Part shown: piece after piece, positions 1-64,000 of the stretch
How the letters are laid out: the number at the start of each line of letters is the position of its first letter
How positions within the stretch are numbered: the first letter of the stretch is position 1
Position numbers and translations under genes: made by a program
NCBI GenBank assembly: GCA_964428655.1
Contig: CAYRYE010000002.1
Coordinates: 183,156 to 247,155 of the forward strand
Origin: an uncultured Gammaproteobacteria bacterium
GTDB taxonomy: Bacteria; Patescibacteriota; Microgenomatia; UBA12405; JAHJSD01
Length of the DNA: 64,000 nucleotides
Direction of reading: 5' to 3'
Notes under the pieces: model-generated
What the model saw: only the letters and a program-made list of their open reading frames with translations
Told to the model about the DNA's origin: nothing
Database searches by the model: none

Positions 1-15
1 GATCGAAATTCAGAG

Positions 16-1650
16 ATGGTTATTTTTGACAAGAAACTCTTAGAAGAAGAGAAGGCAAGACAAATAGCTGCCAGAAAAAAAATCTACGTGGAACTTTTGA
101 CGCCCAATAGAAGGCGCGAATCTATCAGGGCGGGATTGGACGCCATGGAAGATGAAGAACTAACCGAATTTCTCGATAGTGAGTTCAATAGTTGGTGGAA
201 GTCATTGGATGCTAAATTGTCTAGACAAGTCCCACTCACTATAAAAGAGATTCAAGAAATGTGTGAAAAAATAGTGAACAGTGATGAATTTGATGTTTTG
301 CTTGCTATGACAGAAGAGTCTCCGTCTTTTACCTCAAAAATTCTGGATGCATATTTCGACACATTTAGTGAGCGTTTTGCGAATATAGGCATTTTCCATA
401 TTCTCGCTAGTCTTGAAGCGCGCAAGCTAGCAAAGTTTTGGTTTGCTCGAAAATTAAAGCCAGAATTTCAAGAAGAAAGCTCTCAACTACTCTATACTCT
501 TATCGCAAAAATTTATGAGGCAATGCATCGTGTTTCCACAAGAGAAGTTCCCCATTGGGAAAAGGGAGAACCTCCTTACAAAACCGTCAGTGTTTTCGGA
601 AAACAACTACCCATTCCCGTTTTTTTTAAAACTGCTGAGGGCGAGAAGGTGCAAATCGGCAGTAAAGTTGATGTACAAGAGGCGAAAAAAATAACTACAC
701 CAACTCCTGATGCAGTAGGAGAGGATGACGCAATACTAGTTCCCTTAGTTGAAATTGATGAAAGTCAAGAAGGAAAGTGCGCGTTGGTTAATAAAGAAGG
801 CACGTTGGAATCAAACGACGCAATGGAAAGAAAACTTCTTGCTGTGGAAATTGTTGAACATACCCGGAGAGTGCAAGTTGATGGAAAACCAATCATTTAT
901 CTTGCCGGCGATGGTCCAGCCCAACTTGCCCGATTAATAATTGATGAATTAGAGGCTCAAGGAGATAGAGAAACGATAGTGGTTATAAGAGAATATAATG
1001 GCGGCCAGATACAAAATGGGCTGGATGCGACAAACGAATTAGAAAACAAAGAAGAATATTTAGGCAGAATTATTTGGACCCAAGGTTCTGCAAGCGATAA
1101 CTGGGAAATTGTTTTTAAGCAAGCTCAGCAGGCGGCAAAACATAGAAAATTAGACTTGGAAAATAGTGAGGTGGTCGCTGCCGCGTCCAGTTATGTAATT
1201 GGTGCCCTTAATGGAAGCCTTGAAGAAGGTTTTTTAGTTGAAAATGTTGCTAAAAAGATGTGGGAAGCCCTATCCGAAAATGGCGCTTATTTCGGTCTTG
1301 ACTTTTGTGATCCTGGCGTACAAAAACTTGATCCCGAAAATTCTTTTACAAAAGAGAACTGCACTCTTTATGAAAAAATGTTAAGAAAAATGTACAAATT
1401 GATCTATGAACGTGTTCTCAAATCATCGCTTTATTCCTGTTTTGGATTGTGGGGACATAACTTGGGTAATGTAAGACAGACAACAGAAAAGCTGAGTTTA
1501 TTGGGAGCAAAAGTTGAGGGGAAATGGCACCAGACAGTATTTACTTACATCCCACTCCCCTTGTCAACTGAAAAGTTAAAAATGTTTTTCCCTTTCCCCG
1601 GATATGTTTCTTATAAGTGGAAAGCTGTAAAGCCGACTAGCGGTTCTTAG
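16..1650 (+). CDS. hypothetical protein (544 aa), soluble, acidic
   Basis: Long ORF starting ATG at 16 near window edge; no recognisable motifs; coding-like composition. Confidence 0.55.
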   Translation: MVIFDKKLLEEEKARQIAARKKIYVELLTPNRRRESIRAGLDAMEDEELTEFLDSEFNSWWKSLDAKLSRQVPLTIKEIQEMCEKIVNSDEFDVLLAMTEESPSFTSKILDAYFDTFSERFANIGIFHILASLEARKLAKFWFARKLKPEFQEESSQLLYTLIAKIYEAMHRVSTREVPHWEKGEPPYKTVSVFGKQLPIPVFFKTAEGEKVQIGSKVDVQEAKKITTPTPDAVGEDDAILVPLVEIDESQEGKCALVNKEGTLESNDAMERKLLAVEIVEHTRRVQVDGKPIIYLAGDGPAQLARLIIDELEAQGDRETIVVIREYNGGQIQNGLDATNELENKEEYLGRIIWTQGSASDNWEIVFKQAQQAAKHRKLDLENSEVVAAASSYVIGALNGSLEEGFLVENVAKKMWEALSENGAYFGLDFCDPGVQKLDPENSFTKENCTLYEKMLRKMYKLIYERVLKSSLYSCFGLWGHNLGNVRQTTEKLSLLGAKVEGKWHQTVFTYIPLPLSTEKLKMFFPFPGYVSYKWKAVKPTSGS

Positions 1651-1897
1651 GTACAGGGCACTTGCAGGCGGGTCCCGGATCGCGTAAATTAAAAAACCCT
1701 AGCTTCTCTAACTCAGAAATTAAATCCTGATAGCTGCTAAACAAAATGCCTTTAATTCCTAACTGTTCTGCGCCAACTATATTCTCTTTTTTATCATCAA
1801 TGAAAGTCACTTCTTGGGGCCGCCAATTACTATATTTAAAAATCTCCTGATAAATCTTCTTGTTTGGCTTCCTGATACCTGCCGAAAAGGCTCATTA
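1637..1897 (-). pseudogene. HAD-superfamily hydrolase C-terminal remnant (no start codon)
   Basis: Minus-strand frame open without ATG translates to ...KPNKKIYQEIFKYSNWRPQEVTFIDDKKENIVGAEQLGIKGILF..., matching HAD motif II/III (KPxxxxY ... fiDDxxxNvxaAxxxGixxilf); upstream frame is closed by stops; 3' end overlaps ORF1 stop. Confidence 0.45.
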
Positions 1898-1947
1898 TTC
1901 CAAACCACCTTACCAATATCAAAAACAAGACACTTTATCATTTAATA

Positions 1948-3198
1948 TTAAATGGTCAAATTTTTATTCGGGCCGATGGCGGCTAAATAGAAGTTCCTTT
2001 CTTTGAAAAAATCTTCTGCTAAAGAACGCACATCGTCGAGCGTCACCTTGGCCAGTTTATCCAAAATCTCTTCTGCGGTACAAAGTCTATCTTCCAACAA
2101 CCAACTCCGAGCGGCCAAATTAGCTGCCTTGCCCGAAGGCTCTAAAGAAAGCAAAAAACGACCCTTAAGACAACTCTTGGCTTCTTTAATTTCTTTTTCT
2201 TTAACCGTTTCAGCAAAACCCAACATTTCCTGCTTGATCAATTTGACTGCCTCGGCAACTTTATCATTATTCAATCCTGCCTTCACTCCCAAAAGACCCC
2301 CTTCTTGGTAATAATCACTGAAAGAATGAATATAATAGGCCCAGCCGCGCTGCTCCCGGATCTTTCGCCAAAGCCTTGAGCTCATATTGCCTCCTAAAAT
2401 TAAACTTAAAACACTCATTGGCCAACGCCTGGAGTCGGTTAAATCAAAAGTGATTAACTCCAAAACAAGATGGGTTTGCTCGGTTTTCTTTTTCTTAACC
2501 AATTTCTTTTCCCTGCCCGCCTGCCAACCAACTCTTTCCTTCTTAACTGGAGTAAGTTTAACTTTGCCAAACCACTTTTCTACCAATTTCAACACTCGAC
2601 TCCAGTCTCCTTTTTTTAAAGCCCCGCCAATGGCCAAAACCATGTTGGCCGGCGAATAAAGAGTCTTTTGGTAATCAACAAAGTCTTTCCTTTTTAACTG
2701 CGAGACTGTCTTTTTACTGCCAATAATTTCCCAACCCAAAGGATTATTGCCAAAAACTACTCTTTCAGAAAGATCCCAAACTTTTCTTTTAGGATCATCT
2801 TCATACATGTTAATCTCTTCAATAATCACCCCTTTTTCTTTCTTAATCTCTTTTTCTTCAAGAAGAGAGTGGAAAACAATATCGGAAATCACATCAAACA
2901 TCAATTCTAAATGATCTGCCGTACTCTTAATCCAATAAGAAGTTACCTCTTTGCCGGTCGAGGCGTTATAAAGAGCGCCGATTTTATCCAGTTCTTCAGT
3001 GATAGCCAAGGCGCTGGGCCGCTTTTCAGTCCCCTTGAAGGCCATGTGCTCTAAGAAATGAGAAATACCTCGAATACGGGAAGATTCATTTTTGGAACCA
3101 ACCCCAATCATTAATGCAGTCGTTACTGAGGGCGAACCTGTAGGCACAAAAACAATCCGGAGACCATTATCAAGGGTATGAGTGAGGTATTCAAACAT
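1948..3198 (-). CDS. M16 family zinc metallopeptidase (insulinase/pitrilysin-like)
   Basis: Inverted zinc-binding motif HFLEHMAFKGT (HxxEH) near N-terminus, 416 aa typical of M16B subunits. Confidence 0.85.
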   Translation of the reverse strand: MFEYLTHTLDNGLRIVFVPTGSPSVTTALMIGVGSKNESSRIRGISHFLEHMAFKGTEKRPSALAITEELDKIGALYNASTGKEVTSYWIKSTADHLELMFDVISDIVFHSLLEEKEIKKEKGVIIEEINMYEDDPKRKVWDLSERVVFGNNPLGWEIIGSKKTVSQLKRKDFVDYQKTLYSPANMVLAIGGALKKGDWSRVLKLVEKWFGKVKLTPVKKERVGWQAGREKKLVKKKKTEQTHLVLELITFDLTDSRRWPMSVLSLILGGNMSSRLWRKIREQRGWAYYIHSFSDYYQEGGLLGVKAGLNNDKVAEAVKLIKQEMLGFAETVKEKEIKEAKSCLKGRFLLSLEPSGKAANLAARSWLLEDRLCTAEEILDKLAKVTLDDVRSLAEDFFKERNFYLAAIGPNKNLTI

Positions 3199-3234
3199 TG
3201 AAGGAAGTATAGCATAGAAAAGATGCTCTTTTTC

Positions 3235-3243
3235 TGCTATACT
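3235..3243 (+). promoter_or_regulatory. putative extended -10 element (TGcTATACT) 10 nt upstream of tRNA-Gly
   Basis: TGnTATAAT-like sequence immediately upstream of tRNA 5' end; no clear -35. Confidence 0.35.
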
Positions 3244-3253
3244 TTTTCTATCT

Positions 3254-3329
3254 GCGGGAGTGGCTCAGTTGGTAGAGCATCTCGTTGCCAACGAGAAGGT
3301 CGCGGGTTCGAGCCCCGTCTCCCGCTCCA
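3254..3329 (+). tRNA. tRNA-Gly (anticodon GCC)
   Basis: Cloverleaf folded by hand: acceptor GCGGGAG/CTCCCGC, D-arm GCTC-AGTTGGTA-GAGC, anticodon stem TCTCG/CGAGA with loop TTGCCAA (anticodon GCC), T-arm GCGGG-TTCGAGC-CCCGT, discriminator T, encoded CCA. Confidence 0.9.
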
Positions 3330-3348
3330 ATAAAGAATCAATTGCCTC

Positions 3349-3376
3349 TTGACTTAATCTTACAAAAGGATAAAAT
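3349..3376 (+). promoter_or_regulatory. sigma70-like promoter TTGACT-16nt-TAAAAT
   Basis: Near-consensus -35/-10 with 16-nt spacer directly downstream of tRNA-Gly; shares the prefix cctcttgac with the promoter at 3656; would transcribe the GC-rich 3380-3650 segment. Confidence 0.5.
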
Positions 3377-3655
3377 AAGCAACAATATGAACCTTTCGAA
3401 TATAGTATTTAGAGAACGGCGTTTCGGATCAAGAACACCGTCATCATCGCTTGATGGACTAACGCTTTTTCAAGCAATGGGGCGAAGCCCAGGATTGAGC
3501 AGGGGGCAACGAAGATTTGTTGAACAAACTCTCGAAGCGGCAATAGAAGGACGACCACCCCCTATCTTAATTAGAATGCGTAGAACACGCACAACAGGCA
3601 AGGCAATAACACCAAGAAGATAATATTAGCCACCCGGGACTGCAGAAGTTACCTC

Positions 3656-3684
3656 TTGACAACATTACTCCTTAGTAATAAAAT
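3656..3684 (+). promoter_or_regulatory. sigma70-like promoter TTGACA-17nt-TAAAAT for vapB
   Basis: Consensus -35 and good -10 with 17-nt spacer; ATG of vapB 10 nt downstream of -10 (short or absent leader). Confidence 0.55.
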
Positions 3685-3693
3685 ATTACCAGT

Positions 3694-3990
3694 ATGAAAG
3701 TAGGAACAATTGCAACTACTAATCAAAAGGGACAAATTGTTATTCCTAAAAAAATGAGAGATATTCTGGGAATTGAGCCTAATATAGTTTTAAGTTTGAT
3801 TGTCAGGGGTGGCGGTATCTACATCTACCCCATTGAAGAAGTAATTACTAAAGCTGAAAAAGAAAGCTCCTATTTTGAAATTTTGAAAAAAACTCAAGGA
3901 GCCTGGGCAAAAGAAAATTGGGATTCTTTAAGAAAAAAAAGAGCAAAAATTGAATTAGCTGCTTCCAAAAAAAGAAAAAAAGCATGGTAA
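3694..3990 (+). CDS. vapB: AbrB/MazE/SpoVT-family antitoxin (VapB-like)
   Basis: N-terminal MKVGTIATTNQKGQIVIPKKMRDILGI swapped-hairpin AbrB-fold signature; 98 aa; 7-nt overlap with downstream PIN gene. Confidence 0.7.
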   Translation: MKVGTIATTNQKGQIVIPKKMRDILGIEPNIVLSLIVRGGGIYIYPIEEVITKAEKESSYFEILKKTQGAWAKENWDSLRKKRAKIELAASKKRKKAW

Positions 3991-4364
3991 TTCTTGACAC
4001 CAATATTATTATTGATCATCTAAGACAAGCCAAAAACAAAGAATCACACCTGATTGGAATTGCTAAGCAAAAACCGAAAGAGACCTTGGCCATTTCAATG
4101 GTCACCCTTCAAGAACTTTATGAAGGAAAAAGTACAAAAAACGATAAAAAAGAACAGTTTTTATTGGCAACAATCAGTCCTTTAAAAATTTTCCCCTACT
4201 CGTACGAAGTGGCCAAGTTGGCTGGTGAAATTGCCAGGGACTTAAATCGTCCAATCCAACTGGCTGATGCGGCCATTGCCGCTACCACTATTATCAATGG
4301 CGCTCAACTTCTCACTTTAAACAAAAAAGATTTTAGAGGAGTCAAGAGGCTGGAGCTCGTTTAG
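3984..4364 (+). CDS. vapC: PIN-domain ribonuclease toxin (VapC-like)
   Basis: MVILDTNIIIDHL N-terminal PIN signature (D-T-N), 126 aa, translationally coupled to upstream antitoxin. Confidence 0.8.
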   Translation: MVILDTNIIIDHLRQAKNKESHLIGIAKQKPKETLAISMVTLQELYEGKSTKNDKKEQFLLATISPLKIFPYSYEVAKLAGEIARDLNRPIQLADAAIAATTIINGAQLLTLNKKDFRGVKRLELV

Positions 4365-5442
4365 CCCCTTGTATTCCCCAAACTAACATTAATACCCAAG
4401 GGTAAAAAAGAGAATTGTTAAATAAGCTGTGAACAGCAAGAGGTAAAATCAACCAAAATGGCTGCCAGCCGAAAACTAGCCAAACAAAAGCAATTAACCC
4501 AAAAATGCCGGTGGTCGCCCAGACTAGTAAAAAACTATTATCTGCTTTTTGACCTCCAGGGCCGGCCAGTTGATAATTATTAAAACCAATTCCAAAAATT
4601 GGATTTTGCTTAATTACTTGCCAACTCTCTTGCCAGTTTTGGAAACGAGCCCGGGTAGAAGCGGTTCGAAGCAGGTTGCCGCCTTCACCCACTGGCCTGG
4701 GCAGGAGATAGAAAATAATCGCAGAAACAAAGAACCAAACAAGCGCCTGCCTGATTCTCCCATTTCTCAACACCCGATGTTTCTTTACAGCCCAACCAAA
4801 AAGCAACACTAACCAAGCCAGCCAGCTGCTGCGGGAATAAGTAAAAGCTAAAGTGACTAATAAAAATAATTTCCTGAAAAAGTCTGACCTCTTTCTGGCA
4901 AATTCTAGTCCTAAACCCAAGACTAGTATTATCCCCATAAAATTGGGGTCCAAGAAAGTGCCGGTTAAGCGATAATAATGATCATCCCAACCAAAATATT
5001 TTAAATGAGTTAGGTCGGGAAAAAACAAATATTGAATCCAACCGAAGATAGCAGTTAGCAAAACAGAAAAACGCAAAAGATTTAAGATTTTAGATTTATG
5101 ATTTATGAATTTAAAAATAGCAAAATAGGGACCAGTGAGAGCCAGCCAACGAACTAAGTAAGCTAAACCTAAAATACTCTCCCCTCTCCATTTGGATAAG
5201 TTAATTAACCAACTCAAAAGCGCAATGCCTGTAAAGATAAATATCCGCCTGCTCTGCCTTTGCGCAAATATATTTTTCAAGTTGCCACCAACAACCAGTA
5301 AAACCCAAATTGCTACTAAAACTAAATCATGAATATAAACACTAACTCCAGGAATACCCAAAGGTAAACGAATCAACTGACCTAAAGGAAATAGAAAAAA
5401 CAAAATTAAAAAAAGACCAAGATCCATACTTAATAATACCAT
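4342..5442 (-). CDS. polytopic membrane protein, O-antigen ligase (Wzy_C)-like
   Basis: Multiple TM helices; AFTYSRSSWLAWL resembles the Wzy_C TqSRg loop motif; contains heptamer repeat array 5079-5112. Confidence 0.5.
   Translation of the reverse strand: MVLLSMDLGLFLILFFLFPLGQLIRLPLGIPGVSVYIHDLVLVAIWVLLVVGGNLKNIFAQRQSRRIFIFTGIALLSWLINLSKWRGESILGLAYLVRWLALTGPYFAIFKFINHKSKILNLLRFSVLLTAIFGWIQYLFFPDLTHLKYFGWDDHYYRLTGTFLDPNFMGIILVLGLGLEFARKRSDFFRKLFLLVTLAFTYSRSSWLAWLVLLFGWAVKKHRVLRNGRIRQALVWFFVSAIIFYLLPRPVGEGGNLLRTASTRARFQNWQESWQVIKQNPIFGIGFNNYQLAGPGGQKADNSFLLVWATTGIFGLIAFVWLVFGWQPFWLILPLAVHSLFNNSLFYPWVLMLVWGIQGAKRAPAS
5079..5112. repeat. heptanucleotide tandem repeat (AGATTTW)x4 inside membrane-protein gene
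   Basis: aagattttagatttatgatttatgaattt read directly. Confidence 0.7.
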
Positions 5443-5702
5443 TAATAGATCTTTTCTCTATAAGAAAATTATGGTAAAATACATTATTATGGCAAGGATA
5501 GTAAAACCATCAGGAAGGGAAAAAACACGCTGGGGAGAAAGAGGTTCTGGTTTTAGTTGGAGGTATAAACAAGTAAATAATGTATTGGTTCATAGATATA
5601 CAAGAAGACCAGTTGGAATGCCCACCGAAGAACATCGCCAACTTCAATTAGCTCGAAAAGCGGGTCGGGAAAAAAACTCGGAAAAGAGTAGGACAACCCG
5701 GA

Positions 5703-6881
5703 TCAAGACGACTCAGAACAAGGTGAGAATGGCAGCGGTTTTATTAAAGGACTGCCCAGGCAACTTCTAAGGTTGAGTTCCCTCTTGTTCGCGAAAAATA
5801 TTAAAAAATAAACAAGTAGGGTGCCAAAAACTGCATGGGACAAAAGAAGTCTTCCCCATAAAGTGGTTTCAAAAATGCTTGGATTTTTAAAGTTAAAAGC
5901 AATTAAAAAATAGGCAAAAGCCAAAATTAAAAGTTCGGTCTTTTTCCCTGCTTTTAAAAAGTGAGTAAAAAGCACAATTATTGGGAAAAATAGAAATACC
6001 AAATGGTGCTGCCAAGAAACCGGAGCGATTAAAACACCCAAAGTGATTAAAAGACTAAATTTTAAATGGTCGGAATTTAATTGACCGATTCTCAACCAAG
6101 AAAGAAAAATGAAAATCAAACCAATTAGAGTAACTAAAAATGCCTGCCTGCCCCAAAGTCGAGAAATCAAGCCGGTCAACGCCTGATTGTAATAGGCGCT
6201 ATTGGCAAAATGACTTTTAAAACTAGGCAAAGTAAGGAAAAAGAAATCTTTGAAAATATCTCTGGGTAAAATCAAAAAACTTAGGCCCAGCCCCAAAACC
6301 AAGAAAAGCAAAATTCTTTTAAACACTCTCCACTCTTTTTTCTTAATGAAAAAAAGAAAAATCCAGACAGGAGTAAGTTTGATTAAAAGAGAAAGAGAAA
6401 AGAAAAACGAGCTCAGATTTATTTTTTCTTTTTGGTAAAAATAAAAAGATAAACTAAATAAGAGCAGAATAAAATTGTTGATTTGACCCATACCTAAAGT
6501 AAACTTAACCGGAAAACTTAAAAAGGCCAAGGGGGCTAAAAATAAAAACCAATTTGCAGATTTAAGTTGACAGCTAGTCAAAATCAGTCGAATGCTAATC
6601 AATAAGGCTAGAAAAGAAAAGACGCTCCAAGTTAGCTGAATTAAATTCAAAGGAAAATAACCTAAAAGGGCAAAAACTAAAAGAGAAAAAGGCGGATAAA
6701 GGATTGGCGATGAGGTTCGGTAGGGATTGATTCCCTTCCTCAAATTGCTGCCAACTTGATAATAAGCCTGAGCAAAATCAGGTAAATAAATGCCTCTGGC
6801 GATAACTTTACCGAAAGAATAAAGTAATTGAAATAAGCCAAGAAAGAAAAACAGCCAAAAAAGAGTCTTTTTTAACTTCAC
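5703..6881 (-). CDS. polytopic membrane protein, GT-C glycosyltransferase-like (DUF2029/GT87-like)
   Basis: About 11 predicted TM helices, Phe/Leu-rich; INPYRTSSPILYPPFSL resembles the PY...YPP loop of DUF2029-type mannosyltransferases. Confidence 0.45.
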   Translation of the reverse strand: MKLKKTLFWLFFFLGLFQLLYSFGKVIARGIYLPDFAQAYYQVGSNLRKGINPYRTSSPILYPPFSLLVFALLGYFPLNLIQLTWSVFSFLALLISIRLILTSCQLKSANWFLFLAPLAFLSFPVKFTLGMGQINNFILLLFSLSFYFYQKEKINLSSFFFSLSLLIKLTPVWIFLFFIKKKEWRVFKRILLFLVLGLGLSFLILPRDIFKDFFFLTLPSFKSHFANSAYYNQALTGLISRLWGRQAFLVTLIGLIFIFLSWLRIGQLNSDHLKFSLLITLGVLIAPVSWQHHLVFLFFPIIVLFTHFLKAGKKTELLILAFAYFLIAFNFKNPSIFETTLWGRLLLSHAVFGTLLVYFLIFFANKRELNLRSCLGSPLIKPLPFSPCSESS

Positions 6882-6943
6882 CTTTTCATTCTATCAGAAG
6901 CTTGGTAATAGTAGTTTAACGTTCTCTACTGAAGTGTCGACCT

Positions 6944-8734
6944 TTACATTTTCTGCAACACTTCAATTCCCAAAATCTCCAAGCCCATTTTGAGAATATT
7001 AGCGGTCACTTGAGTCAAAAATAAACGAAAGTTTGTTATTTGAGATTTGGAATTTGGAATTTGGGTTTTGGAATTTTCCAAAATACGGTGTTTTTGATAA
7101 AACAAATTAAACTTTTGGGATAATTCAAACAAATACTGGCATAAGATATGAGGAGAAAAATTCTCGGCTGAAGCTAAAATAACTTCTGGGAATTGATAAA
7201 AAGTGCGAAGTAAACTTAATTCTTCGGAATTATGTTCGTAGTTCGTGGTTCGTAGTTCGTGGTTCGTATTTTTAGATTTTTTTAGAATTGAGAGGCAGCG
7301 AGTGCAAGTATATTGGAGGTAAGGAGCCGAATAACCCTCCAGCGATAAAATCTTATCCCAGTCAAAAATAATGTCTTTTTCCGGCTCTTGTTTTAAATCA
7401 TTAAATTTAATTCCTCCAATGCCAACTGCCTGAGCAATTTTTTCTTTCCCCTTCTCGCTCAAGTCTTTACCTGTCTGGCTATGCTCAACAAAGCCTCTGG
7501 CCCTTTTAAGCCCTTCATTAATAATGCTCCCCAAGTGGATCGTATCCCCTTTTCTCGTTGAGAATTTGCCATGACGCCAGCGAAGCAACCCATGAGGAAT
7601 ATGGACTAATTTACTAGCTGAAATATAACCTAATTTCTCAGCTATAGCGAAAACTTGCTGGAAATGGAACTTATGTTCTGAGCCTACTTCATAAATAATC
7701 AAGTCCGGCTGCCATCTCTCCATCCTGAATTTAATCGTGGCTAAATCCCGCAAAAGATAAGTTGTCCCTCCATCAGATTTAATCAACATCCCTGGAGCCT
7801 CTAAACCAAGAACATTAATAATCTTGGCACCCTGGCTTTCTTCAATTAGGTTTTTTTCCTGAGCATCTTTCAAAACTTTGTCCATCCAACCTTTGAAATG
7901 ATAAAAAGATTCTCCATAAGCATAATCTATGCTTACCCCCAAAGTCTTATATACCCTTCTGAATTCCCCCAAGCTTACATCAGTACAGATTTGCCAGATT
8001 TTTTTGGCTTCTTTATCACCATCTTCTAGTTTTTTAAACCAAAATCTAGCTTCATCTTCCAATTTAGAGTCCTTCGAGGTTTTATGGTGAAATTTGACAT
8101 AAAGTTTTTCTAACTCTGCAATAGTTAAATCTCTTAAATCTTTCTGCCACCACTTTTTGATGGCCACAATCAATTTGCCAAACTGAGTCCCCCAATCACC
8201 CAAATGATTATCGCCAATTGTTCTCCAACCTAAAATTTTGTAAAGATTGTAAACCGCTTGACCAATGTTTGTTGAACGCAGATGACCAATGCCAAAAGGC
8301 TTGGCAATATTGGGAGCAGAATAATCAATCACCACCGTCCTGTTCTTGCCAATTTTTCCCAACCCCTTCTTAAACTCTCTTTCATCCAAAATCTCTTTTG
8401 CTTGATTAATAAAATATTCTTTTGAAAGCTGGAAGTTGATAAAACCAGGAGAGGCAATTTCAATAGCGCCTAGCATATAGTATTTAGTGTTTAGGGATTT
8501 TAATTCTTTAGCAATCAATTTTGCCAGGTTCAAAGGTTTCTTTTTTAACCTCCCTGCCAAAACCATGGCAACATTAGTGGCATAGTCACCGTGATTGGGA
8601 TCGGCCGGGTGCTCAAGGCGAACATTCTCTGCTTTCTTGCTCAACTTTAAATTTGAGCAAGCCTCAACAATCGCCTGTTTTAACTGCCTTACCACCTCAA
8701 TTTCTAGAATATTGTTTCTCCCAGCTTTGTTCAT
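6944..8734 (-). CDS. argS: arginine--tRNA ligase
   Basis: 596 aa; N-terminal Arg_tRNA_synt_N region, HGDYATNVAM motif, class I core APNIAKPFGIGHLRST, anticodon-binding C-terminus ending ...M; carries two in-frame heptamer-repeat insertions. Confidence 0.9.
   Translation of the reverse strand: MNKAGRNNILEIEVVRQLKQAIVEACSNLKLSKKAENVRLEHPADPNHGDYATNVAMVLAGRLKKKPLNLAKLIAKELKSLNTKYYMLGAIEIASPGFINFQLSKEYFINQAKEILDEREFKKGLGKIGKNRTVVIDYSAPNIAKPFGIGHLRSTNIGQAVYNLYKILGWRTIGDNHLGDWGTQFGKLIVAIKKWWQKDLRDLTIAELEKLYVKFHHKTSKDSKLEDEARFWFKKLEDGDKEAKKIWQICTDVSLGEFRRVYKTLGVSIDYAYGESFYHFKGWMDKVLKDAQEKNLIEESQGAKIINVLGLEAPGMLIKSDGGTTYLLRDLATIKFRMERWQPDLIIYEVGSEHKFHFQQVFAIAEKLGYISASKLVHIPHGLLRWRHGKFSTRKGDTIHLGSIINEGLKRARGFVEHSQTGKDLSEKGKEKIAQAVGIGGIKFNDLKQEPEKDIIFDWDKILSLEGYSAPYLQYTCTRCLSILKKSKNTNHELRTTNYEHNSEELSLLRTFYQFPEVILASAENFSPHILCQYLFELSQKFNLFYQKHRILENSKTQIPNSKSQITNFRLFLTQVTANILKMGLEILGIEVLQKM
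7048..7082. repeat. heptanucleotide tandem repeat (ATTTGGA)x4.5 inside argS
   Basis: gatttggaatttggaatttgggttttggaatttt read directly; in-frame on minus strand (encodes ...NSKTQIPNSKSQI...). Confidence 0.8.
7231..7265. repeat. heptanucleotide tandem repeat (GTTCGTR)x4.7 inside argS
   Basis: cgtagttcgtggttcgtagttcgtggttcgta read directly; encodes ...NTNHELRTTNYEHN... Confidence 0.8.
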
Positions 8735-8760
8735 TTTTCCTTTTTAAAGTATAACACCAA

Positions 8761-9306
8761 TTAATTCAGCGCTTGGCAGATTAAACCCCGAGACTTGGCT
8801 TCAACTTTACTCCCTTTTTTAAACTCTAAATTAAACCAGAAAAGTATTAACCAGTGCAGCAAATTTAATCTCAACAAAGCTGGCAGAAGTCTTTTAAAAA
8901 TGTTGAAAAAAGAATAGGTTTTTCGGAAAATTTGCCAGTGAGCTTTTGCTTGTTGGCGTAAACTGAGTCTTTTAGACTTAATTAGAGGTGTAATGGCATC
9001 GTATTTCTCCCAACCACCGGAAAGAACCTGACCAGCTTTAAGCATTTCTTTTCTAAGGCGAGTGCCAGGAAATGGAGTGAGAAAAGTTACCTGAGGAAGT
9101 TCCACTTTCTCCTGACAAAAAAATTTAATCGTCGCCTCAGCTGTCTGAAATGTATCTTTTGGGTAGCCAAAAATCATTCCTCCCATCACTGCCACTCCAA
9201 ATTTATGAAAAATCCTGATTGCTTCACGATTTTCTGACACACTGACACCCTTGCCCATTTGTTTGAGATCTTTATCATTAATTCTCTCAAGACCAATAAA
9301 GGCCAA
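8761..9306 (-). CDS. B12-binding domain radical SAM protein, C-terminal part (continues 9186..10106 in -1 frame)
   Basis: Frame upstream of the annotated Met reads GQSGFFLAFIGLERINDKDLKQMGKG, a typical radical SAM barrel continuation; overlaps upstream ORF by 120 nt in another frame. Confidence 0.65.
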   Translation of the reverse strand: MAFIGLERINDKDLKQMGKGVSVSENREAIRIFHKFGVAVMGGMIFGYPKDTFQTAEATIKFFCQEKVELPQVTFLTPFPGTRLRKEMLKAGQVLSGGWEKYDAITPLIKSKRLSLRQQAKAHWQIFRKTYSFFNIFKRLLPALLRLNLLHWLILFWFNLEFKKGSKVEAKSRGLICQALN

Positions 9307-10106
9307 GAAAAATCCGCTTTGGCCGCTTTAGCCAAAAGCTTGGTTCTCCGAGTTGCTAAAGTAGAACGAGTTTGGGCAATAACATGGAAACGAAAGCGGC
9401 CCAAAAGCTTGATTAATTCCGTTGAATATCGAGAATCCTCAAAGGCATCATCATCAACCAAAAATAAAATTTTGGTTTTTAACTTCTCCAAAAGTTTTAG
9501 TTCAATTTCAATATCTGATAAGCAACGATGTCTAAGACAACGACCGCTAAAAGCGGTCACCGAACAAATGTCACAATTATAAGGACAGCCGCGAGTGGTC
9601 TGAAGGGGACGAATGAAAACACCTGAGTAGGAAGGAACCTGATCATGGACAGGAATCGGCACCCGGTCCAAACTAGGGTGCTGGCCAAAGAAATTATAAA
9701 TTTTTTGAGGCCTTCCTTTTTCTATCGCCTCCATGATTTTAAGTAAACGCCCCTCTGTTTCACCTCTGAAAACAACGTCGCTCCATTGAGTCACCTCCCC
9801 AGGGCACATCGAAGCATGAATTCCCCCACAAACAACAATTTTGCCGGCCATTCTGGCTTGTCGAGCTGCTTTCTCCATTTCTTTTGCTTGAGCTGTCTGA
9901 CCAGTAATAAAAACCACTGATTCATCACCCAAGGCCAAAGGTTCAAAACTCATATCCAAAATTCGAATCTGCCAACCGATTTCCTGGAGCATGCCTCCTA
10001 AAACCGGCAGGCTATAGGGAACAATGCGGCCAAAACGGACTCGCTGATAACCTGAAGGAGGCATAGGATTGACAATCAAAACTTTTTTCTTCATTGTTTT
10101 AACCAT
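9186..10106 (-). CDS. B12-binding domain radical SAM protein, N-terminal part (frameshifted gene)
   Basis: B12-binding Rossmann segment followed by radical SAM Cys motif CPYNCDIC (CxxxCxxC); frame breaks after ...LLAKAAKADF at an A5/T5 homopolymer. Confidence 0.7.
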   Translation of the reverse strand: MVKTMKKKVLIVNPMPPSGYQRVRFGRIVPYSLPVLGGMLQEIGWQIRILDMSFEPLALGDESVVFITGQTAQAKEMEKAARQARMAGKIVVCGGIHASMCPGEVTQWSDVVFRGETEGRLLKIMEAIEKGRPQKIYNFFGQHPSLDRVPIPVHDQVPSYSGVFIRPLQTTRGCPYNCDICSVTAFSGRCLRHRCLSDIEIELKLLEKLKTKILFLVDDDAFEDSRYSTELIKLLGRFRFHVIAQTRSTLATRRTKLLAKAAKADFSWPLLVLRELMIKISNKWARVSVCQKIVKQSGFFINLEWQ

Positions 10107-10263
10107 ACTTTAGCAATAATCCCCAAACCAATCAAAGTCAAAATTGAAATTGCTTTCCTTCAACTCATTATAAAAATTAATTAAATTGCGAGGGTGATAA
10201 GACAAAAGTGGAAAAAGCAAAAGATAATAAGGATAATATAAAATAATCCAAAACATAAGATTG

Positions 10264-11460
10264 TTAAATATCGAAGACTCTTTCAGTAAAACCCAAGCGG
10301 TATTTTCTCGCCCTATAGGCCCTGGAGATAATCATATTTATCAACCAGGTTGAAAAAACAAGAAGAGCGAAAAATAGGACTCCTGTTGCATCCATTTTCG
10401 GCAGTTCGCTCCGTCCCAGATAACCCAAAATGCCGGAAATTACTCCTACCGTGGTAATCACCTGAAGGGAGCGAATGCTAATATTGGTAGTCCTATTCTC
10501 AATCTCAACAATAATTTTAATCGCCGCGGCAAGGTAGTCGCCAGTCATCCGCCAAATTTCCTTAATGTAAGTAAGGGTGTTAGTCAAAACTTCAAATTTG
10601 TACTGGAAAAGGGCAGATAAATCGGATTCTATCTTTAGTTTGCTGGCAATTGAGGCGCGAGTGCGAACATATGAGCCCATTTGATTAATCCGATTGCTTA
10701 TCAGACTAATTGTTTTCTGATAACTATCAAGCTTTCTTCGAACTTGGTTAACTTCCTTACCTCTAATAAAACGCTTTTCTTTAATTGCTGATATCTTTTC
10801 CCAAATGCTTCGATGAATCTCCAAATACTTTTCTAATTGATCTTTAAACTCCCGAAAAAATATCTGCATTCTGACTAAATCTGCCGCCAAAGCCTTTGGG
10901 CGCGTTGAGGTGATAACGAAAATATAACCCGGAGTTTTGTAAACAGTAATGTCATTAGAGCTAATCTTGCTGTAAACTTCACCGAAGTCTTCAATATTTG
11001 GTTTAAATGCGGCAGGATCTTTTAATGGCAAACCAATTACTGTTGGGTGAACTGTTTCAATGTTAGCCAAAACCTTTGGCACCGGCGCTCCTAGAGAAAA
11101 AATGTAGGCAATAGCCGGCTGGAAAATACGATTAAAGTAATCTTCCAATAGTCCCTGTCCCTCCTTAATATCAGTCGTCTCTATTTCTAAAACATAGAGC
11201 CCATCCTCGTAATAGCGGATCTCGATACCATTATTGGCCTCGCCTTTAACAAATTCTAAGTATTCTGCTTCGCGGGTAACTTTTTTCAAATCCATCAGGC
11301 GACGGAATTCTCTTAATTTTTCTTTTGATAGATCTTTCAATCTTGATCGACCCAAAGCCATTAGTTCATAAACTTCGCTTAAATGAAGAGTGGTTCTCTG
11401 ATACCAGCCGCCATAAGTAACTTTATACTTCTTGATTGGTTTTTCGATTTTAGACATCAA
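10264..11460 (-). CDS. hypothetical protein with two C-terminal TM helices (CorA-like topology, no GMN motif)
   Basis: 398 aa; large soluble N-terminal domain; C-terminal hydrophobic pair ...VGVISGILGYLG ... GVLFFALLVFSTWLINMII. Confidence 0.55.
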   Translation of the reverse strand: MMSKIEKPIKKYKVTYGGWYQRTTLHLSEVYELMALGRSRLKDLSKEKLREFRRLMDLKKVTREAEYLEFVKGEANNGIEIRYYEDGLYVLEIETTDIKEGQGLLEDYFNRIFQPAIAYIFSLGAPVPKVLANIETVHPTVIGLPLKDPAAFKPNIEDFGEVYSKISSNDITVYKTPGYIFVITSTRPKALAADLVRMQIFFREFKDQLEKYLEIHRSIWEKISAIKEKRFIRGKEVNQVRRKLDSYQKTISLISNRINQMGSYVRTRASIASKLKIESDLSALFQYKFEVLTNTLTYIKEIWRMTGDYLAAAIKIIVEIENRTTNISIRSLQVITTVGVISGILGYLGRSELPKMDATGVLFFALLVFSTWLINMIISRAYRARKYRLGFTERVFDI

Positions 11461-11497
11461 TTAAATAATAGCACAACAGTCGAATTGGCACAGAAAT

Positions 11498-13255
11498 TTA
11501 CCAGCTTCCGCCGCCGCCGCCGCCAAAGCCGCCGCCAGATGAACCGCCGCCAAAGCCAGAGCCGCCAGACCAACTGGACTTACCTGAAGGCGAGGAAACT
11601 AAACCAGTGGCAGCGACAGCTTGAAAAGAGTTTAAATCCCTGCTTAAAGTGGCTATCGCGACCCCCTCAAAATATCTTGGCGGTTCAACACCCAATTTGG
11701 CCATATCTTTGGCCAGCTTATTCACCACTCCCAAAGCAATTGCCAAAGGCAGCATTTCTTCTAAAAACAAATGCTTTTCAGCAATCTCTTCCCGCCATTT
11801 ACCCTTACCCAAATACCATTTTAAGCCTTTAGTTTGGCGATGAAGCGAGTAGCCCCAAGCTGTCTTTCGGGGCATAAATTTAGGCCAAATCAAAGCTCCA
11901 ATTACTGATGGGATAAAGAAGGCCATTGGCCCAAGATTGGAAGTAATACCTATAAAAACAATAAGCGCAATAAAAGACAAAACAGACAAGCCCATTGCTA
12001 AACCAAACCAAAGCAGTTTGACTTTTTCCGGACTAACTGGAAAAGCGCCCTTTTTAACTAAACTTTGATAAAGCTCTTTTTTAATTTTTGTCAAATACTT
12101 ATAGAATTTGTTCTTCAATTCAGAAAGCGAAACTTGATTTCCTTGAGCAAATAATCCGTCCAATAAAAGCCGCTGGTATTCCTCTAGTTTCTTAGTATTT
12201 TTATTAATTTTTTCAAATTTATATTTTCTCTTTTTTTCTTTCTTTATTTTAAGATACCCTAACCTTGCCAGTTCAACGATCTCGGCCACTATATCTTGAA
12301 CATCCGCTTTTTCGTCAATAATCACGCCTACCTGAGCTGGAGTAAGATTATCAATTGGATGATAAACCATTGGTAAATGAGGGCGGCTAAAGGCTGAAAC
12401 TGTTTTTTGTTTCCCCTCCTCCAGTTTATAGTAAACATTATCTGACAAATAGCGCTTATCTCTACCTTTCTTATACCAAGCAAGACTCATCAATAAAAAA
12501 GGCATAATTGCCGCCAAGTAACCCCAGTTGTCCGTGATTCCCCAAATGACTCTTTGCAAAATCCCGGGAAATCCAAGTTGATTGTTTTTGTCCAAACCAA
12601 CAACAATTGTAAAGTCTTTGCCATAGACAATTGGCTGGCCAGCTTTAAATTCAGCCTGATTATCAGTAAATTCTGCCTGACAAAACTTTTCTCTAGAACC
12701 TGCTCTACCAGAAAAGCAATCAGTTTTAATAATCTTGGCAAATTCTGATTCCAATTGGGCTGAAGCGCTGCCAATTTGACTAGTCCATTCTGAACCAGTC
12801 ACATTCCAATAAATTTCATCGTAATCTTCAAAGCGCTGGACTACACGGCCGATTCTGTAGGTTAAAATATAAGTTTGATTTCCAATAATAGTTTTATCCG
12901 GGTCGCCGATGCGAATCTTAATACTCTGGTTATAGCGGCTGGTCTTATAAGGAATTGCCAGCTGATTTTCATCTGTTATTGACAAAATCTTTAAATCTGC
13001 CTTGATCGTTCTTCCACCCGCTGAATAGACCACTGGAATCACCCGGAAAATACCATGCTTTTGTTCCAAAAACTCAACCTCGATTCTTTCCTGAACTGTT
13101 AGCGAAGCATCTTGGTTAAGAGTAATTTTAGAATGAAAATTTTTGACCAGATAATCAGTGGCGGCAAAAGAAAAGGCTGGCTTGAAAAAAACTAGAAGCG
13201 CAAGCGCAAAAACAAAAACCTTTTTCATTAACCAATGATAACATAGGGCTGGCAA
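11498..13255 (-). CDS. DUF2207-family membrane protein
   Basis: Signal peptide, large extracytoplasmic domain, central TM helices and Gly-rich C-terminal tail GGSGFGGGSSGGGFGGGGGGSW, characteristic of DUF2207/YciQ-like proteins. Confidence 0.7.
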   Translation of the reverse strand: MPALCYHWLMKKVFVFALALLVFFKPAFSFAATDYLVKNFHSKITLNQDASLTVQERIEVEFLEQKHGIFRVIPVVYSAGGRTIKADLKILSITDENQLAIPYKTSRYNQSIKIRIGDPDKTIIGNQTYILTYRIGRVVQRFEDYDEIYWNVTGSEWTSQIGSASAQLESEFAKIIKTDCFSGRAGSREKFCQAEFTDNQAEFKAGQPIVYGKDFTIVVGLDKNNQLGFPGILQRVIWGITDNWGYLAAIMPFLLMSLAWYKKGRDKRYLSDNVYYKLEEGKQKTVSAFSRPHLPMVYHPIDNLTPAQVGVIIDEKADVQDIVAEIVELARLGYLKIKKEKKRKYKFEKINKNTKKLEEYQRLLLDGLFAQGNQVSLSELKNKFYKYLTKIKKELYQSLVKKGAFPVSPEKVKLLWFGLAMGLSVLSFIALIVFIGITSNLGPMAFFIPSVIGALIWPKFMPRKTAWGYSLHRQTKGLKWYLGKGKWREEIAEKHLFLEEMLPLAIALGVVNKLAKDMAKLGVEPPRYFEGVAIATLSRDLNSFQAVAATGLVSSPSGKSSWSGGSGFGGGSSGGGFGGGGGGSW

Positions 13256-13360
13256 TTAGAAACTCCCAGGTGCCAATATCGTTCCACCTGGGAGATGGAA
13301 CAAATCTCGTCATTTTTAGCACAAGTGGTTCTGGAACCTATGTTATAATAAAAGCTAAAT

Positions 13361-13750
13361 ATGGGAGAAAAAATTATAGTTAGACCAGACGATGTGATCG
13401 CTGTAAGATACAACGACCAGGAAGAAAGTTTAAAATTAATCACATCAATGAGAAGAACTGTCTATCCCCAAAACGACAGGACTGTGCGTGTGATAGAAAG
13501 GATTCGCTTAGTCGAGACTATAAGTGAACGAGGAGTTCCTATTATGCACACTTGGACTAATGAGAGAAGATCTGTTCCTAAATCGCCAAGATTAAGAAGA
13601 GGTTTAATTGAACAAATAGTTTTAAATACAGAGGAAAAACTGACCCTCCCTTCACCCCATAGAAATAGAACAGTAACAATGCATATTAGGTTGGCAGGAA
13701 AAAGGGGCGACAAGCAATTCGAAAGAATTCATTGGTCTTACCAAAATTAA
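13361..13750 (+). CDS. hypothetical protein (129 aa)
   Basis: ORF in intergenic position with plausible start; no motifs. Confidence 0.4.
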   Translation: MGEKIIVRPDDVIAVRYNDQEESLKLITSMRRTVYPQNDRTVRVIERIRLVETISERGVPIMHTWTNERRSVPKSPRLRRGLIEQIVLNTEEKLTLPSPHRNRTVTMHIRLAGKRGDKQFERIHWSYQN

Positions 13751-13864
13751 AAAGAGAATTGTTGAGCGCCCACTAATTTCTACATCTCCTGCAAGCCCCT
13801 ATTGCCCCTGGCTGTTAATTGACAAATAAACAACTAGTCCTTATAATACACACTATATTAAACA

Positions 13865-16051
13865 GTGATTATGACTACTGAGCAAAGACAAGAAGAAACC
13901 ATAAGACAAATCCAGTGGAATTTAGGTTTGGCCAATAACCTTCCAAAAATAAGAACAGAAGAAGTTGCTACAACTGGAAAAAGCTCCAGTTACCTCGCTA
14001 CAGAAGACTCATATCATCAACGCGCTATTCTAACAGACCTGAGAGAACATTTAGATGGAAAAGCTAACAGTGTAGGAGTTTTAAAACAGGAAAATACAGA
14101 ACGCTTAGGTCTTCTTTGGCTAATGAGCGCTGACCCAGCCACTCATGAATTAATAATTTCGGCTGTCATAGCGGACGCGAATGCTCCAAGAAGTTATAGT
14201 TATGATAATTACCATGCTCAAAGAGTGGCAGAAACCCTTCTGGGAATAGATCCACAACTTGAAGCCACAAGAGAAGCGCTTAAAAAATCACCGCCGGAAA
14301 AGCCTAATGCTGTAGTGGGAAAAATCATCAGGGCCACATCAATTATGCTTGGCTATCCAGATGAGCTTCTATCCCCCGAGAAAAAACTTCAGCTTCTGAA
14401 TTCAGCCTGGGAATTAGTCCAAGAAACTCAACCAGGCAAAGACCATCAAAAATATCTCAATATTCGCCTATTAAGAAATATGGCAATGGTTTTTGAACAA
14501 CAATTAGATCTTTCACAAATAGATGGATTATCAAGAACGGGTTTTTTGGCTCGGGCAATTTCTATTTCTGAAGCTGATCCAGAAACAGCAAGGGAAATCA
14601 TCAGGCTGGCCACAACTGAAGAGGTTGAAACAGTAATAAGTGCTTCAGGGGACAATGAGAACAAAATTGCTGATTTGGTTGCTGGAATAGAATACGATCA
14701 CAGTGAAGGTAAGGAAGGATTAGCGAATCACACTGAGTTTTTGGCGCAACTTCCTTTCGGTCATTCTAAAATAGTCGGGGCTGTGATAGGAAAAGTAACT
14801 GAATTACAGGCGGTTTTCTGTGAAAATAACCACAATTGGAAAAAAGGGGTTCAACAAACAGATCTAGAAATTCACTACCAAGTTTTGGCCAGACAAATAG
14901 ATTCTGTTAGTGATCAATTAGAAAAACTAGTTACTCCTGAAACACTTCTTGCCATGGCAGAAAGTCACTCCTGGTCTGATGAGCATAGCACAGGAAGAAC
15001 TTCTTACCAAGAAGTCGCTTGTCCAATCATTAGACAATTAACTGAAGCCTCAACTAACAGAGTTCGAAGACAAGCTTACCAAGAAGCTATGGTGCAACAG
15101 AGAGGAAAACCACGCATATCTTACGGTCTCTTATTACTCCTTTTAGACGCAGAAATGCCAAGATTTCTAAAACACAAACAAGGAGATGAACAATTACCAC
15201 GATGGCTGCAGCTACTCAATTCTAAAAGAAGAGAACTATCTTATGAAAAAAAGGCCACTTTAGAGAGAATTAAAGAATCTCTTTACCCAAAGAGCTCATT
15301 TACTTTTGTGGAAGCCTGCCTTACTGTAGGCAGAATTGGCTGGTTAGATCAAATCGAAATTGACAGCGATCATCCCGACCGTGTAAGAGCGGCAGACAAA
15401 ATTGCTCAAAGAGAGTTCGAACAAACAAGAGCTTCCCTAGAAGAATTAACAACTAAATTAGAAGCCGGGGAAAAAGTAGAAGCTGAAAAAGTTAGAACTT
15501 TAATTGTCGAACTTCGCTTAAGCAAGCTTATTGATGCTGGAACCGGAGAGTGGATAACAGAAGCCAGAGAATGGCGCCAAGAAATAGTGGCCCGGTTATT
15601 AATGGCAGAAAAGATTACTTTTGGAATTAAACAAATGGTGGCCACAAACTGCTTCCACTATTTCTTGAATGCTGGTCAGGCTAGAACAATACTAAGAAGT
15701 TTGAGTGCATATGAAAGGCTATCAACAGTCGAGGCGAGATATTGCCACAGAGTAACCACAGGAGAAATTTTGGACGTTTTAACTTCAGGGTGGTTAAAAG
15801 ATACGGCTATTGCTCTCGAGCCTTTGCTAAAATTAAGTCCATCTGAAAGAGAAACTCTTAATAGAGATCGTGAAATCATGCAAAGAGTGACTGAGTGGAT
15901 TAACCAATTATTGACTGGTGACCGTGCAATAGAAAGCCAGGATAAAACCACCCTAAGATTACTGAATAAAGAACCATGGATAACAAAAATCAAAAAGAGT
16001 AGACAATTGAAATGGTCTCAAGTTAAAGCCCTTATTGATCGTAACCGATAA
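13865..16051 (+). CDS. hypothetical protein (728 aa), soluble
   Basis: Long uninterrupted ORF, helical-rich composition, followed by a 7-bp stem hairpin at 16060-16086. Confidence 0.7.
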   Translation: MIMTTEQRQEETIRQIQWNLGLANNLPKIRTEEVATTGKSSSYLATEDSYHQRAILTDLREHLDGKANSVGVLKQENTERLGLLWLMSADPATHELIISAVIADANAPRSYSYDNYHAQRVAETLLGIDPQLEATREALKKSPPEKPNAVVGKIIRATSIMLGYPDELLSPEKKLQLLNSAWELVQETQPGKDHQKYLNIRLLRNMAMVFEQQLDLSQIDGLSRTGFLARAISISEADPETAREIIRLATTEEVETVISASGDNENKIADLVAGIEYDHSEGKEGLANHTEFLAQLPFGHSKIVGAVIGKVTELQAVFCENNHNWKKGVQQTDLEIHYQVLARQIDSVSDQLEKLVTPETLLAMAESHSWSDEHSTGRTSYQEVACPIIRQLTEASTNRVRRQAYQEAMVQQRGKPRISYGLLLLLLDAEMPRFLKHKQGDEQLPRWLQLLNSKRRELSYEKKATLERIKESLYPKSSFTFVEACLTVGRIGWLDQIEIDSDHPDRVRAADKIAQREFEQTRASLEELTTKLEAGEKVEAEKVRTLIVELRLSKLIDAGTGEWITEAREWRQEIVARLLMAEKITFGIKQMVATNCFHYFLNAGQARTILRSLSAYERLSTVEARYCHRVTTGEILDVLTSGWLKDTAIALEPLLKLSPSERETLNRDREIMQRVTEWINQLLTGDRAIESQDKTTLRLLNKEPWITKIKKSRQLKWSQVKALIDRNR

Positions 16052-16119
16052 TCTTTCTTTTGCTTCACTCCAGGTGTCAAAAGAAAGACACCTCCAAGTC
16101 AACCTTCTTTCACATCATT

Positions 16120-16930
16120 AACGGAAATTAATGCTGCCCGAAATAATCAAGATCTCATCACTATTAAATTTATTTATTGCATGATGTATAATGACTACGA
16201 CAAGAGGGCGAGGGCACAGACGAAAAAGACAGGTTTGGGTAAGTGTAACAGTACCAAGAGGGGAAGGAGAAAGGTCAAGGCACAAAAGAATGCTTCGTAG
16301 CGAAGCAGCGCGCCCTTGTTTATTGAAAGGACAAAGGGAATGCCCACTTGGGGGCAGGTCTTGTCGTGCCTCCAAAGATGTCTGTCGCCCTGAAATACAG
16401 GAGTCAAGTTCTGACACAGCGATGGAGTTCCGTTCTCTGTACCGGTCCCCACACCGGCGATAACAAAAAACCCTTTACCCCACTAATCTCTTTTTGAATT
16501 TCTTAATTTCTGTTTTTGTTTCCGGCGAAAAATAACCAATCCCAAAATTCCAAAAATTAACAAACTAATTAATAATACTGCGTACTCTAAAAAATAGTTC
16601 TGTTCATTACCAGTAGTAATGTCGTCAAGAGCCGCCCAATCCAAAACAAGAAGAATTAAGATAAGGGCAAACAACAAAAATCTTCTTACTGGAACAGAAT
16701 TGTTATAAGACACCTCTAACCCCAGTACGAACTCTTGGCACCAAAGCACACTGTTGTCCAGATCTCGTGCAAACCATTTCTCTCCTTCCCTTAAACCCTA
16801 CAGACAGTGTCACTTGTCTCCCTCGCTCAGCAGCCTTTCCCGAACTCGACAAGTGTTCACAATCAACCTCTGGTCTCATTGCCGGGCATACCTCTTGCAC
16901 AGGCAACATAATATCAGCCACCTTACCCAC
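16120..16930. other. GC-rich (about 50%) ORF-poor island; candidate structured ncRNA(s), strand and identity unresolved
   Basis: Local GC far above the window mean; overlapping short ORFs open in several frames on both strands, typical of non-coding GC-rich RNA; TGTATAAT-like -10 at 16184-16191; stable hairpins (GCTTCG-TAG-CGAAGC at 16293-16307); an AT-rich segment 16483-16749 in the middle may encode a small membrane protein. Confidence 0.35.
16483..16749 (-). CDS. possible small membrane protein (88 aa)
   Basis: Two hydrophobic helices and a basic C-terminal tail; AT-rich coding-like segment inside the GC-rich island. Confidence 0.3.
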   Translation of the reverse strand: MLWCQEFVLGLEVSYNNSVPVRRFLLFALILILLVLDWAALDDITTGNEQNYFLEYAVLLISLLIFGILGLVIFRRKQKQKLRNSKRD

Positions 16931-16942
16931 CCCCTTTCTTAT

Positions 16943-17818
16943 TTAAGACTTTTTTCTTTTCCAAAAGTACCAGACAGCCAAAATTGGCAGCCAGACAATA
17001 CTGTAAACAGCAAGCCAAATACCGGCTTTGGCGGCGCTGCGCAGGCTGAGGACTAAAGAACGAACTGCTTGTTTAAAAATAACTTTGGGTCGGAAACTTG
17101 GTTTTTCCGGAGTATAAGGCAAAGACCACTCATCAGTAGAAAAATAAGCAGTCAATTTAGCATTCTCGGCTGTTTTCTTTAAATATTCCTGCTGACCTTT
17201 AAGATTATCAATTTGCTGTTGAAGACTAATTAGCTCCCTTTGGACTCTTAAAATATCATCAATTTTGACTGCCTCATCCATAATTTCTTCGAACTTAGTT
17301 TTGGTTTTATAAAGAGTTTTTAATCGCGCTTCCAGATCAACATATTTGTCAGTCACATCCCAACCCTTCAAATTTTCTGAAGTTACTTTAACTGCCAAAT
17401 CACGCAAATGCTCAAGCGTCGATCTTAGTTCATTACTCGGTACTCGAACTACCAAAGTGGCAAACGGAGCTTCTTGAGGCTGGCTAATTGAAGAAGAAAC
17501 CATATAGCCGCCCTTTTGTTCAATATAACTAATGATTCTGTCAACTTCTTGGCGAACATTATCAACCACCATAGAAATATTTGATTCCTCAGCCACCATT
17601 CGATCCTTGACCTCTGGACTAGGAGCCGTTTCACTCACAGGCATAATTCTTTCGGCCGTTAACAATCCGCCGCCAGCCGCAGGAAGGGCGGCTTCATAAT
17701 TTCCCCTTCTCGCCACCGGCACAATCCCCTGTTGATTTTTAATCAAAAAATAGGCAACAATTAGAAGCAAAACAGCGGTAAGTTTATTATTTTTCAGCCA
17801 TTCAATAAGTTTTGCCAT
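16943..17818 (-). CDS. DUF4349-like protein (N-terminal TM, coiled-coil periplasmic domain, C-terminal TM)
   Basis: Architecture and length (291 aa) match DUF4349 proteins: N-terminal anchor, central heptad-rich region (IDDILRVQRELISLQQQIDNLKGQQEYLKK), C-terminal TM WLAVYSIVWLPILAVWYFW. Confidence 0.55.
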   Translation of the reverse strand: MAKLIEWLKNNKLTAVLLLIVAYFLIKNQQGIVPVARRGNYEAALPAAGGGLLTAERIMPVSETAPSPEVKDRMVAEESNISMVVDNVRQEVDRIISYIEQKGGYMVSSSISQPQEAPFATLVVRVPSNELRSTLEHLRDLAVKVTSENLKGWDVTDKYVDLEARLKTLYKTKTKFEEIMDEAVKIDDILRVQRELISLQQQIDNLKGQQEYLKKTAENAKLTAYFSTDEWSLPYTPEKPSFRPKVIFKQAVRSLVLSLRSAAKAGIWLAVYSIVWLPILAVWYFWKRKKS

Positions 17819-18352
17819 TGATTAATTCTAAACCAACATTTATCCTGTTGTCAAATTGACCGGATCGGGAAATACTAACAAATTCTTGCGAAACTAGTAC
17901 AGACCCGTCCACACACAAAATTCTTCTTTACGAAGGATTGTAACACAGTCAACAATGAGAAATTAAGAATCTTTCATTATCCTATAACTTTGACGAAAGA
18001 GGCTTTTTATGATATATTTGGTGTGTAAATTCGGCTTTTCCAGCCGAATCCTTAGTGCCAAAACTTTCTTGACAACCAGAAGCGGTTGGAAAAGAAAAAT
18101 TGAGGGCAAAAGCACTTTGACAATCCCAAAGAGCAATTTTGACAAGTTCACTTTGGATAGAGTTCTTTCTATCTAGAACGAACTTGTCAAAAAAGGGGTA
18201 AAGATTTCTTCTATTTTTAGAATAGAAGAAAGAAAAGACTGTATCCGTAAGGGCTCCCAGGTGCCTGAGAACCTGAGTGTCGTTGGACTCCCTGCTCGGC
18301 AATTGAACGGGCCCAGCCGAGCAGCTAAGAAGAAAGAAAGGGGGGGAAAACA

Positions 18353-18994
18353 ATGGGAAACAAAGCCCGTTTGGCGATCCCCGCGGGGATCGCAATCCTT
18401 TCGCTGGTTCTGCTAACCTATACGCTAGCTTTTAGTGGCACAGCTAGCGCCACTCTGCCCAAGACAGAGTTCGAGTACGACGGGGTCGGAGTGGCCACCA
18501 TTTCCAAAACGGTCAATCCCCCCTTGCAAACAGGAGTGACTGTCAGTAACGTCGCGAAGGGTGTCACTTTCGCCAGGGTAACACCAGGGTTTGCCATACT
18601 TGAGATGGGAGCTCCTTGCCAATACACTGTCTGGATTACACACACCCACACTTGTGAGGAGTGCAAACCGTGGTTCGGAATCCAAGTAGTCACTAACACT
18701 TACACAGAATCACCAATAGTGATCTACTGGGATAAATGGGGAACCGAGCCAGGGCCAGGCGTTTGTGCCTGTCTCGAGTGGAGCTGTTACGCCGGGCCGT
18801 CATTTTGGTTCGGGTTCGACGAAAAAATGGTGTTGGCGGAGATATTTCTTTCCTTGGTAACCAGAAACTGGCCACCAACACCAACGCCGACACCAACGCC
18901 GACACCAACGCCAACGTCGACCCCCATACCAACGTCGACCCCCATACCGACACCAACATCGACGCCGAGACCAACACCCACACCAGAATCATAG
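18353..18994 (+). CDS. secreted Cys-containing protein ending in a Pro-Thr linker (213 aa), GC-rich
   Basis: Signal peptide, small domain with 6 Cys, C-terminal (PT)n/TPIPTSTP linker; good Shine-Dalgarno aagaaagaaaggggggg; local GC well above flanks. Confidence 0.6.
   Translation: MGNKARLAIPAGIAILSLVLLTYTLAFSGTASATLPKTEFEYDGVGVATISKTVNPPLQTGVTVSNVAKGVTFARVTPGFAILEMGAPCQYTVWITHTHTCEECKPWFGIQVVTNTYTESPIVIYWDKWGTEPGPGVCACLEWSCYAGPSFWFGFDEKMVLAEIFLSLVTRNWPPTPTPTPTPTPTPTSTPIPTSTPIPTPTSTPRPTPTPES
18865..18965 (+). repeat. tandem ccaacgccgacaccaacg-type repeat encoding the PT linker
   Basis: Visible 6/12/24-nt periodic DNA repeat (ccaacaccaacgccgacaccaacgccgacaccaacgccaacgtcgaccccc...). Confidence 0.8.
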
Positions 18995-19071
18995 AGGGTA
19001 ACCGGCACTCATGGAGAGAGCGCCGCCTGGCGGTGCTCTCTCTTCGGGGATCAGTCGGAAAGCAGAATTAT

Positions 19072-19105
19072 CCCCGCAATGCGGGGAAAAACATTTTTAC
19101 TTTTT
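19072..19105 (+). terminator. intrinsic terminator (CCCCGC-AAT-GCGGGG followed by T-rich tract)
   Basis: 6-bp GC hairpin followed by aaaaacatttttactttttgg; a second strong hairpin GAGAGAGCGCCGCC/GGCGGTGCTCTCTC lies just upstream (19013-19043). Confidence 0.65.
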
Positions 19106-19201
19106 GGACATCCGGCTCTTTGGGACTTTTCATCTGAACTTAACTATAAAGGTTGAGGATAGATAAGAAGATAGTAATTGCTCAGGTGTCTAATCTATTT
19201 G

Positions 19202-21661
19202 CTATTTCACCACAAAATTAACTAATTTACTTGGAACAAAAATGGTCTTGAGAATTTGTCTGCCTTTTAAGTATTTGGTAATTTGTGGATTTTTCTTGGC
19301 TAATTTTTCAACTTCACTTTTGATTTTTGATTTTTGATTTTTGATTTTTATTGTCCCCCGCAATTTACCGTTGATCTGAACCACAATTTCAATCTCATCT
19401 TCAACCAGATATTTAGGATCAGCTTTGGGCCACGAAGCCCAGTGAACACTTTCTTTTTCCCCTAAGTGTTCCCACAACTCTTCGGCTAAATAGGGCGCAA
19501 AAGGTGCGATCAATTTGATCAAAATCTTTTTGTCTTCAATTGACAAAATACTCTTTACCGGAGGTGTTTTTAGCGTCCGCTCAACCTCATTTAAGAACTT
19601 CATCATCGCGGCGATGGCAGTATTGAAACGACAATTATCAAGGTCATTGGAAACTTTTTTGATCAGCTGGTGAATTTTGGTCACGGCCACTCCTGGAGTA
19701 CCTTTGACGCTTTTTTTAATTAAGCGCTCAAATTTCTCCAAAAACTTCCTAACTCCTTTTAAGGCATTATCATTCCAAGCCATTGTTCCCTCGAACGGTC
19801 CCATAAACATCGAATAGGTACGGAGGACATCAACACCATGTTTTTGCCAAATGTCATCAGGATTAATCATATTGCCTCGAGATTTACTCATTCTTGTTCC
19901 ATCCTGCCCCAAAATCACTCCATGAGACAAGCGTTTGTAGTATGGTTCAGGATACTTTTTTGGTACGGCGCCAATGTCCCAAAGAAATTGATAAATAAAT
20001 CTTGAATAAAGCAAGTGTAAAGTGTTATGTTCGTCACCGCCAATATAAACATCAACTGGGAGCCAGTACTCCAGTTTTTTCATCTCAGCAAGACAACTAT
20101 CATTATCCGGATCAATATATCTCAAAAAATACCAATCAGAACCTGCCCAGTTAGGCATGGTGTCAGTTTCTCTTTTGGCTTGGCCGCCGCACTTAGGACA
20201 TTTGGTCTTGATCCAATCCTCAATCTTGGCCAAAGGGGATTCACCAGTACCAGTTGGTTCATATCTCTCAACATCTGGAAGCTCTACCGGCAATTGATCT
20301 TCCGGCACCGGCTGCCAGCCGCACTTTTGACAATCAATCATTGGTATCGGTTCACCCCAATAATGCTGGCGGGAAAATATCCAATCGCGAAGATGATAGC
20401 GAATTGCCCTTTTACCCCAACCCTTTTTTTCTAAGTAGTCCATCATTTTTTTAGTTGCCTGATGAATATCCATTCCATCTAAAAACTCCGAATTAATCAT
20501 CGTTCCTTCTTGTTCTTGAACCTGCTCTTTTTTAGTTATCTTTGTTTTATCTTCATCAGCCCCAACAACAACTCGAATAACTTCTAAACCAAATTCTTGA
20601 GCAAACTCAAAATCGCGAAGATCATGGCCAGGAACACCAACCACTGCTCCAGTACCAACGGTCATTAAAACAAAGTCAGCAATATAAATCGGCATTTTGC
20701 AGCCATTCAACTGATTGACAGCATATAGACCAGTAAAGACGCCTGTTTTAGTCTTCCCTTCGGCAATTCTCTCTAACTCACTTTTGTTTTTTGCTTGTTC
20801 AACATACTTTTTAATTTCTTTGAACTTTGAACTTTGAACTTTGAACTTTGAACTTAAGAGCATAGCAACGATCGAATGCTCTGGAGCAACAACAATGAAA
20901 GTAGCCCCAAAATTAGTGTCTGGTCTAGTAGTGGAAACAATAATAGTTTCCTTTGTTCCTTTAATGGGATAAGTAATATCAATCCATTTTTTGCGACCAA
21001 TCCAATTTATCTGAGCTGCTTTCACTTTCTCAATAAAAGCTGTCTTTTCCAGGCCATCAAGCAGGCGATCGGCATAATCAGTTATTTTAACAATCCACTG
21101 GTTTAAGTCTTTTTTGCTAACTTTAGCGCCGCAGCGTTCACACTTCCCACTAACTACTTCTTCATTGGCCAAACCTGTTTTGCAGGCAGGGCACCAATTA
21201 ATTGGTTTTTTCTCTTTGTAGGCCAGGCCCTGTTTAAAGAGTTGAATAAAAATCCACTGAGTCCATTTGTAATAATCAGGATCTGTTGTCCCCACTTCTC
21301 TTTGCCAATCACAAGAAAGAGCCATGCGTTTTATTTGGCGGCGAAAAACATTGATGCTTTTTTTAGTAGTTATTTTAGGATTGATGCCTGTTTTTATAGC
21401 ATAGTTTTCGGTTGGCAGACCAAAAGCATCCCAACCCATTGGAAACAAGACATTTAAACCCTCCATTCGCTTTTTGCGGGCATAAACATCAGCCCCAGTC
21501 ATAGTAAATGCGTGACCAATATGAAGACCTGAACCAGAGATATAAGGAAACTCAACTAAAATATATAGTTTTTTTCTTTTTTTATCGAAGTCAACCGCTC
21601 GATACCAATCTTGCTTTTCCCAAACTTTTTGCCATTTTTTCTCAATTTTTTTAAAATTCAT
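19202..21661 (-). CDS. leuS: leucine--tRNA ligase
   Basis: 819 aa; HIGH motif (HIGHAFTMTGADVYARKKRMEG), GWDAFGLP, KMSKS motif (KMSKSRGN), CP1 editing region; contains two heptamer-repeat insertions. Confidence 0.92.
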   Translation of the reverse strand: MNFKKIEKKWQKVWEKQDWYRAVDFDKKRKKLYILVEFPYISGSGLHIGHAFTMTGADVYARKKRMEGLNVLFPMGWDAFGLPTENYAIKTGINPKITTKKSINVFRRQIKRMALSCDWQREVGTTDPDYYKWTQWIFIQLFKQGLAYKEKKPINWCPACKTGLANEEVVSGKCERCGAKVSKKDLNQWIVKITDYADRLLDGLEKTAFIEKVKAAQINWIGRKKWIDITYPIKGTKETIIVSTTRPDTNFGATFIVVAPEHSIVAMLLSSKFKVQSSKFKEIKKYVEQAKNKSELERIAEGKTKTGVFTGLYAVNQLNGCKMPIYIADFVLMTVGTGAVVGVPGHDLRDFEFAQEFGLEVIRVVVGADEDKTKITKKEQVQEQEGTMINSEFLDGMDIHQATKKMMDYLEKKGWGKRAIRYHLRDWIFSRQHYWGEPIPMIDCQKCGWQPVPEDQLPVELPDVERYEPTGTGESPLAKIEDWIKTKCPKCGGQAKRETDTMPNWAGSDWYFLRYIDPDNDSCLAEMKKLEYWLPVDVYIGGDEHNTLHLLYSRFIYQFLWDIGAVPKKYPEPYYKRLSHGVILGQDGTRMSKSRGNMINPDDIWQKHGVDVLRTYSMFMGPFEGTMAWNDNALKGVRKFLEKFERLIKKSVKGTPGVAVTKIHQLIKKVSNDLDNCRFNTAIAAMMKFLNEVERTLKTPPVKSILSIEDKKILIKLIAPFAPYLAEELWEHLGEKESVHWASWPKADPKYLVEDEIEIVVQINGKLRGTIKIKNQKSKIKSEVEKLAKKNPQITKYLKGRQILKTIFVPSKLVNFVVK
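19318..19346. repeat. heptanucleotide tandem repeat (TTTTTGA)x4 inside leuS 3' region
   Basis: gatttttgatttttgatttttgattttta; encodes IKIKNQKSKIKS on minus strand. Confidence 0.8.
20812..20850. repeat. heptanucleotide tandem repeat (CTTTGAA)x5.5 inside leuS
   Basis: ctttgaactttgaactttgaactttgaactttgaactt; encodes SSKFKVQSSKFKE on minus strand. Confidence 0.85.
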
Positions 21662-21845
21662 ATCGTCCTCCGCATAAAAAAACCTCCCTTTCCCCGAAAG
21701 GACCCCTTCGGACGGGAGGCTGAATCCATAAAAATCTCTTCACCTCCCAAAAATCTAGTCCAAAAGGAGAAAAAGAGATTGTTCCTTCATGTTGATTATT
21801 TTATAGCAAAGAAGTTTGAAAAATGCAAATTACTGGATCAGCTTT

Positions 21846-21871
21846 GCGCCGCCGGCAAAGCCTTTGGCGAC
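21846..21871 (+). repeat. 26-nt GC-rich motif GCGCCGCCGGCAAAGCCTTTGGCGAC (copy 1), intergenic upstream of leuS
   Basis: Exact 26-nt match to 57312..57337, followed in both copies by RCACG and GTTGCCA; in copy 1 embedded in a 7-bp stem CGCCGGC...GCCGGCG. Confidence 0.7.
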
Positions 21872-21918
21872 GCACGGCCGGCGTTGCCAGTTTGCAAGTA
21901 GAAAAACAATAAAAAATA

Positions 21919-22191
21919 ATGTATACTATCTTGATGGCTGAAAATACTAATAACTATTGTTGGGTAAGAGGAGATGCTTCAAGAATTGACAATGATGACG
22001 AAATTAAAAATGCTCTAAGAGATTGTCCAAATCGAACAAGTCCAAGAGGCCCTTATAGACCTAGTTATGTTTGTCTGCAGCCTGCAAACAGGCGCACAGA
22101 CAAGTGTCCTTGGAATAAAATCATAACGAAAAGAAGACAACCACAAACTCCTATTAAAGTTAGAGCCGCGTCCATTTCCTCCCATCGCTAA
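21919..22191 (+). CDS. small Cys-containing hypothetical protein (90 aa)
   Basis: ORF in the divergent intergenic region upstream of leuS; 4 Cys; weak support. Confidence 0.3.
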   Translation: MYTILMAENTNNYCWVRGDASRIDNDDEIKNALRDCPNRTSPRGPYRPSYVCLQPANRRTDKCPWNKIITKRRQPQTPIKVRAASISSHR

Positions 22192-23071
22192 TAATTTCAA
22201 TTTGGCCATTAATATCAGTTCTTAAATAGCGAATGTCATGATTTTTCAATTTTTCCAAGACTTCTTTGGTTGGATGACCAAATTTGTTTTCACCCACAGA
22301 AATCACGGCCAATTGGGGTTGGGTAGCTAACAAAATCTCTTCTGAGGTACTAGTCTTAGAACCATGATGGGCAATTTTTAAAACTTCTACTTTGGGTAAT
22401 TGTTTCCGCCAAGCCAAGACTTGCTCAACACTGATTGAAATGTCACCGGTCAACAAAGCATCAAAGTCGCCAAATCTCAACTGCAAAACTATTGAACTAT
22501 TATTTAAATTATCGGATGAAAAATCAAAACCAGGTTGTTGGCATTTTTTCTGCTGATCAAAAAACTTTGTTTGTATTTTCTCTTGGGCGTCAGCTTTCTC
22601 CTCTTCTGGCCAGAGTACCTCAAAATATATCTTTTTAATCCTAAAGGATTCATCGTTGACCAGTTTTCTTGAACAAATTCTTTCCTCAAGTAGCTCATTT
22701 TTTAATTCCTGAAACCGCCAAGATTCAGGATTATCAAAACCATTATATAAAAACAGACCAACCCTATAACGCTTTACTATTTCTAGTAATCCTCCAAAAT
22801 GATCCTCGTCCGGATGAGTATTAACCACCATTTCTATTTTCCGATCCCAAAACGGCATCTGCGATTTTAAACACTTTAATAACTTGCCGCTGTTTTTTGG
22901 CAAGCCGCCGTCAATCAAAATCTGGACTGTTTTAAAACAGACTACAATCGCATCACCCTGACCAACATCGCAAAAGACCAAATGCAAGTTATTATCCGGC
23001 CATTGCCGCCAAATCAGATAAACTAAAATCAGTAGCCAAAACAAAAAAGCAATCTTTAGCCAAGTTTTCAT
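22160..23071 (-). CDS. comEC: ComEC C-terminal metallo-beta-lactamase-domain protein (start at internal ATG overlapping upstream stop as ATGA)
   Basis: HxHxDH-type motif VVNTHPDEDHFGG, N-terminal TM helix; ATG at 23071 overlaps the TGA of the upstream competence-domain ORF by 4 nt. Confidence 0.75.
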   Translation of the reverse strand: MKTWLKIAFLFWLLILVYLIWRQWPDNNLHLVFCDVGQGDAIVVCFKTVQILIDGGLPKNSGKLLKCLKSQMPFWDRKIEMVVNTHPDEDHFGGLLEIVKRYRVGLFLYNGFDNPESWRFQELKNELLEERICSRKLVNDESFRIKKIYFEVLWPEEEKADAQEKIQTKFFDQQKKCQQPGFDFSSDNLNNSSIVLQLRFGDFDALLTGDISISVEQVLAWRKQLPKVEVLKIAHHGSKTSTSEEILLATQPQLAVISVGENKFGHPTKEVLEKLKNHDIRYLRTDINGQIEIISDGRKWTRL

Positions 23072-24162
23072 CCTGAAAATTTCTCCACAATAAAAATTGA
23101 CCACCAAAGTAATGGATAGATTGCCCAAAGAACTATCCGACCCAGGAGTAATCCAATTAACCCCAAACTCATAATTACTGGGATTAACGGCAAAATCAAA
23201 GCATTGGTTATTGGCGCCAACCAAGATAAGCTCCCAAAATGCCAAATAATAATGGGGGCAACCATTAATTGAGCTGATAAGGTTTCCGCCAAGACTTCTC
23301 CTATTACCGGTATATTTTTAAGGCGGCCAAACATTCTTCCTCCCAGCATAATTCCCAATAAAGCAGCCACGCTGAGCTGAAAACTGATACTGACAATCAA
23401 ATCAGGCTTAATCATTAACATTAACCAAATAGCAAAGATAAAAGCCCGCCATTGATGATATTTTTTGCCAAGCAGTTGAGCCAAAAACAAAAAAGAAAGC
23501 ATAATAGCGGCTCTAATTATTGGCGATTCAAAGCCAACTATGCCAACATAAAGCCAAATTAAGACCAAGCCAATTAAAATTGCCGGTTTTCTTCCGAAAA
23601 AATAAGCCAGATACTCAACTGGCCTCTTTCCTGTCACCGATAAATTATATCCGCTAGCAACAATAATATGTAGAGTGCCAGTCTGACGCAATTGCTGGTA
23701 AAATTCAGGGTCTAATTTTTGTTTGACTCCCAAAACAATGCCGTTTAAAAGATCTGCTTCCGGATAGGGTAAATTTTCTAAAAACACTTTTGACAACTCT
23801 TTCCTAACCAGACGTAATCTCTTGAGAAATCTATAGCTTAAAAATTTGGGGTTAGAATTTTCCTGAAAAGGTAAAATTTGTAAATTTATCAGACACAGTT
23901 TCGCTCTGCTTAGCTTAGAACACTCCTCTATTTTACCAATAATTTGTAAACAATCGCCAAAATCAAACTGGGGTTCTATTGGAGCAGTAATTTTAAGTTT
24001 TTGAAAGTGGTTTTGATAATAGAAAATTTGCTTGTCTTGGGTATAAAGTGGTTGATTGAACAAACAATAATTTAGCTTAATTCTTTGCCCTATCTGAAAC
24101 TTAGCTCCTAATTGCCAGTCAAGAAAAAAGCGAAAAAATAAGAGAATTATAAAAAATATCAT
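23068..24162 (-). CDS. comEC: ComEC N-terminal part (DUF4131 plus polytopic competence domain)
   Basis: N-terminal OB-like DUF4131 region followed by about 8 TM helices typical of ComEC/Rec2 channel domain; immediately upstream of the MBL-domain ORF and downstream of comEA. Confidence 0.75.
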   Translation of the reverse strand: MIFFIILLFFRFFLDWQLGAKFQIGQRIKLNYCLFNQPLYTQDKQIFYYQNHFQKLKITAPIEPQFDFGDCLQIIGKIEECSKLSRAKLCLINLQILPFQENSNPKFLSYRFLKRLRLVRKELSKVFLENLPYPEADLLNGIVLGVKQKLDPEFYQQLRQTGTLHIIVASGYNLSVTGKRPVEYLAYFFGRKPAILIGLVLIWLYVGIVGFESPIIRAAIMLSFLFLAQLLGKKYHQWRAFIFAIWLMLMIKPDLIVSISFQLSVAALLGIMLGGRMFGRLKNIPVIGEVLAETLSAQLMVAPIIIWHFGSLSWLAPITNALILPLIPVIMSLGLIGLLLGRIVLWAIYPLLWWSIFIVEKFSG

Positions 24163-24672
24163 TTTTTCTATGATATAATGCCTTTAGCAATGAAGCTTGC
24201 ACTTCTTTCCAAAAGAAAAAGACCATCTCTTCCCTGTGGAGCCAGAAACAGAAAGCCTGTTAGAGAAGTAACGGCTGGTTCAGAGGGGGGTGTCTTGCCT
24301 ATTCTGAACACCTTGGCAGAGACGGAAAAAGAGTTGGCTGGACCTCAGAGTTTGTCTGTAGGGCTACAACTATGTTTGGTGCTTGTCCTGCTGGCTTTAG
24401 ACGAAGGCTCAGATCGTAGTTAAAAACAAGAAAAAGAATGCTATATTATAAGTGAGATGGCGATTATAGTTGGCAGGAATAGAGAGTGTATCTATAACGA
24501 AGTTGTACCGACCCACAGTTCAAGGGCCCGGTGTGCAGCCACCCACACTGAAGCAAGGGCTCATCACCCCCCCAACAGAGTAGTAATAACAAGAATTGAC
24601 TCGTGCGATTGTTCAAGTCAAAGAAAAACTAATTCCTGTCCCGCCCTCCGAAGCTAAAGTAGTTTTAACTTT
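24163..24672. other. GC-rich 510-bp ORF-poor spacer between comEA and comEC; candidate structured ncRNA or degraded gene (position of comEB in other lineages)
   Basis: GC clearly above flanks; only short ORFs (81 and 66 aa, non-protein-like composition); G/C runs (gaggggggtg, caccccccc), multiple hairpins. Confidence 0.3.
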
Positions 24673-25272
24673 CTAAATTGCAACCTTTTCTTTAATTTTT
24701 TCAAACGTTTTCTTTCCTATCCCGGAAACAGCCATGATTTCTTCAATAGTTTTGAAGCCGCCGTGCGCCTGGCGGTACTCAATGATTCTTTGGGCAAAAC
24801 CAGAACCAATGCCAGGTAAACTTTTAAGTTCTGCTTCTGAGGCTAAATTAATGTTAATTTTTCCGGCCACTACTCCAGCTACCTCTCCTAATTCTGCTGA
24901 CGGCGGGGCAGACTCACCTTTTTTAGGAATATAAATCTTTTCCCCATCAGTTAACTTCCGAGCCAGGTTTAGATTACGATTAATCCATTCTTGGTCTGCT
25001 TCCTCACTAAGCCCGCCGGCAGATTCAACTGCTTGGCTGATCCGAGACTCACTTTTCAATTTATAAACTCCTGGCTTGTCAACTGCGCCAGCAATATCAA
25101 CCATAATTTCCTGACTTTCCTCTGACTGCTCTTTTGTAGTCTCAAAAAACTCAACATCAGAAGCTTTTTCTCTTTTGTCAAACCCAAAAACCAACCCCAA
25201 AATAATCAGTCCCACTCCAATTCCCAAAGCGCCGAACCTGCCATACTTTTCCCAAAATTGCCAAAAGGACAT
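24673..25272 (-). CDS. comEA: competence protein ComEA (SLBB plus tandem helix-hairpin-helix DNA-binding domain)
   Basis: N-terminal TM anchor, SLBB-like GVYKLKSESRISQAVESAGG, C-terminal HhH ININLASEAELKSLPGIGSGFAQRIIEYR...GGFKTIEEIMAVSGIGKKTFEKIK. Confidence 0.85.
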   Translation of the reverse strand: MSFWQFWEKYGRFGALGIGVGLIILGLVFGFDKREKASDVEFFETTKEQSEESQEIMVDIAGAVDKPGVYKLKSESRISQAVESAGGLSEEADQEWINRNLNLARKLTDGEKIYIPKKGESAPPSAELGEVAGVVAGKININLASEAELKSLPGIGSGFAQRIIEYRQAHGGFKTIEEIMAVSGIGKKTFEKIKEKVAI

Positions 25273-25354
25273 TAATTCATTTTAGCAGATGGGAATTGCT
25301 AAATTGCTAAAACCAATAATTGATAATTGATGGTTAATAATTAATAATTAGGCC

Positions 25355-26074
25355 ATGTGGCTGCAACTTGGGCTTTTAACTTTCGTCACCTTTTTCAGCT
25401 GGATCTGGGCTAACCATCCTCAACTGTCGTTTTATACTCTCCAACTCATTGCTGTCTTGATTATCATTTACCTTTTGAAAAACCTGTTTTCCCGAAATGC
25501 AAACCTAAAACATTCTCGGAATATTTTGAACAGTCTGATTCTAACAACCATTGTTCTCGTTCTAGTCTTCTCTACCGGTGGCTTAAACTCATCTTTTTTC
25601 TTCCTACTCTACTTCCTTCTCTTTAACATTTCTTTTCTTTTTGAACCATCGCTAACCATGTCTTTTAGTTTCATTCTGGTCGTCTTCCTAGCAACTCATT
25701 TTCAGTTTTCCCAAGACCTTATTAAGCTAGCCTCACTCATTTTTGCCGCCCCTTTAGCCTTATTTTTTGGCCAGCAATATTTAAAAAATCTGGCCGCTCA
25801 AGAAAGAATTAAGATTTTCAAAAGAAAATGGCTTGAAAACGAAAAGGCCTTAGAATCAGAAGAAACTAATATTCTTCTCTGGCTGTCTCTAAATCTCCGC
25901 AACAGCATTGCGGAGATTTTAGAAATTACCGCAAATTTACTGGCTGATCTTTCCCACCTTTCACCAACCCAAAAAAAAAGCCTTAAAAAGATCAGAAGAA
26001 AGGCAAAAAAATTACTGAAACAAGGGAAGAAATTGGGAAAAATTGTTGACAGGGAAACAGATGATGAAAATTAA
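25355..26074 (+). CDS. membrane protein with 5 TM helices and a degenerate HisKA-like coiled-coil tail (no conserved His)
   Basis: TM-rich N-terminal half; C-terminal WLSLNLRNSIAEILEITANLL resembles a histidine-kinase phosphoacceptor helix but has Ser in place of His; no ATPase domain. Confidence 0.5.
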   Translation: MWLQLGLLTFVTFFSWIWANHPQLSFYTLQLIAVLIIIYLLKNLFSRNANLKHSRNILNSLILTTIVLVLVFSTGGLNSSFFFLLYFLLFNISFLFEPSLTMSFSFILVVFLATHFQFSQDLIKLASLIFAAPLALFFGQQYLKNLAAQERIKIFKRKWLENEKALESEETNILLWLSLNLRNSIAEILEITANLLADLSHLSPTQKKSLKKIRRKAKKLLKQGKKLGKIVDRETDDEN

Positions 26075-26840
26075 AAGCAACAATTTAAAACTAAAAAGTT
26101 TTTACCAGGTCAGGCTTGGTTTTAAGTTTTTGGTTGTTATTTTTACATTTTCGTTTTTAATTTTTAGTTTGACCGCTTATGCGGTGAACATGGAATCAGA
26201 CCACTATCGAATCCAGTGGGGTAATATCAACATCGGCGCCAGAAATCAATCTTCAGACAACTATAATTTAGGAGTCACCATCGGTCAAATTGCGCCTGGT
26301 TTGTACTCTGATACCGGCTATAAGGTAAGGGCCGGCTTCCAATATATTCATTCAATTATCCCCTTTTCTTTCAGTATTTCTGATATCACCATTGATTTTG
26401 GCACCCTAACTTCCCAAACGCCATCAACTGACACTAATACCCTCACTGTTAGCGCCGGTGGGGCTGGCGGCTATCAAGTTTTAGCCTTTGAAACTCATCC
26501 TTTAGAACTAATCAGCGACAGCAGTGTTGAAATCTCTGATACTCTTTGCGACAACGGCAACTGTGATGAAACCAGCGCCGAGGTCTGGAGTCAAACCACT
26601 ACCTACGGTTTTGGTTTTAACATTAATGGCGATGACACTCCTTCTGATTTCATAGACACGACTTATTTTCGTCAATTTGCTGATGATGAAGAAAATGAAA
26701 CCCACCAAGCCATAATGAGCAACGACAGCGTCACCAGTGAATCTGAAGCAGCAGTCACTTATAAAGCTAATATTTCCGGAACCCAGGAGGCGGGAAAGTA
26801 CGAGACGAGCGTGGTTTATGTGGCAGTACCCAGCTACTGA
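26061..26840 (+). CDS. secreted cell-surface protein (signal peptide, C-terminal domain shared with 27921..29354)
   Basis: ATG at 26061 preferred over the TTG listed in the ORF track (RBS gggaaac upstream); signal peptide MMKIKSNNLKLKSFYQVRLGFKFLVVIFTFSFLIFS; C-terminal about 100 aa homologous to C-terminus of the 477-aa protein (EVWSQTTTYGFGF...TQEAGKYETSVVYVA). Confidence 0.6.
   Translation: MMKIKSNNLKLKSFYQVRLGFKFLVVIFTFSFLIFSLTAYAVNMESDHYRIQWGNINIGARNQSSDNYNLGVTIGQIAPGLYSDTGYKVRAGFQYIHSIIPFSFSISDITIDFGTLTSQTPSTDTNTLTVSAGGAGGYQVLAFETHPLELISDSSVEISDTLCDNGNCDETSAEVWSQTTTYGFGFNINGDDTPSDFIDTTYFRQFADDEENETHQAIMSNDSVTSESEAAVTYKANISGTQEAGKYETSVVYVAVPSY
26067..26169 (+). repeat. about 103-bp direct repeat (copy 1) encoding a signal peptide; copy 2 at 26861..26962
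   Basis: Identical string aaaattaaaagcaacaatttaaaactaaaaagtttttaccaggtcaggcttggttttaagtttttggttgttatttttacattttcgtttttaatttttagtt at both sites. Confidence 0.85.
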
Positions 26841-26847
26841 AACTAAA

Positions 26848-27840
26848 ATGTTAAATCTAAAAATTAAAAGCAACAATTTAAAACTAAAAAGTTTTTACCA
26901 GGTCAGGCTTGGTTTTAAGTTTTTGGTTGTTATTTTTACATTTTCGTTTTTAATTTTTAGTTCTGGCCAAAAGGCCAGTGCCCAATCTGTCTCCCTTTCT
27001 ATCTATCCTCCCCTTCTCGAAGTCATGATTCAACCTGGCAAGTCATTTATTGGGGCCTATGAAATTACCAATAATTCAGACATTGATCTTTACCTTCGGC
27101 CAATCGTTGTTCCTTTCGAACCAGCTGGCCAAAAAGGAGGTGTTAAATTACAAACTACCAGCCACCAGCCACCAGCCACCAGCTACTTTTCCCTAACCAA
27201 CGCTGATATTCAACTTAATCAAACCTTTAAGTTGCCTGCTAACAGTCAGCAGCAGTTAGTGCTAAAGATAAATGTTCCTAAAGGCCAACTGGAAAAAGAT
27301 CACTACTTCACTTTTTTAGTTGAACAAACACCAGAAGGAAAGTTTGTTGGTTCCCCTGAAACAGCCACGAACCTAATCAAAATCGGCGGCAACATTCTTT
27401 TAACCATTTCCCAATCTGGTTTACCTAAAAAACAAGGAGTGATTGCCAAATTTATTTCTCGTCCGAAAATCGCTGATTTACTAGAAACAGTCAAGTTTAA
27501 AGTCCTAATCCAAAACACTGGCGATGCTTTTTTCAAAACAAATGGCCAAATTGATATTTATCATCGCTTAACCAAAAAGAAAATGGCTAACCTTAATTTT
27601 CGACCCGACAATGTTCTTGTTGATTCAGCTCGAGAAATTGTGTGCAGCGAATCTTGCGCCTTCTCTTCTCTTCTTCCAGGCCCCTATCGAGCCATTGTTT
27701 CATTTACTCCAGATGAATCTAATAATCAGGAAGCGGCAGTAGCTCTTTTCTGGATTCTACCAATTAAATCAGGACTGGTCATTATTCTTCTGATTCTACT
27801 AATTTGGCAAATCAAAAGAAAAATCAAGAAAAAATCATGA
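26848..27840 (+). CDS. secreted protein with C-terminal TM anchor and basic tail (DUF916/DUF3324-like architecture)
   Basis: Start at internal ATG 26848, giving a signal peptide nearly identical to the upstream gene; C-terminal GLVIILLILLIWQIKRKIKKKS anchor. Confidence 0.6.
   Translation: MLNLKIKSNNLKLKSFYQVRLGFKFLVVIFTFSFLIFSSGQKASAQSVSLSIYPPLLEVMIQPGKSFIGAYEITNNSDIDLYLRPIVVPFEPAGQKGGVKLQTTSHQPPATSYFSLTNADIQLNQTFKLPANSQQQLVLKINVPKGQLEKDHYFTFLVEQTPEGKFVGSPETATNLIKIGGNILLTISQSGLPKKQGVIAKFISRPKIADLLETVKFKVLIQNTGDAFFKTNGQIDIYHRLTKKKMANLNFRPDNVLVDSAREIVCSESCAFSSLLPGPYRAIVSFTPDESNNQEAAVALFWILPIKSGLVIILLILLIWQIKRKIKKKS
26861..26962 (+). repeat. about 102-bp direct repeat (copy 2) encoding a signal peptide
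   Basis: See 26067..26169. Confidence 0.85.
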
Positions 27841-27920
27841 CTATTCCCTGGTGTTGATAAAGCTTGCAAGACCAGAAAAATAATGCCAAAATGAAGCAAT
27901 AGATAAGTAGATAATTAATA

Positions 27921-29354
27921 ATGACAATAAAAAAACTAATTGGTTTCCTTACTATTATTTTCCTAGTTAGTTTAGTTGTTCCTAAAAATTTGGAAACAGC
28001 TACCTTAAGTTCTGTTAAAAACACTCTAAGCAGTTCTCGTCTTTCCTATGTTGGCGCAGTGGGCAGCGGCAACACAGCTGGAGGCACGCTTTTAACTATT
28101 AAAACCAGTAGTTTGGAAGGCTGGGCAACTTCCGATGATAATTTAAATTTGTTTACCGGTGACTCCTTAATGATTGGTTCTACCAGCCCTTACACTGTGG
28201 TTGATGTCTTTGGCACTGACCAAATTCAAATTTATCGCAGCGGCGGCCTAGGAGCGGATGACGTTGATGTTGACGATCCGGTAATTGCCACCCGCAGTGC
28301 CCAACACACGCTCACCTTTACTCCAATAACTGTTATCGAAGATGGCCGCTATCGGATCAGAATTAAAGCCACTGGGGGAACACAAGCTCAAAGCAAAGAC
28401 GGTATTCCTGATGCTGATGGCTTTGATTTTACCGAAAGCTTCCAAACCAGCTATATTGACTGCACCAGCGCTGACAGCGGCAGCGCCTCAATTGTGTACT
28501 CCGGCGACACCAATTGCCCTACAGGCTACACTTGCGCTTTTTGCACTTATACCGGCAACAATACTCTAGCTGCCAAAAGCATTAATGTTGGCACCACGGC
28601 CGCCGCTCAACAGCCAATCAATCCGTCTCCTTCTTCAACTTCAAAAAGTGCCGGCGAGGCTGATATTTATACTTTTTATGTTGACCACATGGAAGACGAT
28701 TACGATGTCATTGATTCTACCCCCGCTAAAATTGCGGTGATTGAATCAGTCCGGGTAACGGCAGTTGTTGACCCAACAATCGAATTTGAAATTAATGGCG
28801 TTAATGTTGGCCAAACCGCCTGCGACAATGCGTTGGACGTAACTAGCACTGCCACCACTGTCCCTTTTGGCAGTGTGGCCATCAGCACTTTCACTGATTT
28901 GGCTCAGGAGCTAATTGTCTCTACCAATGCTGACGACGGCTACGCGGTCACGGCAATAGAATCAGACCAATTAGCCTTGATCATGGGAACTGGCCTCGAT
29001 CCCGCAATTGATATTGACGATACGCTAGGAGATACCGGTGATTGTGAGTATAACGATTACGATGAGTGGTCAACTACTTCCACCAAAGGTTTTGGTTATT
29101 CACTGGAAAAAATTAATGCCTCTGCCACAGTACCTTTTGAATACGATACCTCTGGTAGTGGCTGCACCGGCACTTTTTGCGCTAAGCAATTTGCTGATAA
29201 TAACGCGGGAGAAACAGCCCAAACAATTTTCAATTCCGGCACTGTAGCCGACTCTGAAAATGTCTATGTCTGCTATCGAGTGATTGTTTCTGAAACTCAA
29301 GAAGCAGGCACATATACTAACGCGATTACCTATGTCGCTAGCGCGACATTCTGA
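27921..29354 (+). CDS. secreted cell-surface protein (477 aa) sharing C-terminal domain with 26061..26840
   Basis: Signal peptide; Thr/Ser/Asp-rich; C-terminal DEWSTTSTKGFGYS...SETQEAGTYTNAITYVASATF homologous to the 259-aa protein. Confidence 0.65.
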   Translation: MTIKKLIGFLTIIFLVSLVVPKNLETATLSSVKNTLSSSRLSYVGAVGSGNTAGGTLLTIKTSSLEGWATSDDNLNLFTGDSLMIGSTSPYTVVDVFGTDQIQIYRSGGLGADDVDVDDPVIATRSAQHTLTFTPITVIEDGRYRIRIKATGGTQAQSKDGIPDADGFDFTESFQTSYIDCTSADSGSASIVYSGDTNCPTGYTCAFCTYTGNNTLAAKSINVGTTAAAQQPINPSPSSTSKSAGEADIYTFYVDHMEDDYDVIDSTPAKIAVIESVRVTAVVDPTIEFEINGVNVGQTACDNALDVTSTATTVPFGSVAISTFTDLAQELIVSTNADDGYAVTAIESDQLALIMGTGLDPAIDIDDTLGDTGDCEYNDYDEWSTTSTKGFGYSLEKINASATVPFEYDTSGSGCTGTFCAKQFADNNAGETAQTIFNSGTVADSENVYVCYRVIVSETQEAGTYTNAITYVASATF

Positions 29355-29377
29355 AAATTCAAAACTCAAAAATCAAA

Positions 29378-30328
29378 ATGCAAAGCTACATCTCAAAAAT
29401 CAAAAATTTCAAATTTTTATTTGTATTTTTGATCTTTAATCTTTTATTTTTAATTTCCGGCCAAAAAGCCGGCGCCCAGCAGGTAGTCAAAATGGCAGCC
29501 ATCCCCCCAAGAGCCGAAGACCTAATTGCCGATCCAGGTGAAGTCATCACCCGACAAATAAAAGTCCGCAACATGGGTAATGCGGAAATGGATTTTGAAG
29601 CAAAACTACTTGACTTTCTCGTTCAAGACAGAGAAGGAACGCCAGTTTTTTTGGATGATGAACTCTCAGAAGCCGATAATCGCTGGGCTCTTTCCCAATG
29701 GGTCAATGTCTCCCCTTTTAGATTTGTCATCAAGCCTGGCGAAATCAAAGAACTGGATCTGGTCATTACCGTTCCCGAAGACGCCCTAGCCGGCGGCCAT
29801 TACGCGGCAGTTATTTACCAGCCGACAGGAAGTAGAATTGGCGAGGAAGGAAGCGCTACTAAAGTTATTCCCAGTGTGGCCACACTGCTCTATCTAACTG
29901 TCTCCGGAGATATCACTGAAGAGGCTTTTGTCAAAAGAATGGATATTCCCAAACTTTCAGAATTCGGGCCGATTAAAATTATCAGTGAAATCACCAATTT
30001 GTCAGATATTCACATCAAGCCGTCGGGAGTAATTAAAATTTATAATCTCTTTAATAAGCTTTCAACCAGTTTGCAATTAGATGAATATAATATCTTTCCC
30101 AGTCGTTCCAGAATCTATGAAAATATTTGGGAGCAAAAATGGCTTCTTGGCCGCTATAAGGCTGAACTGGAAGGCGCTTATGGCAGTCAGGGACAAACTC
30201 TGCTAGCAATTGCCTACTTTTGGGTGATACCATATAGGCTAATTCTGGTTGGTTTACTGGCTATCACTCTGGCTATTCTTCTCATTGCTTACCTCAGGAA
30301 AAAAAGAAACACGGATTTATCACAATAA
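29378..30328 (+). CDS. secreted protein with C-terminal TM anchor (paralog-like to 26848..27840)
   Basis: Signal peptide, SGQKAGAQQ cleavage-site region shared with 26848 protein (SSGQKASAQS), C-terminal LILVGLLAITLAILLIAYLRKKRN anchor. Confidence 0.65.
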   Translation: MQSYISKIKNFKFLFVFLIFNLLFLISGQKAGAQQVVKMAAIPPRAEDLIADPGEVITRQIKVRNMGNAEMDFEAKLLDFLVQDREGTPVFLDDELSEADNRWALSQWVNVSPFRFVIKPGEIKELDLVITVPEDALAGGHYAAVIYQPTGSRIGEEGSATKVIPSVATLLYLTVSGDITEEAFVKRMDIPKLSEFGPIKIISEITNLSDIHIKPSGVIKIYNLFNKLSTSLQLDEYNIFPSRSRIYENIWEQKWLLGRYKAELEGAYGSQGQTLLAIAYFWVIPYRLILVGLLAITLAILLIAYLRKKRNTDLSQ

Positions 30329-30352
30329 ACCCCTATTGTGGTAAATTAAAAT

Positions 30353-31255
30353 ATGAATTTGTTTCGACTCTTTATCCTTTTACCGCTGTTTTTCTTCCAT
30401 GCTCCTAATTCATTTGCCAAAGTCAAATGGCAAAAAACAACCATCAACCGCTTTGACTTGCCGGCCGAGTTCAGCGTCGCTGTTTCAGCCTACATCGGCG
30501 GCTATCTTTTTGACATTGAGGGCCTAACCTCACCTTGGGCTAAGGTGGAGTTTTATTCAACTGAAGGCAATATCCAAGTAACTACTATTGCCGACAACGA
30601 GGGTGTTTTTCTATTTCGCTCGGTTTTAGCTCCTTTGCAAACGGGTGATTTTTGCTTTATCAGCTACGACACCGATAGTATTGCCAATAATCCTTTGTGC
30701 TTTCCTCCTCCCCCACCTCAAACTAAAACAACTATTTCAGGTATTGTGCTCTCGCCAACAATTTCACTTGATAAAGAGATTTTTCGTCAAAACGAATTAG
30801 TTGAAGCCCGAGGCCGCGCTTTTCCCAATGCTCAGATCAAAACTTTCCTTTTTGAACAAGAGCGCTCTTGGTGGCAAGAAATCATCGACGTTATCATTCC
30901 CGCCGCCTTTGCCCGGGAAGGGCCAAAACTAACTATCACCGCCAGCAAGGAAGGCTTTTTCTCCTTTAATCTACCAACCCAAAAATCAACCCGCTGGAGG
31001 TTCTTTGTTGGCCCTCAGCTCACTGATGAAACACCAACCGCCCAAAGTAATACTATTGAATTTTTAGCCTTATCTTGGTGGCAATGGCTGCTTTTAAAGA
31101 TCCTTCGCTTTGTCTATCACGTTCTGCGCTGGCTTTTCAGCTTTTTATTCCGCTGGGAGACAATAATTGCATTATTAATTACCTCAATCAGTATAATCTG
31201 TTTTAAACTAAAATCTAAGAACGCCCCAAAGCAGAGCAAACACGCTACGAGGTAA
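30353..31255 (+). CDS. secreted/membrane-anchored hypothetical protein (300 aa)
   Basis: Signal peptide, Pro-rich linker CFPPPPPQTKTT, two C-terminal hydrophobic segments. Confidence 0.55.
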   Translation: MNLFRLFILLPLFFFHAPNSFAKVKWQKTTINRFDLPAEFSVAVSAYIGGYLFDIEGLTSPWAKVEFYSTEGNIQVTTIADNEGVFLFRSVLAPLQTGDFCFISYDTDSIANNPLCFPPPPPQTKTTISGIVLSPTISLDKEIFRQNELVEARGRAFPNAQIKTFLFEQERSWWQEIIDVIIPAAFAREGPKLTITASKEGFFSFNLPTQKSTRWRFFVGPQLTDETPTAQSNTIEFLALSWWQWLLLKILRFVYHVLRWLFSFLFRWETIIALLITSISIICFKLKSKNAPKQSKHATR

Positions 31256-31298
31256 AAAAACTAAAAGTAACAGTTAAAAACTAAAAGTTTTAAAATTC

Positions 31299-31766
31299 TT
31301 ATCTAAAAGTAACCGTTACACTCTGAGGAAACTCAAGGCCATCAACTAAAGCGGTAACAACAAACTGGCCGGGATAATCACTGACAATTTCAAAAACTGT
31401 TTTGCCGAACTTATCAGTACCAGGCTGAACTTCTTTAATTTGAACCTCACCCTCTGTTCCGGCTGTCTTTGGTGCAACTGTCAGTGAGATTAGCTTATCA
31501 GGAACACCAATACCTTGACTATTTAATAAAAAAGCACTAATTCTTACTTTAGTTTGACCGTCCGCTGAAACTACCAAAGGAGCCCCAAAAACATATGAAT
31601 TGCTTAAAGAATAATCTTTAGGCTTAGCCGCTTTGGTTAAATAAACTAAAGCCTGGGGAACTGCATATTTAGCCAAAACAAAAAGACCAATAATCGAAAT
31701 AAAAATCACTAATATCAAGCCCAATTTTGTTTTCTTTTGCTCCACGGGAGCTACCTTGTCTGGCAT
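31299..31766 (-). CDS. N-terminally anchored protein with Ig-like/Big-type beta domain
   Basis: Start at internal ATG (MPDKVAPVEQKK...) followed by a single TM helix; C-terminal beta-rich domain; the upstream 35 codons of the listed ORF lack RBS support. Confidence 0.5.
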   Translation of the reverse strand: MPDKVAPVEQKKTKLGLILVIFISIIGLFVLAKYAVPQALVYLTKAAKPKDYSLSNSYVFGAPLVVSADGQTKVRISAFLLNSQGIGVPDKLISLTVAPKTAGTEGEVQIKEVQPGTDKFGKTVFEIVSDYPGQFVVTALVDGLEFPQSVTVTFR

Positions 31767-32439
31767 AATTAAATTAAAACATGAAAGAAATAACTTGTCA
31801 ATTAGAAAAATCGGCAATCTTATAATATAAATCTGTTTTTGAGAATTGACATCAAGTCTGAAAACAATCAAATTAAAAAATAATAAACTTTCCCCTTAGA
31901 AAGTCGATTTTAAATAGATCAGTTTTCTATAGCAAATCATTACAATGTCTGCCAACCAATAGCCTCTAAAATAAATTCTCCTCCTATAATGATTTATTCT
32001 AAGTAATTTTCGTGAAAAACTTCCCTTTTTCACAGACAGTTTTGATGCAAACAATGATGCCAGCAGATCATCTGCGTCCTCAAAACGTCGGAACAGGACC
32101 GAAGGAATCAGCCAAAAACAATCAAATGTGAAATGCCATTGTTCAAGATTCCCGCAGTTTCTCCTTAGTCTTTGCTTCATTAAGCTGTACTAAGTTACAC
32201 AAAGATACTAATCAGTTATTTCCATACTATATCGTGAAAACACTATGAAAAGAAAATCAAGTTATAAGGTCAAGAATCCCCGCAGATTTCCCTTAACAAA
32301 TCTTTCAAAATAACTCGTTCTAAATATATCAAAGGCTATCAAGTTAAGTACTTGACAAGACTTTTATTATAGTGTAATCTGAATTTTGAAGCTATTTTAA
32401 ACTTTATAACTTGTATAACTGGTATAACATTTACCGAAA

Positions 32440-32952
32440 ATGCAATATTTTAAGCTAGAAAGGACATTCCAACTCTACCTTTTAAAAATAAGAAACCTCT
32501 CTCCTAGGAGTGTCAAAAATTATTTATCTGACTTCCGCCAGTTCTGGAAATGGTTGCTAAGTCATTCCTCCCGACTACTTCGGGACGGTGAAACGACTCT
32601 CTCAAAGTGGAGGGAACAAACATTCCAAATCCAATCAATCACTCCCCAACTTTTATCTGACTACAAAAACCATCTTTTAACCAGTAATATCAGCAAATCA
32701 ACTACCAAGAGAAAGCTGGCAACTATTAGAATTTTTTGCCAATTCTGCCTAAATCAAAACTGGATGAAGAAAAACCCTGCTCTGGAATTGGAAAATCCAT
32801 CAAGATTAGGTCCAAAAGAAAAAGAAGTCCATGATCTACTCTCCAAATTCGGCAGTTATTTGAAAACTGAAAATATGAGCAAAAATACAATTAAAAATTA
32901 TATAGCTGATGCAAGACAGTATTTGGTATCTGGTATATCGAAAAATGTCTAG
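32440..32952 (+). CDS. protein with two tandem tyrosine-recombinase N-terminal (SAM-like core-binding) domains and no catalytic domain; possibly the detached N-terminus of the downstream giant gene
   Basis: NLSPRSVKNYLSDFRQFWKWL and NMSKNTIKNYIADARQYLVS match the XerC/D/phage-integrase N-terminal core-binding domain pattern (LSxnTlxaYrrdLxxFxxwL); ends 18 nt before the 2457-aa gene, whose own N-terminus is a bare TM helix. Confidence 0.6.
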   Translation: MQYFKLERTFQLYLLKIRNLSPRSVKNYLSDFRQFWKWLLSHSSRLLRDGETTLSKWREQTFQIQSITPQLLSDYKNHLLTSNISKSTTKRKLATIRIFCQFCLNQNWMKKNPALELENPSRLGPKEKEVHDLLSKFGSYLKTENMSKNTIKNYIADARQYLVSGISKNV

Positions 32953-32969
32953 CGGCCGACAGTAAAACA

Positions 32970-35900
32970 ATGAAATATTCAATTTGCAAAGGACTAAAAA
33001 ATAGTCTCAATATGCTGGCTAATTTCCGCCTGCGGACATTGATTACCATTCTCGCCGTCCTGACTACCTTAACTGGAATTGTTTTATTCCTCAACAAAAA
33101 CCCCCAACTAGCCGAGGCTGCCTGGTACAATGGCGCCTGGACTTACAGAAAAAAACTTACCTTTGACAACTCTGGACAAAGTGAAAATCTAACTAACTTC
33201 CCTACTATGGTCAAGCTGACCAGCACTAATTTTACCTTTAGCCAGGCCCAGTCAAGCGGTCAGGATATTAGATTTACTGATTCTGCAGGCACTAACCTTT
33301 TAGATTATGAAATTGAATCTTTTGACGCATCTGGAGAAGAAGCTTATCTCTGGGTCAAGGTGCCTCAAATAGACGGTTCTTCGGCTACAGACTATATCTA
33401 CATGTACTGGGGCAATCCAAGCGCTTCTGATGCCCAAGACGCTGATGCTACCTGGAACAGCAATTATAAAGGGGTTTGGCATTTGAATGATGATGCCGCG
33501 ACCTCCACTGTTTCTGATTCTTCAGGCAACAGCAACAACATCACCAGCTCAGGCACGACTGACAAATATACCAGCACCGGTCAAATGGGAGGCAGTTTTA
33601 CCACCATGGGCACACCCCAGGTTGTTCCCAATCAGGCTGGTAGTACTTCAGAACTATATCCTTCAATAAAACTTGATTCTAATGATTATCCGGTGATTGC
33701 TTTTTTTGATGACACAGACAATGACTTAATGCTGCTCCATTGCAATGACCCAGATTGTAAAGGCGATGATGAAAGTCTTGAGGTGGTTGAAAGCTCCGGA
33801 AATACTGGCTACTACCCTTCACTTCAATTAGATACCAACGACTACCCTGTCATTGCCTACTGGGATAATACTGGTGATGATTTAAAATTTGTTCATTGTG
33901 ATGATGTTAATTGCACTGGTACAGAAACTCCGGTAAGTCTAGACACGGTGGGCGACACCGGTCGTTGGCCTTCAATGCAATTAGACTCTTCTGGCTATCC
34001 AACCATCGCCTATTTTGACAACAGTAATGATGCCCTTAAACTAATTCATTGTGATGATGCTGATTGTACCAGCTATAACACGGAAACTGTTGATGCCACT
34101 GCCAACAGCGCCTATCTCCACAGCATCTCTCTACAATTAGATGACAATGACTATCCGGTGATTGCTTACTACCACCACACTGCTGATCCTACTCGCAAAG
34201 TAAAAGTAACTCGCTGTAATGATGTTGATTGTGATGGCGTTGGTGAATCAACTGAGTCTCCTGTTGACGGCGCCAACCAATACCGCTATCTTTCTCTTCA
34301 ACTTGATATTACTGACGAATATCCCATGATTACTTATTATGATGAAACCATTGGCGACCTTTTTTATATTCACTGCGATGATGCTAACTGCGCCGGCGTG
34401 GAAACACCAAAAACCCTCACCACCGGTACTGCCCGCCAGCCCTGGATGGAATTAAACAGTTCTGGTATTCCAATCATAATTACTCATTACAGCGTCTACC
34501 CCCGGCTTTTTATCTGTTCTGACGCTGACTGCACTACTGACAGTGAACAATATATTACTCTAAATAACCAATATTACTGTAATTATCCCACTATGGAGTT
34601 GGATAGCAATGACTATCCTGTGTTTGCTTGTTATAGCCGAGGTAAAACAGGCAGTTATGATATCAATCTCTATAGACTTAGTCCTAAGTTAACCCAAAGT
34701 TATGACTCGGACTTTGATTTTGGCACCGGAGATTTTTCTGCTTCAATGTGGTTTAAAAGTGATGACGCTTCACAAAACTTTCTCCTTTCCCGCTATGATG
34801 CTGACCAGGGATATAAACTCTGGCTGGATTATGGCGGTCATCCCTGCTTTGGCATTGATGATGACAGTTCTTTTGGTCCTGATGACAGCGCCTGCACTAC
34901 GCCCGCAAATACAGAAGTTGACATGGACGGACAAGGTGGAACTGTTGAAGAACATGATATGAAATTAAACAGTGTTAATGGCTATCCAGTAATTGCTTTT
35001 TTTGATGAAACTAATGATGATTTAGAAGTTGTCCGCTGCAATGACGCTACCTGCACGAGCACAACTACTACCACTATTGATAGCAGCGGCGATGTTGGCC
35101 GTACTCCCTCTCTTCAACTTGATTCAAATAACTATCCAGTTATTGCTTATCATTATAACACCAGCCAAGATTTAAAAATTGTTCATTGTGGTAGTACTGA
35201 TTGCTCCAGCGGCAATACCATTAACACAGTTGACAGCGGCGGTAATGTTGGCGACTACCCTTCTCTTCAACTAGATACTACTAATGGCTATCCGGTGATT
35301 GCCTACTATGACGCCACTAATACAGCCATAAAACTGGTTCATTGTGATGATGTTAACTGTGATGGTGATGAAAGCGGCAATACTGTTACTGTTGACAACA
35401 CTGAAATCGATTATCCTTATATCAGTGTTACTTGGATGAAGCTTGACACCAATGGTTATCCAGTCATGACTTATCATAATAACACTACCTATGACCTTAA
35501 ACTAGCCCACTGCGACAATGCCGGCTGTACTGGTGATCAAAGCGGCAATATTGTTACCGTAGAAACTTCAGGAACTATTGGCAGATATGCCTCGCTTGAA
35601 CTAGATTCAAATGATTATCCAGTTATTGCAACCCATAGAGCCAGCTCTGATCTTAAGCTCATCCATTGCAGTGATGCTAACTGTACTACTAAAACCAGCA
35701 ACTATGTAGAAGAAAGTACTAATATGGATAAAGGATATTACTATATCGACCTAGAACTTAATGACTCAGGTTACCCAGTAATTCTTCACACTTCTTTAGC
35801 TCATTGGAACCATATTTTGACAATTTGCAATGATGTTAATTGCGCCGGCAGTGATGAAAGCTTCACTCATATCCGCGGCAGCGCATCTGATTATTTATTT

Positions 35901-38900
35901 AGCTCTCTGGAGTTAGATAGCAATGATTATCCGGTAATCAGCTATTATGATAGTGGTAAATTAAACCTGCTCCATGCTACTGCTACTACTTATACTGATA
36001 CAAATGCTTATGATGACGGCAGTTGGCATCATTTAGTCGCTGTCAAAGACGATACTTCTTCCATCAAGTTATATATTGACGGAGCTGAAGTAGCTTCTGA
36101 TACTTCAATTGCCGCTCTTAACACTCTGACCTCTGATTCTGCTGAATTAAGACTAGCAGAGACTATTACTGTTCTTGCTGGCAATGACTACTCTACTTAC
36201 AACTGGAGTGGTGATATTGATGAAGTCCAGATTGATAGTACTGCCCGTTCTGCTGATTGGGTAGCTGCTCAGTATCTAAGTGAAAGTGATGGTTTTATTA
36301 CCTTTGGTACTTTAGAACTTGGCTCCACCGGAGATGGAGAAAAACCAGTTGCGTATTGGTCCTTCGACTCCGGTTACGGAACCGTCGCTCAGGATAAAAC
36401 TACTAATAATATCGATCTTGAGATCACAGGTGCCGCTTGGAGATCAGAAGAAGATTGCTTCTCTGGAAAATGTTTATACTTTGACGGATCTGGAGATTAT
36501 TTAAGAAGTACTGACAGCAACGTAACTACAATAGCTTCTGGAGCAAGCGCTACATATTCTGTTTGGTTTAGAACTGGAGATACAACTACAGAGGCAAATT
36601 ATCCAAATATAATGGGAATTAGGGATACATCTTCGTCACCATATGACATATTTAATTTGCGGCTCTATCAAGAAAGAATTGAAGGGGAAATATATGAAAA
36701 CGATAATAACGACAGCATTCGCTGGACAACAAGCGTTATTGACAATCAATGGCATCATGCTGTTCTAGTTAAAAATGGCAACACTGCCCATCTATACGTT
36801 GATGGTCTTTTAAAAGATTCAGGTACTCGAACTTGGGGAGAAATTTCAGACACTGAATTTCTTATTGGAGCAAGAGAAACCACTGGCGGGTATTTTAAGG
36901 GCTTCATAGATGAGCCAAAAGTCTATGACTATGCTAGAACAGCCGCCCAGGTAAAAACTGACTATATCAGAGGGGCTGGTGCTCATGGAGGCAGTGCGGT
37001 TCTAGGAGCTGAAGATACTTCTTATCTTAATGATGGATTGGTTGGGTATTGGAAATTAGAAGAAACCTCTACTCCAGCTATTGATAGTTCTGGAAATGGG
37101 AATTCGGGAACTTGGACTGGCGATAACATTGATGATACAGCAGGAAAGTTTGGAAACAGTATAAGTCTTGGAGGCACAGATGACTATGTAGATATGGGCG
37201 TAGTAGGACCAGTAGATGGAGCAACAGCTTTAACTGTTTCGGCTTGGGTTAAACCAGACGGCGCTGTTAGCGATAGCATTGTTGACCAATATGGCGATAG
37301 CAGTAGTGCTACCTTTCTTTTTTATACCAACTCCTCCGGTTTAAGAGGGCTTGTTGAAGATAGCAGCAGTAATAGATATTACGGAAGCATATCAGATGCC
37401 GCTCTCGCTGTTGACACATGGCAGCACGTTGTTATGACTTGGGATGCTGATAGTCAAACTATTTATGGCTATGTAAATGGTGAAAAACAAACTAATTCTG
37501 TCTCAGCGCCAATCAGCAGCCTTAGAGGAACTGCTGTCAAAAATCTAGTTATTGGCGGCACCTGGAATGATTTTGCCGGTGAAATTGATGAAGTCCGCGT
37601 ATATCAGCGCGCATTAAGTTCAGCGGAAATCCGCGCGCTATATAACTGGGCTCCGGGGCCTGTTCTCTATTACAGCCTTGATGAACATACAGGAACTTCT
37701 ACAGTTTATGATAGATCGGGTAACGACTATGACGGAACAATGAGTGGTCTATCAGAAAGTAGCTGGGTTTTAGGAAAATATGGTAGTGCATTAAACTTTG
37801 ACGGTAATGACAGTGTTAATATAACTGGTTTTACCAGTACTACAAAAAGCAATACTATTGAAATGTGGGCAAAAAGCTCACTAGGAGATACAACTTATGA
37901 CTACCTACTTGATTCAACTACAGGCAGATTTGTTTTTGCCTGGTTTTCCAGTGTGTCTGGGCAAATTGGTTTTTATGACGGCGCCTGGAAATCATTTGGG
38001 GACACACCAAATGACGGTGAATGGCACCATCTTGCTTTAGTATTAAACAGCAGTACTTCTACTGCCTCATTATATATTGATGGCGTTAAATTTGGCTCAG
38101 ATCAGGCATATACAGACAAGGATATTAGCGGAGATACTTATCTGGCAACCAACTATCTTGGTACTGGTGGTTATTTTAATGGCTCTCTTGACGATGTCCG
38201 TATCTACAACTACGCCCGGACTCCAGGGCAGATTGTGGAGGATATGAATGCGGGCCATCCAATTGGAGGCAGTCCTGTTGGAAGTCAAGTTGGTTATTGG
38301 AAGTTTGATGAGGGATATGGAACAACAGCTTATGATAGTGGACTACATGCTGAAAATGGCACTCTAACTAATTCTCCCACTTGGTCAAACTCTGGCAAAA
38401 TTGGCAAGGCTTTAAGTTTCTCCGATAGCAGTAACGCCACTTACGTAAGCATTCCTGGATCAGGAGAGCTTGAAGATGTAACTGATAATAGCTACTCCTT
38501 TTCTGCTTGGATGAACCCAGCTTCCATTCCTTCTTCTGGCACAAATAATGTTATGACAGCAGTGGGTAGACCAGGATACCATACACTAATTGGATACTAC
38601 TACACTCAGAAAATGATCATGCATGTTCGTAATTCAGATGGTACAGCATTTGCCACAACCTCTTCCAATACCTTCTCTATTGATAATTGGAACCATGTAG
38701 TTGGCGTGGCTGATACCAGTGACAACTCTATAAAAATCTATGTCAATGGAAAATTAGAAGGTACTGGCAGTTGGACTGGAACACTCAGGGATTTCGGAAC
38801 CGGAGAATATAGAATTGGAACTTCGAGGAATGGTTCTTGCTCCGCTGATTGGGCATTTTGTTTCGATGGACTAGTTGATGAGGCAAAAATCTATAACACC

Positions 38901-40343
38901 ACCTTAACCCAAGAAGAAATTCTTATAGACTACAACCAAGGAAAAGCAATGGTTTTGGGAGCATTAAGCACTGATGCTTCTGGAAATGCAGATTTTTCTT
39001 CAGAAAGAGGTTATTGTCCTCCGGGAGATACCACTGCTTCCTGTTCTCCTGTGGGAGAGTGGAAAATGGATGAGAAAACAGGAGTTTATGCTTATGATAC
39101 GAGTGGAAATAACTACACTGGCACCCTTGCTAATTCCCCAACATGGGTACAAGGAAAAGTAGGAGCAGGGCTTGATTTCACCAGAACTTCAAGTCAATAT
39201 GTCTCAACCGCTGATATTGATATCACTAACTCGTTTACACTTGAAGCTTGGGCATATACCACAGACTCAGCTAATCAAAAAGCTATAATCTCTAAAGGAA
39301 CAGGAACTACAACTAACTATTGTTTGGATCTCCGAAGTGCTGATAATTCCATTGGTTTCTTTGTTTATGATAGTGGAGGAGCCGCGCGCGGGCTGACCGG
39401 ATCAACTACAGATAAGTTCCCTACTAACCAATGGACCCATATAGTCGCAGTCTACAACAGCGCCTCAACACCCAACTTTCAAGTTTTTCTAAACGGATCA
39501 GCTATATCCAATACTGCTAACTGGACTGGAACTATGGCTTCAAATGACACTAATACAACTATTGGAGCAAGAGCGACAGGTGATAATTTTTTCGATGGCA
39601 AACTTGACCATGTCAAAATTTATGACTATGCCCGATCTGCATCCCAGATCGCCTGGGATTATAATCGGGGCGGACCGGTGGGATGGTGGAGGTTTGATGA
39701 AAATCAGGAAATGATTGTGTATGATGCTTCAGGAAATGAGAATAATGGGGATCTTGAAGCCTCAATGACAAGTGATGATTGGGTTGAGGGGAAATACAAT
39801 ACTGCTTTGGATTTTGATGGAGGGGATGATTATGTCACCCTCACAAACAACCTCTCCTTAGATTCTGATAACTGGTCAATATCGTGGTGGATGAATAGAA
39901 ATGAACGTGACTATGAGTGTATCTTTTCAAAAGCAATAGGTAGTTTCGCTGGAATGATAGAGGTTGATCATACAAGTTACCCTAATCAAATCAGAGTAGA
40001 ATCTAACACCAATAATGAATGGGTTAAATTTTTTTCAACAAGTATTGATACAACGGATGGTCAGTGGCATCATTATAATCTAGTGTTTGGGCCGAGCAAT
40101 TCGTACCTTTATGTAGATGGTATTCTTACTGATACCGAAACAGCAAATAGCGATTCCGCTGACTATCTAATTAGATACATTGGTGTGCAGCAACAGCAAG
40201 TTACATACATTTATGGTGATTATTTCCAGGGATTATTGGATGATGTTCAAATTTTTAATTATGCCTTAACCCCGTTACAAATTGAAAATTTATATAATCA
40301 GGAATCTGCTATTAGGTTCGGTCCTTCTAGCGGATCACCATAG
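32970..40343 (+). CDS. giant cell-surface protein (2457 aa): N-terminal TM, about 18 tandem 48-aa Cys-containing repeats, then about 8 LamG/concanavalin-A-like lectin domains
   Basis: Repeat unit G..G.YPSLQLDSNDYPVIAYYDxTNxDLKLVHCDDxNCTG recurs from aa 220 to 1000; LamG_3-like cores (DGSWHHLVAVKDDTSSIKLYIDGA, NQWHHAVLVKNGNTAHLYVDG, GEWHHLALVLNSSTSTASLYIDG, DNWNHVVGVADTSDNSIKIYVNG, NQWTHIVAVYNSASTPNFQVFLNG, GQWHHYNLVFGPSNSYLYVDG). Confidence 0.9.
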   Translation: MKYSICKGLKNSLNMLANFRLRTLITILAVLTTLTGIVLFLNKNPQLAEAAWYNGAWTYRKKLTFDNSGQSENLTNFPTMVKLTSTNFTFSQAQSSGQDIRFTDSAGTNLLDYEIESFDASGEEAYLWVKVPQIDGSSATDYIYMYWGNPSASDAQDADATWNSNYKGVWHLNDDAATSTVSDSSGNSNNITSSGTTDKYTSTGQMGGSFTTMGTPQVVPNQAGSTSELYPSIKLDSNDYPVIAFFDDTDNDLMLLHCNDPDCKGDDESLEVVESSGNTGYYPSLQLDTNDYPVIAYWDNTGDDLKFVHCDDVNCTGTETPVSLDTVGDTGRWPSMQLDSSGYPTIAYFDNSNDALKLIHCDDADCTSYNTETVDATANSAYLHSISLQLDDNDYPVIAYYHHTADPTRKVKVTRCNDVDCDGVGESTESPVDGANQYRYLSLQLDITDEYPMITYYDETIGDLFYIHCDDANCAGVETPKTLTTGTARQPWMELNSSGIPIIITHYSVYPRLFICSDADCTTDSEQYITLNNQYYCNYPTMELDSNDYPVFACYSRGKTGSYDINLYRLSPKLTQSYDSDFDFGTGDFSASMWFKSDDASQNFLLSRYDADQGYKLWLDYGGHPCFGIDDDSSFGPDDSACTTPANTEVDMDGQGGTVEEHDMKLNSVNGYPVIAFFDETNDDLEVVRCNDATCTSTTTTTIDSSGDVGRTPSLQLDSNNYPVIAYHYNTSQDLKIVHCGSTDCSSGNTINTVDSGGNVGDYPSLQLDTTNGYPVIAYYDATNTAIKLVHCDDVNCDGDESGNTVTVDNTEIDYPYISVTWMKLDTNGYPVMTYHNNTTYDLKLAHCDNAGCTGDQSGNIVTVETSGTIGRYASLELDSNDYPVIATHRASSDLKLIHCSDANCTTKTSNYVEESTNMDKGYYYIDLELNDSGYPVILHTSLAHWNHILTICNDVNCAGSDESFTHIRGSASDYLFSSLELDSNDYPVISYYDSGKLNLLHATATTYTDTNAYDDGSWHHLVAVKDDTSSIKLYIDGAEVASDTSIAALNTLTSDSAELRLAETITVLAGNDYSTYNWSGDIDEVQIDSTARSADWVAAQYLSESDGFITFGTLELGSTGDGEKPVAYWSFDSGYGTVAQDKTTNNIDLEITGAAWRSEEDCFSGKCLYFDGSGDYLRSTDSNVTTIASGASATYSVWFRTGDTTTEANYPNIMGIRDTSSSPYDIFNLRLYQERIEGEIYENDNNDSIRWTTSVIDNQWHHAVLVKNGNTAHLYVDGLLKDSGTRTWGEISDTEFLIGARETTGGYFKGFIDEPKVYDYARTAAQVKTDYIRGAGAHGGSAVLGAEDTSYLNDGLVGYWKLEETSTPAIDSSGNGNSGTWTGDNIDDTAGKFGNSISLGGTDDYVDMGVVGPVDGATALTVSAWVKPDGAVSDSIVDQYGDSSSATFLFYTNSSGLRGLVEDSSSNRYYGSISDAALAVDTWQHVVMTWDADSQTIYGYVNGEKQTNSVSAPISSLRGTAVKNLVIGGTWNDFAGEIDEVRVYQRALSSAEIRALYNWAPGPVLYYSLDEHTGTSTVYDRSGNDYDGTMSGLSESSWVLGKYGSALNFDGNDSVNITGFTSTTKSNTIEMWAKSSLGDTTYDYLLDSTTGRFVFAWFSSVSGQIGFYDGAWKSFGDTPNDGEWHHLALVLNSSTSTASLYIDGVKFGSDQAYTDKDISGDTYLATNYLGTGGYFNGSLDDVRIYNYARTPGQIVEDMNAGHPIGGSPVGSQVGYWKFDEGYGTTAYDSGLHAENGTLTNSPTWSNSGKIGKALSFSDSSNATYVSIPGSGELEDVTDNSYSFSAWMNPASIPSSGTNNVMTAVGRPGYHTLIGYYYTQKMIMHVRNSDGTAFATTSSNTFSIDNWNHVVGVADTSDNSIKIYVNGKLEGTGSWTGTLRDFGTGEYRIGTSRNGSCSADWAFCFDGLVDEAKIYNTTLTQEEILIDYNQGKAMVLGALSTDASGNADFSSERGYCPPGDTTASCSPVGEWKMDEKTGVYAYDTSGNNYTGTLANSPTWVQGKVGAGLDFTRTSSQYVSTADIDITNSFTLEAWAYTTDSANQKAIISKGTGTTTNYCLDLRSADNSIGFFVYDSGGAARGLTGSTTDKFPTNQWTHIVAVYNSASTPNFQVFLNGSAISNTANWTGTMASNDTNTTIGARATGDNFFDGKLDHVKIYDYARSASQIAWDYNRGGPVGWWRFDENQEMIVYDASGNENNGDLEASMTSDDWVEGKYNTALDFDGGDDYVTLTNNLSLDSDNWSISWWMNRNERDYECIFSKAIGSFAGMIEVDHTSYPNQIRVESNTNNEWVKFFSTSIDTTDGQWHHYNLVFGPSNSYLYVDGILTDTETANSDSADYLIRYIGVQQQQVTYIYGDYFQGLLDDVQIFNYALTPLQIENLYNQESAIRFGPSSGSP

Positions 40344-40366
40344 TCAGTAATTAGTAAACAGTAAGT

Positions 40367-43300
40367 ATGGATTTAAACAAATTACTACAACTAAATCAAA
40401 TCAGACACTATTTAGAAACCTTGAGAGTACAGGGTAAAAGTGAGGCGACTATCAGACGAAAGGCGATAGCGCTAAAGAAATTCGCAGAGTGGGCTGCCAC
40501 CAAGGAACAATCCCGAATTGGGATCGGAATCGGAATAATTGGCGGCACTAAACCAAAAACATTCAAAGAACAAGTCTCTCATAAAATACTTAATACTAAA
40601 TACCAAATACTAAATACTCTTTCCTCTGTTCCCGCCTACTTCAAGTTCGGCGCCATTGCCATCATGACCGTTGCTCTGGGCCTATTCATTTATGATCAAT
40701 TTATTAAGAAAGCTCCAGAGCAACTAGCCTATCCTTCCACCCTCACAGCTCCATCACGAGTCCTTTCCTTTCAAGGCCGGTTGACTGACGACCAAGACAC
40801 GCCAATCACCGACTCAACCAACTTTGTTTTTAAACTTTGGAAAGTAGAGGAAAATGGAACAGAAGTTGATTGTGATGGCGGTGGAGATGAAGATTGTCTT
40901 TGGGAATCAAACACCTGCGGCATTAACCCTGATGAAGACGGCATCTTCTCAGTCCGGCTAGGAGCGACCAGTGGCTCTGACGCTTGCGGCGGAGCAATTG
41001 ACTCCTCGGTCTTCACTGAAAATATTGGCATTTGGTTAGAAGTAACTGTAGCCAGCGAAACACTTGATCCCCGTCAACCAATTGCCACCTCAGCCTATGC
41101 CTTAAACGCTGAAACTCTACAAGGATTTCCGCCAGGAACCGGCACAAGCAACATATTATATATAGACAGCAGTGGCAACATTGGCATCGGTGTCACTTCA
41201 CCTACCCTAGATGCCACCAGCTCCAGCGGCACTTTTGCCATCAAGGGCCAATCATTACTACTGCAAACTCCTAATACTTCTGATGGCGACATTGGTATCA
41301 ATCCTGACGGTGAAGGTGTTTTAGATTTGATTTTTGATGGCTCTGCCCCTTCAAGCAGTTATACCAGCAACGGCATCGGCGGCTTTGTCACTGCCACCAA
41401 CAGCAACATTACTTCCGGAGCAATGTATTTTGGTGAAGTCGCTTCAGTTGCCACCGGCTATGACTTTATCCAATTTATGTCCGGCTCAACGCCAACAGAA
41501 AAATTCTCGGTTGATGCTTCAGGCCACACCTACATCGCCGGCAACGTCGGGATTGGGACGACAAACCCTAATAACTTTAAACTTCAGGTGGATGGCAATG
41601 TTGGTCCTCAGACTGACAGCGACTATGATTTAGGATCTGACACTATTAGATGGGCTAATGTTTATGCTGATAATTTAATTGGTACTATCTCTCCAGGATT
41701 TTCTGAAGGATCAGTTATCTTTGCTGATAGTTTAGGAGATCTTACTGAAGATAATGCTAATTTCTTTTGGAATGATACTGATGATAGGTTGGGGATTGGA
41801 ACTACGGAGCCAGGGGCAAAATTACATACTTATAGAAATGACACTATTGGAACATGGGGGGCAATGACATTATCTAATGCCACTGCCTTATTTCAGGATT
41901 CAGGTGTTAATCTCTATGTTGACGGAAACACTTTAGTAACTAGTGGAGATTTATATCTTGGTACTTCAACAGCAAGTGACATTTTTTTTGGTACTAACGA
42001 CGCCTATACAGTCACCTTTAAATCAGGCGGTGATGTGGGAATTGGCACAACTGAACCCTCTGCCCTACTTTCAGTTGGTTCTACTTCTCAATTTCAAGTC
42101 AACTCTTCTGGAGCCATTGCGGCAGCAACAGGCATTACCTCTTCTGGAACCATTACATTTTCTGATCTTAGCACTAATGGACCTACCTATGTTGCTACAG
42201 GAGTAATGAATAGTGAACAGTATCTTGACATGACTAGAGGAGGAACTGATGCTGATCTTTCAGGGGTAGCTGAAGGAGGTTTAATATATAAAGCAGCTTC
42301 TGCTCTAGCAGGTACAGGAGCTTTAACAGGAATGCTGAAAGGCAATACTGCTTCGGCTCCTAGCGCAGTTACTTCTACAGCCGACTATGTTACTTATTGG
42401 AGTGATGCCAACACTATTACTGGAGAGCAATACCTCTCAGTCAGCCGAGGTGGGTCTGGAATAGGCACCTTCACTAAAGGAGTTCTCCTTTCTCCCGGTG
42501 GCACTACTGCTTTTACTACTGTAGCTGGAATAAACAATTACATCCCCAAATGGTCATCTAGTTACATAACTACCACTAGCTCAATTTATGATGATGGCGA
42601 TGTCGGCATTGGGACGACTGGGCCGGGACAGAAATTAACAGTTCAAGATGATAATTCAGATAGCATTCCAACAGATCAGGATTTAGAAGTAGGGCAGATT
42701 CAAATTCAAAATCTTGACGCGTCAGCAGTATTTGCAGGTCTATCTTTTAGGGCAAGAACAACAAATAGAGCTATGGGATTGATTGGATTGGATTGGGCAA
42801 GTGGTGCTGGTGATATTTTCTTCCGAATCAGAGATGGTTCTTTAACTTCTAAAGAAGTTATGAGATTAGAAAGTACGGGCAACGTCGGGATTGGGACAAC
42901 AGATCCTCAAGCTTTACTCTCAGTAGGTTCTACTTCTCAATTCCAGGTAAACTCGACTGGAGCCATTGCGGCAGCAACTGGAATAACGTCTTCAGGCACT
43001 ATTACTTTTAGTGGTTTAACCGCTAATCGTTTAGTCACTACCACCACAGGAGGACAATTAACCAATTCCATCACCTCGGCTAATGTTGACGACTCAGTCA
43101 CGAATAACACAGGATCAGGTCTTCTTGTGTTTGCTACTTCACCTATCTTTACTACAGATATAACTACTCCTCAGATTCTTTCTTCTGCTGATTTAACTAT
43201 TGATCCAGCAGGAGAAAATGTCAACCTAGGCTCAGGAGACAATCTTAACATCACAGCTTCAACTGATTTGTTCTTTGGCACTACTTCATTGGGAGAGATA

Positions 43301-46300
43301 ACAGGACCAACTGATTCTGGTGCTTATGTAGTAGGAACTAATGATGAGTTTAGTAATAGTGATGAAGTTAATGTTCAAGGAGTCTTAGATGATTTAGATG
43401 CCCATATTGAGAGTTTGGAAACGGGTGGATCTGGTCTATGGATAGATGATGGTTTATACATTTATCCTATTAACTTTACTGACTTTGTCATTACTGATGC
43501 CGGCAACGTGGGGATTGGGACAACGGGGCCGGATAGTCCTCTTGAAATTAGCGGCAGTGGTGCTCAACAATTAAAAATCACTTCAACTGACCATATAAGC
43601 TCGGCAGTTGTTTTGGAAAGAACTGATAATGACTACTATGACTGGAGAATGATGAATAGCGGCGGTAATCTTTTTTTCTCTGAAAGTATAGATGAAGGTG
43701 CTTCTTGGCTTGACAATGTATTCTTTGGAGGCGATCCTACTTATCATGGACGCGTCGGGATTGGAACAACCGCACCTGATGAAGAACTTACAGTTTCCAT
43801 AGCCCAAAACGAATCCACTCTTATAAAAGTAACAAACAGTACTAATGACACCTTAGCAGCTGCTGGATTTTATTTTGACTCTGCTACTAGTAATGGTATT
43901 TTTGCTGCTCTTCCAAGTAATTATACTGGTGGTGGTACGGGAGCGCATTTTGCTGATCGGGTTGGATTCACTGCTTATGATACTGCCGCTGGCCTAGATG
44001 TTGTTGCTATTGACACTAACGCCGACATCCGCTTTTACACTGGCGGCCTTGCAATTTCAAATGAAAGAATTAGAATTGAGTCCGGTGGCAACGTCGGGAT
44101 TGGGACGACGGGGCCAAACGCGCAGTTCGAGGTTCGAGGTTCAGGGTTGGAGGCAAGATTAACAGATGATGGAACAGGATATTATGCAGATTTAGGAGTT
44201 GACTCCAGCGGCAATCTAACTATCTCTACTTCAAATGGAGCCTTGAACCTTGAACCTACAGCCAACCAGAACTTGAATATCACTACTTCAGGAACAGGAG
44301 ATGTAGCAGTCAATACCAACCAACTCTATGTTGATTCAAGTTCTGGCTATATTGGGATTGGGACAACGGGGCCACTTGTGAAGTTAAATGTTTCACAAGA
44401 TCAGGTTACAAGCATAAGTCAAGCGCAGTTTATGATTACAGGAGCAACTGACACTAATAAGAGAACATTGATAGGATATAACACAACAAACAATTACGGC
44501 TGGATGGGAGCAGGAACACTAGATTCTCAATGGGATCCACTGGTTTTACAACCAATTAGCGGCAACGTTGGGATTGGGACGACTAATCCAGGGGCAAAAT
44601 TAGAAGTGGCCGGACAAGTAAAAATTACAGGTGGAAGTCCGGGAGCTGATAAAGTATTAACTTCAAATGTTAGTGGTTTAGCCACTTGGGAAACAATTGG
44701 TGGTGAAGGGGTTACTCCTGATTCTTTAGACTACACTGAGTTTGTTGATGCAATGACTGTTGACGATAACACCAGTATTAATCTCTACAGTGGCACTACT
44801 GATGTTGATCTTAGATATTACAATTCCAGCTCCTCAGACGAACTACTCTTTTTAGATGGAAGCACGGGGTACGTCGGGATTGGAACGACTGGGCCGGGGG
44901 CAAGGTTAGACATTCATAATGATGCAAGCACAGGTGTCCCTTTAAATGTAATGTCTAGAGCTGGTTCAGCAGATAACGGAGAACTACAGATTGGCTTCAT
45001 TAATAATGACGGAGGACAAAGCTGGCGTATGGGAACCGCAAGCGATAGAAATTTTTACATTACAGAAGATGATGCTGGTGGTTATGGAACATCCAGATTG
45101 ACTCTCGAAGAAGGCGGCAACGTCGGCATTGGGACGACAAATCCAAGCGCTACACTACACGTTGCAGGCAATACACTAACAACAGGTAATACCTATATTG
45201 GCGCTACCACCGGCGATCAATACTTTTGGAGTGATTCCGCAGGAAGAATTGCTACAATGGCAGATTTTTATGTCCAAGCTACCTCATCAAACACTTACCT
45301 CTACTCTGCCATCACATACCTGGGAGCTGCCTCAGGTGATAACATCCTTTTCAGAGCAAATGAAGTATATGGCGATTCCTGGAGAATATCCTCTACTACT
45401 GGAGCTTATCACGCCGGCTCATCTACTGAATATGTTTATAATCGTTTCGGCTCCGGAGGAACAGCTAATTTTGCTTCTGATGATGCTTCTGATGTATATG
45501 TTCAGGATGAATTAGAGGTGGATGGTTCTATATGTTTGGGTGGGGTTTGTGAGTCTACCTTCCTGGATTTTGGTCCGTGGGACTATAACTCTGGCGCTAA
45601 CACTGTTCATCCTGATAGCACTTCCTACAATGTAGGTATTGGTACAACCAGCGCCGGCACTGCCAAACTAGCAGTAATAGGCGGCAATGTGGGGATTGGG
45701 ACAACGGGGCCGGGATATAAACTCGATGTAAATGCCGGAACTGATAATGAAATTACAAGATTTATCAGTACAGATGATTCGGCAAGAATTTTAGTTACGG
45801 ATGAGGATACAACCACATACTTGGGTTCTAGTAACGGATATACATATTTAGGTGGTGGAGCAGGACTTCTAGCTCAGAACCTGGTGATAAATACAACAAC
45901 CGGCAACGTCGGGATTGGGACGACTGATCCCAAGGCAGAACTTCATGTGATGGGTACATCTGGCACTATCCCCTCCTTATTTAGTGGTACCAATCTGGTT
46001 GTATCCAATACAGAAGCTGCTGGAAACAATACTAATATCTCAATTTTAGGTGGTGCAGAAGGTGATACGGCAATTATGTTTGGCGACACTGCTGACGAAG
46101 ACGCAGGAGCAGTTAGTTACGATCACAATACAGACTATATGTCTTTCAGGGTAAATGCAGGGACAAAGATGACCATTGACGATAGTGGCAACGTCGGGAT
46201 TGGGACGACGGGGCCAGGAATGCCTCTCCATTTAACCAAAGCGAGTAATGATTTAGTTGAGTTTGAAAGTACTAATTCATGGATGGGGTTGCATTTAACA

Positions 46301-49300
46301 GGAGCCGCAGGGTACGACTCAAACATTTATTTCAAAGAAGCTGATACAAAAGAAATGAGAATTAGTTGGGATGCTTCGGAAAACGAGTTAGCATTTGTGG
46401 ATGAAACAGATAGTGCTGCGAGAAGAATGGTTATAGAACAAACCGGCAACGTGGGGATTGGGACGACGGGGCCCACTTCCCTACTTCACCTGGCCTCTAC
46501 TTCTACATCTACCGGCTTTACTGGTTTTAATCTGGATTGGTCGCCTGGTTCTGCTGCCACTCTTACCGGTGATCTGTTTGCTATCAACATTGGCAGTAAT
46601 GGTAATGCTGATAATTTATTTAATGTGTTAGATAATAGTTCCTCTTTATTCTCTGTCTCAGAAACCCAGATAACCTCTGCTCTTCCCCATCAATTTACAT
46701 CTACAGGAGATGTGTCAATAGCTTACGACATAATTTTTACTAACCAAACCGCTTCTTATATAAAATCTTATGCTCCTTTATATATTGATGCTGGAGAATC
46801 TTTTGAAAGCAATGATCTGACTTTATCTACTTATAATGCCGGAGATATTGTTTTTGACGCCGGTGATGCCAGCGGCGATACAGGAACAATTAAATTTTAT
46901 GATGCTTATGTTAAGGGAGCAACTGATACGACACCAATTGCTTTTTCTGATGTGGCCGCTGATATTAATACTTTCAGAACAAATTACACTGATGAAAATA
47001 TTATTGGCGCTTTTAATGAAGTCTATGATGCGGCTACCGGCTCTGTTGGTGGTGGCGGTCCCTGGACTCGCTCTGGAACTGATACTTATCTTACTAATAC
47101 TGGAGATAACGTCGGTATCGGAACGACGGATCCAGACAATAAACTAGACATCAGTGGGACATTGGAAGTTGGTACTAGTACTAGAGGAGCTCTCTTATAT
47201 TCTACTGCCGCAGATAATTTTAGATTCCACACCTATACTAATACCCCCAATCCAAATATTCGGATTGGATATGGTAATGGATCAGGTGGACAAGATACTT
47301 CAAGTGAATATATTGATATGAATGCAGGAGAGATAAATTTCATAAATGCCGACGTCGGGATTGGGATAGCGACTCCGGATGAACCTTTAGAAATTTATAG
47401 ATCAAATGATCCCACTGCAGGTACTACATATTTAAAAATAACAAATCCTTCAAGTGGAAATTGGAAGACTGGAGAAGCAGCAACAGGTATACGGTTCGAA
47501 AAGGAAGGGAAAATTACAGGATATATTGAATCCGCGCACTTCCGTACCGGCAGTGGAGCGGATCATAGTAACGAGGATGCTGGACTTGCCTTCGGTACAA
47601 GACACAGCCATGATTTAGATCCAACTACCAAGATGGTAATCGATAATTATGGCAACGTAGGAATTGGGACAACGACGCCGGGAGCTAAGCTAGACATCCT
47701 ATCGACCGGCGAACAACTAAGAACTAGCTATAACTCCAGCAATTACACTCAGTTTGAAACCGACAGCGATGGCGACTTAAATATCACCCTCAACGGGGGT
47801 GGAAGTGATAAAAGAGTAATCATTAGTAATGATCTGCAAATTAATGGTGGAGATATTGTTGACAGCAGCGGTACTACAAGAATCAGCATCGGCAATGTAA
47901 TCTCTCTTTATCCTGACTCCTCCAATTTAGTCCGAGTTATCAACACCAGTGGATCACCAGCCAGTAGATATTTGCCATTAAGACTAACTCGCTCATATTC
48001 TAGTTTCAGCACAAGTTATGAGGTTGGGATACAGTTTGACATCCAAGAAAACACCACTGTCATGCCGGCAGGATTTATTAGCAGTAAAATTACAGACTCT
48101 ACAAATGAGTATGGCAAAATGTTTCTCGCCACTTCAGATGGAACTGGCGATACTGATTGGGAAATAGGGATAACCATAGACCACTTGGGCAACGTCGGGA
48201 TTGGGACGACGAATCCAACAGAAAAACTTCATGTTGTTGGAGATGGCTACTTTACCGCCGATGTAGGTATTGGAACTGCTGTCAACGCCACTTATGACCT
48301 ATCGGTTGGATCACATATAAGAACGGTCTCGGGCAACATTTACTCTGGAGGAACCCAAGGATTTGTGTTCGGGAGTTCTACTAGTGAAGGAGAATATATT
48401 TATAGATCCGGCAATGATATTCGAACATATGCAGGAGGAGCTAATGTACTCACTGTTGATGGAGATAACGGAAGAGTCGGGATTGGGACGACGGGGCCGG
48501 AAATGACATTAGATGTTTATGGAGGTGTTGGTACTGGTATTATAGTTGGGGATCATGCAGTGAGACAGCCATATATTAGACGCTCTCTACATAGCCCAAG
48601 TGATGTGACATATAGTTTTTATGGTTACACTGATGCTGGGATGTATATGCCTGAAGCTAACAAATTAGCTTTCGCTGTAAATGGTGGAGAAAGAATTACA
48701 CTAGACAGTGGCGGCAACGTCGGGATTGGGACGACGAGTCCGCTAGGGCAACTTGATGTTGTTGGTGGTGTAACCAGAACCGGAACCGCACCAACAACCC
48801 CATCTTTTTACGTAACTGGTACATTAAGTGCTGGTACAGCAGGACCCGCAGCCAATAACATAGAGTTCAGACACGATAATCAAACCCAAGGAATAGGTTT
48901 TGGGTATCAGACAATCTACGCAACAGGAACAACTACCAATCAACCATTAAATTTGTTGTCGAGAGGATCAAGCCCAATAACATTAAACGCGTACGGGTAC
49001 AGCACCGGCAACGTCGGGATTGGGACGGCGGGGCCGTTGTCAAAACTTAGCGTCGGCGGAGCTGGCATATCTAACACCGGCGTGTATGGCTACGGCACCA
49101 GCTACGGCGTGTATGGCGGCGGCGGCACCTACGGCGTGTATGGCAGTGGCACAGGCTACGGTGTGCGAGCAATGGGCGGTACCTACGGCTTGTATGGCAG
49201 CGGCACAAGCTACGGCGCATATGGCGCGGGCGATACCTCCGGCGTGTATGGCGACGGCGGTACCTACGGCGTGTATGGCGACGGAACCACTGGCGTGCGT

Positions 49301-51916
49301 GGCGACGGCACCTACGGCGTGTATGGCTACGGCACCAGCCAGGGTGTGTATGGCACCACCTCCACTGGACAAGGTGTACGTGGCAATAGCACTAGCGGCT
49401 GGGCAGGATATTTTGATCAAAAAACTTATGTTGCTGATTACCTACGAGCTGATGGTGGATTAACCACTAACAGTACCGATCCAGGAGCAGGTAATATTAG
49501 GGCGTCTGGAAGCTTAACATTAACAGCTGCTAATCCCTATATCTACAGTGGCAGTTCATATATTATAATTCCAAATGGTCTTTTTGTCAGTGGAGGCACT
49601 CCTTATTTTACTAATGACATTAAGGCTAGGGGAGGCATTAGTGATGATGGTGGAAATTTATATTTAAATGATACTGTTGTTGTCAATGGTAATGATGGTG
49701 GTACTAATTTATATATTAACGCTATTGATGCAAACGAAGGTGGCCAAATAGCACTGCAACCTGGATCAAGTTATTCAAGTGATGTGTTTTACCTTGACAA
49801 TGTTCAGGGATTCCCTCGCATCTATCAAAGTAGTAGCAATACTAGAACAATGCAGATTGCCAATTACGGTACTGGAATACTTAACTTGAATGTAGAAGGA
49901 ACATCGACCGACTTTGCTGAAATGATACATACTGATGAAAGGTTGGAAAGTGGAGATCTAGTTGTGAGTCACGAAAGTCAAGAAGTAACAGTGAGATTAG
50001 CAGATGATGCCTACTCGCCAAATATTACCGGCATCATTTCAACTAGACCGGGAATTTTATTATCAAGTCTTGACAAGGCTAATGATACCAGTACTTCAAT
50101 TGGTACAGTAGGTAAGGCAGTAATATTTGATAAATACGCCCCGCTGACTGTTTCTGGGAGAGTACCACTCAAGGTTAGTTCTTCAAGTGGGTATATCTCT
50201 AATAGTGATCCTGTTACTTCGTCTTCACTTGCTGGTTTTGGTATGAAAGCCACTCAAGCCGGCCCTATTGTTGGAAAGGCACTGGAGTCAACAGGTCACT
50301 GGAATGATACAAATTGTCCAGCAATTGCTTCTGTTGACTCTATCACATGGCCTGAAGATGATGGAAATAATCCTGCGAAACCCTGCTTTAAACTTCCTGA
50401 TGGTACTTACATAGGCAAGATAATAGTACTTGTGAATCTCAGCTGGTATGACCCGGATGTTTATCTAACAGATACGGGAGATTTAAATATTACCCAAAAC
50501 AACAACGGAGATCTTATTTTAAAGAATAAAGATAGTTTAGTTGATAAAATTGGTGCTTTTACAGAACTGGTTGTAGCTAAAGTTAAGGCCGGACTAGTGG
50601 AAACAAAAGAATTAACAGCAGAGAATAAAATCATCTCACCGTTGATTGAAACAGAAGAAATAGTAATTAGTGATCAGGAATTAGTAATTAGTAATCAAGA
50701 GGGAGAGGATTTAATTGAAATCGATAGCGATGGGGCAACAACCCATTTTGGTGATTTGATAGTTGAAGGTGATGCTGGATTCAGCGGCAATGTGGGCATT
50801 GGCCATCTTACAGCAGAAGAAATTGACACGAATACACTTGAAAGCAAAGCGATTAGCACAGATCAAATGCAAATTAACACGGATGCAACCGTTTCCGGCA
50901 CATTGTACGCTGATCAGATTGTGACTAGGAAAGGCACCTTTGGCGAATTGATGGCTGATAAGATTAGCGCTATTAGGGTGGAGTTAGAAGAGTTGCTAGC
51001 TAACAAAATTGCTAATTATGATAGCGGGGTGGAAAAGGATGACACTGGAGCTTTGGATACTGTTACTGGCACTTCCCTTGCTTCTCAGGCTGAGGAATGG
51101 GAGACAGATCCACCGTCCGATTCCTCCACCGCATCCACTCCTGGAGAGTCTGCTGGGTTGTCATCTGCTGGGTTGTCAGATGAAATAATTATCGCCTCCA
51201 GTTTAGTAATTCAGGGAAAAATGACAGTGGAAGAAGCGTTTATTAACAAACATTTGCTAGTCGGCAATATTGCCATTACTAAAAACTCCATTGCTACTTT
51301 GGCTGATACCCTTTACATCCAGCCAAGTGGAACAGGCAAAGTTGATATTTTAGCTGGAATTTTGGTAATTGAGGATAATGGCAGTGTGACGATTAATGGA
51401 GACTTGTTTGTGAATGGCAGTGTAATCGCAGAGGAATATCAAGGAAAGGACGGGGATTTTGCGATTAATTTAGCTGGAGAGTCTGCTAGTGGTTTCGGCA
51501 AATTAATGGTCAAGGGAATTGATAACGAGGTGGTAACCAGCATTGATGCCAGCGGGTCGGCGCAATTCGCCGGAGACTTAATTGCTTCAGGCTCGGCTAC
51601 TTTTGCTAAAGTCAATATTGCTACGGCATCGGCCGAACCAATTATTGCTGGCTCGCAATTTGGCGATTTGGCCACTGACTCAGCCAAACTAAAAACTAAT
51701 GCCACGGCTGGTGAAGGAATAATTCCGACTGGAAAAAAAGAAGTAATTATTTACAGTGATAAATTAACTTCAGAATCGCTGGTTTACATTACTCCAACAA
51801 CAGATACTGAAAATCAGGTGTTGTTTGTCAAGCAAAAAGCAAGCGATCATTTCACTGTGGCCATAAAAGAAGAATTAAACAAAGAAATACGATTCAACTA
51901 TTGGATTATTAACTAA
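40367..51916 (+). CDS. giant cell-surface protein (3849 aa): cytoplasmic integrase-SAM-like N-domain, TM helix, about 21 GNVGIGTTxP-type repeats (tail-fibre-like), Gly-Tyr repeat region, C-terminal conserved domain
   Basis: N-terminus IRHYLETLRVQGKSEATIRRKAIALKKFAEWA (recombinase core-binding-like) then IGIGIGIIGG and TM FGAIAIMTVALGLFIY; GNVGIGTT(G/N/D)P recurs about every 80-100 aa with near-identical DNA core ggcaacgtcgggattgggacgacggggcc; C-terminal 70 aa shared with 51920..53062. Confidence 0.9.
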   Translation: MDLNKLLQLNQIRHYLETLRVQGKSEATIRRKAIALKKFAEWAATKEQSRIGIGIGIIGGTKPKTFKEQVSHKILNTKYQILNTLSSVPAYFKFGAIAIMTVALGLFIYDQFIKKAPEQLAYPSTLTAPSRVLSFQGRLTDDQDTPITDSTNFVFKLWKVEENGTEVDCDGGGDEDCLWESNTCGINPDEDGIFSVRLGATSGSDACGGAIDSSVFTENIGIWLEVTVASETLDPRQPIATSAYALNAETLQGFPPGTGTSNILYIDSSGNIGIGVTSPTLDATSSSGTFAIKGQSLLLQTPNTSDGDIGINPDGEGVLDLIFDGSAPSSSYTSNGIGGFVTATNSNITSGAMYFGEVASVATGYDFIQFMSGSTPTEKFSVDASGHTYIAGNVGIGTTNPNNFKLQVDGNVGPQTDSDYDLGSDTIRWANVYADNLIGTISPGFSEGSVIFADSLGDLTEDNANFFWNDTDDRLGIGTTEPGAKLHTYRNDTIGTWGAMTLSNATALFQDSGVNLYVDGNTLVTSGDLYLGTSTASDIFFGTNDAYTVTFKSGGDVGIGTTEPSALLSVGSTSQFQVNSSGAIAAATGITSSGTITFSDLSTNGPTYVATGVMNSEQYLDMTRGGTDADLSGVAEGGLIYKAASALAGTGALTGMLKGNTASAPSAVTSTADYVTYWSDANTITGEQYLSVSRGGSGIGTFTKGVLLSPGGTTAFTTVAGINNYIPKWSSSYITTTSSIYDDGDVGIGTTGPGQKLTVQDDNSDSIPTDQDLEVGQIQIQNLDASAVFAGLSFRARTTNRAMGLIGLDWASGAGDIFFRIRDGSLTSKEVMRLESTGNVGIGTTDPQALLSVGSTSQFQVNSTGAIAAATGITSSGTITFSGLTANRLVTTTTGGQLTNSITSANVDDSVTNNTGSGLLVFATSPIFTTDITTPQILSSADLTIDPAGENVNLGSGDNLNITASTDLFFGTTSLGEITGPTDSGAYVVGTNDEFSNSDEVNVQGVLDDLDAHIESLETGGSGLWIDDGLYIYPINFTDFVITDAGNVGIGTTGPDSPLEISGSGAQQLKITSTDHISSAVVLERTDNDYYDWRMMNSGGNLFFSESIDEGASWLDNVFFGGDPTYHGRVGIGTTAPDEELTVSIAQNESTLIKVTNSTNDTLAAAGFYFDSATSNGIFAALPSNYTGGGTGAHFADRVGFTAYDTAAGLDVVAIDTNADIRFYTGGLAISNERIRIESGGNVGIGTTGPNAQFEVRGSGLEARLTDDGTGYYADLGVDSSGNLTISTSNGALNLEPTANQNLNITTSGTGDVAVNTNQLYVDSSSGYIGIGTTGPLVKLNVSQDQVTSISQAQFMITGATDTNKRTLIGYNTTNNYGWMGAGTLDSQWDPLVLQPISGNVGIGTTNPGAKLEVAGQVKITGGSPGADKVLTSNVSGLATWETIGGEGVTPDSLDYTEFVDAMTVDDNTSINLYSGTTDVDLRYYNSSSSDELLFLDGSTGYVGIGTTGPGARLDIHNDASTGVPLNVMSRAGSADNGELQIGFINNDGGQSWRMGTASDRNFYITEDDAGGYGTSRLTLEEGGNVGIGTTNPSATLHVAGNTLTTGNTYIGATTGDQYFWSDSAGRIATMADFYVQATSSNTYLYSAITYLGAASGDNILFRANEVYGDSWRISSTTGAYHAGSSTEYVYNRFGSGGTANFASDDASDVYVQDELEVDGSICLGGVCESTFLDFGPWDYNSGANTVHPDSTSYNVGIGTTSAGTAKLAVIGGNVGIGTTGPGYKLDVNAGTDNEITRFISTDDSARILVTDEDTTTYLGSSNGYTYLGGGAGLLAQNLVINTTTGNVGIGTTDPKAELHVMGTSGTIPSLFSGTNLVVSNTEAAGNNTNISILGGAEGDTAIMFGDTADEDAGAVSYDHNTDYMSFRVNAGTKMTIDDSGNVGIGTTGPGMPLHLTKASNDLVEFESTNSWMGLHLTGAAGYDSNIYFKEADTKEMRISWDASENELAFVDETDSAARRMVIEQTGNVGIGTTGPTSLLHLASTSTSTGFTGFNLDWSPGSAATLTGDLFAINIGSNGNADNLFNVLDNSSSLFSVSETQITSALPHQFTSTGDVSIAYDIIFTNQTASYIKSYAPLYIDAGESFESNDLTLSTYNAGDIVFDAGDASGDTGTIKFYDAYVKGATDTTPIAFSDVAADINTFRTNYTDENIIGAFNEVYDAATGSVGGGGPWTRSGTDTYLTNTGDNVGIGTTDPDNKLDISGTLEVGTSTRGALLYSTAADNFRFHTYTNTPNPNIRIGYGNGSGGQDTSSEYIDMNAGEINFINADVGIGIATPDEPLEIYRSNDPTAGTTYLKITNPSSGNWKTGEAATGIRFEKEGKITGYIESAHFRTGSGADHSNEDAGLAFGTRHSHDLDPTTKMVIDNYGNVGIGTTTPGAKLDILSTGEQLRTSYNSSNYTQFETDSDGDLNITLNGGGSDKRVIISNDLQINGGDIVDSSGTTRISIGNVISLYPDSSNLVRVINTSGSPASRYLPLRLTRSYSSFSTSYEVGIQFDIQENTTVMPAGFISSKITDSTNEYGKMFLATSDGTGDTDWEIGITIDHLGNVGIGTTNPTEKLHVVGDGYFTADVGIGTAVNATYDLSVGSHIRTVSGNIYSGGTQGFVFGSSTSEGEYIYRSGNDIRTYAGGANVLTVDGDNGRVGIGTTGPEMTLDVYGGVGTGIIVGDHAVRQPYIRRSLHSPSDVTYSFYGYTDAGMYMPEANKLAFAVNGGERITLDSGGNVGIGTTSPLGQLDVVGGVTRTGTAPTTPSFYVTGTLSAGTAGPAANNIEFRHDNQTQGIGFGYQTIYATGTTTNQPLNLLSRGSSPITLNAYGYSTGNVGIGTAGPLSKLSVGGAGISNTGVYGYGTSYGVYGGGGTYGVYGSGTGYGVRAMGGTYGLYGSGTSYGAYGAGDTSGVYGDGGTYGVYGDGTTGVRGDGTYGVYGYGTSQGVYGTTSTGQGVRGNSTSGWAGYFDQKTYVADYLRADGGLTTNSTDPGAGNIRASGSLTLTAANPYIYSGSSYIIIPNGLFVSGGTPYFTNDIKARGGISDDGGNLYLNDTVVVNGNDGGTNLYINAIDANEGGQIALQPGSSYSSDVFYLDNVQGFPRIYQSSSNTRTMQIANYGTGILNLNVEGTSTDFAEMIHTDERLESGDLVVSHESQEVTVRLADDAYSPNITGIISTRPGILLSSLDKANDTSTSIGTVGKAVIFDKYAPLTVSGRVPLKVSSSSGYISNSDPVTSSSLAGFGMKATQAGPIVGKALESTGHWNDTNCPAIASVDSITWPEDDGNNPAKPCFKLPDGTYIGKIIVLVNLSWYDPDVYLTDTGDLNITQNNNGDLILKNKDSLVDKIGAFTELVVAKVKAGLVETKELTAENKIISPLIETEEIVISDQELVISNQEGEDLIEIDSDGATTHFGDLIVEGDAGFSGNVGIGHLTAEEIDTNTLESKAISTDQMQINTDATVSGTLYADQIVTRKGTFGELMADKISAIRVELEELLANKIANYDSGVEKDDTGALDTVTGTSLASQAEEWETDPPSDSSTASTPGESAGLSSAGLSDEIIIASSLVIQGKMTVEEAFINKHLLVGNIAITKNSIATLADTLYIQPSGTGKVDILAGILVIEDNGSVTINGDLFVNGSVIAEEYQGKDGDFAINLAGESASGFGKLMVKGIDNEVVTSIDASGSAQFAGDLIASGSATFAKVNIATASAEPIIAGSQFGDLATDSAKLKTNATAGEGIIPTGKKEVIIYSDKLTSESLVYITPTTDTENQVLFVKQKASDHFTVAIKEELNKEIRFNYWIIN
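41536..49035 (+). repeat. intragenic array of about 21 near-identical 25-30 nt cores (ggcaacgtcgggattgggacgacgggg) within about 250-300 bp protein repeats
   Basis: Direct reading: cores at about 41540, 42590, 42880, 43500, 43740, 44090, 44350, 44560, 44870, 45115, 45690, 45900, 46190, 46440, 47100, 47340, 47650, 48190, 48470, 48710, 49010. Confidence 0.85.
49060..49400 (+). repeat. GC-rich tandem repeat (ggcacctacggcgtgtatggc-type, 21-24 nt period) encoding (G-x-Y-G)n Gly/Tyr-rich segment
   Basis: Protein segment GVYGYGTSYGVYGGGGTYGVYGSGTGYGVRAMGGTYGLYGSGTSYGAYG...; produces artefactual ORFs on both strands (49020..49463, 49040..49420). Confidence 0.85.
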
Positions 51917-51919
51917 CAA

Positions 51920-53062
51920 ATGAAAATCCTACATATTAAACTAATCTGGTTTTTGCCGATTTTGGCGGGAGGGGTTATTGGGGGAATATTAACCTCGAAC
52001 CAGCGGTCCAACACATCCATCCTTAGTCCCATTATCCCACCGTCCGAAGATGTCCGTGGGCCAAATTTGGACAAGACAACCTCAGAGGAAGAGCTCGCCT
52101 CGGAAAAGGGATCCCTGCAGCAGCAAATTCTCACCTCCCAGTCGCTTTTGGCCAAAGCAATTGAAATTTCAAAAGAAAAAGATAGCGCCCAAAACCAAAG
52201 AATTGTTCAATTAATTAATGAGGCGATTACTACTATTAATCAAGCTATCGGTCAATATCCCAGTGATCACCGAGCTTGGGCCCAAAGAGCCAAGATTTAT
52301 CAAACAATTAAAGGTTATATGCCTGAAGCAGAAAAAGTGGCTATTGGCGATTGGCAGAGAGCAATCAAACTGGACCCTAATAACAGCGATTACTACCAAT
52401 CATTAGCTAGTATCTATCAGGTTAATGGAATCAAGATAGCCATTTTTTATTTGCAAAAAGCAGTTGAGACTAATCCAACTGATCCTAATTTACTCAAACA
52501 ATTAGCTGAATATCAAACAAGGGCAGGAATGCTGAGCCAAGCCAGAACAAGCTACCAACAAATTTTGGCTATTTTAATTGATCAAGAACAAAGAGAAGTA
52601 ATTAAAAAAGAAATCAAGGGTTTAGAACGTTTAATAGTTCAGGCGGGAATTGAGTCCGATGCGGCCACTCCGGAAAGGTCTATTCCGTTCGAGGAGTCTA
52701 CCATTACTCTCCCCGAGTCGCCGCCCCTGCTAGAAGCTAGGCATTTAGCCAGTAATACTATTATTGCCGCTCCCGTCTCACCATCCCAACATACATCGGG
52801 AGGAGAGACTATCTCAAGTGCTCTATCAGGGATGGCGATTTTACCAACTGGTGAAACAGAGGTTAAAATTTGCAATGAAAATCTCTCCCCTAATACACAA
52901 GTATACTTAGTTTCAGAAGGAGAAGATGAAAATCAAGTCTTAATAGTTAAAAGAAAAGTGCCGTTTGATCCAGAGACCAATGAATGCAGCCACTTTGTAG
53001 CCGCTATTCAAAAACCCTTGAACCAAGATTTGAAATTCAGATGGTGGCTGATAGAAAATTGA
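51920..53062 (+). CDS. N-terminally anchored TPR-repeat protein with C-terminal domain shared with the 3849-aa protein
   Basis: N-terminal TM LIWFLPILAGGVIGGILT; TPR-like helices (AWAQRAKIYQTIKGY, YYQSLASIYQVNG, LLKQLAEYQTRAG); C-terminus PTGETEVKICNENLSPNTQVYLVSEGEDENQVLIVKRKV...FVAAIQKPLNQDLKFRWWLIEN aligns with PTGKKEVIIYSDKLTSESLVYITPTTDTENQVLFVKQKA...FTVAIKEELNKEIRFNYWIIN. Confidence 0.75.
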   Translation: MKILHIKLIWFLPILAGGVIGGILTSNQRSNTSILSPIIPPSEDVRGPNLDKTTSEEELASEKGSLQQQILTSQSLLAKAIEISKEKDSAQNQRIVQLINEAITTINQAIGQYPSDHRAWAQRAKIYQTIKGYMPEAEKVAIGDWQRAIKLDPNNSDYYQSLASIYQVNGIKIAIFYLQKAVETNPTDPNLLKQLAEYQTRAGMLSQARTSYQQILAILIDQEQREVIKKEIKGLERLIVQAGIESDAATPERSIPFEESTITLPESPPLLEARHLASNTIIAAPVSPSQHTSGGETISSALSGMAILPTGETEVKICNENLSPNTQVYLVSEGEDENQVLIVKRKVPFDPETNECSHFVAAIQKPLNQDLKFRWWLIEN

Positions 53063-53077
53063 CCAAAACTTTGTTTA

Positions 53078-55066
53078 TTAGTCAACTGACTCGGGTGATT
53101 CAATCGGCTCAATAGGCTCGCCCTCCAAATCAAAAGGAGTTGGCGTAAGAGTCTCCATTTCCTCTAACGGCGGTGCGGCTTCTTCAGGAAGCTGGATCGG
53201 TTCTTCAAGTTGAGGTGTTGGTAAAGGCCCAGGCTGAGTCAATTCCTTCGGCGCTTCCTCTTTTTCGCTGGCGGCTGCTTCCTGACCCAGTTCTTTTTTC
53301 CACTCTTCTAATTCTTGTATTGATTTTTCATAATCAGGAGTATCTCTTGCCACCAAATTGACTGCTTGTTGAAGCTTGACTACTGCGTCTTCTAGTTTTT
53401 CCTGTTGTTTTAGAACCCAAGCCCAATTATACCAAGCATTGGCAAAATCAACCTTCAGACTAACAGCAATTTCAAATTGTTTAGCGGCCTCATCAAGCTG
53501 GTCCATACCGTAAAGCAAACCGCCATAATCAACTCGTAAACGAGGATTAAGAGAATCTAAAGCAATCGCCTGCTGATAAGTAGTCACTACCCATTGATCA
53601 GCTCCTTCGGCTACGTTAACTAACTGGCGGTAGATCTGGGCCAGGTTTTCCCAACCAATTACATTCCTTGGCTCTAAAGCCACGGCTGTTTTAGCTTCTG
53701 AAACTGATTGATCTAAAAGTTGAGTTATTTGGCGATGCTCATCATCGGTCAAATCCTCCCCTTTATTGGCTAAACTATTGGCCAAGGCTAGATTAGTTTG
53801 AGCAAAAGAAATTCGGTAGCGTGACAAAAAGCGGTTTTGATTAATAGCGGCTAGCTGAAAATTGTAAGTATCCCCGCCTCTATTCTCAGAGGCCGCTTTG
53901 ATTGCTTGGTAAAAAGTAAATTCTGACCGGAAACCACGATAGAGAAAATAACCACTTACCATAGTAAAAACAATTAGCAAACTACCAAATATTATCGGTG
54001 CGCTGTCTTCTCCTTTTTCACCAACAACTAAAGAAAAACTCCGTTCTTTGCCCTTGCCTCGGACTAAAGCTAAAGACAAAAAGAGAATAAAGACAGTAAT
54101 TAAATTGCCAGGAAAGAGCAGTAAAGCCAACCATGTCAACCCTAGCAGCCGACCAGTCTCATTTTTCTTTGCCGAACGAATGGTGCGGAAAAATAGAGAA
54201 AGCAAAATAATTAAACCAACCAGGCCTGTCTCAGTCCAAAGCTGTAAGAACCAACTATGAGGGGCGCCAAACCTGAAATTCCAATTTTCACCTCGGTTAA
54301 ACTCGATAGGACGATAAAGATTAAAAGCAGTATTAAAATTACCCGGGCCAACACCAAGGATTGGGCTCCTTTTAAAGGACTCAACAGCAATTGCCCAGGA
54401 GGAAAACCAATCTAAAAAAACTACCTTAATTTTGAAGGTTTGATAAAGAGCTGTTCCTGCCCCTACTAAAATAATAATTCCCAAAAGGGCCAGCCACCAC
54501 TTTTTTAACTCGCCTTTTCCCTTTACCTCCTTTACAATCAAGCCAATAATTAAAGCAGCCATTAAAACTAATAATTGGGCAAGAATCACTGGCGAGCCTA
54601 AGGCAAGACGGCTAAGTTGATTAGCCCAAAAACCAGTAGAAGAAACAGGCAAGACAAATAAAGTTACGGAAAACAAACTAGTAATCGCCGCTGAAATTAG
54701 CAAGGCCATTAAAGTTTTCTTCCTTTTTCCTGTTGATTTAAGTTGGCTTAAAGAGAAGTAAAAAAGAGTTAGAACAATAACTGTGCCTAAACCTAATGGC
54801 TGAAGTAAAGAGCGAACTTTTGTTCCAGAAGGCAAGAAAAACCAGGAAACTAAATTGGACAACAAAAAGAGAAAAACTAAAAAGTCCAACGGCGCAATTG
54901 AATAAACAAGTTTCTTGGCCTTTAACAGGCGGATCCCGGCAATAACCAAAACTACTAAAACCGCTATTGCTAAAAAGAAATTTTTGCCATCAAAAACTGA
55001 ATCAGTAATCCAAGGAAAAAAAAACAGGGGAAAAAGGAAAACAATTAATGTGATTAGGATTAACAT
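53078..55066 (-). CDS. polytopic membrane protein (Wzy/O-antigen-ligase-like) with C-terminal TPR domain and acidic Pro/Glu tail
   Basis: About 12 TM helices in N-terminal 400 aa; C-terminal TPR-like repeats (AVALEPRNVIGWENLAQIYRQL, AIALDSLNPRLRVDYGGLLYGMDQLDEAAKQFEIAV, ANAWYNWAWVLKQQEKLEDAVVKLQQAV). Confidence 0.55.
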   Translation of the reverse strand: MLILITLIVFLFPLFFFPWITDSVFDGKNFFLAIAVLVVLVIAGIRLLKAKKLVYSIAPLDFLVFLFLLSNLVSWFFLPSGTKVRSLLQPLGLGTVIVLTLFYFSLSQLKSTGKRKKTLMALLISAAITSLFSVTLFVLPVSSTGFWANQLSRLALGSPVILAQLLVLMAALIIGLIVKEVKGKGELKKWWLALLGIIILVGAGTALYQTFKIKVVFLDWFSSWAIAVESFKRSPILGVGPGNFNTAFNLYRPIEFNRGENWNFRFGAPHSWFLQLWTETGLVGLIILLSLFFRTIRSAKKNETGRLLGLTWLALLLFPGNLITVFILFLSLALVRGKGKERSFSLVVGEKGEDSAPIIFGSLLIVFTMVSGYFLYRGFRSEFTFYQAIKAASENRGGDTYNFQLAAINQNRFLSRYRISFAQTNLALANSLANKGEDLTDDEHRQITQLLDQSVSEAKTAVALEPRNVIGWENLAQIYRQLVNVAEGADQWVVTTYQQAIALDSLNPRLRVDYGGLLYGMDQLDEAAKQFEIAVSLKVDFANAWYNWAWVLKQQEKLEDAVVKLQQAVNLVARDTPDYEKSIQELEEWKKELGQEAAASEKEEAPKELTQPGPLPTPQLEEPIQLPEEAAPPLEEMETLTPTPFDLEGEPIEPIESPESVD

Positions 55067-55115
55067 AGTTATTACTATGTATATTCTCCATGATCAATTG
55101 TCAAGAGTCAAGAGG

Positions 55116-56528
55116 CTACTCCTCTTCCCCATACTTCGAAGAAAGAGTTTGGAGAAGAAGAACAATGTCTCTTCCATTAACAACACCATTGAAATCAACA
55201 TCAGCTACGGCTAGTTCTTCTGCATATTGATCAGCAAAAAGTCTTACTTTCATGTTGGTGAAATCAACACCGTTAACTATGCCGTCTTGAGCCATGTCTT
55301 TCTCTGGTTCTGGTAAATCACCAGGCTCAAGAGGAAGGCCAGTGAAATCAAAAGTATTTTCACCGGCATTAAGAGTTATTTTTCCTTCGCCAAGACAGCG
55401 TTCTGTTTGTTTATCTTCACAGAGCTTTCTGGAAAGGTGTTTAGGGCCTTTAATATAAATGGTGTAATTGTTACCAGGAGAAACTCCACTGAGAACTACC
55501 CTGCCTTTGAAGGCAGCTCCTTGATCTGGTTCTAATTGAACATCAGTAAATTGAGCAATTTGTTGAAATTCTTTTTTAATTTTGACTGAGACCTTGGGCA
55601 TTTCCTTAACACTGCTGCTGTCTAAAACACCAGTAAAGGTGACTTTGAAGTTAAGAATGGGAGTACCTGGTTGGGAAAGAAAAGCGGAAGTAGGGATGGG
55701 AGTGTTGACGACTGTTGGCGTTTCTGTTGGTGTGCGAATTGGAGCTCCACTACATTGGCCGGTGGCTGAATCACAGCCATTTGAACAACTGATTGTATTG
55801 GTCCATTGCCCGTTAACACACTCTTGAGATTTAGTATTGTTAACAATACATCTGGAGCCGGAAGTACACTCAGGCGTGGGGGTACCAGTAGGCACGGGTG
55901 TTAGAACTCCTGCTGGCGGCGTTGGCGTACTGGTTGGTGTCGGAGTACTGGTGGTTGGAACAGTAAAATTATAGGTAATCCCAATCTCATTATCGTTGTT
56001 TTGATTCTTTAATTCTATTTCTCTGTCAGCGCCTGTTGTTTCACCAACAACTTGATGTCGAGGATAGGATTTGTCTAGTTTGACTTGAGCAGTGCCATTG
56101 TTCCTGACTCTGAAATTAAGTTTAATTAGCGGCGCATTGATACTCAAGGTTCCAGTCATTCCTCCAGTGGTGGAAATAGCACTGATATTAACGGCGCCTT
56201 GGTTTTGATCGACTTGTTTTTGAATTACGGTGTTAAAAGCAGAGTGAATACTAACATCATTGCTAGAAGCAAGTTCTAATTTGTCTTGAGAATAAGTAAT
56301 CTTAATAGTAAAACCAGTCATTTTGCTGCTACCCAAATCGCCAATTAAATAAACTGGCATATTATCGCCAGCGCCTTTACTTCCTGCATCAGTAGGCAGA
56401 AACCAGACTTTGGCAGTGGTATAAGCAGCTCCTTTTCTTGTCTCCTGTCTTTGTCTGACTAAAATCAAACCTCCGATTAAGGCAAGAAGAAGAATTAAGA
56501 ATGGTAAAAATTTTAATAGTTTTTTCAT
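55116..56528 (-). CDS. secreted protein with N-terminal beta-sandwich (cohesin-like?) domain, PT linkers, Cys-rich module and C-terminal dockerin-like repeat pair
   Basis: Signal peptide; TPTPTSTPTPP linkers; CTSGSRCIVNNTKSQECVNGQWTNTISCSNGCDSATGQCSG; C-terminal DGIVNGVDFTNMKV and DVDFNGVVNGRDIVLLLQTL match the dockerin Ca-binding loop D-x-D/N-x-N/D-G-x-V-N-x-x-D plus helix. Confidence 0.65.
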   Translation of the reverse strand: MKKLLKFLPFLILLLALIGGLILVRQRQETRKGAAYTTAKVWFLPTDAGSKGAGDNMPVYLIGDLGSSKMTGFTIKITYSQDKLELASSNDVSIHSAFNTVIQKQVDQNQGAVNISAISTTGGMTGTLSINAPLIKLNFRVRNNGTAQVKLDKSYPRHQVVGETTGADREIELKNQNNDNEIGITYNFTVPTTSTPTPTSTPTPPAGVLTPVPTGTPTPECTSGSRCIVNNTKSQECVNGQWTNTISCSNGCDSATGQCSGAPIRTPTETPTVVNTPIPTSAFLSQPGTPILNFKVTFTGVLDSSSVKEMPKVSVKIKKEFQQIAQFTDVQLEPDQGAAFKGRVVLSGVSPGNNYTIYIKGPKHLSRKLCEDKQTERCLGEGKITLNAGENTFDFTGLPLEPGDLPEPEKDMAQDGIVNGVDFTNMKVRLFADQYAEELAVADVDFNGVVNGRDIVLLLQTLSSKYGEEE

Positions 56529-56533
56529 TTATT

Positions 56534-57232
56534 TTAAGGTGGCGGTGGATTAAACTCTTTAACCGCATCACCCCCAGGGGCTGCCGGTGTGTTGGTTGGG
56601 AGAACCGGTCCTGCGGGTGTATTAGTTGGGCCCCCTATAACCGGGGGTGTACTGGTTGGGAGAACCGGTCCTGCCGGTGTATTGGTTGGCACTGGAAAAT
56701 CCGGTACACAACAACAATCCCTTCTTGTGCCATAAGTCCCTAAAGGGACAAAACAATCTTCTGTATCTCCTATGTTAATTTCCCCAGCCTTGCAAGTTTC
56801 TAATCCAGGGTAAACAGCAGCTTCATCACAATACCCCGAAGAATAACCTTGGCTAACACATTTTGAATTGCACCCGCCTGCTTCCCTTGTTGGCTGTGGC
56901 CCTGGTTCCCTTGTTGGTTGTGGAGTTAAGGCGAGCTTGTAATTCTCCAGCCAATAAGTAAAATCAATTAAATCAACTCTACCACTGCAATCAATATCAC
57001 TCCTGGATCGAGTGTCACATGAAGCATTTCCAGAAAAATCCTCTTTTTGAACATCATCTAAGCTTTCCCCCAAAACAAAACCCGACTCTTTATACTTTTG
57101 TTCAAAGGCTAAATTTTGCTTTTTCTCTTCTTGAAGGTAAAAAGCTTTTACTCCTAAGATGGGCAAACAAATTAAAACACTCCCTAAAAAAACTAAACTC
57201 ACTAAAAATCTCCAGTCAGTTTGTCTAACCAT
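56534..57232 (-). CDS. secreted dockerin-like/Cys-rich protein with PT-rich repeats (232 aa)
   Basis: Signal anchor; CDTRSRSDIDCSGRVDLIDFTYWLENY (dockerin-like loop plus helix with flanking Cys); 8-Cys module; tandem PTNTPAGPVLPT repeats encoded by about 40-nt DNA repeats at 56570-56700. Confidence 0.6.
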   Translation of the reverse strand: MVRQTDWRFLVSLVFLGSVLICLPILGVKAFYLQEEKKQNLAFEQKYKESGFVLGESLDDVQKEDFSGNASCDTRSRSDIDCSGRVDLIDFTYWLENYKLALTPQPTREPGPQPTREAGGCNSKCVSQGYSSGYCDEAAVYPGLETCKAGEINIGDTEDCFVPLGTYGTRRDCCCVPDFPVPTNTPAGPVLPTSTPPVIGGPTNTPAGPVLPTNTPAAPGGDAVKEFNPPPP

Positions 57233-57311
57233 ACATAATCATTCTGAAATAGTTTTTATTGGTTGTCAAGAAGTAATCGCAACGATATTACTTCTCAATT
57301 AAAGTCAACTC

Positions 57312-57337
57312 CGCGCCGCCGGCAAAGCCTTTGGCGA
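57312..57337 (+). repeat. 26-nt GC-rich motif GCGCCGCCGGCAAAGCCTTTGGCGAC (copy 2), intergenic between EEP-dockerin gene and Cys-rich dockerin gene
   Basis: See 21846..21871. Confidence 0.7.
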
Positions 57338-57386
57338 CACACGATCAGTGTTGCCAAACTTATCATTTTTCATCTGTTAAAAATAA

Positions 57387-58940
57387 TCAAAACGCTTTTC
57401 CTCTGATAATTTCCTGGCGATCAACCTTCCGATAACTCTCCAACCAGATATCAAAGTCAATTAAATCGACAGTGTGGTTAGGTTTGTCTTGTTCCTGGCA
57501 ATTAAAGTCAACTTTGGTTTTGTCTGATTGGGAAACAAATTGGCTGTTTAATATCTTTTGATAGACTTCAAGCCATAAAGAAAAGTCAATTAAATCAACC
57601 TTGCCGTCACAATCAGCATCACCCGGAGAACAGGAAGAACAGAAACGAATGGGGGTAGAAGTATTAGTTGGTCTGGGAGTATTAATAGCTGTTGGCCTTG
57701 GAGTGCTGGTGGGACGAGGGGTGGGAGTGGGGGTTTCAAGATAAGGTAAAATCCTGATCCAATCAATCTCCACCTTGGCGCCGATAGCAGAATTCCTGGT
57801 AATGGGGTCTATTCTCCAGAAATTAACCATACCACGCCAATTGGAATCTCTGCCAACAGGAATAGAGTATTCGTGCCAGCGATTGTCGGCAAAAACAGTA
57901 AAAGCTGTCAAATAAAAATTCACCCCTTTGTACCAATAAATATAGCCAAGTTGGGTGCCTCCCTTGCTAATCTTCATTCTTATCTTAATAGTTTGATTTT
58001 CATTTACATAAAAACTAAAATCTTTTGGTGAAAAAACATAGGGGTCAGTTCCAGTGATATCAAAGTTCAAAATACCATTACGAGAAGAGAGATTATTGGT
58101 TGAGCTGCTTTCATCCCAAAGCCACCAGCCTTCAGTGTTACCATCAGGCAAAAAGTCCCACTGGATTGCGCTAACAGGAGGAGTTCCATTGTAAAATTCA
58201 CCAATAACAGGATAGTGGTCAGATTTCTCAAATCCATGATCAATAATCACTTCTAGAGGAACAAAATTAAAAGGTGGTCTATTTTTAAACATAATGTGAT
58301 CTATCTTGCCAGTTTTTTGAATAGTAGTGTAGCGACTCGATGTCATCTTTAGAGCCACCTGATAGCCATCAGTATAGCCCTCTATCTTAAAACGAGGATC
58401 AATCGCGTCTAAGTTAAAATCGCCTAAAACAAAAACTGTTTCGCTTTCATATTCCCTTAGTTTAGGAACTAGTTCATTTATCAAAGTTGAAACATTAAGG
58501 TGTGGCAAAGGGTGATAGTTAAAAAATCTTATTGATTTTGAATTAATCTCAATTCTAAAGGTCTGAAGCTTGGAACCTTCACTAAAATTAAAAACTTCAT
58601 ACTCTCTAATAGGATAGCGGCTTAGAACTACTTGATAAATATCGCCTATTGCCCCATACCTTCTCCTGTAAACGTGTCTTCCATGCATCGGATATCCAAT
58701 GCTAGAAAGATGATTTAGAAGTTCTTGAAACTTATTGCTATCACCGCTAGATTCTTGGATACCGACAATATCAATTTTTTTAGCCTTGATATAATCAGCC
58801 AAAACCCTCTCTGTGGCCCCATCTAGGCCTAGGTGAATATTGTAGGTTAGAAGTCTAATTCGTTCCCCTTCAGCAAAAAGTTGTTTAGGGAAATAAAAAG
58901 AAAGGGCCAAACAAATTAAAAAAACTATTTTTTTTCTCAT
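57387..58940 (-). CDS. secreted endonuclease/exonuclease/phosphatase (EEP)-family hydrolase fused to beta-sandwich domain, PT linker and C-terminal Cys-flanked dockerin-like module
   Basis: EEP-like N-terminal domain (LLTYNIHLG...GIQE...VLGDFN...SDHYPV); TPTPTPRPTSTPRPT linker; CSSCSPGDADCDGKVDLIDFSLWLEVY and HTVDLIDFDIWLESY. Confidence 0.75.
   Translation of the reverse strand: MRKKIVFLICLALSFYFPKQLFAEGERIRLLTYNIHLGLDGATERVLADYIKAKKIDIVGIQESSGDSNKFQELLNHLSSIGYPMHGRHVYRRRYGAIGDIYQVVLSRYPIREYEVFNFSEGSKLQTFRIEINSKSIRFFNYHPLPHLNVSTLINELVPKLREYESETVFVLGDFNLDAIDPRFKIEGYTDGYQVALKMTSSRYTTIQKTGKIDHIMFKNRPPFNFVPLEVIIDHGFEKSDHYPVIGEFYNGTPPVSAIQWDFLPDGNTEGWWLWDESSSTNNLSSRNGILNFDITGTDPYVFSPKDFSFYVNENQTIKIRMKISKGGTQLGYIYWYKGVNFYLTAFTVFADNRWHEYSIPVGRDSNWRGMVNFWRIDPITRNSAIGAKVEIDWIRILPYLETPTPTPRPTSTPRPTAINTPRPTNTSTPIRFCSSCSPGDADCDGKVDLIDFSLWLEVYQKILNSQFVSQSDKTKVDFNCQEQDKPNHTVDLIDFDIWLESYRKVDRQEIIRGKAF
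57431..57729 (-). repeat. 299-bp segment identical to 61634..61932 (encodes PT linker plus dockerin-like module)
   Basis: Base-by-base comparison of the two 3' gene ends shows identity over about 299 nt, diverging on both sides. Confidence 0.85.
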
Positions 58941-59026
58941 CTGACTACTATTATATTACAAATATATCACACCAACGCCAAATAACGGAGATAGCTAAGA
59001 GGATAATTTCTCTACATTATGGCAGA

Positions 59027-60148
59027 TTATTGAAGGACTGTTAAGGGGTTTAACTTAGCACCGTTTTTGAATACTTCAAAGTGCAAGTGGATTCCTGTTG
59101 ATCTTCCCGTTGAACCCATCTGGCCAATAGCTTGACCAGAAGAAACTGCTTGACCGGCTTTAACTTGAATTCTGGCTAAATGACCATAAAGAGTTTGGTA
59201 GCCATTGCCATGATCAACAACAATGTGATTACCATAACCAACTCGGCTATGAATCACACTGGCCACCTTACCTCCAGCGGCCGCTACGACACTGGGAGCG
59301 TTTTTATTAGCGATATCAATGGCTCGATGATACCAGGTATAACGTTGGGAGACCTTTCCTGAAGTGGGCCAGATAAATGTTCCTTCGCCGGCAGAAACAG
59401 TAACTTCTTTTTGAGCAATATAGGTGGGAGGCGCGACCGGTTTTACTTTAGGCATAATTCCATCGGGAATAATTAGGCTTTGACCAACTGCCAAAGCAAA
59501 AGTCTCATCATTGGCAAAAGTATTAAAAGGAAAATCAACAATTGGCTGAGCATTGGCTTGATACTTCTTAGCAATAGAATAGATTGTCTCTCCTCTTTGG
59601 ACCTTATGAATAATTCCCGTTACTGGAGGAACCTTCAATCTGTCACCAGGTTTAATTTTGGTAACTGACTTAATTTTATTAGCCCAAATAACAGTGTCTA
59701 TGGAGACACCGAATTTATTGGCAATTGAAGAAACAGTGTCTCCTTGACGAACAACATATTCGACAATCTCGCCCCGAGGATGGGCGGATTCAATGGTAGC
59801 CACATTTTGGGCCTCCTCAGAATAAGCGGCCAGAGCAGAACTAGGCGAATAGGTATCCCAATCAAAGTCCTGCTTTCTTAAACTTGCTTCAATCTCGGGA
59901 GTCAAGGCAATGCCTGAGAACAGGAAAAGAGCCAGCCAGAAATGAGCAAATGGTTGTGACCAGCGACCCCTCTGGCGGTACAAAAGAGCAGAAAAAAAAC
60001 TTTTAACCGCCTCAAAGCTATAAAAAAGCCTCAAAACAAGGCTTTTAAAAAAGAAAAAGTAAGCGAGAAAAAAGTCACGCCAGTCGTGGAGACAAGCTTT
60101 GGATAGTTTTCTAAACTTCTTAAACACTTGAAATTTTCTCTTATTCAC
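59027..60148 (-). CDS. LysM-domain M23 family metallopeptidase (cell-wall hydrolase)
   Basis: N-terminal TM; two LysM repeats (VRQGDTVSSIANKFGVSIDTVIWANKI, VQRGETIYSIAKKYQANAQPIV); C-terminal M23 core GYGNHIVVDHGNGYQTLYGHLARIQVKAGQAV...GSTGRSTGIHLHFEV. Confidence 0.85.
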   Translation of the reverse strand: MNKRKFQVFKKFRKLSKACLHDWRDFFLAYFFFFKSLVLRLFYSFEAVKSFFSALLYRQRGRWSQPFAHFWLALFLFSGIALTPEIEASLRKQDFDWDTYSPSSALAAYSEEAQNVATIESAHPRGEIVEYVVRQGDTVSSIANKFGVSIDTVIWANKIKSVTKIKPGDRLKVPPVTGIIHKVQRGETIYSIAKKYQANAQPIVDFPFNTFANDETFALAVGQSLIIPDGIMPKVKPVAPPTYIAQKEVTVSAGEGTFIWPTSGKVSQRYTWYHRAIDIANKNAPSVVAAAGGKVASVIHSRVGYGNHIVVDHGNGYQTLYGHLARIQVKAGQAVSSGQAIGQMGSTGRSTGIHLHFEVFKNGAKLNPLTVLQ

Positions 60149-61397
60149 CTTTCGCCACTACTTTTTTCAAAAATTCCTTATTATTTTTGGTCTTTTTTAA
60201 CTGCTCGATGAAAAGCTCAGTCCGTTCTTTTTCACCCAAAAGGTCAATTATTCTTCTCATCCTAGCAATCAGCTTCATCTTTTTTTCCCCAAACAATAAT
60301 TCCTCTTTACGAGTGCCTGATTTTTGGATATCAAAGGCCGGGAATATCCTTCTTTCAGCCAAACCTCGACTAAGGTGAAGCTCCATATTGCCAGTACCCT
60401 TGAATTCCTCATAAATTAACTCGTCCATCCGGCTGCCAGTATCAATTAGGGTGGTGCCAATAATAGTCAGCGACCCGCCATCTTCAATATTCCGAGCTGC
60501 TCCTAAAAACTGCTTGGCCGGATATAAAGCAGTGGGGTCGAAACCACCAGATAAAGTTCTGCCTGAAGTAGGCGTTGCCAAATTATAGGCTCGAGCCAAC
60601 CTGGTGATCGAGTCCAGAATGATGAAAACATGCCTGCCTTGTTCAACCAATCTTTTGGCTCGCTCCAAAGCAATCTCGGCAGCTCTAACCTGACAAATAG
60701 GAGATTCATCAAAATTAGAAGCAATCACTTCACCCTTAACACTCCGAGTAATATCAGTTACCTCCTCCGGACGCTCGCCAATCAAAGCCGCCATCAAATG
60801 GATATCGGGATGATTTTCGGAAACACCGGCGGCAATATCCTTTAAGAGCCAGGTTTTGCCTGCCTTTGGCGGTGAAACAATCAAACCCCGCTGACCAAAA
60901 CCAATTGGAGCAATTAAATCTATCATTCGGGTAGAAACAACCTCTGATTTAGTCTCTAGCTCAATCTGGGGTTGAGGATAAATTGGGCTAAGTTGATCAA
61001 ACCCAGGTTTATCAGCTACTTTTTCAATGGGGATGTCATTGATTTTTTCCACCTTTAATAAGCCAAAGTAGCGCTCATTTTCTTTTGGCTGCCGCACCTG
61101 CCCTCCTACCATATCTCCTTTCCGAAGCTTAAAACGACGAATCTGAGAATTAGAAATATAGATATCGTCGTGGGAAGGAATAAAATTTGGCCTTAAAAAA
61201 CCATGCCCTTCGGGCATAACAGCCAAAACTCCCTCGTGGAAATTAGTGGGAACATCGGCATCAGGAATAATCCGGCCATCAACTTCTAAAAGCTGGCTAG
61301 GTGTCGCTATCACTCCTTCAACTTTTGATTTCTCCAAATCATCGGCAGTAACAACCACATCAGAAGATGGCTTAGGCTTAGTAGTTCTTGGAACCAT
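60141..61397 (-). CDS. rho: transcription termination factor Rho
   Basis: 418 aa; N-terminal RNA-binding OB (RFKLRKGDMVGGQVR), Walker A GQRGLIVSPPKAGKT, conserved Q- and R-loops; 8-nt overlap with downstream M23 gene. Confidence 0.9.
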   Translation of the reverse strand: MVPRTTKPKPSSDVVVTADDLEKSKVEGVIATPSQLLEVDGRIIPDADVPTNFHEGVLAVMPEGHGFLRPNFIPSHDDIYISNSQIRRFKLRKGDMVGGQVRQPKENERYFGLLKVEKINDIPIEKVADKPGFDQLSPIYPQPQIELETKSEVVSTRMIDLIAPIGFGQRGLIVSPPKAGKTWLLKDIAAGVSENHPDIHLMAALIGERPEEVTDITRSVKGEVIASNFDESPICQVRAAEIALERAKRLVEQGRHVFIILDSITRLARAYNLATPTSGRTLSGGFDPTALYPAKQFLGAARNIEDGGSLTIIGTTLIDTGSRMDELIYEEFKGTGNMELHLSRGLAERRIFPAFDIQKSGTRKEELLFGEKKMKLIARMRRIIDLLGEKERTELFIEQLKKTKNNKEFLKKVVAKGE

Positions 61398-61619
61398 ATA
61401 ATCTCCTTTTATTAATAATTAATAACACAACAAAGAGTTAAAGAGATGATAAAAAGATGTCACAATGAAAAAATGGGCACTAATTAATTCAAATCCATGA
61501 AAACAAATTACTTTTCTATTTTATAGAATCTGCGAGGCCTTATCTAAACTGGGCTATTTATAGCAAATCAAACCTCTCTTGTCAAGCGCTACAACCTGTC
61601 AACCTTTAAAATTACAGAA

Positions 61620-63470
61620 TCAAGGCGTCCTTTGATAACTCTCCAACCAGATATCAAAGTCAATTAAATCGACAGTGTGGTTAGGTTTGTCTTGTTCCTG
61701 GCAATTAAAGTCAACTTTGGTTTTGTCTGATTGGGAAACAAATTGGCTGTTTAATATCTTTTGATAGACTTCAAGCCATAAAGAAAAGTCAATTAAATCA
61801 ACCTTGCCGTCACAATCAGCATCACCCGGAGAACAGGAAGAACAGAAACGAATGGGGGTAGAAGTATTAGTTGGTCTGGGAGTATTAATAGCTGTTGGCC
61901 TTGGAGTGCTGGTGGGACGAGGGGTGGGAGTGAAAGTTGGAGTAATTACTAATTGAGAAAGTTGAGGATAATGGCCAAATTGATAAACAAAATTCCAGAT
62001 TCTGCCCTTACTGAAATTCTTATTCCCATACCTTGTAATCTGATTGCCATCAGTATCGATAAAGGGAGTAATTATACCATTAGCAACATCTTTAACAAAA
62101 GCATTTTTGTGAAATAAACAAGCCTCCAGGCTGATCACGCTTGGATCCTGCTCAAGGCTATTAAATGAGTTAGGCGCGGGAGGCCTGGTAAAACTGGTAC
62201 TTGAGGGGGTAAAGAAGTCAGTAAAGGTAGCACTCATAAACTGGACATTATTCAATCCCTCCTTATCAAAACCATTAGTGTCATTGGAGACTCTAAATAT
62301 AAGGTGTCTGTTATTAAAGCTTCTGTTATTTGCAAAAGCGAGCGACGAATATCTACCATCATTAAGCAAATCTTTTATTTCCCATCTCATATCACCAGCC
62401 TTTGTAAACATTTTTCCTTCATCAAGTGGCCGATAGTATGCTGGAGGAATTGTGGTTCTGCCTCTTTCTGTTTTATAAATATGGGAAAAACCCAGAAGGT
62501 CTCGAAAGTTTCCGTCTCGAGGATTAGATTGATATACATCTGATGGCTCTTTTATCCTGTCTATTTGAGTAACACTACTATTAGTTAAATAAACTGATCG
62601 CTCATCCGGAGTTCCCCAAGTAAACCTATAATAAGCATTGGCTTTGTGGGCAAGATACTTTAGAGGGGTAAAGTAATCATTAACCTCACAAGAATTCCAG
62701 ATTACCGCCACTTCATTTATAGGCCCCATTGCCTCGAGAACCGGATTAACTTCTATGAGGGGATACTCATTGTTAATGCGGTAAGAAATAATGTAATTAA
62801 TCTTGTTTCCATTAATCGTTTCTTTGTTAAGCAAAGCATTTCTCATTGTGCCGGAAAACCAATAAATATCAGCAGTGCCTATACCCGTTGGCATATTTTT
62901 TTGAGGAAAATAATTTCCGCTCAAAGGGGCACCATTAGTAGAAAAGTTAGCAAAATAAGCATTTCCTGTATCTTCTCCCGAGCCTATCTGAACAGCCAAA
63001 ACACAGCCATCGCTTTCTCTATAACCGCTCCTGCCAAGTTCATTAACTACTCCTGCCACTCTATCACCAAATTTGAAATTTGGATTGCTGTTGTTTCCGT
63101 TTATGGTCCAAAAACCCTTCATCATGCCCCCACCACTGCCTGTTTTATTTACCTGCCTCACTGTTGTAACAGTGTTCTTTATCCAAGTGAAATAATGTTT
63201 AGTCAAAATAAGAAGATCGTGCCGGCCAAAATGTTCCAGGGGTTGACTGGGATGAGAAATAATGGAATTTTCTGCAGTGCGAGCAATCTGATTAACAATA
63301 GAAGAAGACGCCGCCGTGTAGTTTCTCACTAGTAATGCGCTATGCACCCCCTGAACTGACACTTCAGTAAACGCTTCTATTTTTGCAGGAAAACCAACCA
63401 GAAACAATACTAAAAAGCCTAAAATAGAAGATAACAAGAGAAAATTTTTACTCTGATGTGTTTTTTTCAT
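61620..63470 (-). CDS. secreted protein of unknown function (616 aa) with C-terminal PT linker and dockerin-like module identical to that of the EEP hydrolase
   Basis: Signal peptide; large N-terminal domain without recognisable motifs; last about 100 aa identical to C-terminal region of 57387..58940 product. Confidence 0.7.
   Translation of the reverse strand: MKKTHQSKNFLLLSSILGFLVLFLVGFPAKIEAFTEVSVQGVHSALLVRNYTAASSSIVNQIARTAENSIISHPSQPLEHFGRHDLLILTKHYFTWIKNTVTTVRQVNKTGSGGGMMKGFWTINGNNSNPNFKFGDRVAGVVNELGRSGYRESDGCVLAVQIGSGEDTGNAYFANFSTNGAPLSGNYFPQKNMPTGIGTADIYWFSGTMRNALLNKETINGNKINYIISYRINNEYPLIEVNPVLEAMGPINEVAVIWNSCEVNDYFTPLKYLAHKANAYYRFTWGTPDERSVYLTNSSVTQIDRIKEPSDVYQSNPRDGNFRDLLGFSHIYKTERGRTTIPPAYYRPLDEGKMFTKAGDMRWEIKDLLNDGRYSSLAFANNRSFNNRHLIFRVSNDTNGFDKEGLNNVQFMSATFTDFFTPSSTSFTRPPAPNSFNSLEQDPSVISLEACLFHKNAFVKDVANGIITPFIDTDGNQITRYGNKNFSKGRIWNFVYQFGHYPQLSQLVITPTFTPTPRPTSTPRPTAINTPRPTNTSTPIRFCSSCSPGDADCDGKVDLIDFSLWLEVYQKILNSQFVSQSDKTKVDFNCQEQDKPNHTVDLIDFDIWLESYQRTP
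61634..61932 (-). repeat. second copy of the 299-bp dockerin-module duplication
   Basis: See 57431..57729. Confidence 0.85.
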
Positions 63471-63571
63471 AACGATTAAGTTTATCTTATTCCTGCATCA
63501 TTTTTATTTAAGAATAGCATAATCATTATAATGCTTTCTCCTAACGAAGAAAATGTTACAATATCACTAAT

Positions 63572-64000
63572 ATGCAGTTCCTGCTCATTAAAGTTCCGAA
63601 GGGCAACGAGTACACCATTGAACAAACTTATGCTCTGCTTTCAAATTTAGTAGAGGCGAAAAAATTCAGTTTATTTTCGAGAAAAAAAACAATCATTTAC
63701 TCTTTGGAGATCATTTGTCTTGAACAAAAAATTTACTTTGTTGTTGGCGTACCTGAAACAAAGGTTGAGTTTTTCAAAGCCCAGCTTTTAGCTCAATTTA
63801 AGGAAGCAATGATTGAAAAATTCGATAGTTTACCGGTGTTGCGTACCTCAGCAACACCCGGTGTTGCCAATTTTACGCAATTAATTTTGGCTAGGCCGGA
63901 TTATTTGGCGTTGAAAACCACAGAAGAGTTTAAAGAAACCGACCCTTTGTCATCAGTTTTAGCAACTATGGCTAAAGCGGCTGACCCTAAACAATTTTTT
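63572..64000 (+). CDS. hypothetical protein, 5' partial in window (143 codons, runs off the 3' edge)
   Basis: Manual translation MQFLLIKVPKGNEYTIEQTYALLSNLVEAKKFSLFSRKKT... stays open to position 64000. Confidence 0.4.
   Translation, partial: MQFLLIKVPKGNEYTIEQTYALLSNLVEAKKFSLFSRKKTIIYSLEIICLEQKIYFVVGVPETKVEFFKAQLLAQFKEAMIEKFDSLPVLRTSATPGVANFTQLILARPDYLALKTTEEFKETDPLSSVLATMAKAADPKQFF

Follow-up and report, generated by a model that had tools for sequence, protein, structure and literature searches.

The single open reading frame at positions 32970..40343 (+ strand) of the window, that is, the whole stretch of 64,000 nucleotides analyzed here, is genuine and encodes one protein of 2457 amino acids, as stated in the preliminary description. 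Two blocks of repeats in this protein are best modeled as seven-bladed beta-propellers, and sequence comparisons give good support to the view that both are nested inside one discontinuous LamG domain. The architecture of the protein is well supported, and from it we infer the ligand class and that the protein serves in adhesion or in contact with a host. The reading we favor, and consider rather probable, is that the protein is exported by the Sec route and serves a Microgenomates-type CPR bacterium as a multivalent adhesin for glycans, with a nested-propeller LamG.

The repeats amount to 14 blades with a period of 49-56 amino acids, arranged as propeller A (7 blades, aa 223-580; 33636..34709, + strand) and propeller B (7 blades, aa 654-1013; 34929..36008, + strand), with 73 non-repeat residues between them. 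A blade HMM built solely from 2,439 blades of other proteins, hence independent of the query, found exactly 14 matches (i-E 3e-5 to 2e-25), and the highest score it gave to shuffled controls of the repeat region (n = 200) was 6.8 bits. The blade repeats are far beyond chance. The preliminary description had reported about 18 copies of a Cys-bearing repeat, running regularly over residues 220-1000: the repeat itself, of about 50 residues, is confirmed, but the copies number 14 and the run is not continuous.

Structure prediction of the repeat region, suggested at that stage, was run with AF2 and returned propeller blades of four strands each, with pLDDT above 90 for both blocks. When compared with the PDB by Foldseek, the top matches were the seven-bladed Photorhabdus PLL/PHL lectins (probability 1.0, target TM 0.72-0.77), and alignments to seven-bladed propellers covered around 345-368 columns. 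The models thus support two seven-bladed beta-propellers, which was one of the possibilities first proposed (two or three propellers, or a beta-solenoid). A third propeller is unsupported, and a beta-solenoid is rejected by the four-stranded blades and by the fact that every top fold match is a propeller. We also reject a single 14-bladed ring, since 7 and 14 are the predominant blade counts in the family and a seven-bladed structure can be aligned to either block.

At the sequence level, the repeat region has no match in Pfam, NCBIfam or the PDB. Searching Pfam with each repeat block alone at E-values up to 10 returned only noise below the cut-offs (for example Thioredoxin_6, DUF4988, ChitinaseA_N), and no PLL/PHL chain was retrieved from the PDB sequences, either by phmmer with the region (E up to 1) or by hmmsearch with the blade profile (E up to 10). 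The best matches in the PDB sequence search, a metallothionein (E 0.4) and PIT54 (E 0.053), were not meaningful.

The preliminary description placed the repeats ahead of a string of LamG domains. This order is not borne out: both blocks appear to lie within the first LamG domain, which we could trace as three pieces with an HMM built from LamG copies 2-7 of this same protein. The N-terminal piece (aa 161-218; 33450..33623, + strand) matches HMM positions 4-48. The middle piece (aa 581-653; 34710..34928, + strand), which carries the conserved pair C626/C642, matches positions 60-118 approximately in a spliced construct from which the propellers were removed. The C-terminal piece (aa 1014-1108; 36009..36293, + strand), with the motif WHHLVAV...LYIDG...IDEVQI, matches positions 130-216 approximately (i-E 5e-15). 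The three pieces thus map colinearly onto the HMM, and the spliced construct aligns as one domain over positions 4-216 of 220 (E 5.6e-19), its middle piece continuous with its C-terminal piece. Against the Pfam LamG_3 profile, the same construct aligns in one stretch over positions 7-151 of 151, at 66.5 bits for a cut-off of 27.6.

The spliced LamG behaves in the same way in 10 of 10 orthologues, and in DUF2341-LamG relatives devoid of propellers (for example L013, L016 and L049) the three pieces adjoin in one frame within about 225 residues. Among 11 orthologues, invariant columns make up 29-33% of the LamG pieces (31% in the N-terminal piece, 33% in the middle one) versus 14-17% of the propellers. 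Two AF2 runs gave pLDDT of about 30 for the N-terminal piece and 60-77, still low confidence, for the middle and C-terminal pieces, strands being predicted in the middle piece at 60-70. As AF2 is not confident on the split LamG, the nesting rests on the sequence evidence above. The first LamG would then act as host domain, with one propeller inserted in the loop after the 'FDG'-equivalent strand and the other before the 'WHH-AV' strand.

Six intact LamG_3 domains follow between aa 1126 and 2448, all on the + strand: domain 2 (aa 1126-1338; 36345..36983), domain 3 (aa 1358-1562; 37041..37655), domain 4 (aa 1564-1765; 37659..38264), domain 5 (aa 1773-1994; 38286..38951), domain 6 (aa 2027-2236; 39048..39677) and domain 7 (aa 2236-2448; 39675..40313). 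Each is detected both by Pfam and by the HMM of the protein's own LamG copies, where domain 2 reaches an i-E of 2.5e-78 with an HMM that includes copy 2 itself. The profile search for LamG_3 (PF13385) advised in the preliminary description gave strong matches in the whole protein, above the gathering score, in 7 stretches (E 3.7e-153, 504.8 bits for a cut-off of 27.6). The string of LamG domains announced there is therefore real; its count, however, is seven, six intact and one split in three pieces, instead of at least eight.

Ahead of the LamG domains, the N-terminus (aa 1-50; 32970..33119, + strand) reads as a signal peptide or signal anchor: a hydrophobic stretch runs up to A-E-A|A-W-Y-N. 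A hydrophobic segment, an AxA-type site and (A/T)WY(N/D) occur in this order in 10 of 10 full-length orthologues, and we infer cleavage after the AxA site and Sec-type export. The predicted mature N-terminus, AWYNGAWTYRK, is conserved among orthologues. Immediately after the hydrophobic segment comes a DUF2341 domain (about aa 51-160; 33120..33449, + strand), whose Pfam profile PF10102 matches aa 97-170 above its gathering score (62.8 bits for a cut-off of 23.4) and for which AF2 predicts a beta-sandwich at aa 59-147 (pLDDT about 77-84). At the other end, the protein terminates in ...RFGPSSGSP and its orthologues in ...RFGP. Sequence inspection revealed no recognizable cell-anchoring or self-assembly motif in the protein or at the orthologue termini, and the missing anchor counts against the adhesin reading, which calls for retention at the cell surface. 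Tandem Repeats Finder detected no DNA-level tandem repeat in the gene, so the blades reflect neither a recent duplication nor an assembly artefact.

The blade core was initially described as H-C-D-D with two conserved cysteines. The cysteine pair holds, being complete in 12 of the 14 copies, and the core can be written (H)C-x-D-x-x-C. In propeller A, the CX4C pair is found in blades 1-6, and blade 7 lacks it and has C537/C554; in propeller B it is found in blades 8-13 and is missing from blade 14. No cysteine in aa 223-1013 is without a partner close by: there are twelve CX4C pairs, along with C537/C554 and the LamG pair C626/C642. When both positions are aligned, 2395 family blades have both cysteines, 40 have neither and only 5 have a single one. 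This near-perfect co-occurrence suggests that the CX4C pair forms a local disulfide in each blade bearing it. A metal site at (H)C-x-D-x-x-C is less likely, since the neighboring His and Asp are conserved in 54% and 58% of blades, versus 90-91% for the two strictly coupled cysteines.

The nearest orthologues belong to two MAGs, one of the Microgenomates group and one of Candidatus Roizmanbacteria, which is consistent with an origin in Patescibacteria. Of 185,579 species genomes searched by profile with the orthologue alignment as query, only 3 gave the nested form, the closest match being a Candidatus Roizmanbacteria MAG (53% identity); a contig scan for the nested form with a single protein as query gave no match. 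The nested layout is kept in 10 full-length orthologues, and about a dozen orthologues have the twice-interrupted LamG.

The distribution of the blade alone is quite different. It occurs in 10,197 cluster representatives (clusters at 50% identity), mostly in sevens, in Chloroflexota, Actinomycetota, Gammaproteobacteria (for example, Legionella waltersii), Bacteroidota and CPR. In the preliminary description the repeat type was thought to look new. Our searches agree insofar as the query repeat matched no named family in Pfam or NCBIfam, but the repeat is not rare: judging from these profile comparisons, this is an unnamed blade type, without a model in Pfam or NCBIfam or a relative of solved structure detectable by sequence, that is nevertheless common across bacteria.

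The gene is one of four co-directional, tightly spaced genes (32440-53062). Only 23 nucleotides downstream lies a gene for a co-directional, tail-fibre-like repeat protein of 3849 amino acids (40367..51916, + strand), which has no Pfam match but matches the PHROG tail-fibre families phrog_9942 (E 1e-59) and phrog_18345 (E 3e-46) and contains 22 copies of a (G)NVGIGT motif. In L004 a homologue of this giant adjoins the orthologue, and L003 opens on a homologous C-terminus. It is probably a functional partner of the 2457-residue protein. Other genes in the surroundings are related to the envelope (a Wzy_C O-antigen-ligase-like protein, GT87, a LysM-M23 peptidase and several secreted, C-terminally anchored proteins), and the cluster is flanked by housekeeping genes (LeuRS, ArgRS, Rho, ComEC/ComEA) in a context of uniform GC content. 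No type IV pilus genes were found in the window.

How would such a protein work? The mature chain would begin at the DUF2341 beta-sandwich and continue with the seven LamG_3 (concanavalin-A-like) domains, the first carrying the propellers. In most blades, the CX4C pair, located in the loop after the third strand, would most likely steady the blade outside the cell. With seven LamG faces and up to 14 inter-blade pockets, it could then bind, in a multivalent way, glycans or glycoconjugates carried by another cell or by a matrix, the protein probably working jointly with the adjacent tail-fibre-like giant. A role in host attachment is plausible in view of the export signal and the lectin-type folds. 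A bolder version can be offered as a tentative possibility: the nested LamG would serve Roizmanbacteria-like episymbionts as a dedicated head for host recognition, specific to their lineage, in which three lectin-type modules, kept in fixed geometry by the domain-in-domain arrangement, read a composite host-glycan pattern together with the tail-fibre-like giant, and the widespread CX4C blade would mark out a large family of propeller lectins acting outside the cell.

Could the protein instead belong to the envelope of the CPR cell, as an S-layer-like sheath or wall scaffold that self-assembles or binds the cell's own wall polymers? The envelope-related neighbors just described fit this idea, as does the fusion of the blade elsewhere to cell-wall-binding repeats, sortase-family and T9SS sorting domains or RTX repeats, which marks it as a general extracellular module. 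However, the lack of any anchoring or self-assembly motif speaks against it, and a form present in so few species genomes is more readily understood as accessory or specialized than as a core part of the envelope; we regard this explanation as unlikely. A secreted polysaccharide-degrading enzyme, in which catalytic propellers (of a sialidase/BNR-like hydrolase or lyase) would be combined with LamG carbohydrate-binding modules, is in our opinion improbable. LamG/ConA-like domains commonly accompany glycoside hydrolases, Foldseek retrieved, among others, the putative neuraminidase 3h6j, and summed scores of some relatives against BNR_4 (PF15892) exceed the cut-off. Yet these scores (28-57 bits) are sums of sub-threshold blades with no single stretch passing, all hitting the same part of about 35 residues (profile positions 221-257 approximately), and the query has no BNR_4 match even at E-values up to 10. 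This pattern suggests a distant common blade type shared with BNR_4/sialidase-like propellers. Furthermore, sialidase-type propellers are six-bladed whereas each block here has seven blades, the blade consensus holds only repeat-structural positions and no blade-specific invariant set of acidic, Arg or Tyr residues, and lectins devoid of enzymatic activity match the structure better.

A phage origin finds some echo in the neighborhood. If the locus were a remnant or domesticated mobile element or phage, both giants would have their origin in a phage or tailocin, as receptor-binding proteins, in line with the PHROG matches of the 3849-residue protein, with phage-integrase SAM-like segments in an upstream 170-residue ORF and in the N-terminus of that giant, and with propeller-bearing phage proteins retrieved by Foldseek from BFVD. 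Against this, the propeller region has no PHROG match, no further phage genes were found around the cluster, the flanks are housekeeping genes without a shift in GC content, and the BFVD matches are generic propellers with poor TM scores. The 2457-residue protein has a predicted Sec-type signal peptide, and its orthologues are consistently chromosomal and likewise signal-peptide-bearing. We consider this scenario very improbable and retain the exported glycan-binding adhesin as the best explanation.

CPR bacteria (Patescibacteria) depend on other cells and, to our knowledge, few of the molecules by which they make contact with them are known. Giant DUF2341/LamG proteins already count as candidates for this contact, and a LamG carrying two complete propellers in its loops would be a conserved, unusual module. 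Beyond this lineage, the extracellular propellers with a Cys pair per blade amount to a very large family (at least 10,000 clusters at 50% identity) that spans many phyla and is modeled in neither Pfam nor NCBIfam; once it is defined, thousands of surface proteins now labeled 'hypothetical' would be better annotated. Should the protein prove to have an ordinary structural role at the surface, the result would still be a modest gain in annotation, not a new principle.

Among known systems, the closest in fold are the PLL/PHL bangle lectins of Photorhabdus (PDB 8q82, 6rgg, 5mxe, 5c9l), which like each block of the query have seven four-stranded blades of about 50 residues (Foldseek E approximately 1e-11). 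The likeness is at fold level only, at 11-14% identity. In PLL/PHL, sugars bind between the blades, and the fucose/galactose sites are Trp-based (W-motif) (PMC5584973). This W-motif is not conserved in the present family: Trp is absent from the four most frequent residues at every blade position over 2,646 blades. Moreover, PLL/PHL are single-domain soluble proteins without a CX4C in each blade, whereas the query is multidomain and has CX4C. The unnamed HC-x-D-x-x-C family shares the same blade with its coupled Cys pair, 7 or 14 per protein; elsewhere, however, the propeller is free-standing beside RTX, cell-wall-binding, sortase-family, T9SS or PKD domains, and among the relatives whose layout was checked, LamG nesting occurs only in the query's own orthologue group.

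For the LamG part, the C-terminal LamG-like domain of TafC, the tip adhesin of haloarchaeal Tat fimbriae, can be aligned (NCBIfam NF052521, the sole NCBIfam match and below threshold, 170 bits for a cut-off of 410, profile positions 149-363 only), but the query has neither its pilin-like N-terminal domain nor a Tat motif. The LamG domain of the haloarchaeal tafi is the proposed adhesive tip (PMC11821415), archaeal DUF2341 proteins were proposed to be pilus-tip adhesins (PMC4858521), and large DUF2341 proteins of Patescibacteria were proposed as adhesion or host-interaction factors (PMC11809585). The closest resemblance in layout is to giants of 1,000-2,500 amino acids from Patescibacteria, Asgard and other archaea, Fibrobacterota and others, annotated as 'DUF2341 domain-containing protein', which present the same succession of N-terminal hydrophobic signal, DUF2341 and tandem LamG_3, with LamG pieces 30-54% identical to those of the query. 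In these proteins the first LamG is contiguous, at about 225 residues, whereas that of the query is interrupted twice, each time by a seven-bladed propeller.

The 2457-aa protein is encoded by a single ORF (window 32970..40343, + strand), and JGI metagenomes contain an identical protein on two contigs, of which the larger (sample 3300008517) measures 238 kb. Pfam recognizes a DUF2341 domain (aa 97-170) and seven Laminin_G_3 stretches (E 3.7e-153), with no match from about aa 220 to 1000, and the sole NCBIfam match is a sub-threshold one to TafC, through the LamG part. A signal peptide or signal anchor (aa 1-50) is followed by DUF2341, by a split LamG 1 (N piece, aa 161-218; propeller A, aa 223-580; middle piece, aa 581-653; propeller B, aa 654-1013; C piece, aa 1014-1108) and by six intact LamG_3 domains (aa 1126-2448), an architecture in which we have high confidence. 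All orthologues keep the hydrophobic N-terminus, then an AxA-type site and (A/T)WY(N/D); their C-termini end in ...RFGP and carry no sorting or anchoring motif. The linker between LamG 5 and LamG 6 (aa 1995-2030, window about 38952-39059) contains a Cys pair, ..RGYCPPGDTTASCSPVGEW.., also present in orthologues (consensus ..AQYCVPGS.DPCSPP.GEW..), which probably closes a small disulfide loop.

The region without Pfam match is repetitive. Anchoring on a Y-P-V-I motif delimits 14 units spaced 49-56 aa apart, seven in aa 223-580 and seven in aa 654-1013. To avoid circularity, we trained an independent blade HMM on 2,439 blades, leaving out this protein and its orthologues: it recovers exactly the same 14 units (i-E 3e-5 to 2e-25), while 200 shuffled versions of the region reach at most 6.8 bits. 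There is no tandem repeat at the DNA level in the gene; the copies are therefore old and not an assembly artefact. A C-x4-C pair is present in 12 of the 14 units and absent from the final unit of each block. In an AlphaFold2 model of aa 160-1110 (alignment of 49 sequences), both blocks have pLDDT values mostly above 90 and four strands per unit. Foldseek against the PDB returns seven-bladed propellers, with the Photorhabdus PLL/PHL lectins on top (E about 1e-11, probability 1.0, target TM 0.72-0.77), in alignments of 345-368 columns, the size of one block. Four-stranded units and seven-bladed matches of one-block length argue for two predicted seven-bladed propellers. The preliminary description was thus right about the repeat, though not about its number (about 18 copies), and of the folds it offered, two or three propellers or a beta-solenoid, two propellers is retained: a third is rejected because 14 units make two blocks of seven and the Foldseek alignments cover one block, and a solenoid because the units are four-stranded and the structural matches are propellers.

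The sequences flanking the two blocks resemble successive parts of one LamG domain: its beginning, YKGVWHLNDD..DSSGN..., ahead of the first block, its middle, FSASMWFK...YKLWLDYGG..., between the two, and its end, WHHLVAV..LYIDG..IDEVQI, after the second. An HMM of 220 positions made from LamG copies 2-7 of the protein aligns colinearly with the three pieces (positions 4-48 with aa 169-215, 63-81 with aa 586-603, and about 130-216 with aa 1010-1105). With both propellers removed and the pieces joined, the construct matches as one domain over positions 4-216 (E 5.6e-19), and matches Pfam LamG_3 in one stretch over positions 7-151 of 151 (66.5 bits, cut-off 27.6); the joined pieces behave alike in all ten full-length orthologues. 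The most direct evidence, drawn from sequence comparison, is provided by DUF2341-LamG relatives without propellers, such as those in candidate division WS2 (locus L013), Hermodarchaeota (L016) and Patescibacteria (L049), where a single reading frame contains all three pieces in a span of about 225 aa. Several tests thus agree that both propellers appear to be nested in one LamG domain. The preliminary description had placed the repeats ahead of a string of at least eight LamG_3 domains: the six intact domains do follow, but the total is seven, and the repeats lie within the first. LamG 1 is not a decayed remnant, a possibility we rejected: across 11 orthologues 29-33% of the columns of its pieces are invariant, compared with 14-17% of the propeller columns, and the host domain is therefore strongly constrained. 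The middle piece has its own conserved Cys pair (C626/C642). A second AlphaFold2 model, based on the aligned orthologues, has moderate confidence in the middle and C pieces (pLDDT 60-77, strands predicted) and low confidence in the N piece (about 30); the case for a reconstituted jelly-roll is thus one of sequence.

The nested layout is shared by ten full-length orthologues (42-50% identity, 1768-2069 aa), one of them annotated to a Microgenomates group MAG, and by two fragments. With one genome per species, it occurs in 3 of 185,579 species: Candidatus Roizmanbacteria RIFCSPLOWO2_01_FULL_41_22 (53% identity) and two TPA MAGs (44-45%; loci L004 and L005, CAYTOI010000011.1 and CAZATL010000028.1). 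The labels of these two MAGs, 'uncultured Pseudomonadales' and 'Gammaproteobacteria', call for caution and may reflect mis-assignment or binning contamination. Around the match, both loci resemble this CPR window, with a fibre-like giant, a DUF2341-LamG giant and a GC content of 41-45%. Another DUF2341-LamG protein (P0133, 1757 aa) has Kelch-type propeller Pfam matches; propellers of different types may thus have entered LamG giants of this group on more than one occasion.

The blades themselves are widespread. A word-indexed search with the repeat region retrieved 646 proteins from Chloroflexota, Actinomycetota, Gammaproteobacteria (including Legionella waltersii), Bacteroidota and CPR, all named for other domains or hypothetical. 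An exhaustive HMMER search of 1.84 billion cluster representatives with the 14-blade profile gave 10,197 matches at E up to 1e-3, 5,863 at 1e-10 and 1,769 at 1e-30. The repeat type, which initially looked new, is thus new only in having no name, and it is common. Blade numbers per protein peak at 7 and 14 (7 in 123 of 265, 14 in 52, 13 in 30). In the family consensus (40 letters, not shown), both cysteines are 90-91% conserved and the neighbouring His just 54%; among 2,440 blades with both Cys positions aligned, 2395 have both residues, 40 neither and 5 only one. Since the cysteines are strongly conserved and coupled and the His is not, we infer that each blade would hold a disulfide in preference to a metal site.

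Four genes in the same orientation, with short gaps between them, occupy window 32440-53062, and ours is the second. The first (32440-32952, +) encodes 170 aa with phage-integrase N-terminal SAM-like domains only (PF13102, PF02899) and no catalytic domain. The third (40367-51916, +), 23 nt downstream of our gene, encodes a fibre-like giant of 3849 aa, which opens with a segment similar to the 170-aa product (..ATIRRKAIALKKFAEWAATK.., window 40367-40520, +): at its N-terminus, a stretch resembling an integrase SAM-like helix precedes an apparent membrane-spanning segment. This giant has no Pfam match, matches PHROG tail-fibre families (phrog_9942, E 1e-59; phrog_18345, E 3e-46), and contains 22 (G)NVGIGT motifs about 70-220 aa apart and a Gly/Tyr-rich low-complexity stretch near aa 2900-3000. 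In L004 a homologue of the giant adjoins the orthologue of our protein, and locus L003 begins with a homologous C-terminus, which suggests that the two proteins are functionally paired. The fourth gene (51920-53062, +) encodes a 380-aa TPR protein whose last ~105 aa are homologous to a part of L004 matched by the giant's C-terminus (window 51600-51916) as well; with similar terminal motifs (..RFNYWIIN and ..KFRWWLIEN), this suggests a common C-terminal domain. Directly upstream of the run, five co-directional ORFs (265, 367, 477, 316 and 300 aa; window 26043-31255, +) without Pfam match have signal-peptide-like N-termini, three with a terminal membrane-spanning segment and basic tail and two with similar C-terminal ..QEAG.YE/T....Y.A..S.. 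motifs; they may form an uncharacterised surface-protein or fimbria-like cluster. A small membrane-anchored protein (31299-31871, -) with a sub-threshold Ig-like Big_1 match (E 1e-7, 32.4 bits, cut-off 34.9) is a further surface component.

What could be the function of such a protein? ConA-like domains and propellers are classic carbohydrate-binding scaffolds. Exported by Sec, the protein would display seven ConA-like domains and two propellers, the latter probably stabilised by disulfides, outside the cell, and multivalency would be inherent in this arrangement. In Patescibacteria, a role in adhesion or host interaction has been put forward for large DUF2341 proteins (PMC11809585), and in archaea one as adhesins at the pilus tip (PMC4858521); in haloarchaeal tafi, the adhesive tip is proposed to be a LamG domain (PMC11821415). 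Because of these folds, the multivalency and the published proposals, we favour a multivalent glycan-binding adhesin, at about even chances. Alternatively, the protein could be a scaffold directed at the cell's own envelope, which we consider unlikely, or a secreted enzyme active on carbohydrates, with the LamG domains as its binding modules, which is less likely still. Further out, the surrounding genes are chromosomal (LeuRS, ArgRS, Rho, ComEC/ComEA, envelope genes) and include none for pili or phage, and a receptor-binding protein of phage origin seems very improbable. Architecture and adhesin function, taken together, form a reading that we judge somewhat probable.

The likeness of the propellers to PLL/PHL lectins is at fold level only (11-14% identity), and a sequence search against the PDB retrieved no chain for the repeat region. 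The sugar sites of these lectins are built from Trp residues (PMC5584973), which have no equivalent in the blade consensus. Summed BNR_4 (PF15892) scores exceed the cut-off in some relatives of the blade family, with no single stretch passing and all blades matching the same ~35 profile positions; this points to a remote relation with sialidase-like blades and not to membership. The components, DUF2341, LamG_3 and a seven-bladed propeller, are all of known kinds, and the insertion of one domain into another has precedents. Two features are new: a LamG domain that has received two complete propellers, a conserved arrangement confined to a small Microgenomates-type group, and a blade recognised as belonging to a very large extracellular family that has a coupled Cys pair and no Pfam or NCBIfam model.

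What the first reader, a model, noticed from the sequence alone, without database searches (positions are those of the whole stretch)
51700..53062. Conserved about 70-aa C-terminal domain shared by the 3849-aa giant and the adjacent TPR protein: candidate sorting or attachment module
The last about 70 aa of both proteins align (PTG[KE].EV.I.......VY......D.ENQVL.VK.K....F.VAI...LN....F..W.I.N). A shared C-terminal module on two neighbouring, otherwise unrelated envelope proteins is the pattern expected for a sorting signal or a domain bound by a common partner. It resembles no classical LPXTG, PEP-CTERM or Por-secretion tail that I can recognise.
Basis: seen in the sequence. Interest (0 to 1): 0.6.

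Follow-up and report, generated by a model that had tools for sequence, protein, structure and literature searches.

The report
Phage tailspike-type end domain, two neighbours
The shared tail of the giant protein and its small neighbour is a real, widely conserved folded domain, distantly related to the end-cap of phage tailspikes and tail fibres, and it marks a gene cluster for cell-surface fibres in ultra-small (Microgenomates/CPR) bacteria rather than acting as a classical sorting signal.

Summary
The last ~83 aa of the 3849-aa giant (nt 51665-51913) and the last ~90 aa of the adjacent 380-aa TPR protein (nt 52784-53059) align at 34% identity (BLASTP E=5e-17). The score lies 26.7 SD above shuffles. 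No other ORF in the window carries the module.

An exhaustive HMMER scan finds 1207 representative proteins with it, almost always ending at the very last residue (consensus ...NQVLYVKxK...FNWWIIN-COOH). The genome hits with informative labels are almost all Patescibacteria/Microgenomates.

It is a folded six-strand beta-sandwich (AF2 pLDDT 88.6). Its best structural matches are the C-terminal domains of phage tailspikes. 16 of 55 family members hit Pfam PF24146 (K1-lyase_C); the two window copies do not.

Carriers fall into two classes: tail-fibre-like giants, and a conserved TM-TPR-CTD family with its own Cys-pair subtype. An O-antigen-ligase-like Wzy_C-TPR membrane protein is a conserved downstream neighbour (36 of 65 loci).

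Best reading (inferred): a trimer-capping or assembly domain of a membrane-anchored surface fibre, reused by a dedicated partner protein as a homotypic docking module. A classical sorting signal is not supported; a domain bound by a common partner remains possible. The fold is known, the cellular context is new.

The parts
51665..51913 (+). C-terminal domain (CTD) of the giant, aa 3767-3849, fibre-type subfamily (TNATAG...LVYITP...NQVLFVKQK...FTVAI...FNYWIIN-COOH)
   Evidence: Family HMM envelope, E=2.8e-32; BLASTP to the TPR-protein tail E=5e-17; 82% identical orthologue fragment P0001.
52784..53059 (+). CTD of the TPR protein, aa ~289-380, small-protein subtype with a Cys pair (KIC...ECSHF) and F[KR]WW ending
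   Evidence: Family HMM E=5.9e-35. AF2 with a 55-sequence alignment: pLDDT 88.6, six beta-strands. Foldseek hits to tailspike C-terminal domains. The Cys-pair subtype is found only in the small class.
51920..53062 (+). TM-TPR-CTD protein gene (380 aa): N-terminal hydrophobic anchor (aa ~8-25), TPR region (aa ~97-235), Pro/Ser-rich linker, CTD
   Evidence: Translation. Pfam TPR_17 E=2.4e-13 and other TPR models. 25 full-length homologues at 27-59% identity. 9 of 10 small-class representatives carry TPRs.
40367..51916 (+). Giant tail-fibre-like surface protein (3849 aa): N-terminal Phage_int_SAM-like domain, TM helix at about aa 94-110, fibre body, conserved C-terminal cassette, CTD
   Evidence: ORF. 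Pfam N-terminal hit and translation. TM position. PHROG tail-fibre families phrog_9942 and phrog_18345, E down to 5.5e-40.
49889..51664 (+). Conserved C-terminal cassette of the giant (aa ~3175-3766) preceding the CTD. It is homologous to the region that in other carriers begins with an intramolecular-chaperone (Peptidase_S74/G2) domain and ends in a bactofilin-like beta-helix.
   Evidence: BLASTP coverage of the giant's last 900 aa by other carriers. Pfam on carriers P0039, P0092, P0125 and P0085. SDxRLKxN motif in 16 of 67 carriers but not in this giant.
53078..55066 (-). Wzy_C (O-antigen-ligase-like) + TPR polytopic membrane protein (662 aa), a conserved neighbour of CTD genes
   Evidence: Pfam Wzy_C 30.5 bits (cut-off 31.7) plus TPRs. 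Full-length homologue downstream of the CTD gene in 36 of 65 genome loci with >=3 kb of flank, 31 of them within 3 kb. Also next to small-class genes in L087, L090 and L091.
32970..40343 (+). 2457-aa LamG-repeat giant (N-terminal anchor, DUF2341, 7 Laminin_G_3 stretches), same operon, no CTD
   Evidence: Pfam; N-terminus; homologues in 15 of 87 related loci, including L086 where it sits between the CTD giant and the small TM-TPR-CTD gene.
32440..32952 (+). 170-aa ORF with Phage_int_SAM-like domains (two matched stretches to Phage_int_SAM_1), first gene of the apparent operon
   Evidence: Pfam E=9e-13 to 4e-12. Homologous stand-alone ORFs lie directly upstream of CTD giants in L012, L016, L019 and L022.

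Best explanation
The shared module is an ~80-aa beta-sandwich domain, a divergent cellular branch of the C-terminal domain of phage tailspikes and tail fibres (Pfam K1-lyase_C). In the solved K1 lyase, three copies of that domain pack into a dome that closes and locks the trimer behind the beta-helix. The giant is a tail-fibre-like protein held in the membrane by an N-terminal helix, with a small cytoplasmic SAM-like domain. Its body is followed by a conserved ~690-aa C-terminal cassette whose last element is this domain. I infer that the domain is the C-terminal oligomerisation (trimer-capping, folding-nucleus) element of the fibre. The 380-aa neighbour belongs to a conserved TM-TPR-CTD family that is genetically tied to such fibres and carries its own old subtype of the domain. 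I infer that it uses the domain for the same homotypic association. It would either form its own membrane-anchored trimer or dock on the fibre's C-terminal end while the fibre is assembled or held at the membrane, in the manner of a tail-fibre assembly or tip protein encoded just downstream of a fibre gene. The Wzy_C-TPR membrane protein next door is part of the same module, with a role still to be found. Shown: homology, fold, position, distribution and gene linkage. Inferred: trimerisation, and any contact between the two proteins.
For: Real and specific similarity. Family of 1207 representatives with the domain at the extreme C-terminus. Confident all-beta model, pLDDT 88.6. The best PDB matches are the C-terminal parts of tailspikes: Pam1 7eea, K1 lyase 7w1c/7w1d, phi297 4ru5, Sf6 2vbm and K64-1 S2-4 9k4a, with TMq 0.45-0.63 and probability 0.75-1.0. 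BFVD matches reach TMq 0.65-0.75 and E down to 4e-4, several of them named K1-lyase C-terminal-domain proteins. 16 of 55 family members hit PF24146 at E<=0.01 (best 3.2e-11), and several full proteins pass its 27-bit threshold. The role of that domain in the K1 lyase trimer is described in PMC8822698. The giant's body hits PHROG tail-fibre families, E to 5.5e-40. A bactofilin-like beta-helix lies directly before the CTD in carrier P0085, which aligns with the giant over aa ~3158-3849. Small-class proteins form a full-length family with TPRs and a private CTD subtype. The TPR-protein CTD is 49-56% identical to most other small-class CTDs but 37% to the giant's, so the pair is old, not a local duplication. 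In 5 of 5 small-gene loci with enough flank, a large CTD carrier lies within 7 kb. The CTD is conserved across carriers whose bodies differ widely, which fits a structural or assembly role better than a host-specific receptor tip.
Against: Neither window copy matches PF24146 directly, even at E<=10. hhalign of the family against the K1 lyase domain itself is not significant. Foldseek E-values against PDB are weak (0.1-1). The link to the solved trimeric domain is therefore remote and transitive. No oligomer prediction could be run, so trimerisation is by analogy only. The TPR protein has no beta-helix or fibre for the domain to cap, so a pure cap role does not explain its presence there. Only 10 of 65 large-carrier loci have a small CTD gene nearby. 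Residues invariant in both subtypes include polar, probably exposed ones (N, K-x-K), which would also fit ligand binding. In carriers with a Peptidase_S74 site, the domain may be cleaved off with the cassette.
Confidence: 0.45

Rival explanations
1. Attachment or common-partner module. Both CTDs bind the same third component, for example a cell-envelope glycopolymer made or ligated with the help of the neighbouring Wzy_C-TPR protein, or that protein's TPR domain. This would hold the carriers' C-termini at the envelope.
For: Strict C-terminal position and strong conservation, including invariant polar residues (N, K-x-K) shared by both subtypes. Conserved linkage to a Wzy_C-TPR membrane protein, 36 of 65 loci. 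A few carriers have only a signal-peptide-like N-terminus and would need another means of retention. Weak fold matches to lectins and CBMs: Helix pomatia agglutinin prob 0.51, CBM3b prob 0.33.
Against: In the K1 lyase paper the two sugar sites described are in the receptor-binding domain, not in the C-terminal sandwich. The lectin matches are weak. The giant and the TPR protein already have N-terminal anchors.
Confidence: 0.22
2. Part of a releasable C-terminal assembly chaperone. The ~500-700-aa cassette ending in the CTD acts like an enlarged intramolecular chaperone of phage fibres and is cut off after the fibre has folded, so the mature fibre lacks the CTD.
For: 16 of 67 carriers of >=600 aa have the Peptidase_S74 cleavage motif SDxRLKxN 487-721 aa before the C-terminus, and Pfam Peptidase_S74 hits reach E 2.5e-12 to 2.6e-14. 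The giant's last ~690 aa align with the region following that site in those carriers.
Against: The window giant has no S74 motif or Pfam hit in its last 800 aa. Known intramolecular chaperone domains are about 150 aa and have a different fold (my recollection of the literature). This reading does not explain the TM-TPR-CTD protein.
Confidence: 0.12
3. Host- or prey-binding tip. The CTD is the distal receptor-binding domain of an adhesive fibre used by an episymbiotic CPR cell.
For: It sits at the far end of an N-terminally anchored fibre. C-terminal domains of many phage fibres bind receptors (general knowledge).
Against: It is the most widely conserved part across carriers with widely different bodies and across many Microgenomates lineages, whereas receptor tips are normally the most variable part. 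It also sits on a short membrane-proximal TPR protein.
Confidence: 0.08
4. Secretion or sorting signal in the strict sense. The CTD would be recognised by an export or sorting machine and possibly removed, as for type IX secretion C-terminal domains.
For: Beta-sandwich of similar size at the extreme C-terminus on many proteins. An O-antigen-ligase-like gene lies next door.
Against: No match to Por_Secre_tail or any NCBIfam or Pfam sorting-signal model among 55 members. Carriers are one structural class plus one partner family, not diverse cargo. The window carriers have N-terminal membrane anchors. No sortase or peptidase gene was recognised among the window neighbours scanned against Pfam, and none recurred among the neighbour genes tested in related loci.
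Confidence: 0.06

Closest known systems
Pfam PF24146 K1-lyase_C: C-terminal beta-sandwich of Klebsiella phage NTUH-K2044-K1-1 K1 capsule lyase (PDB 7W1C/7W1D) and related phage tailspike and tail-fibre ends
   Same: About 70-90 aa, all-beta sandwich, the last domain of a fibrous or beta-helical protein. Family-level HMM matches for 16 of 55 relatives. It is among the top fold matches.
   Different: The two window copies are too diverged to hit the model. This branch is cellular (Microgenomates), has its own consensus ending FNWWIIN-COOH, was not found in IMG/VR viral contigs or INPHARED phages, sits on N-terminally membrane-anchored giants, and also occurs on a TM-TPR protein that has no fibre body.
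Phage tail fibres with C-terminal intramolecular chaperone (Peptidase_S74, endosialidase-type) and downstream tail-fibre assembly proteins
   Same: The giant's body matches PHROG tail-fibre families. Many CTD carriers contain a Peptidase_S74 domain. A small partner gene lies directly downstream of the fibre gene, as for phage Tfa proteins (general knowledge).
   Different: Here S74 sits ~500 aa before the C-terminus rather than at the end, and it is absent from the window giant. The downstream partner is a membrane-anchored TPR protein that shares the fibre's end domain, which is not how known Tfa proteins are built.
Type IX secretion C-terminal domain (Por_Secre_tail) of Bacteroidota
   Same: Beta-sandwich of about 80 aa at the extreme C-terminus of many surface proteins. 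Anchoring in that system involves a glycolipid (general knowledge), and here an O-antigen-ligase-like gene is a neighbour.
   Different: No sequence-model match. Different phylum. Carriers have N-terminal membrane anchors. No T9SS genes were seen. The best fold matches are tailspike ends, not T9SS CTDs.
LPXTG / PEP-CTERM / other tripartite C-terminal sorting signals
   Same: C-terminal position on several envelope proteins.
   Different: Those are a short motif followed by a hydrophobic helix and a basic tail. This is a folded 80-aa domain ending in ...WWIIN, with no terminal helix.

Membership tests
Pfam PF24146 K1-lyase_C | Direct match of the sequence to the family HMM at or above the gathering score (27 bits) | tested here: not met
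   The giant's last 99 aa and the TPR protein's last 120 aa give no PF24146 hit even at E<=10. Neither full protein gives one at E<=0.01.
Pfam PF24146 K1-lyase_C | Membership by transitive homology: close family relatives of the window domain match the HMM | tested here: met
   16 of 55 members of alignment A2 hit PF24146 at E<=0.01, best 3.2e-11. P0155, P0169, P0173, P0190, P0218 and P0129 score 28-36 bits, above the cut-off. The window copies match the A2 profile at E~1e-32 to 1e-35.
Pfam PF24146 K1-lyase_C | Beta-sandwich fold superposable on the C-terminal domain of K1 lyase and other tailspikes | tested here: met
Pfam PF24146 K1-lyase_C | Direct profile-to-sequence similarity to the solved K1 lyase domain | tested here: not met
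   hhalign of A2 against K1 lyase residues ~543-651: probability 0.9%, only 16 columns of the first hairpin aligned. The PDB sequence search found no tailspike.
Pfam PF24146 K1-lyase_C | Terminal position behind a beta-helical or fibrous body | tested here: met
   Met for the giant: tail-fibre PHROG hits in the body, a bactofilin-like beta-helix before the CTD in the aligned carrier P0085, and the CTD ending at the last residue. Not met for the TPR protein, where a Pro/Ser linker precedes the CTD.
Pfam PF24146 K1-lyase_C | Three copies form a dome that locks the trimer | not testable with these tools
   Described for K1 lyase in PMC8822698. No multimer prediction or experiment was available.
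Type IX secretion CTD (Por_Secre_tail, TIGR04183 / PF18962) | Match to the CTD models | tested here: not met
   No such hit for the window proteins in Pfam or NCBIfam, and none among the 55 family members in Pfam.
Tripartite C-terminal sorting signals (LPXTG, PEP-CTERM and similar) | Short motif, then a C-terminal hydrophobic helix, then basic residues | tested here: not met
   Both proteins end in a beta-strand (...FNYWIIN...FRWWLIEN) with no terminal hydrophobic helix. There are no NCBIfam sorting-signal hits.
Peptidase_S74 intramolecular chaperone (PF13884) | SDxxLKxN cleavage motif or HMM match in the C-terminal region | tested here: not met
   Absent from the window giant. Present in 16 of 67 other large carriers.
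Phage-type tail fibre proteins (PHROG phrog_9942, phrog_18345) | HMM match over the fibre body | tested here: met
   Giant segments aa 1-1000, 1001-2000 and 2001-3150 hit with E from 2.4e-13 to 5.5e-40. The last 699 aa and the CTD itself do not hit.

The most novel reading that the evidence does not exclude
The CTD is the recognition element of an undescribed surface-fibre assembly and attachment system of Microgenomates. The C-terminus of tail-fibre-like giants would be received by a membrane-anchored TM-TPR-CTD protein and an O-antigen-ligase-like Wzy_C-TPR protein, which dock, glycosylate or covalently attach it to an envelope glycopolymer. That would be a functional analogue of type IX CTD anchoring, in monoderm ultra-small bacteria, built from a domain of phage-tailspike type.
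Probability: 0.12. Interest if true: 0.8.

Novelty: new variant of a known kind. Interest (0 to 1): 0.45.

Why it matters
Patescibacteria (CPR) are thought to live attached to other cells (general knowledge), yet apart from type IV pili little is known about their surface machinery. This finding defines a conserved, easily recognised C-terminal domain (consensus ending FNWWIIN-COOH). The domain flags a family of giant, tail-fibre-like, membrane-anchored proteins in Microgenomates, a dedicated TM-TPR partner, and a linked Wzy_C-TPR membrane protein. It ties these cell-encoded fibres to phage tail-fibre and tailspike architecture, with a body, in some carriers an intramolecular chaperone, a beta-helix and an end cap. 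It also gives concrete constructs for structural and binding experiments. If the domain proves to be a docking or attachment signal, it would be a new envelope-assembly route. If it is only a trimer cap, it is an ordinary domain in an unusual host.

Tried and rejected
1. A word-index protein search with the two-sequence alignment found only one orthologue fragment. The exhaustive HMMER scan was needed.

2. A single-sequence AF2 run on the TPR tail gave a poor model, pLDDT 55. It was replaced by the MSA-based model.

3. A PDB sequence search with the family profile found nothing relevant.

4. hhalign against the K1 lyase C-terminal domain was not significant.

5. tblastn of the giant's last 299 aa against 50,697 phage genomes gave no match. 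A scan of IMG/VR viral contigs for FNWWIIN and NQVLYVKxK patterns gave no relative. The Microgenomates-type domain is therefore not simply a prophage gene.

7. Pfam at E<=1 on the giant's last 800 aa found no S74, G2 or bactofilin hit. The intramolecular-chaperone reading rests only on relatives.

8. The first genome scan with the 55-sequence alignment failed for lack of a conserved stretch. It was repeated with 12 sequences using the FNWWIIN pattern, which biases the loci toward the fibre-type subfamily.

9. Recent local duplication or gene conversion between the neighbours was rejected. Each copy is closer to its own subfamily in other genomes than to its neighbour.

10. I checked whether the TPR domain of the small protein is specifically related to that of the Wzy_C-TPR protein. 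There is only a 65-aa match at 25% identity, E=1e-5, which is inconclusive.

11. Literature searches for this CPR system or for PF24146 in CPR found nothing.

Full report
**Observation.**
The giant ORF (40367..51916, +, 3849 aa) and the next ORF (51920..53062, +, 380 aa) lie 3 nt apart on the same strand. The giant's last 99 aa align with residues 281-378 of the 380-aa protein: 61.6 bits, E=5e-17, 33 of 98 identical.

A Smith-Waterman score of 145 compares with 24.2 +/- 4.5 for 2000 shuffles (z=26.7). No other 80-aa window of the giant scores above 36, apart from those overlapping the tail. Searching all six frames of the window with either tail, or with a 55-sequence family HMM, finds only these two ORFs.

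The HMM envelopes are giant aa 3767-3849 (nt 51665-51913) and small protein aa ~289-380 (nt 52784-53059).

**Is it conserved elsewhere?**
A word-index search found only one orthologue fragment. An exhaustive HMMER scan of 1.84 billion representative proteins, using the two-sequence profile, found 1207 proteins at E<=1e-3 and 470 at E<=1e-10.

Among the best 150, the domain envelope ends exactly at the last residue in 113 and within two residues in 134. Carrier lengths run from 76 to 6192 aa. The family consensus is TNATAG.A.LPAG.TE..I......SLIY.TP...T.NQVLYVK.K-(variable loop)-F.VAI..P...D..FNWWIIN-COOH.

A scan of one genome per GTDB species for FNWWIIN gave 80 confirmed loci. Those with an informative label are almost all Patescibacteria or Microgenomates: Gottesman-, Woese-, Roizman-, Shapiro- and Levyibacteria. 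Many others are third-party assemblies labelled 'uncultured Gammaproteobacteria/Pseudomonadales'. These carry the same gene cluster, and one is a 615-kb chromosome, so I suspect the labels are wrong.

The window itself comes from a JGI metagenome contig. It carries ordinary bacterial genes: Rho, an M23/LysM peptidase and tRNA-Gly.

**What the domain is.**
Pfam and NCBIfam give no hit on the module in either window protein, even at E<=10. However, 16 of 55 diverse family members hit Pfam PF24146, 'K1 capsule-specific polysaccharide lyase, C-terminal domain', at E<=0.01, with a best E of 3.2e-11. Several full proteins exceed its 27-bit threshold.

AlphaFold2 on the small protein's tail with the 55-sequence alignment gives a confident six-strand all-beta model, pLDDT 88.6. 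A single-sequence run had been poor.

Foldseek against PDB puts tailspike C-terminal regions on top:
- cyanophage Pam1 (7eea)
- K1 lyase (7w1c/7w1d)
- phi297 gp61 (4ru5)
- Sf6 tailspike (2vbm)
- K64-1 S2-4 (9k4a)

These have TMq 0.45-0.63 and probability 0.75-1.0, though E-values are only 0.1-1. Against predicted viral structures the matches are stronger: TMq to 0.75, E to 4e-4. They include several proteins named for this very domain, plus tail fibres and pectate-lyase-type spikes.

The link is remote. hhalign of the family against the K1 lyase domain itself is not significant, and the PDB sequence search finds nothing.

In the K1 lyase crystal structure, this beta-sandwich (Asp560-Leu651, a four-stranded plus a three-stranded sheet) follows the beta-helix. 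Three copies form a dome at the trimer interface that locks the subunits and seals the helix channel. The authors call it a typical tailspike feature (PMC8822698).

**What carries it.**
The carriers fall into two classes.

(a) Large proteins.
- The window giant's body hits PHROG tail-fibre families phrog_9942 and phrog_18345 with E down to 5.5e-40.
- Its N-terminus is a Phage_int_SAM-like domain followed by a TM helix at about aa 94-110. 23 of 74 carriers of >=500 aa share this layout; most of the rest look like truncated gene calls.
- The giant's last ~690 aa form a cassette conserved in other carriers.
- In 16 of 67 carriers of >=600 aa, that cassette starts with the Peptidase_S74 intramolecular-chaperone motif SDxRLKxN, 487-721 aa before the C-terminus.
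- In P0085 a bactofilin-like beta-helix lies directly before the CTD.
- The window giant has no S74 signal.

(b) Small proteins of ~150-460 aa with an N-terminal hydrophobic anchor.
- 9 of 10 tested carry TPRs.
- The window protein has 25 full-length homologues at 27-59% identity.
- Their CTD is a distinct subtype: SNALSG, QVYL, F[KR]WW. A Cys pair (KIC...EC[SA]HF) was matched in 11 of 22 small-class proteins and in only 1 of 127 others, and that one looks like an N-terminally truncated small protein.
- The window's small-protein CTD is 49-56% identical to most other small-class CTDs but 37% to the giant's.

The two neighbours therefore carry old paralogous versions of the domain, not a recent local copy.

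**Gene neighbourhood.**
In the window, four genes run head to tail with 17-, 23- and 3-nt gaps: the SAM-like ORF 32440..32952, the LamG giant 32970..40343, the CTD giant and the TM-TPR-CTD gene. A Wzy_C (O-antigen-ligase-like, 30.5 bits against a 31.7 cut-off) plus TPR membrane protein converges on them at 53078..55066.

Among the 80 genome loci, 65 have at least 3 kb of sequence downstream of the CTD gene. Of those 65:
- 36 carry a full-length homologue of the Wzy_C-TPR protein downstream;
- 31 have it within 3 kb;
- 10 have a second, small CTD gene.

In the other direction, every small-class gene with enough flank has a large CTD carrier within 7 kb. This holds for the window, L086, L087, L091 and L092. 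In L086 the LamG giant sits between the two.

LamG giants recur in 15 of 87 loci and SAM-like ORFs in 14 of 87. This is a conserved multi-gene surface module.

**Interpretation.**
Shown: the module is a real, autonomous, strictly C-terminal beta-sandwich, remotely homologous to tailspike and tail-fibre end domains. It terminates tail-fibre-like giants and one TM-TPR family, and the genes are linked.

Inferred, by analogy with K1 lyase and with tail-fibre biology in general: in the giant, the domain caps and locks a trimeric fibre and may nucleate its folding from the C-terminus. The small protein has no fibre to cap. Its possession of the same domain, its dedicated subtype and its linkage to fibres point to homotypic association. 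It would either form its own membrane-anchored trimer or dock on the fibre's C-terminal end during assembly or retention. I put this at about 0.45.

The rivals are:
- Shared third partner or glycan, possibly connected with the Wzy_C-TPR protein (0.22). This is supported by invariant polar residues (N, K-x-K) common to both subtypes and by the synteny.
- Releasable chaperone cassette (0.12).
- Host-binding tip (0.08). This is disfavoured because the domain is the most conserved part, not the most variable.
- True secretion or sorting signal (0.06). This is disfavoured by the lack of any sorting-signal model match, the narrow range of carriers and the N-terminal anchors.

**Comparison with what is known, and novelty.**
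The fold and family are catalogued (Pfam PF24146; solved in 7W1C/7W1D), so the domain itself is not new.

What I found no description of (literature searches) is this cellular Microgenomates branch:
- its fixed FNWWIIN-COOH ending;
- its place on N-terminally anchored giants that have a cytoplasmic SAM-like domain;
- its duplication onto a TM-TPR partner;
- the linkage with a Wzy_C-TPR protein.

The Microgenomates-type sequence was not found in IMG/VR viral contigs or in INPHARED phage genomes. I rate it a new variant of a known kind, interest 0.45.

**Limits.**
- The genome scan used one exact peptide pattern and so favours fibre-type copies.
- Copies per genome could not be counted.
- The window organism's taxonomy is inferred from relatives. 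The closest Wzy_C-TPR homologue among the genome loci is in a Candidatus Shapirobacteria MAG, L025.

Noticed in passing
window 40367-40700 and 32440-32952: The giant surface protein begins with a Phage_int_SAM-like (tyrosine-recombinase core-binding type) domain on the cytoplasmic side of its TM helix. A separate 170-aa ORF with SAM-like domains (two matched stretches) opens the operon. The same N-terminus is found on 23 of 74 large CTD carriers, and stand-alone SAM-like ORFs sit directly upstream of CTD giants in L012, L016, L019 and L022. It is unexplained why a DNA-binding-type domain sits on a surface fibre.
   Followed up: partly
window 53078-55066 (-): A Wzy_C (O-antigen-ligase-like, just under Pfam's threshold) plus TPR polytopic membrane protein is a conserved downstream neighbour of CTD genes: 36 of 65 genome loci, 31 of them within 3 kb. 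Its substrate and role are unknown.
   Followed up: partly
window 32970-40343 (+): A 2457-aa protein with an N-terminal anchor, DUF2341 and seven Laminin_G_3 stretches, without the CTD. Homologues lie in 15 of 87 related loci, so it appears to be a second giant component of the same cluster.
   Followed up: partly
window 55116-56528 (-); L086 10721-14082: A 470-aa ORF with a weak dockerin-like C-terminus (Pfam E=3.4e-5). Its homologues in L086 sit in a run of minus-strand genes, one of which has a weak cohesin hit. This hints at a dockerin/cohesin-type contact within the cluster.
   Followed up: no
carriers P0025, P0034, P0036, P0039, P0092, P0125 and others (representative proteins, not in the window): A Peptidase_S74 intramolecular-chaperone cleavage motif (SDxRLKxN) lies ~490-720 aa before the C-terminus in 16 of 67 large carriers, far from the usual terminal position. 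It is absent in the window giant.
   Followed up: partly
P0030 and P0115 (CTD carriers): Intein_splicing (Hint-type) domain hits at the N-terminus (E 1e-10 and 5e-9) of two ~850-1040-aa CTD carriers. These may be gene calls starting inside a larger intein-containing protein.
   Followed up: no
P0181 (168 aa): A short protein that combines a type IV pilin N-terminal methylation motif (PF07963, precomputed) with the CTD.
   Followed up: no
loci L011, L013, L016, L019, L021, L027, L035, L091, L092: Small four-helix-bundle (23S rRNA intervening-sequence protein-like) genes are repeatedly inserted directly after the fibre gene, in several loci between it and its small partner or the Wzy_C-TPR gene. 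GxxExxY-type genes sit in the same position in other loci (L026, L029, L031).
   Followed up: no
loci L008, L011, L012, L014-L019 and others: Many third-party MAGs labelled 'uncultured Gammaproteobacteria/Pseudomonadales' carry this Microgenomates-type cluster. One is a complete 615-kb chromosome (OZ246397.1). The taxonomic labels look wrong.
   Followed up: no
small TM-TPR-CTD proteins (window 51920-52150 and homologues): About half of the small-class proteins (18 of 37) have an [LIVFM]SP motif roughly 5-20 residues after the N-terminal hydrophobic segment. Nearly all start the TPR region with YLL[ST]SQ[SA]LL.KA. The first may be a processing site.
   Followed up: partly

Follow-up and report, generated by a model that had tools for sequence, protein, structure and literature searches.

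The window, i.e. the whole stretch of 64,000 nucleotides that was analysed, encodes two unrelated secreted proteins that end in the same segment, together with several neighbouring genes. The genes and features of the locus are as follows:

55116–56528, minus strand: gene of a 470-aa protein, the candidate receptor or scaffold, anchored in the membrane by its N-terminus and bearing a cohesin-fold domain, a Cys-rich segment with PT linkers, and a C-terminal Dockerin_1
56534–57232, minus strand: gene of a secreted protein of 232 aa that bears one F-hand half-module DIDCSGRVDLIDFTYWLENY (approximately nt 56903–57016), followed by a Cys-rich domain and PT repeats
57387–58940, minus strand: gene A, 517 aa, with a signal peptide, an Exo_endo_phos (EEP) domain (aa 31–242), an uncharacterised middle domain, a linker, a dockerin-like module and a 14-aa tail
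57431–57729, minus strand: repeat copy A, 299 nt, comprising the linker (approximately 57651–57729) and the 73-aa module (57432–57650)
59027–61397, minus strand: unique segment between the copies, carrying rho (60141–61397) and a LysM/M23 peptidase gene (59027–60148)
61620–63470, minus strand: gene B, 616 aa, with a signal peptide, a 513-aa cargo, a linker, a dockerin-like module and a 4-aa tail
61634–61932, minus strand: repeat copy B, identical to copy A over its 299 nt, with the module at 61635–61853

Both translations of genes A and B start with signal-peptide-like N-termini, in line with the secretion proposed by the first-pass annotation. The gene A protein is identical to P0001, which is encoded on a 257,415-nt contig at NCBI. 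The 513-aa cargo of gene B had no Pfam match, and among 5.8 billion proteins no orthologue or homologue of gene B was found besides itself. Rfam and tRNA scans of the region revealed no RNA elements, and a promoter and terminator scan gave nothing above background with a bearing on the repeat.

A repeat search of the 64-kb window returned a direct-repeat family (n = 1) that pairs 57431–57729 with 61634–61932 at 100% identity over 299 nt and a spacing of 4203 nt. Pairwise alignment with 100-nt flanks revealed sharp edges, with no alignable similarity beyond either side, and an exact match of this length within 64 kb cannot have arisen by chance. Both copies lie in the same orientation at the 3' ends of their genes and are read in frame in both, corresponding to aa 405–503 of the gene A product and aa 514–612 of the gene B product. 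The tract encodes a Pro/Thr linker and the dockerin-like module spanning IRFCSS to WLESY. It ends 14 codons before the stop of gene A and four codons before that of gene B, and the C-terminal ends beyond it are dissimilar (RKVDRQEIIRGKAF in gene A, QRTP in gene B, each followed by the stop codon), while two to four T/P linker residues stand directly outside the tract in both genes. Upstream of the tract, the two proteins share no similarity (BLASTP, best E = 1.3). Thus, the initial description of gene ends identical over about 299 nt, with everything upstream differing, was reproduced. The sole other segment in the window related to the repeat is the half-module of the 232-aa gene, which is 75% identical to it over 55 nt (repeat family D2).

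To judge whether both copies exist, we relied on the assembled contigs of other samples, which is an indirect test. It addresses the alternative that the copies truly differ, or that just one exists, and that the assembler collapsed or mis-joined them; the repeat does exceed typical k-mers and is about twice the read length, and all short-read assemblies examined break at it. However, at least five other samples yielded contigs that match the window at 100% identity, and all four unique/repeat junctions occur in contigs of other samples. At three of the four edges, contigs end exactly k−1 nt inside the repeat, and stops of this kind (30 and 119 nt) require that the first k nt from these edges are common to both copies in the read sets concerned. 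Logan contig SRR3095933_50116, for example, matches window positions 57700–61663 and thereby reaches 30 nt into the upstream edge of copy A and the downstream edge of copy B, as expected for k = 31, while contig Ga0111033_1286687 of JGI 3300008516 (57611–61752) extends 119 nt into both edges. At the remaining edge of copy A, Logan contigs of SRR3095933, SRR3085416 and SRR3091719 start at 57460 (57431 + 29) and a contig of JGI 3300005782 at 57549 (57431 + 118). The fourth edge, upstream of copy B (61932/61933), is spanned by JGI contig Ga0309839_1005839 and is thus supported by read-through only. Furthermore, the first 144–146 nt of both copies lie within one JGI contig, and the B junction could not have been constructed from A, as it includes 16 nt (61618–61633) that are present nowhere else. 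As the two direct copies flank one unique, rho-bearing segment, only a single linear order and traversal is possible. In the middle of the repeat (positions 120–180, ~60 nt), the evidence for identity comes partly, and for ~10 nt wholly, from the window's own assembly. Misassembly across the repeat, which the first-pass annotation had asked to be ruled out, is essentially excluded, and we consider an artefact extremely improbable. As a separate observation, both contigs of JGI sample 3300028837 extend exactly 144 nt into the repeat.

The shared module is best described, from profile searches and structural models, as a putative divergent dockerin. Its only relevant Pfam match was Dockerin_1 (PF00404); the full proteins scored 14.4 and 14.7 bits and the module alone 18.9 bits, all under the gathering threshold of 22.9 bits. 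While a word-indexed homologue search with a 78-aa module query gave no match, an exhaustive HMMER search with the module collected a family of 144 representative clusters; of 44 family members compared with Pfam, 13 matched Dockerin_1 at E ≤ 0.01 (best 5.1e-10). When the family profile was compared with the PDB, 18 of the 19 chains matched either were dockerin modules or belonged to enzymes and scaffoldins known to bear them (best E 3.4e-5). The AlphaFold model of the module (pLDDT 91.5) contains three helices (23–37, 44–50 and 66–79), and its top eight Foldseek matches in the PDB are dockerins, although weakly so (E 0.36–3.3, TM 0.35–0.61). These results agree with the dockerin-like character assigned earlier. 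F-hand segments are recognised by a 12-residue Ca-binding loop with D/N at positions 1, 3, 5, 9 and 12, followed by a helix. Segment 1 (DADCDGKVDLID followed by FSLWLEVY) is complete, its loop offering every Ca-ligand position, whereas in segment 2 (DFNCQEQDKPNHTVDLID followed by FDIWLESY) positions 1 and 3 are kept, as is the VDLID end, and the loop has an insertion of 5–6 residues; some family members have an uninserted second loop (DFNCDGRIDLTDF). Given this insertion and the sub-threshold Pfam score, Ca and cohesin binding may differ from those of canonical dockerins.

Within the family, the module is almost always C-terminal on varied extracellular cargo, including Peptidase_S8 (four members), EEP (two), GH26, CBM96, GxGYxYP, LamG and Cohesin, and nearly all full-length matches end 0–10 residues from the C-terminus; dockerins typically occupy such a terminal position on secreted proteins with diverse catalytic activities. 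The tail after WLxxY normally comprises about 2–6 residues, as does the 4-residue tail of gene B, and the longer tail of gene A (14 residues) resembles that of P0007 (10 residues), the other protein combining EEP and the module. P0007 is encoded in another genome, and its EEP domain is about 25% identical to that of gene A, its module 62%. No relatives of the module were found in genome contigs by a related-locus search, nor was a close sister genome of the host. An analysis of Cys co-occurrence across 132 family modules indicated that the N-terminal Cys columns are not reliably alignable, and we claim no disulfide pairing.

Comparison with type I dockerins (PF00404, cellulosomal and non-cellulosomal) revealed agreement in the C-terminal position behind a Pro/Thr linker on secreted hydrolases, in the apparent tandem of two F-hand segments of loop and helix, in a three-helix model, and in the full D-x-D-x-D-G-x-V-D-x-x-D pattern of the first loop. 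In contrast to type I dockerins, the module carries conserved cysteines, one at position 4 of each loop and others in an N-terminal CxxC. Its two segments are joined by a longer linker that includes a short helix, its second loop is extended by 5–6 residues, and it scores under the Pfam gathering value (18.9 vs 22.9 bits). In place of cellulases, its cargo is the EEP hydrolase of gene A and the orphan protein of gene B, and its host is an uncultivated CPR bacterium of the Microgenomates group, as placed by LeuRS.

A candidate receptor adjoins the locus, since the 470-aa protein, encoded two genes downstream of gene A, contains a cohesin-fold domain (aa 31–191, nt 55956–56438). The Pfam Cohesin match (PF00963) is under the cut-off (E 0.013), and the family profile of the protein matched cohesins in the PDB (3l8q at E 1e-4). 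The AlphaFold model of the domain (pLDDT 75) retrieved cohesins as 32 of 34 Foldseek matches at E ≤ 0.001 (best E 9.9e-7, probability 1.00, TM up to 0.70), so that β-sandwich fold and sequence profile both point to a cohesin. The protein also carries a C-terminal Dockerin_1 (aa 411–462, nt 55143–55298; 24.4 bits, over the cut-off), which is canonical, unlike the module of genes A and B; homologues of the protein in other genomes have the Cys-type module in its place. The arrangement resembles that of the anchoring scaffoldins OlpA and OlpC of Clostridium thermocellum, in which an anchored one-cohesin protein is encoded beside dockerin-bearing secreted enzymes, and PDB 3ul4 and 4dh2 (OlpA/OlpC) are among the fold matches of the domain. 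Unlike OlpA and OlpC, the 470-aa protein is anchored by an N-terminal transmembrane segment instead of SLH domains and itself has a C-terminal dockerin, and its cohesin role is predicted. The presence of this domain so near gene A lends support to the common receptor envisaged by the first-pass annotation, which is plausible as a prediction.

Taken together, recent copying of the tract between genes A and B is the most likely origin of the repeat, and the proposal of recent module shuffling or gene conversion identified the right class of event, given the sharp-edged exact tract on unrelated cargo. We consider it probable, with some reservation, that recent gene conversion took place between existing linker-dockerin segments and that the divergent dockerin tethers its cargo to a cohesin-bearing surface protein. 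Before the event, each gene would have carried a Pro/Thr linker and a dockerin of one lineage-specific subfamily. Recent non-reciprocal homologous recombination between the co-oriented copies, 4.2 kb apart, would then have overwritten one copy by the other across 299 nt, beginning within the linker and finishing within the last dockerin helix, and with these limits each gene would have kept its own C-terminal tail. The module would tether the EEP nuclease/phosphatase-type hydrolase and the orphan protein to a surface protein, for which the membrane-anchored 470-aa cohesin-dockerin protein is the obvious receptor candidate.

An identical tract with abrupt borders between dissimilar loci of one genome is what gene conversion leaves behind, and the modules of A and B are 100% identical, those of A and P0007, a distant relative, 62%. 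We prefer conversion between existing modules to other forms of shuffling, as the more likely form, because the short tails beyond the tract differ and look native, and the half-module of the 232-aa gene suggests that paralogous modules at this locus are normally diverged. In addition, P0007 attests the pairing of EEP domain and module in another genome. We infer from this that both genes carried the module before the event, and any direction of transfer between A and B would be equally conjectural. Gene B has no orthologue among the proteins searched, so that a pre-event dockerin on B is presumptive. The residual linker and tail sequence that speaks for pre-existing modules amounts to a few residues.

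Concerted evolution and gene conversion are known between paralogous modules of bacterial surface-protein genes. The present case resembles these in its sharp-bordered identical tract in unrelated, nearby and co-oriented genes, with borders inside presumably homologous module sequence, but comprises two copies and a single tract only. A full-text literature search found no reports on gene conversion of dockerins, its one match being unrelated to the subject.

A second allele of gene B illustrates a different kind of rearrangement at the same site:

61618–61786, minus strand: segment absent from the gene B allele of JGI metagenome 3300028837, a 171-nt in-frame deletion

The junction has a 2-nt (CT) microhomology (GATTTAATTGAC|TGTAATTTTAAAGG). 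All of the module from helix 1 on is lost together with the stop codon, which destroys the dockerin and yields a 566-aa product that ends in GKVDLIDCNFKG. A 15-nt internal repeat common to the two F-hand segments (GATTTAATTGACTTT) was considered as mediator and rejected, as the junction lies elsewhere and shares just 2 nt.

This allele bears on the strongest competing explanation, namely that one gene, more likely the orphan B, formerly lacked a dockerin and that illegitimate or microhomology-mediated recombination with its neighbour supplied the linker and module, so that a new fusion arose. The cargo of B is an orphan, with no homologue that would show an ancestral dockerin on it, the upstream edge lies within low-complexity Pro/Thr-coding DNA in which short homologies are easily found, and the deletion demonstrates microhomology-mediated rearrangement at this very site. 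Against such an acquisition, the tract ends short of the donor tail and stop codon, remains in frame in the recipient and leads into a tail as long as is usual in the family, all of which is expected if recombination was resolved within pre-existing homology and would otherwise be coincidence; in addition, a few linker residues stand outside the tract in both genes. We therefore regard one-way acquisition as rather unlikely, yet as a serious competitor to gene conversion. An old duplication whose identity was maintained by selection for a single docking specificity appears very improbable: between A and P0007, conservation of the module greatly exceeds that of the cargo (62% vs ~25%), indicating strong constraint, but purifying selection at the protein level can keep neither 99 codons identical at all synonymous sites nor the low-constraint Pro/Thr linker identical at all sites, and the identity stops abruptly, showing no decay.

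The modularity of dockerins, the concerted evolution of repeated modules and non-cellulosomal cohesin-dockerin pairs are well established, so that the gain is local, not conceptual, and tract sharing by two unrelated secreted-protein genes is a real but ordinary type of event. It is doubtful, and to us quite unlikely, that Cys-bearing dockerins with an extended second loop and N-terminally anchored single-cohesin proteins represent a separate system of surface display in Microgenomates-group CPR bacteria, in which module recombination, through conversion and the 171-nt deletion in an otherwise identical strain background, would switch cargo between tethered and released. The locus presents a compact cluster for a possible cohesin-dockerin display system in CPR, in which two secreted proteins bearing the dockerin are encoded alongside a LysM/M23 peptidase, the half-dockerin protein and the anchored cohesin-dockerin protein. 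It provides a clean, datable example of docking modules being kept uniform or moved among cargo genes in a bacterium that has a reduced genome and probably depends on a host.

A repeat search of positions 55000-64000 returned one long repeat family, a tract of 299 nt present in two copies with 100% identity and a spacing of 4203 nt. Both copies are located at the 3' ends of open reading frames:

57387-58940, minus strand: gene A, ORF of 517 aa (EEP hydrolase)
57431-57729, minus strand: repeat copy A, aa 405-503 of gene A
61620-63470, minus strand: gene B, ORF of 616 aa
61634-61932, minus strand: repeat copy B, aa 514-612 of gene B

Pairwise alignment including 100-nt flanks revealed abrupt identity edges at both ends of the tract, with no alignable similarity in these flanks. 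The tract codes for a Pro/Thr linker (TPTPRPTSTPRPTAINTPRPTNTSTP) followed by a 73-aa module (IRFCSSCSPGDADCDGKVDLIDFSLWLEVYQKILNSQFVSQSDKTKVDFNCQEQDKPNHTVDLIDFDIWLESY), and the residues past it differ, with gene A ending in RKVDRQEIIRGKAF and gene B in QRTP, each followed by the stop codon. Upstream of the tract the two proteins are unrelated (BLASTP, best E 1.3), and both translations start with signal-peptide-like N-termini. Repeat search and alignment thus confirmed the exact duplication described in the first-pass annotation.

Selection as the cause of this identity was ruled out, as every synonymous site and the low-constraint linker are identical, which indicates that DNA was recently transferred from one locus to the other. 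Together with the abrupt edges, these findings are in line with the earlier proposal of recent shuffling or gene conversion, and we favour, with moderate confidence, gene conversion, with both loci already carrying paralogous linker-dockerin segments. The tract ends within the last dockerin helix, and the gene tails beyond it differ. The B tail (4 residues) has the family-typical length, and the A tail (14 residues) is akin to that of another EEP-plus-module protein, P0007 (10 residues), whose EEP domain and module are ~25% and 62% identical to those of A, respectively; the EEP-dockerin combination therefore predates the duplication event. A few T/P linker residues lie outside the tract in both A and B. 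The cargo of gene B, for which a protein database search found no homologue anywhere, leaves some probability that one gene at first had no module and then gained it. The differing tails, the typical B tail and the linker residues outside the tract favour conversion over such an acquisition, which we regard as less likely. Crossing-over between the direct copies would delete rho, and this loss may account for the persistence of conversion-type products alone.

Contigs from independent assemblies, reached via protein look-ups (JGI metagenomes 3300028837, 3300005782 and 3300008516; Logan SRR3095933, SRR3091743, SRR3085416, SRR3091719 and SRR3089646), were 100% identical to the window wherever overlapping, a 171-nt deletion in Ga0309839_1005839 aside. 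An assembled contig ends k-1 nt inside a repeat only if the first fully internal k-mer is common to two places in the read set, and the following contig ends were observed:

57700-61663: Logan SRR3095933_50116, ending 30 nt inside the copy A upstream and copy B downstream edges (k = 31)
57611-61752: JGI Ga0111033_1286687 (3300008516), ending 119 nt inside both edges
start at 57460 (57431 + 29): Logan contigs of SRR3095933, SRR3085416 and SRR3091719
start at 57549 (57431 + 118): JGI 3300005782 contig

In these samples the repeat therefore shares its A-upstream, A-downstream and B-downstream edges with the window, JGI contig Ga0309839_1005839 traverses the fourth edge (61932/61933), and the independent contig ends show the copies to match without a difference across at least repeat positions 1-119 and 181-299. 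As 16 nt at the B downstream junction (61618-61633) are absent from A, this junction is not constructible out of A, and two direct copies around one unique segment (rho and M23 peptidase) permit a single linear order only; all of this speaks against a repeat produced by assembly, which we consider highly improbable. Full-length B and gene A reside on the same NCBI contig of 257,415 nt. Two contigs of JGI 3300028837 each enter the repeat by exactly 144 nt from opposite sides, with an 11-nt gap between them, a reach at odds with the simple k-1 rule for which no explanation was found.

Ga0309839_1005839 (JGI 3300028837) matches the window without a mismatch between 64000 and 57586, except that it lacks 61618-61786. 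The resulting gene B allele carries an in-frame deletion of 171 nt that joins GATTTAATTGAC to TGTAATTTTAAAGGTTGA with a microhomology of CT only (2 nt) and takes out the module from the first dockerin helix onward together with the stop codon, yielding a product of 566 aa with the C-terminus GKVDLIDCNFKG. Given the otherwise identical strain background, gene B occurs with and without a functional (predicted) module. A 15-nt exact internal repeat (GATTTAATTGACTTT) is common to both F-hand segments (61647-61673 and 61776-61802; likewise in copy A), and slippage at this site could generate single-segment modules; as the origin of the 171-nt deletion it was rejected, because the deletion junction falls outside it.

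The module scored below the Pfam Dockerin_1 cut-off of 22.9 bits, both within the full proteins (14.4-14.7 bits) and in isolation (18.9 bits). Searched exhaustively with HMMER, 1.84 billion representatives yielded 144 clusters at E <= 0.001, the closest non-self match being 65% identical, and no third protein with an identical module on record. In nearly all full-length matches the module lies at most ~10 residues from the C-terminus, and the extracellular cargo among 50 members was varied, including subtilases (4), EEP hydrolases (2), GH26, CBM96, GxGYxYP glycosidase, LamG and cohesin-like domains. Dockerin_1 was matched by 13 of the 44 aligned modules at E <= 0.01 (best 5e-10), and 18 of 19 PDB chains matched by the family profile were dockerin modules or cellulosomal enzymes/scaffoldins known to bear them (best E 3.4e-5). 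The confident AlphaFold model (pLDDT 91.5, pTM 0.81) comprises three helices, and its top eight Foldseek PDB matches were dockerins with weak statistics (E >= 0.36, TM ~0.35-0.6). By sequence reading, every Ca-ligand position is present in the first loop (DADCDGKVDLID), and the second (DFNCQEQDKPNHTVDLID) contains a 5-6-residue insertion; family members share conserved Cys at loop position 4 and an N-terminal CxxC. The dockerin-like assignment of the first-pass annotation was upheld by these comparisons, and we class it as a divergent subfamily of dockerins below Pfam-threshold membership. Dockerin domains of Patescibacteria have been noted before, e.g. in an envelope protein that is essential in a Saccharibacterium (PMC10633639).

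With LeuRS best matching Candidatus Shapirobacteria (57%), Roizmanbacteria and the Microgenomates group, and with ArgRS, LeuRS, ComEA/ComEC and rho as housekeeping neighbours, the locus is chromosomal and belongs to a Microgenomates-group CPR bacterium without close representative. The minus-strand run from 63470 to 53078 encodes B, rho, a LysM/M23 peptidase, A, a 232-aa protein, a 470-aa protein and a Wzy_C/TPR protein, including:

56534-57232, minus strand: 232-aa secreted protein, a single F-hand half-module (DIDCSGRVDLIDFTYWLENY), then a Cys-rich domain
56586-56689: tandem repeat, 3 x 30 nt, coding PTNTPAGPVL-like units near the 3' end of the 232-aa gene
55116-56528, minus strand: 470-aa protein with N-terminal membrane anchor, cohesin fold, PT linkers with a Cys-rich segment, and canonical Dockerin_1

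The half-module of the 232-aa protein is 75% identical to the 299-nt repeat over 55 nt. In the 470-aa protein, Dockerin_1 (aa 411-462) exceeds the Pfam cut-off with 24.4 bits, and the N-terminal domain is a cohesin according to Pfam (E 0.013), profile comparison with PDB cohesins (E 1e-4) and its AlphaFold model, for which cohesins made up 32 of 34 Foldseek matches at E <= 0.001 (prob 1.00, best E 1e-6, TM up to 0.70). No second cohesin-like domain occurs in the window. Homologues from other metagenomes (P0014, P0016 and P0017; E 1e-34 to 1e-44) have the Cys-type module at the C-terminus in place of canonical Dockerin_1, thereby linking the two module families.

Elsewhere in the window, a giant plus-strand gene (32970-40343; 2457 aa) encodes eight Laminin_G_3 domains and DUF2341, and is followed by another (40367-51916, plus; 3849 aa) without credible Pfam match and by a TPR protein. 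ComEC domains are split over overlapping minus-strand ORFs, Competence and Lactamase_B being encoded separately (22160-23245 and 23068-24162), which may reflect a frameshift, a pseudogene or a sequencing error. Behind the gene of a B12-binding/radical SAM protein comes an overlapping ORF of 181 aa in a different frame (8761-9306 and 9186-10106, both minus), and the gene may be split. Six consecutive plus-strand ORFs (25355-31255; 239-477 aa) gave no Pfam match at E <= 0.001, and tRNA-Gly (GCC) at 3254-3329 (plus) was the sole Rfam/ARAGORN match in the 64 kb.

Overall, the observation is real and its original interpretation is supported. Judged by characterised dockerins, the module would be expected to anchor A and B to a cell-surface cohesin, for which family membership and gene neighbourhood suggest the adjacent anchored 470-aa protein as the natural candidate receptor. 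Identical modules would guarantee identical specificity, and related, non-identical dockerins would probably share it as well. The case joins known phenomena, namely the modularity of dockerins, the concerted evolution or shuffling of modules and the existence of non-cellulosomal cohesin-dockerin pairs, to which it adds, modestly, a deletion polymorphism disabling the (predicted) B module and a Cys-bearing dockerin subfamily linked with anchored single-cohesin proteins in CPR bacteria.
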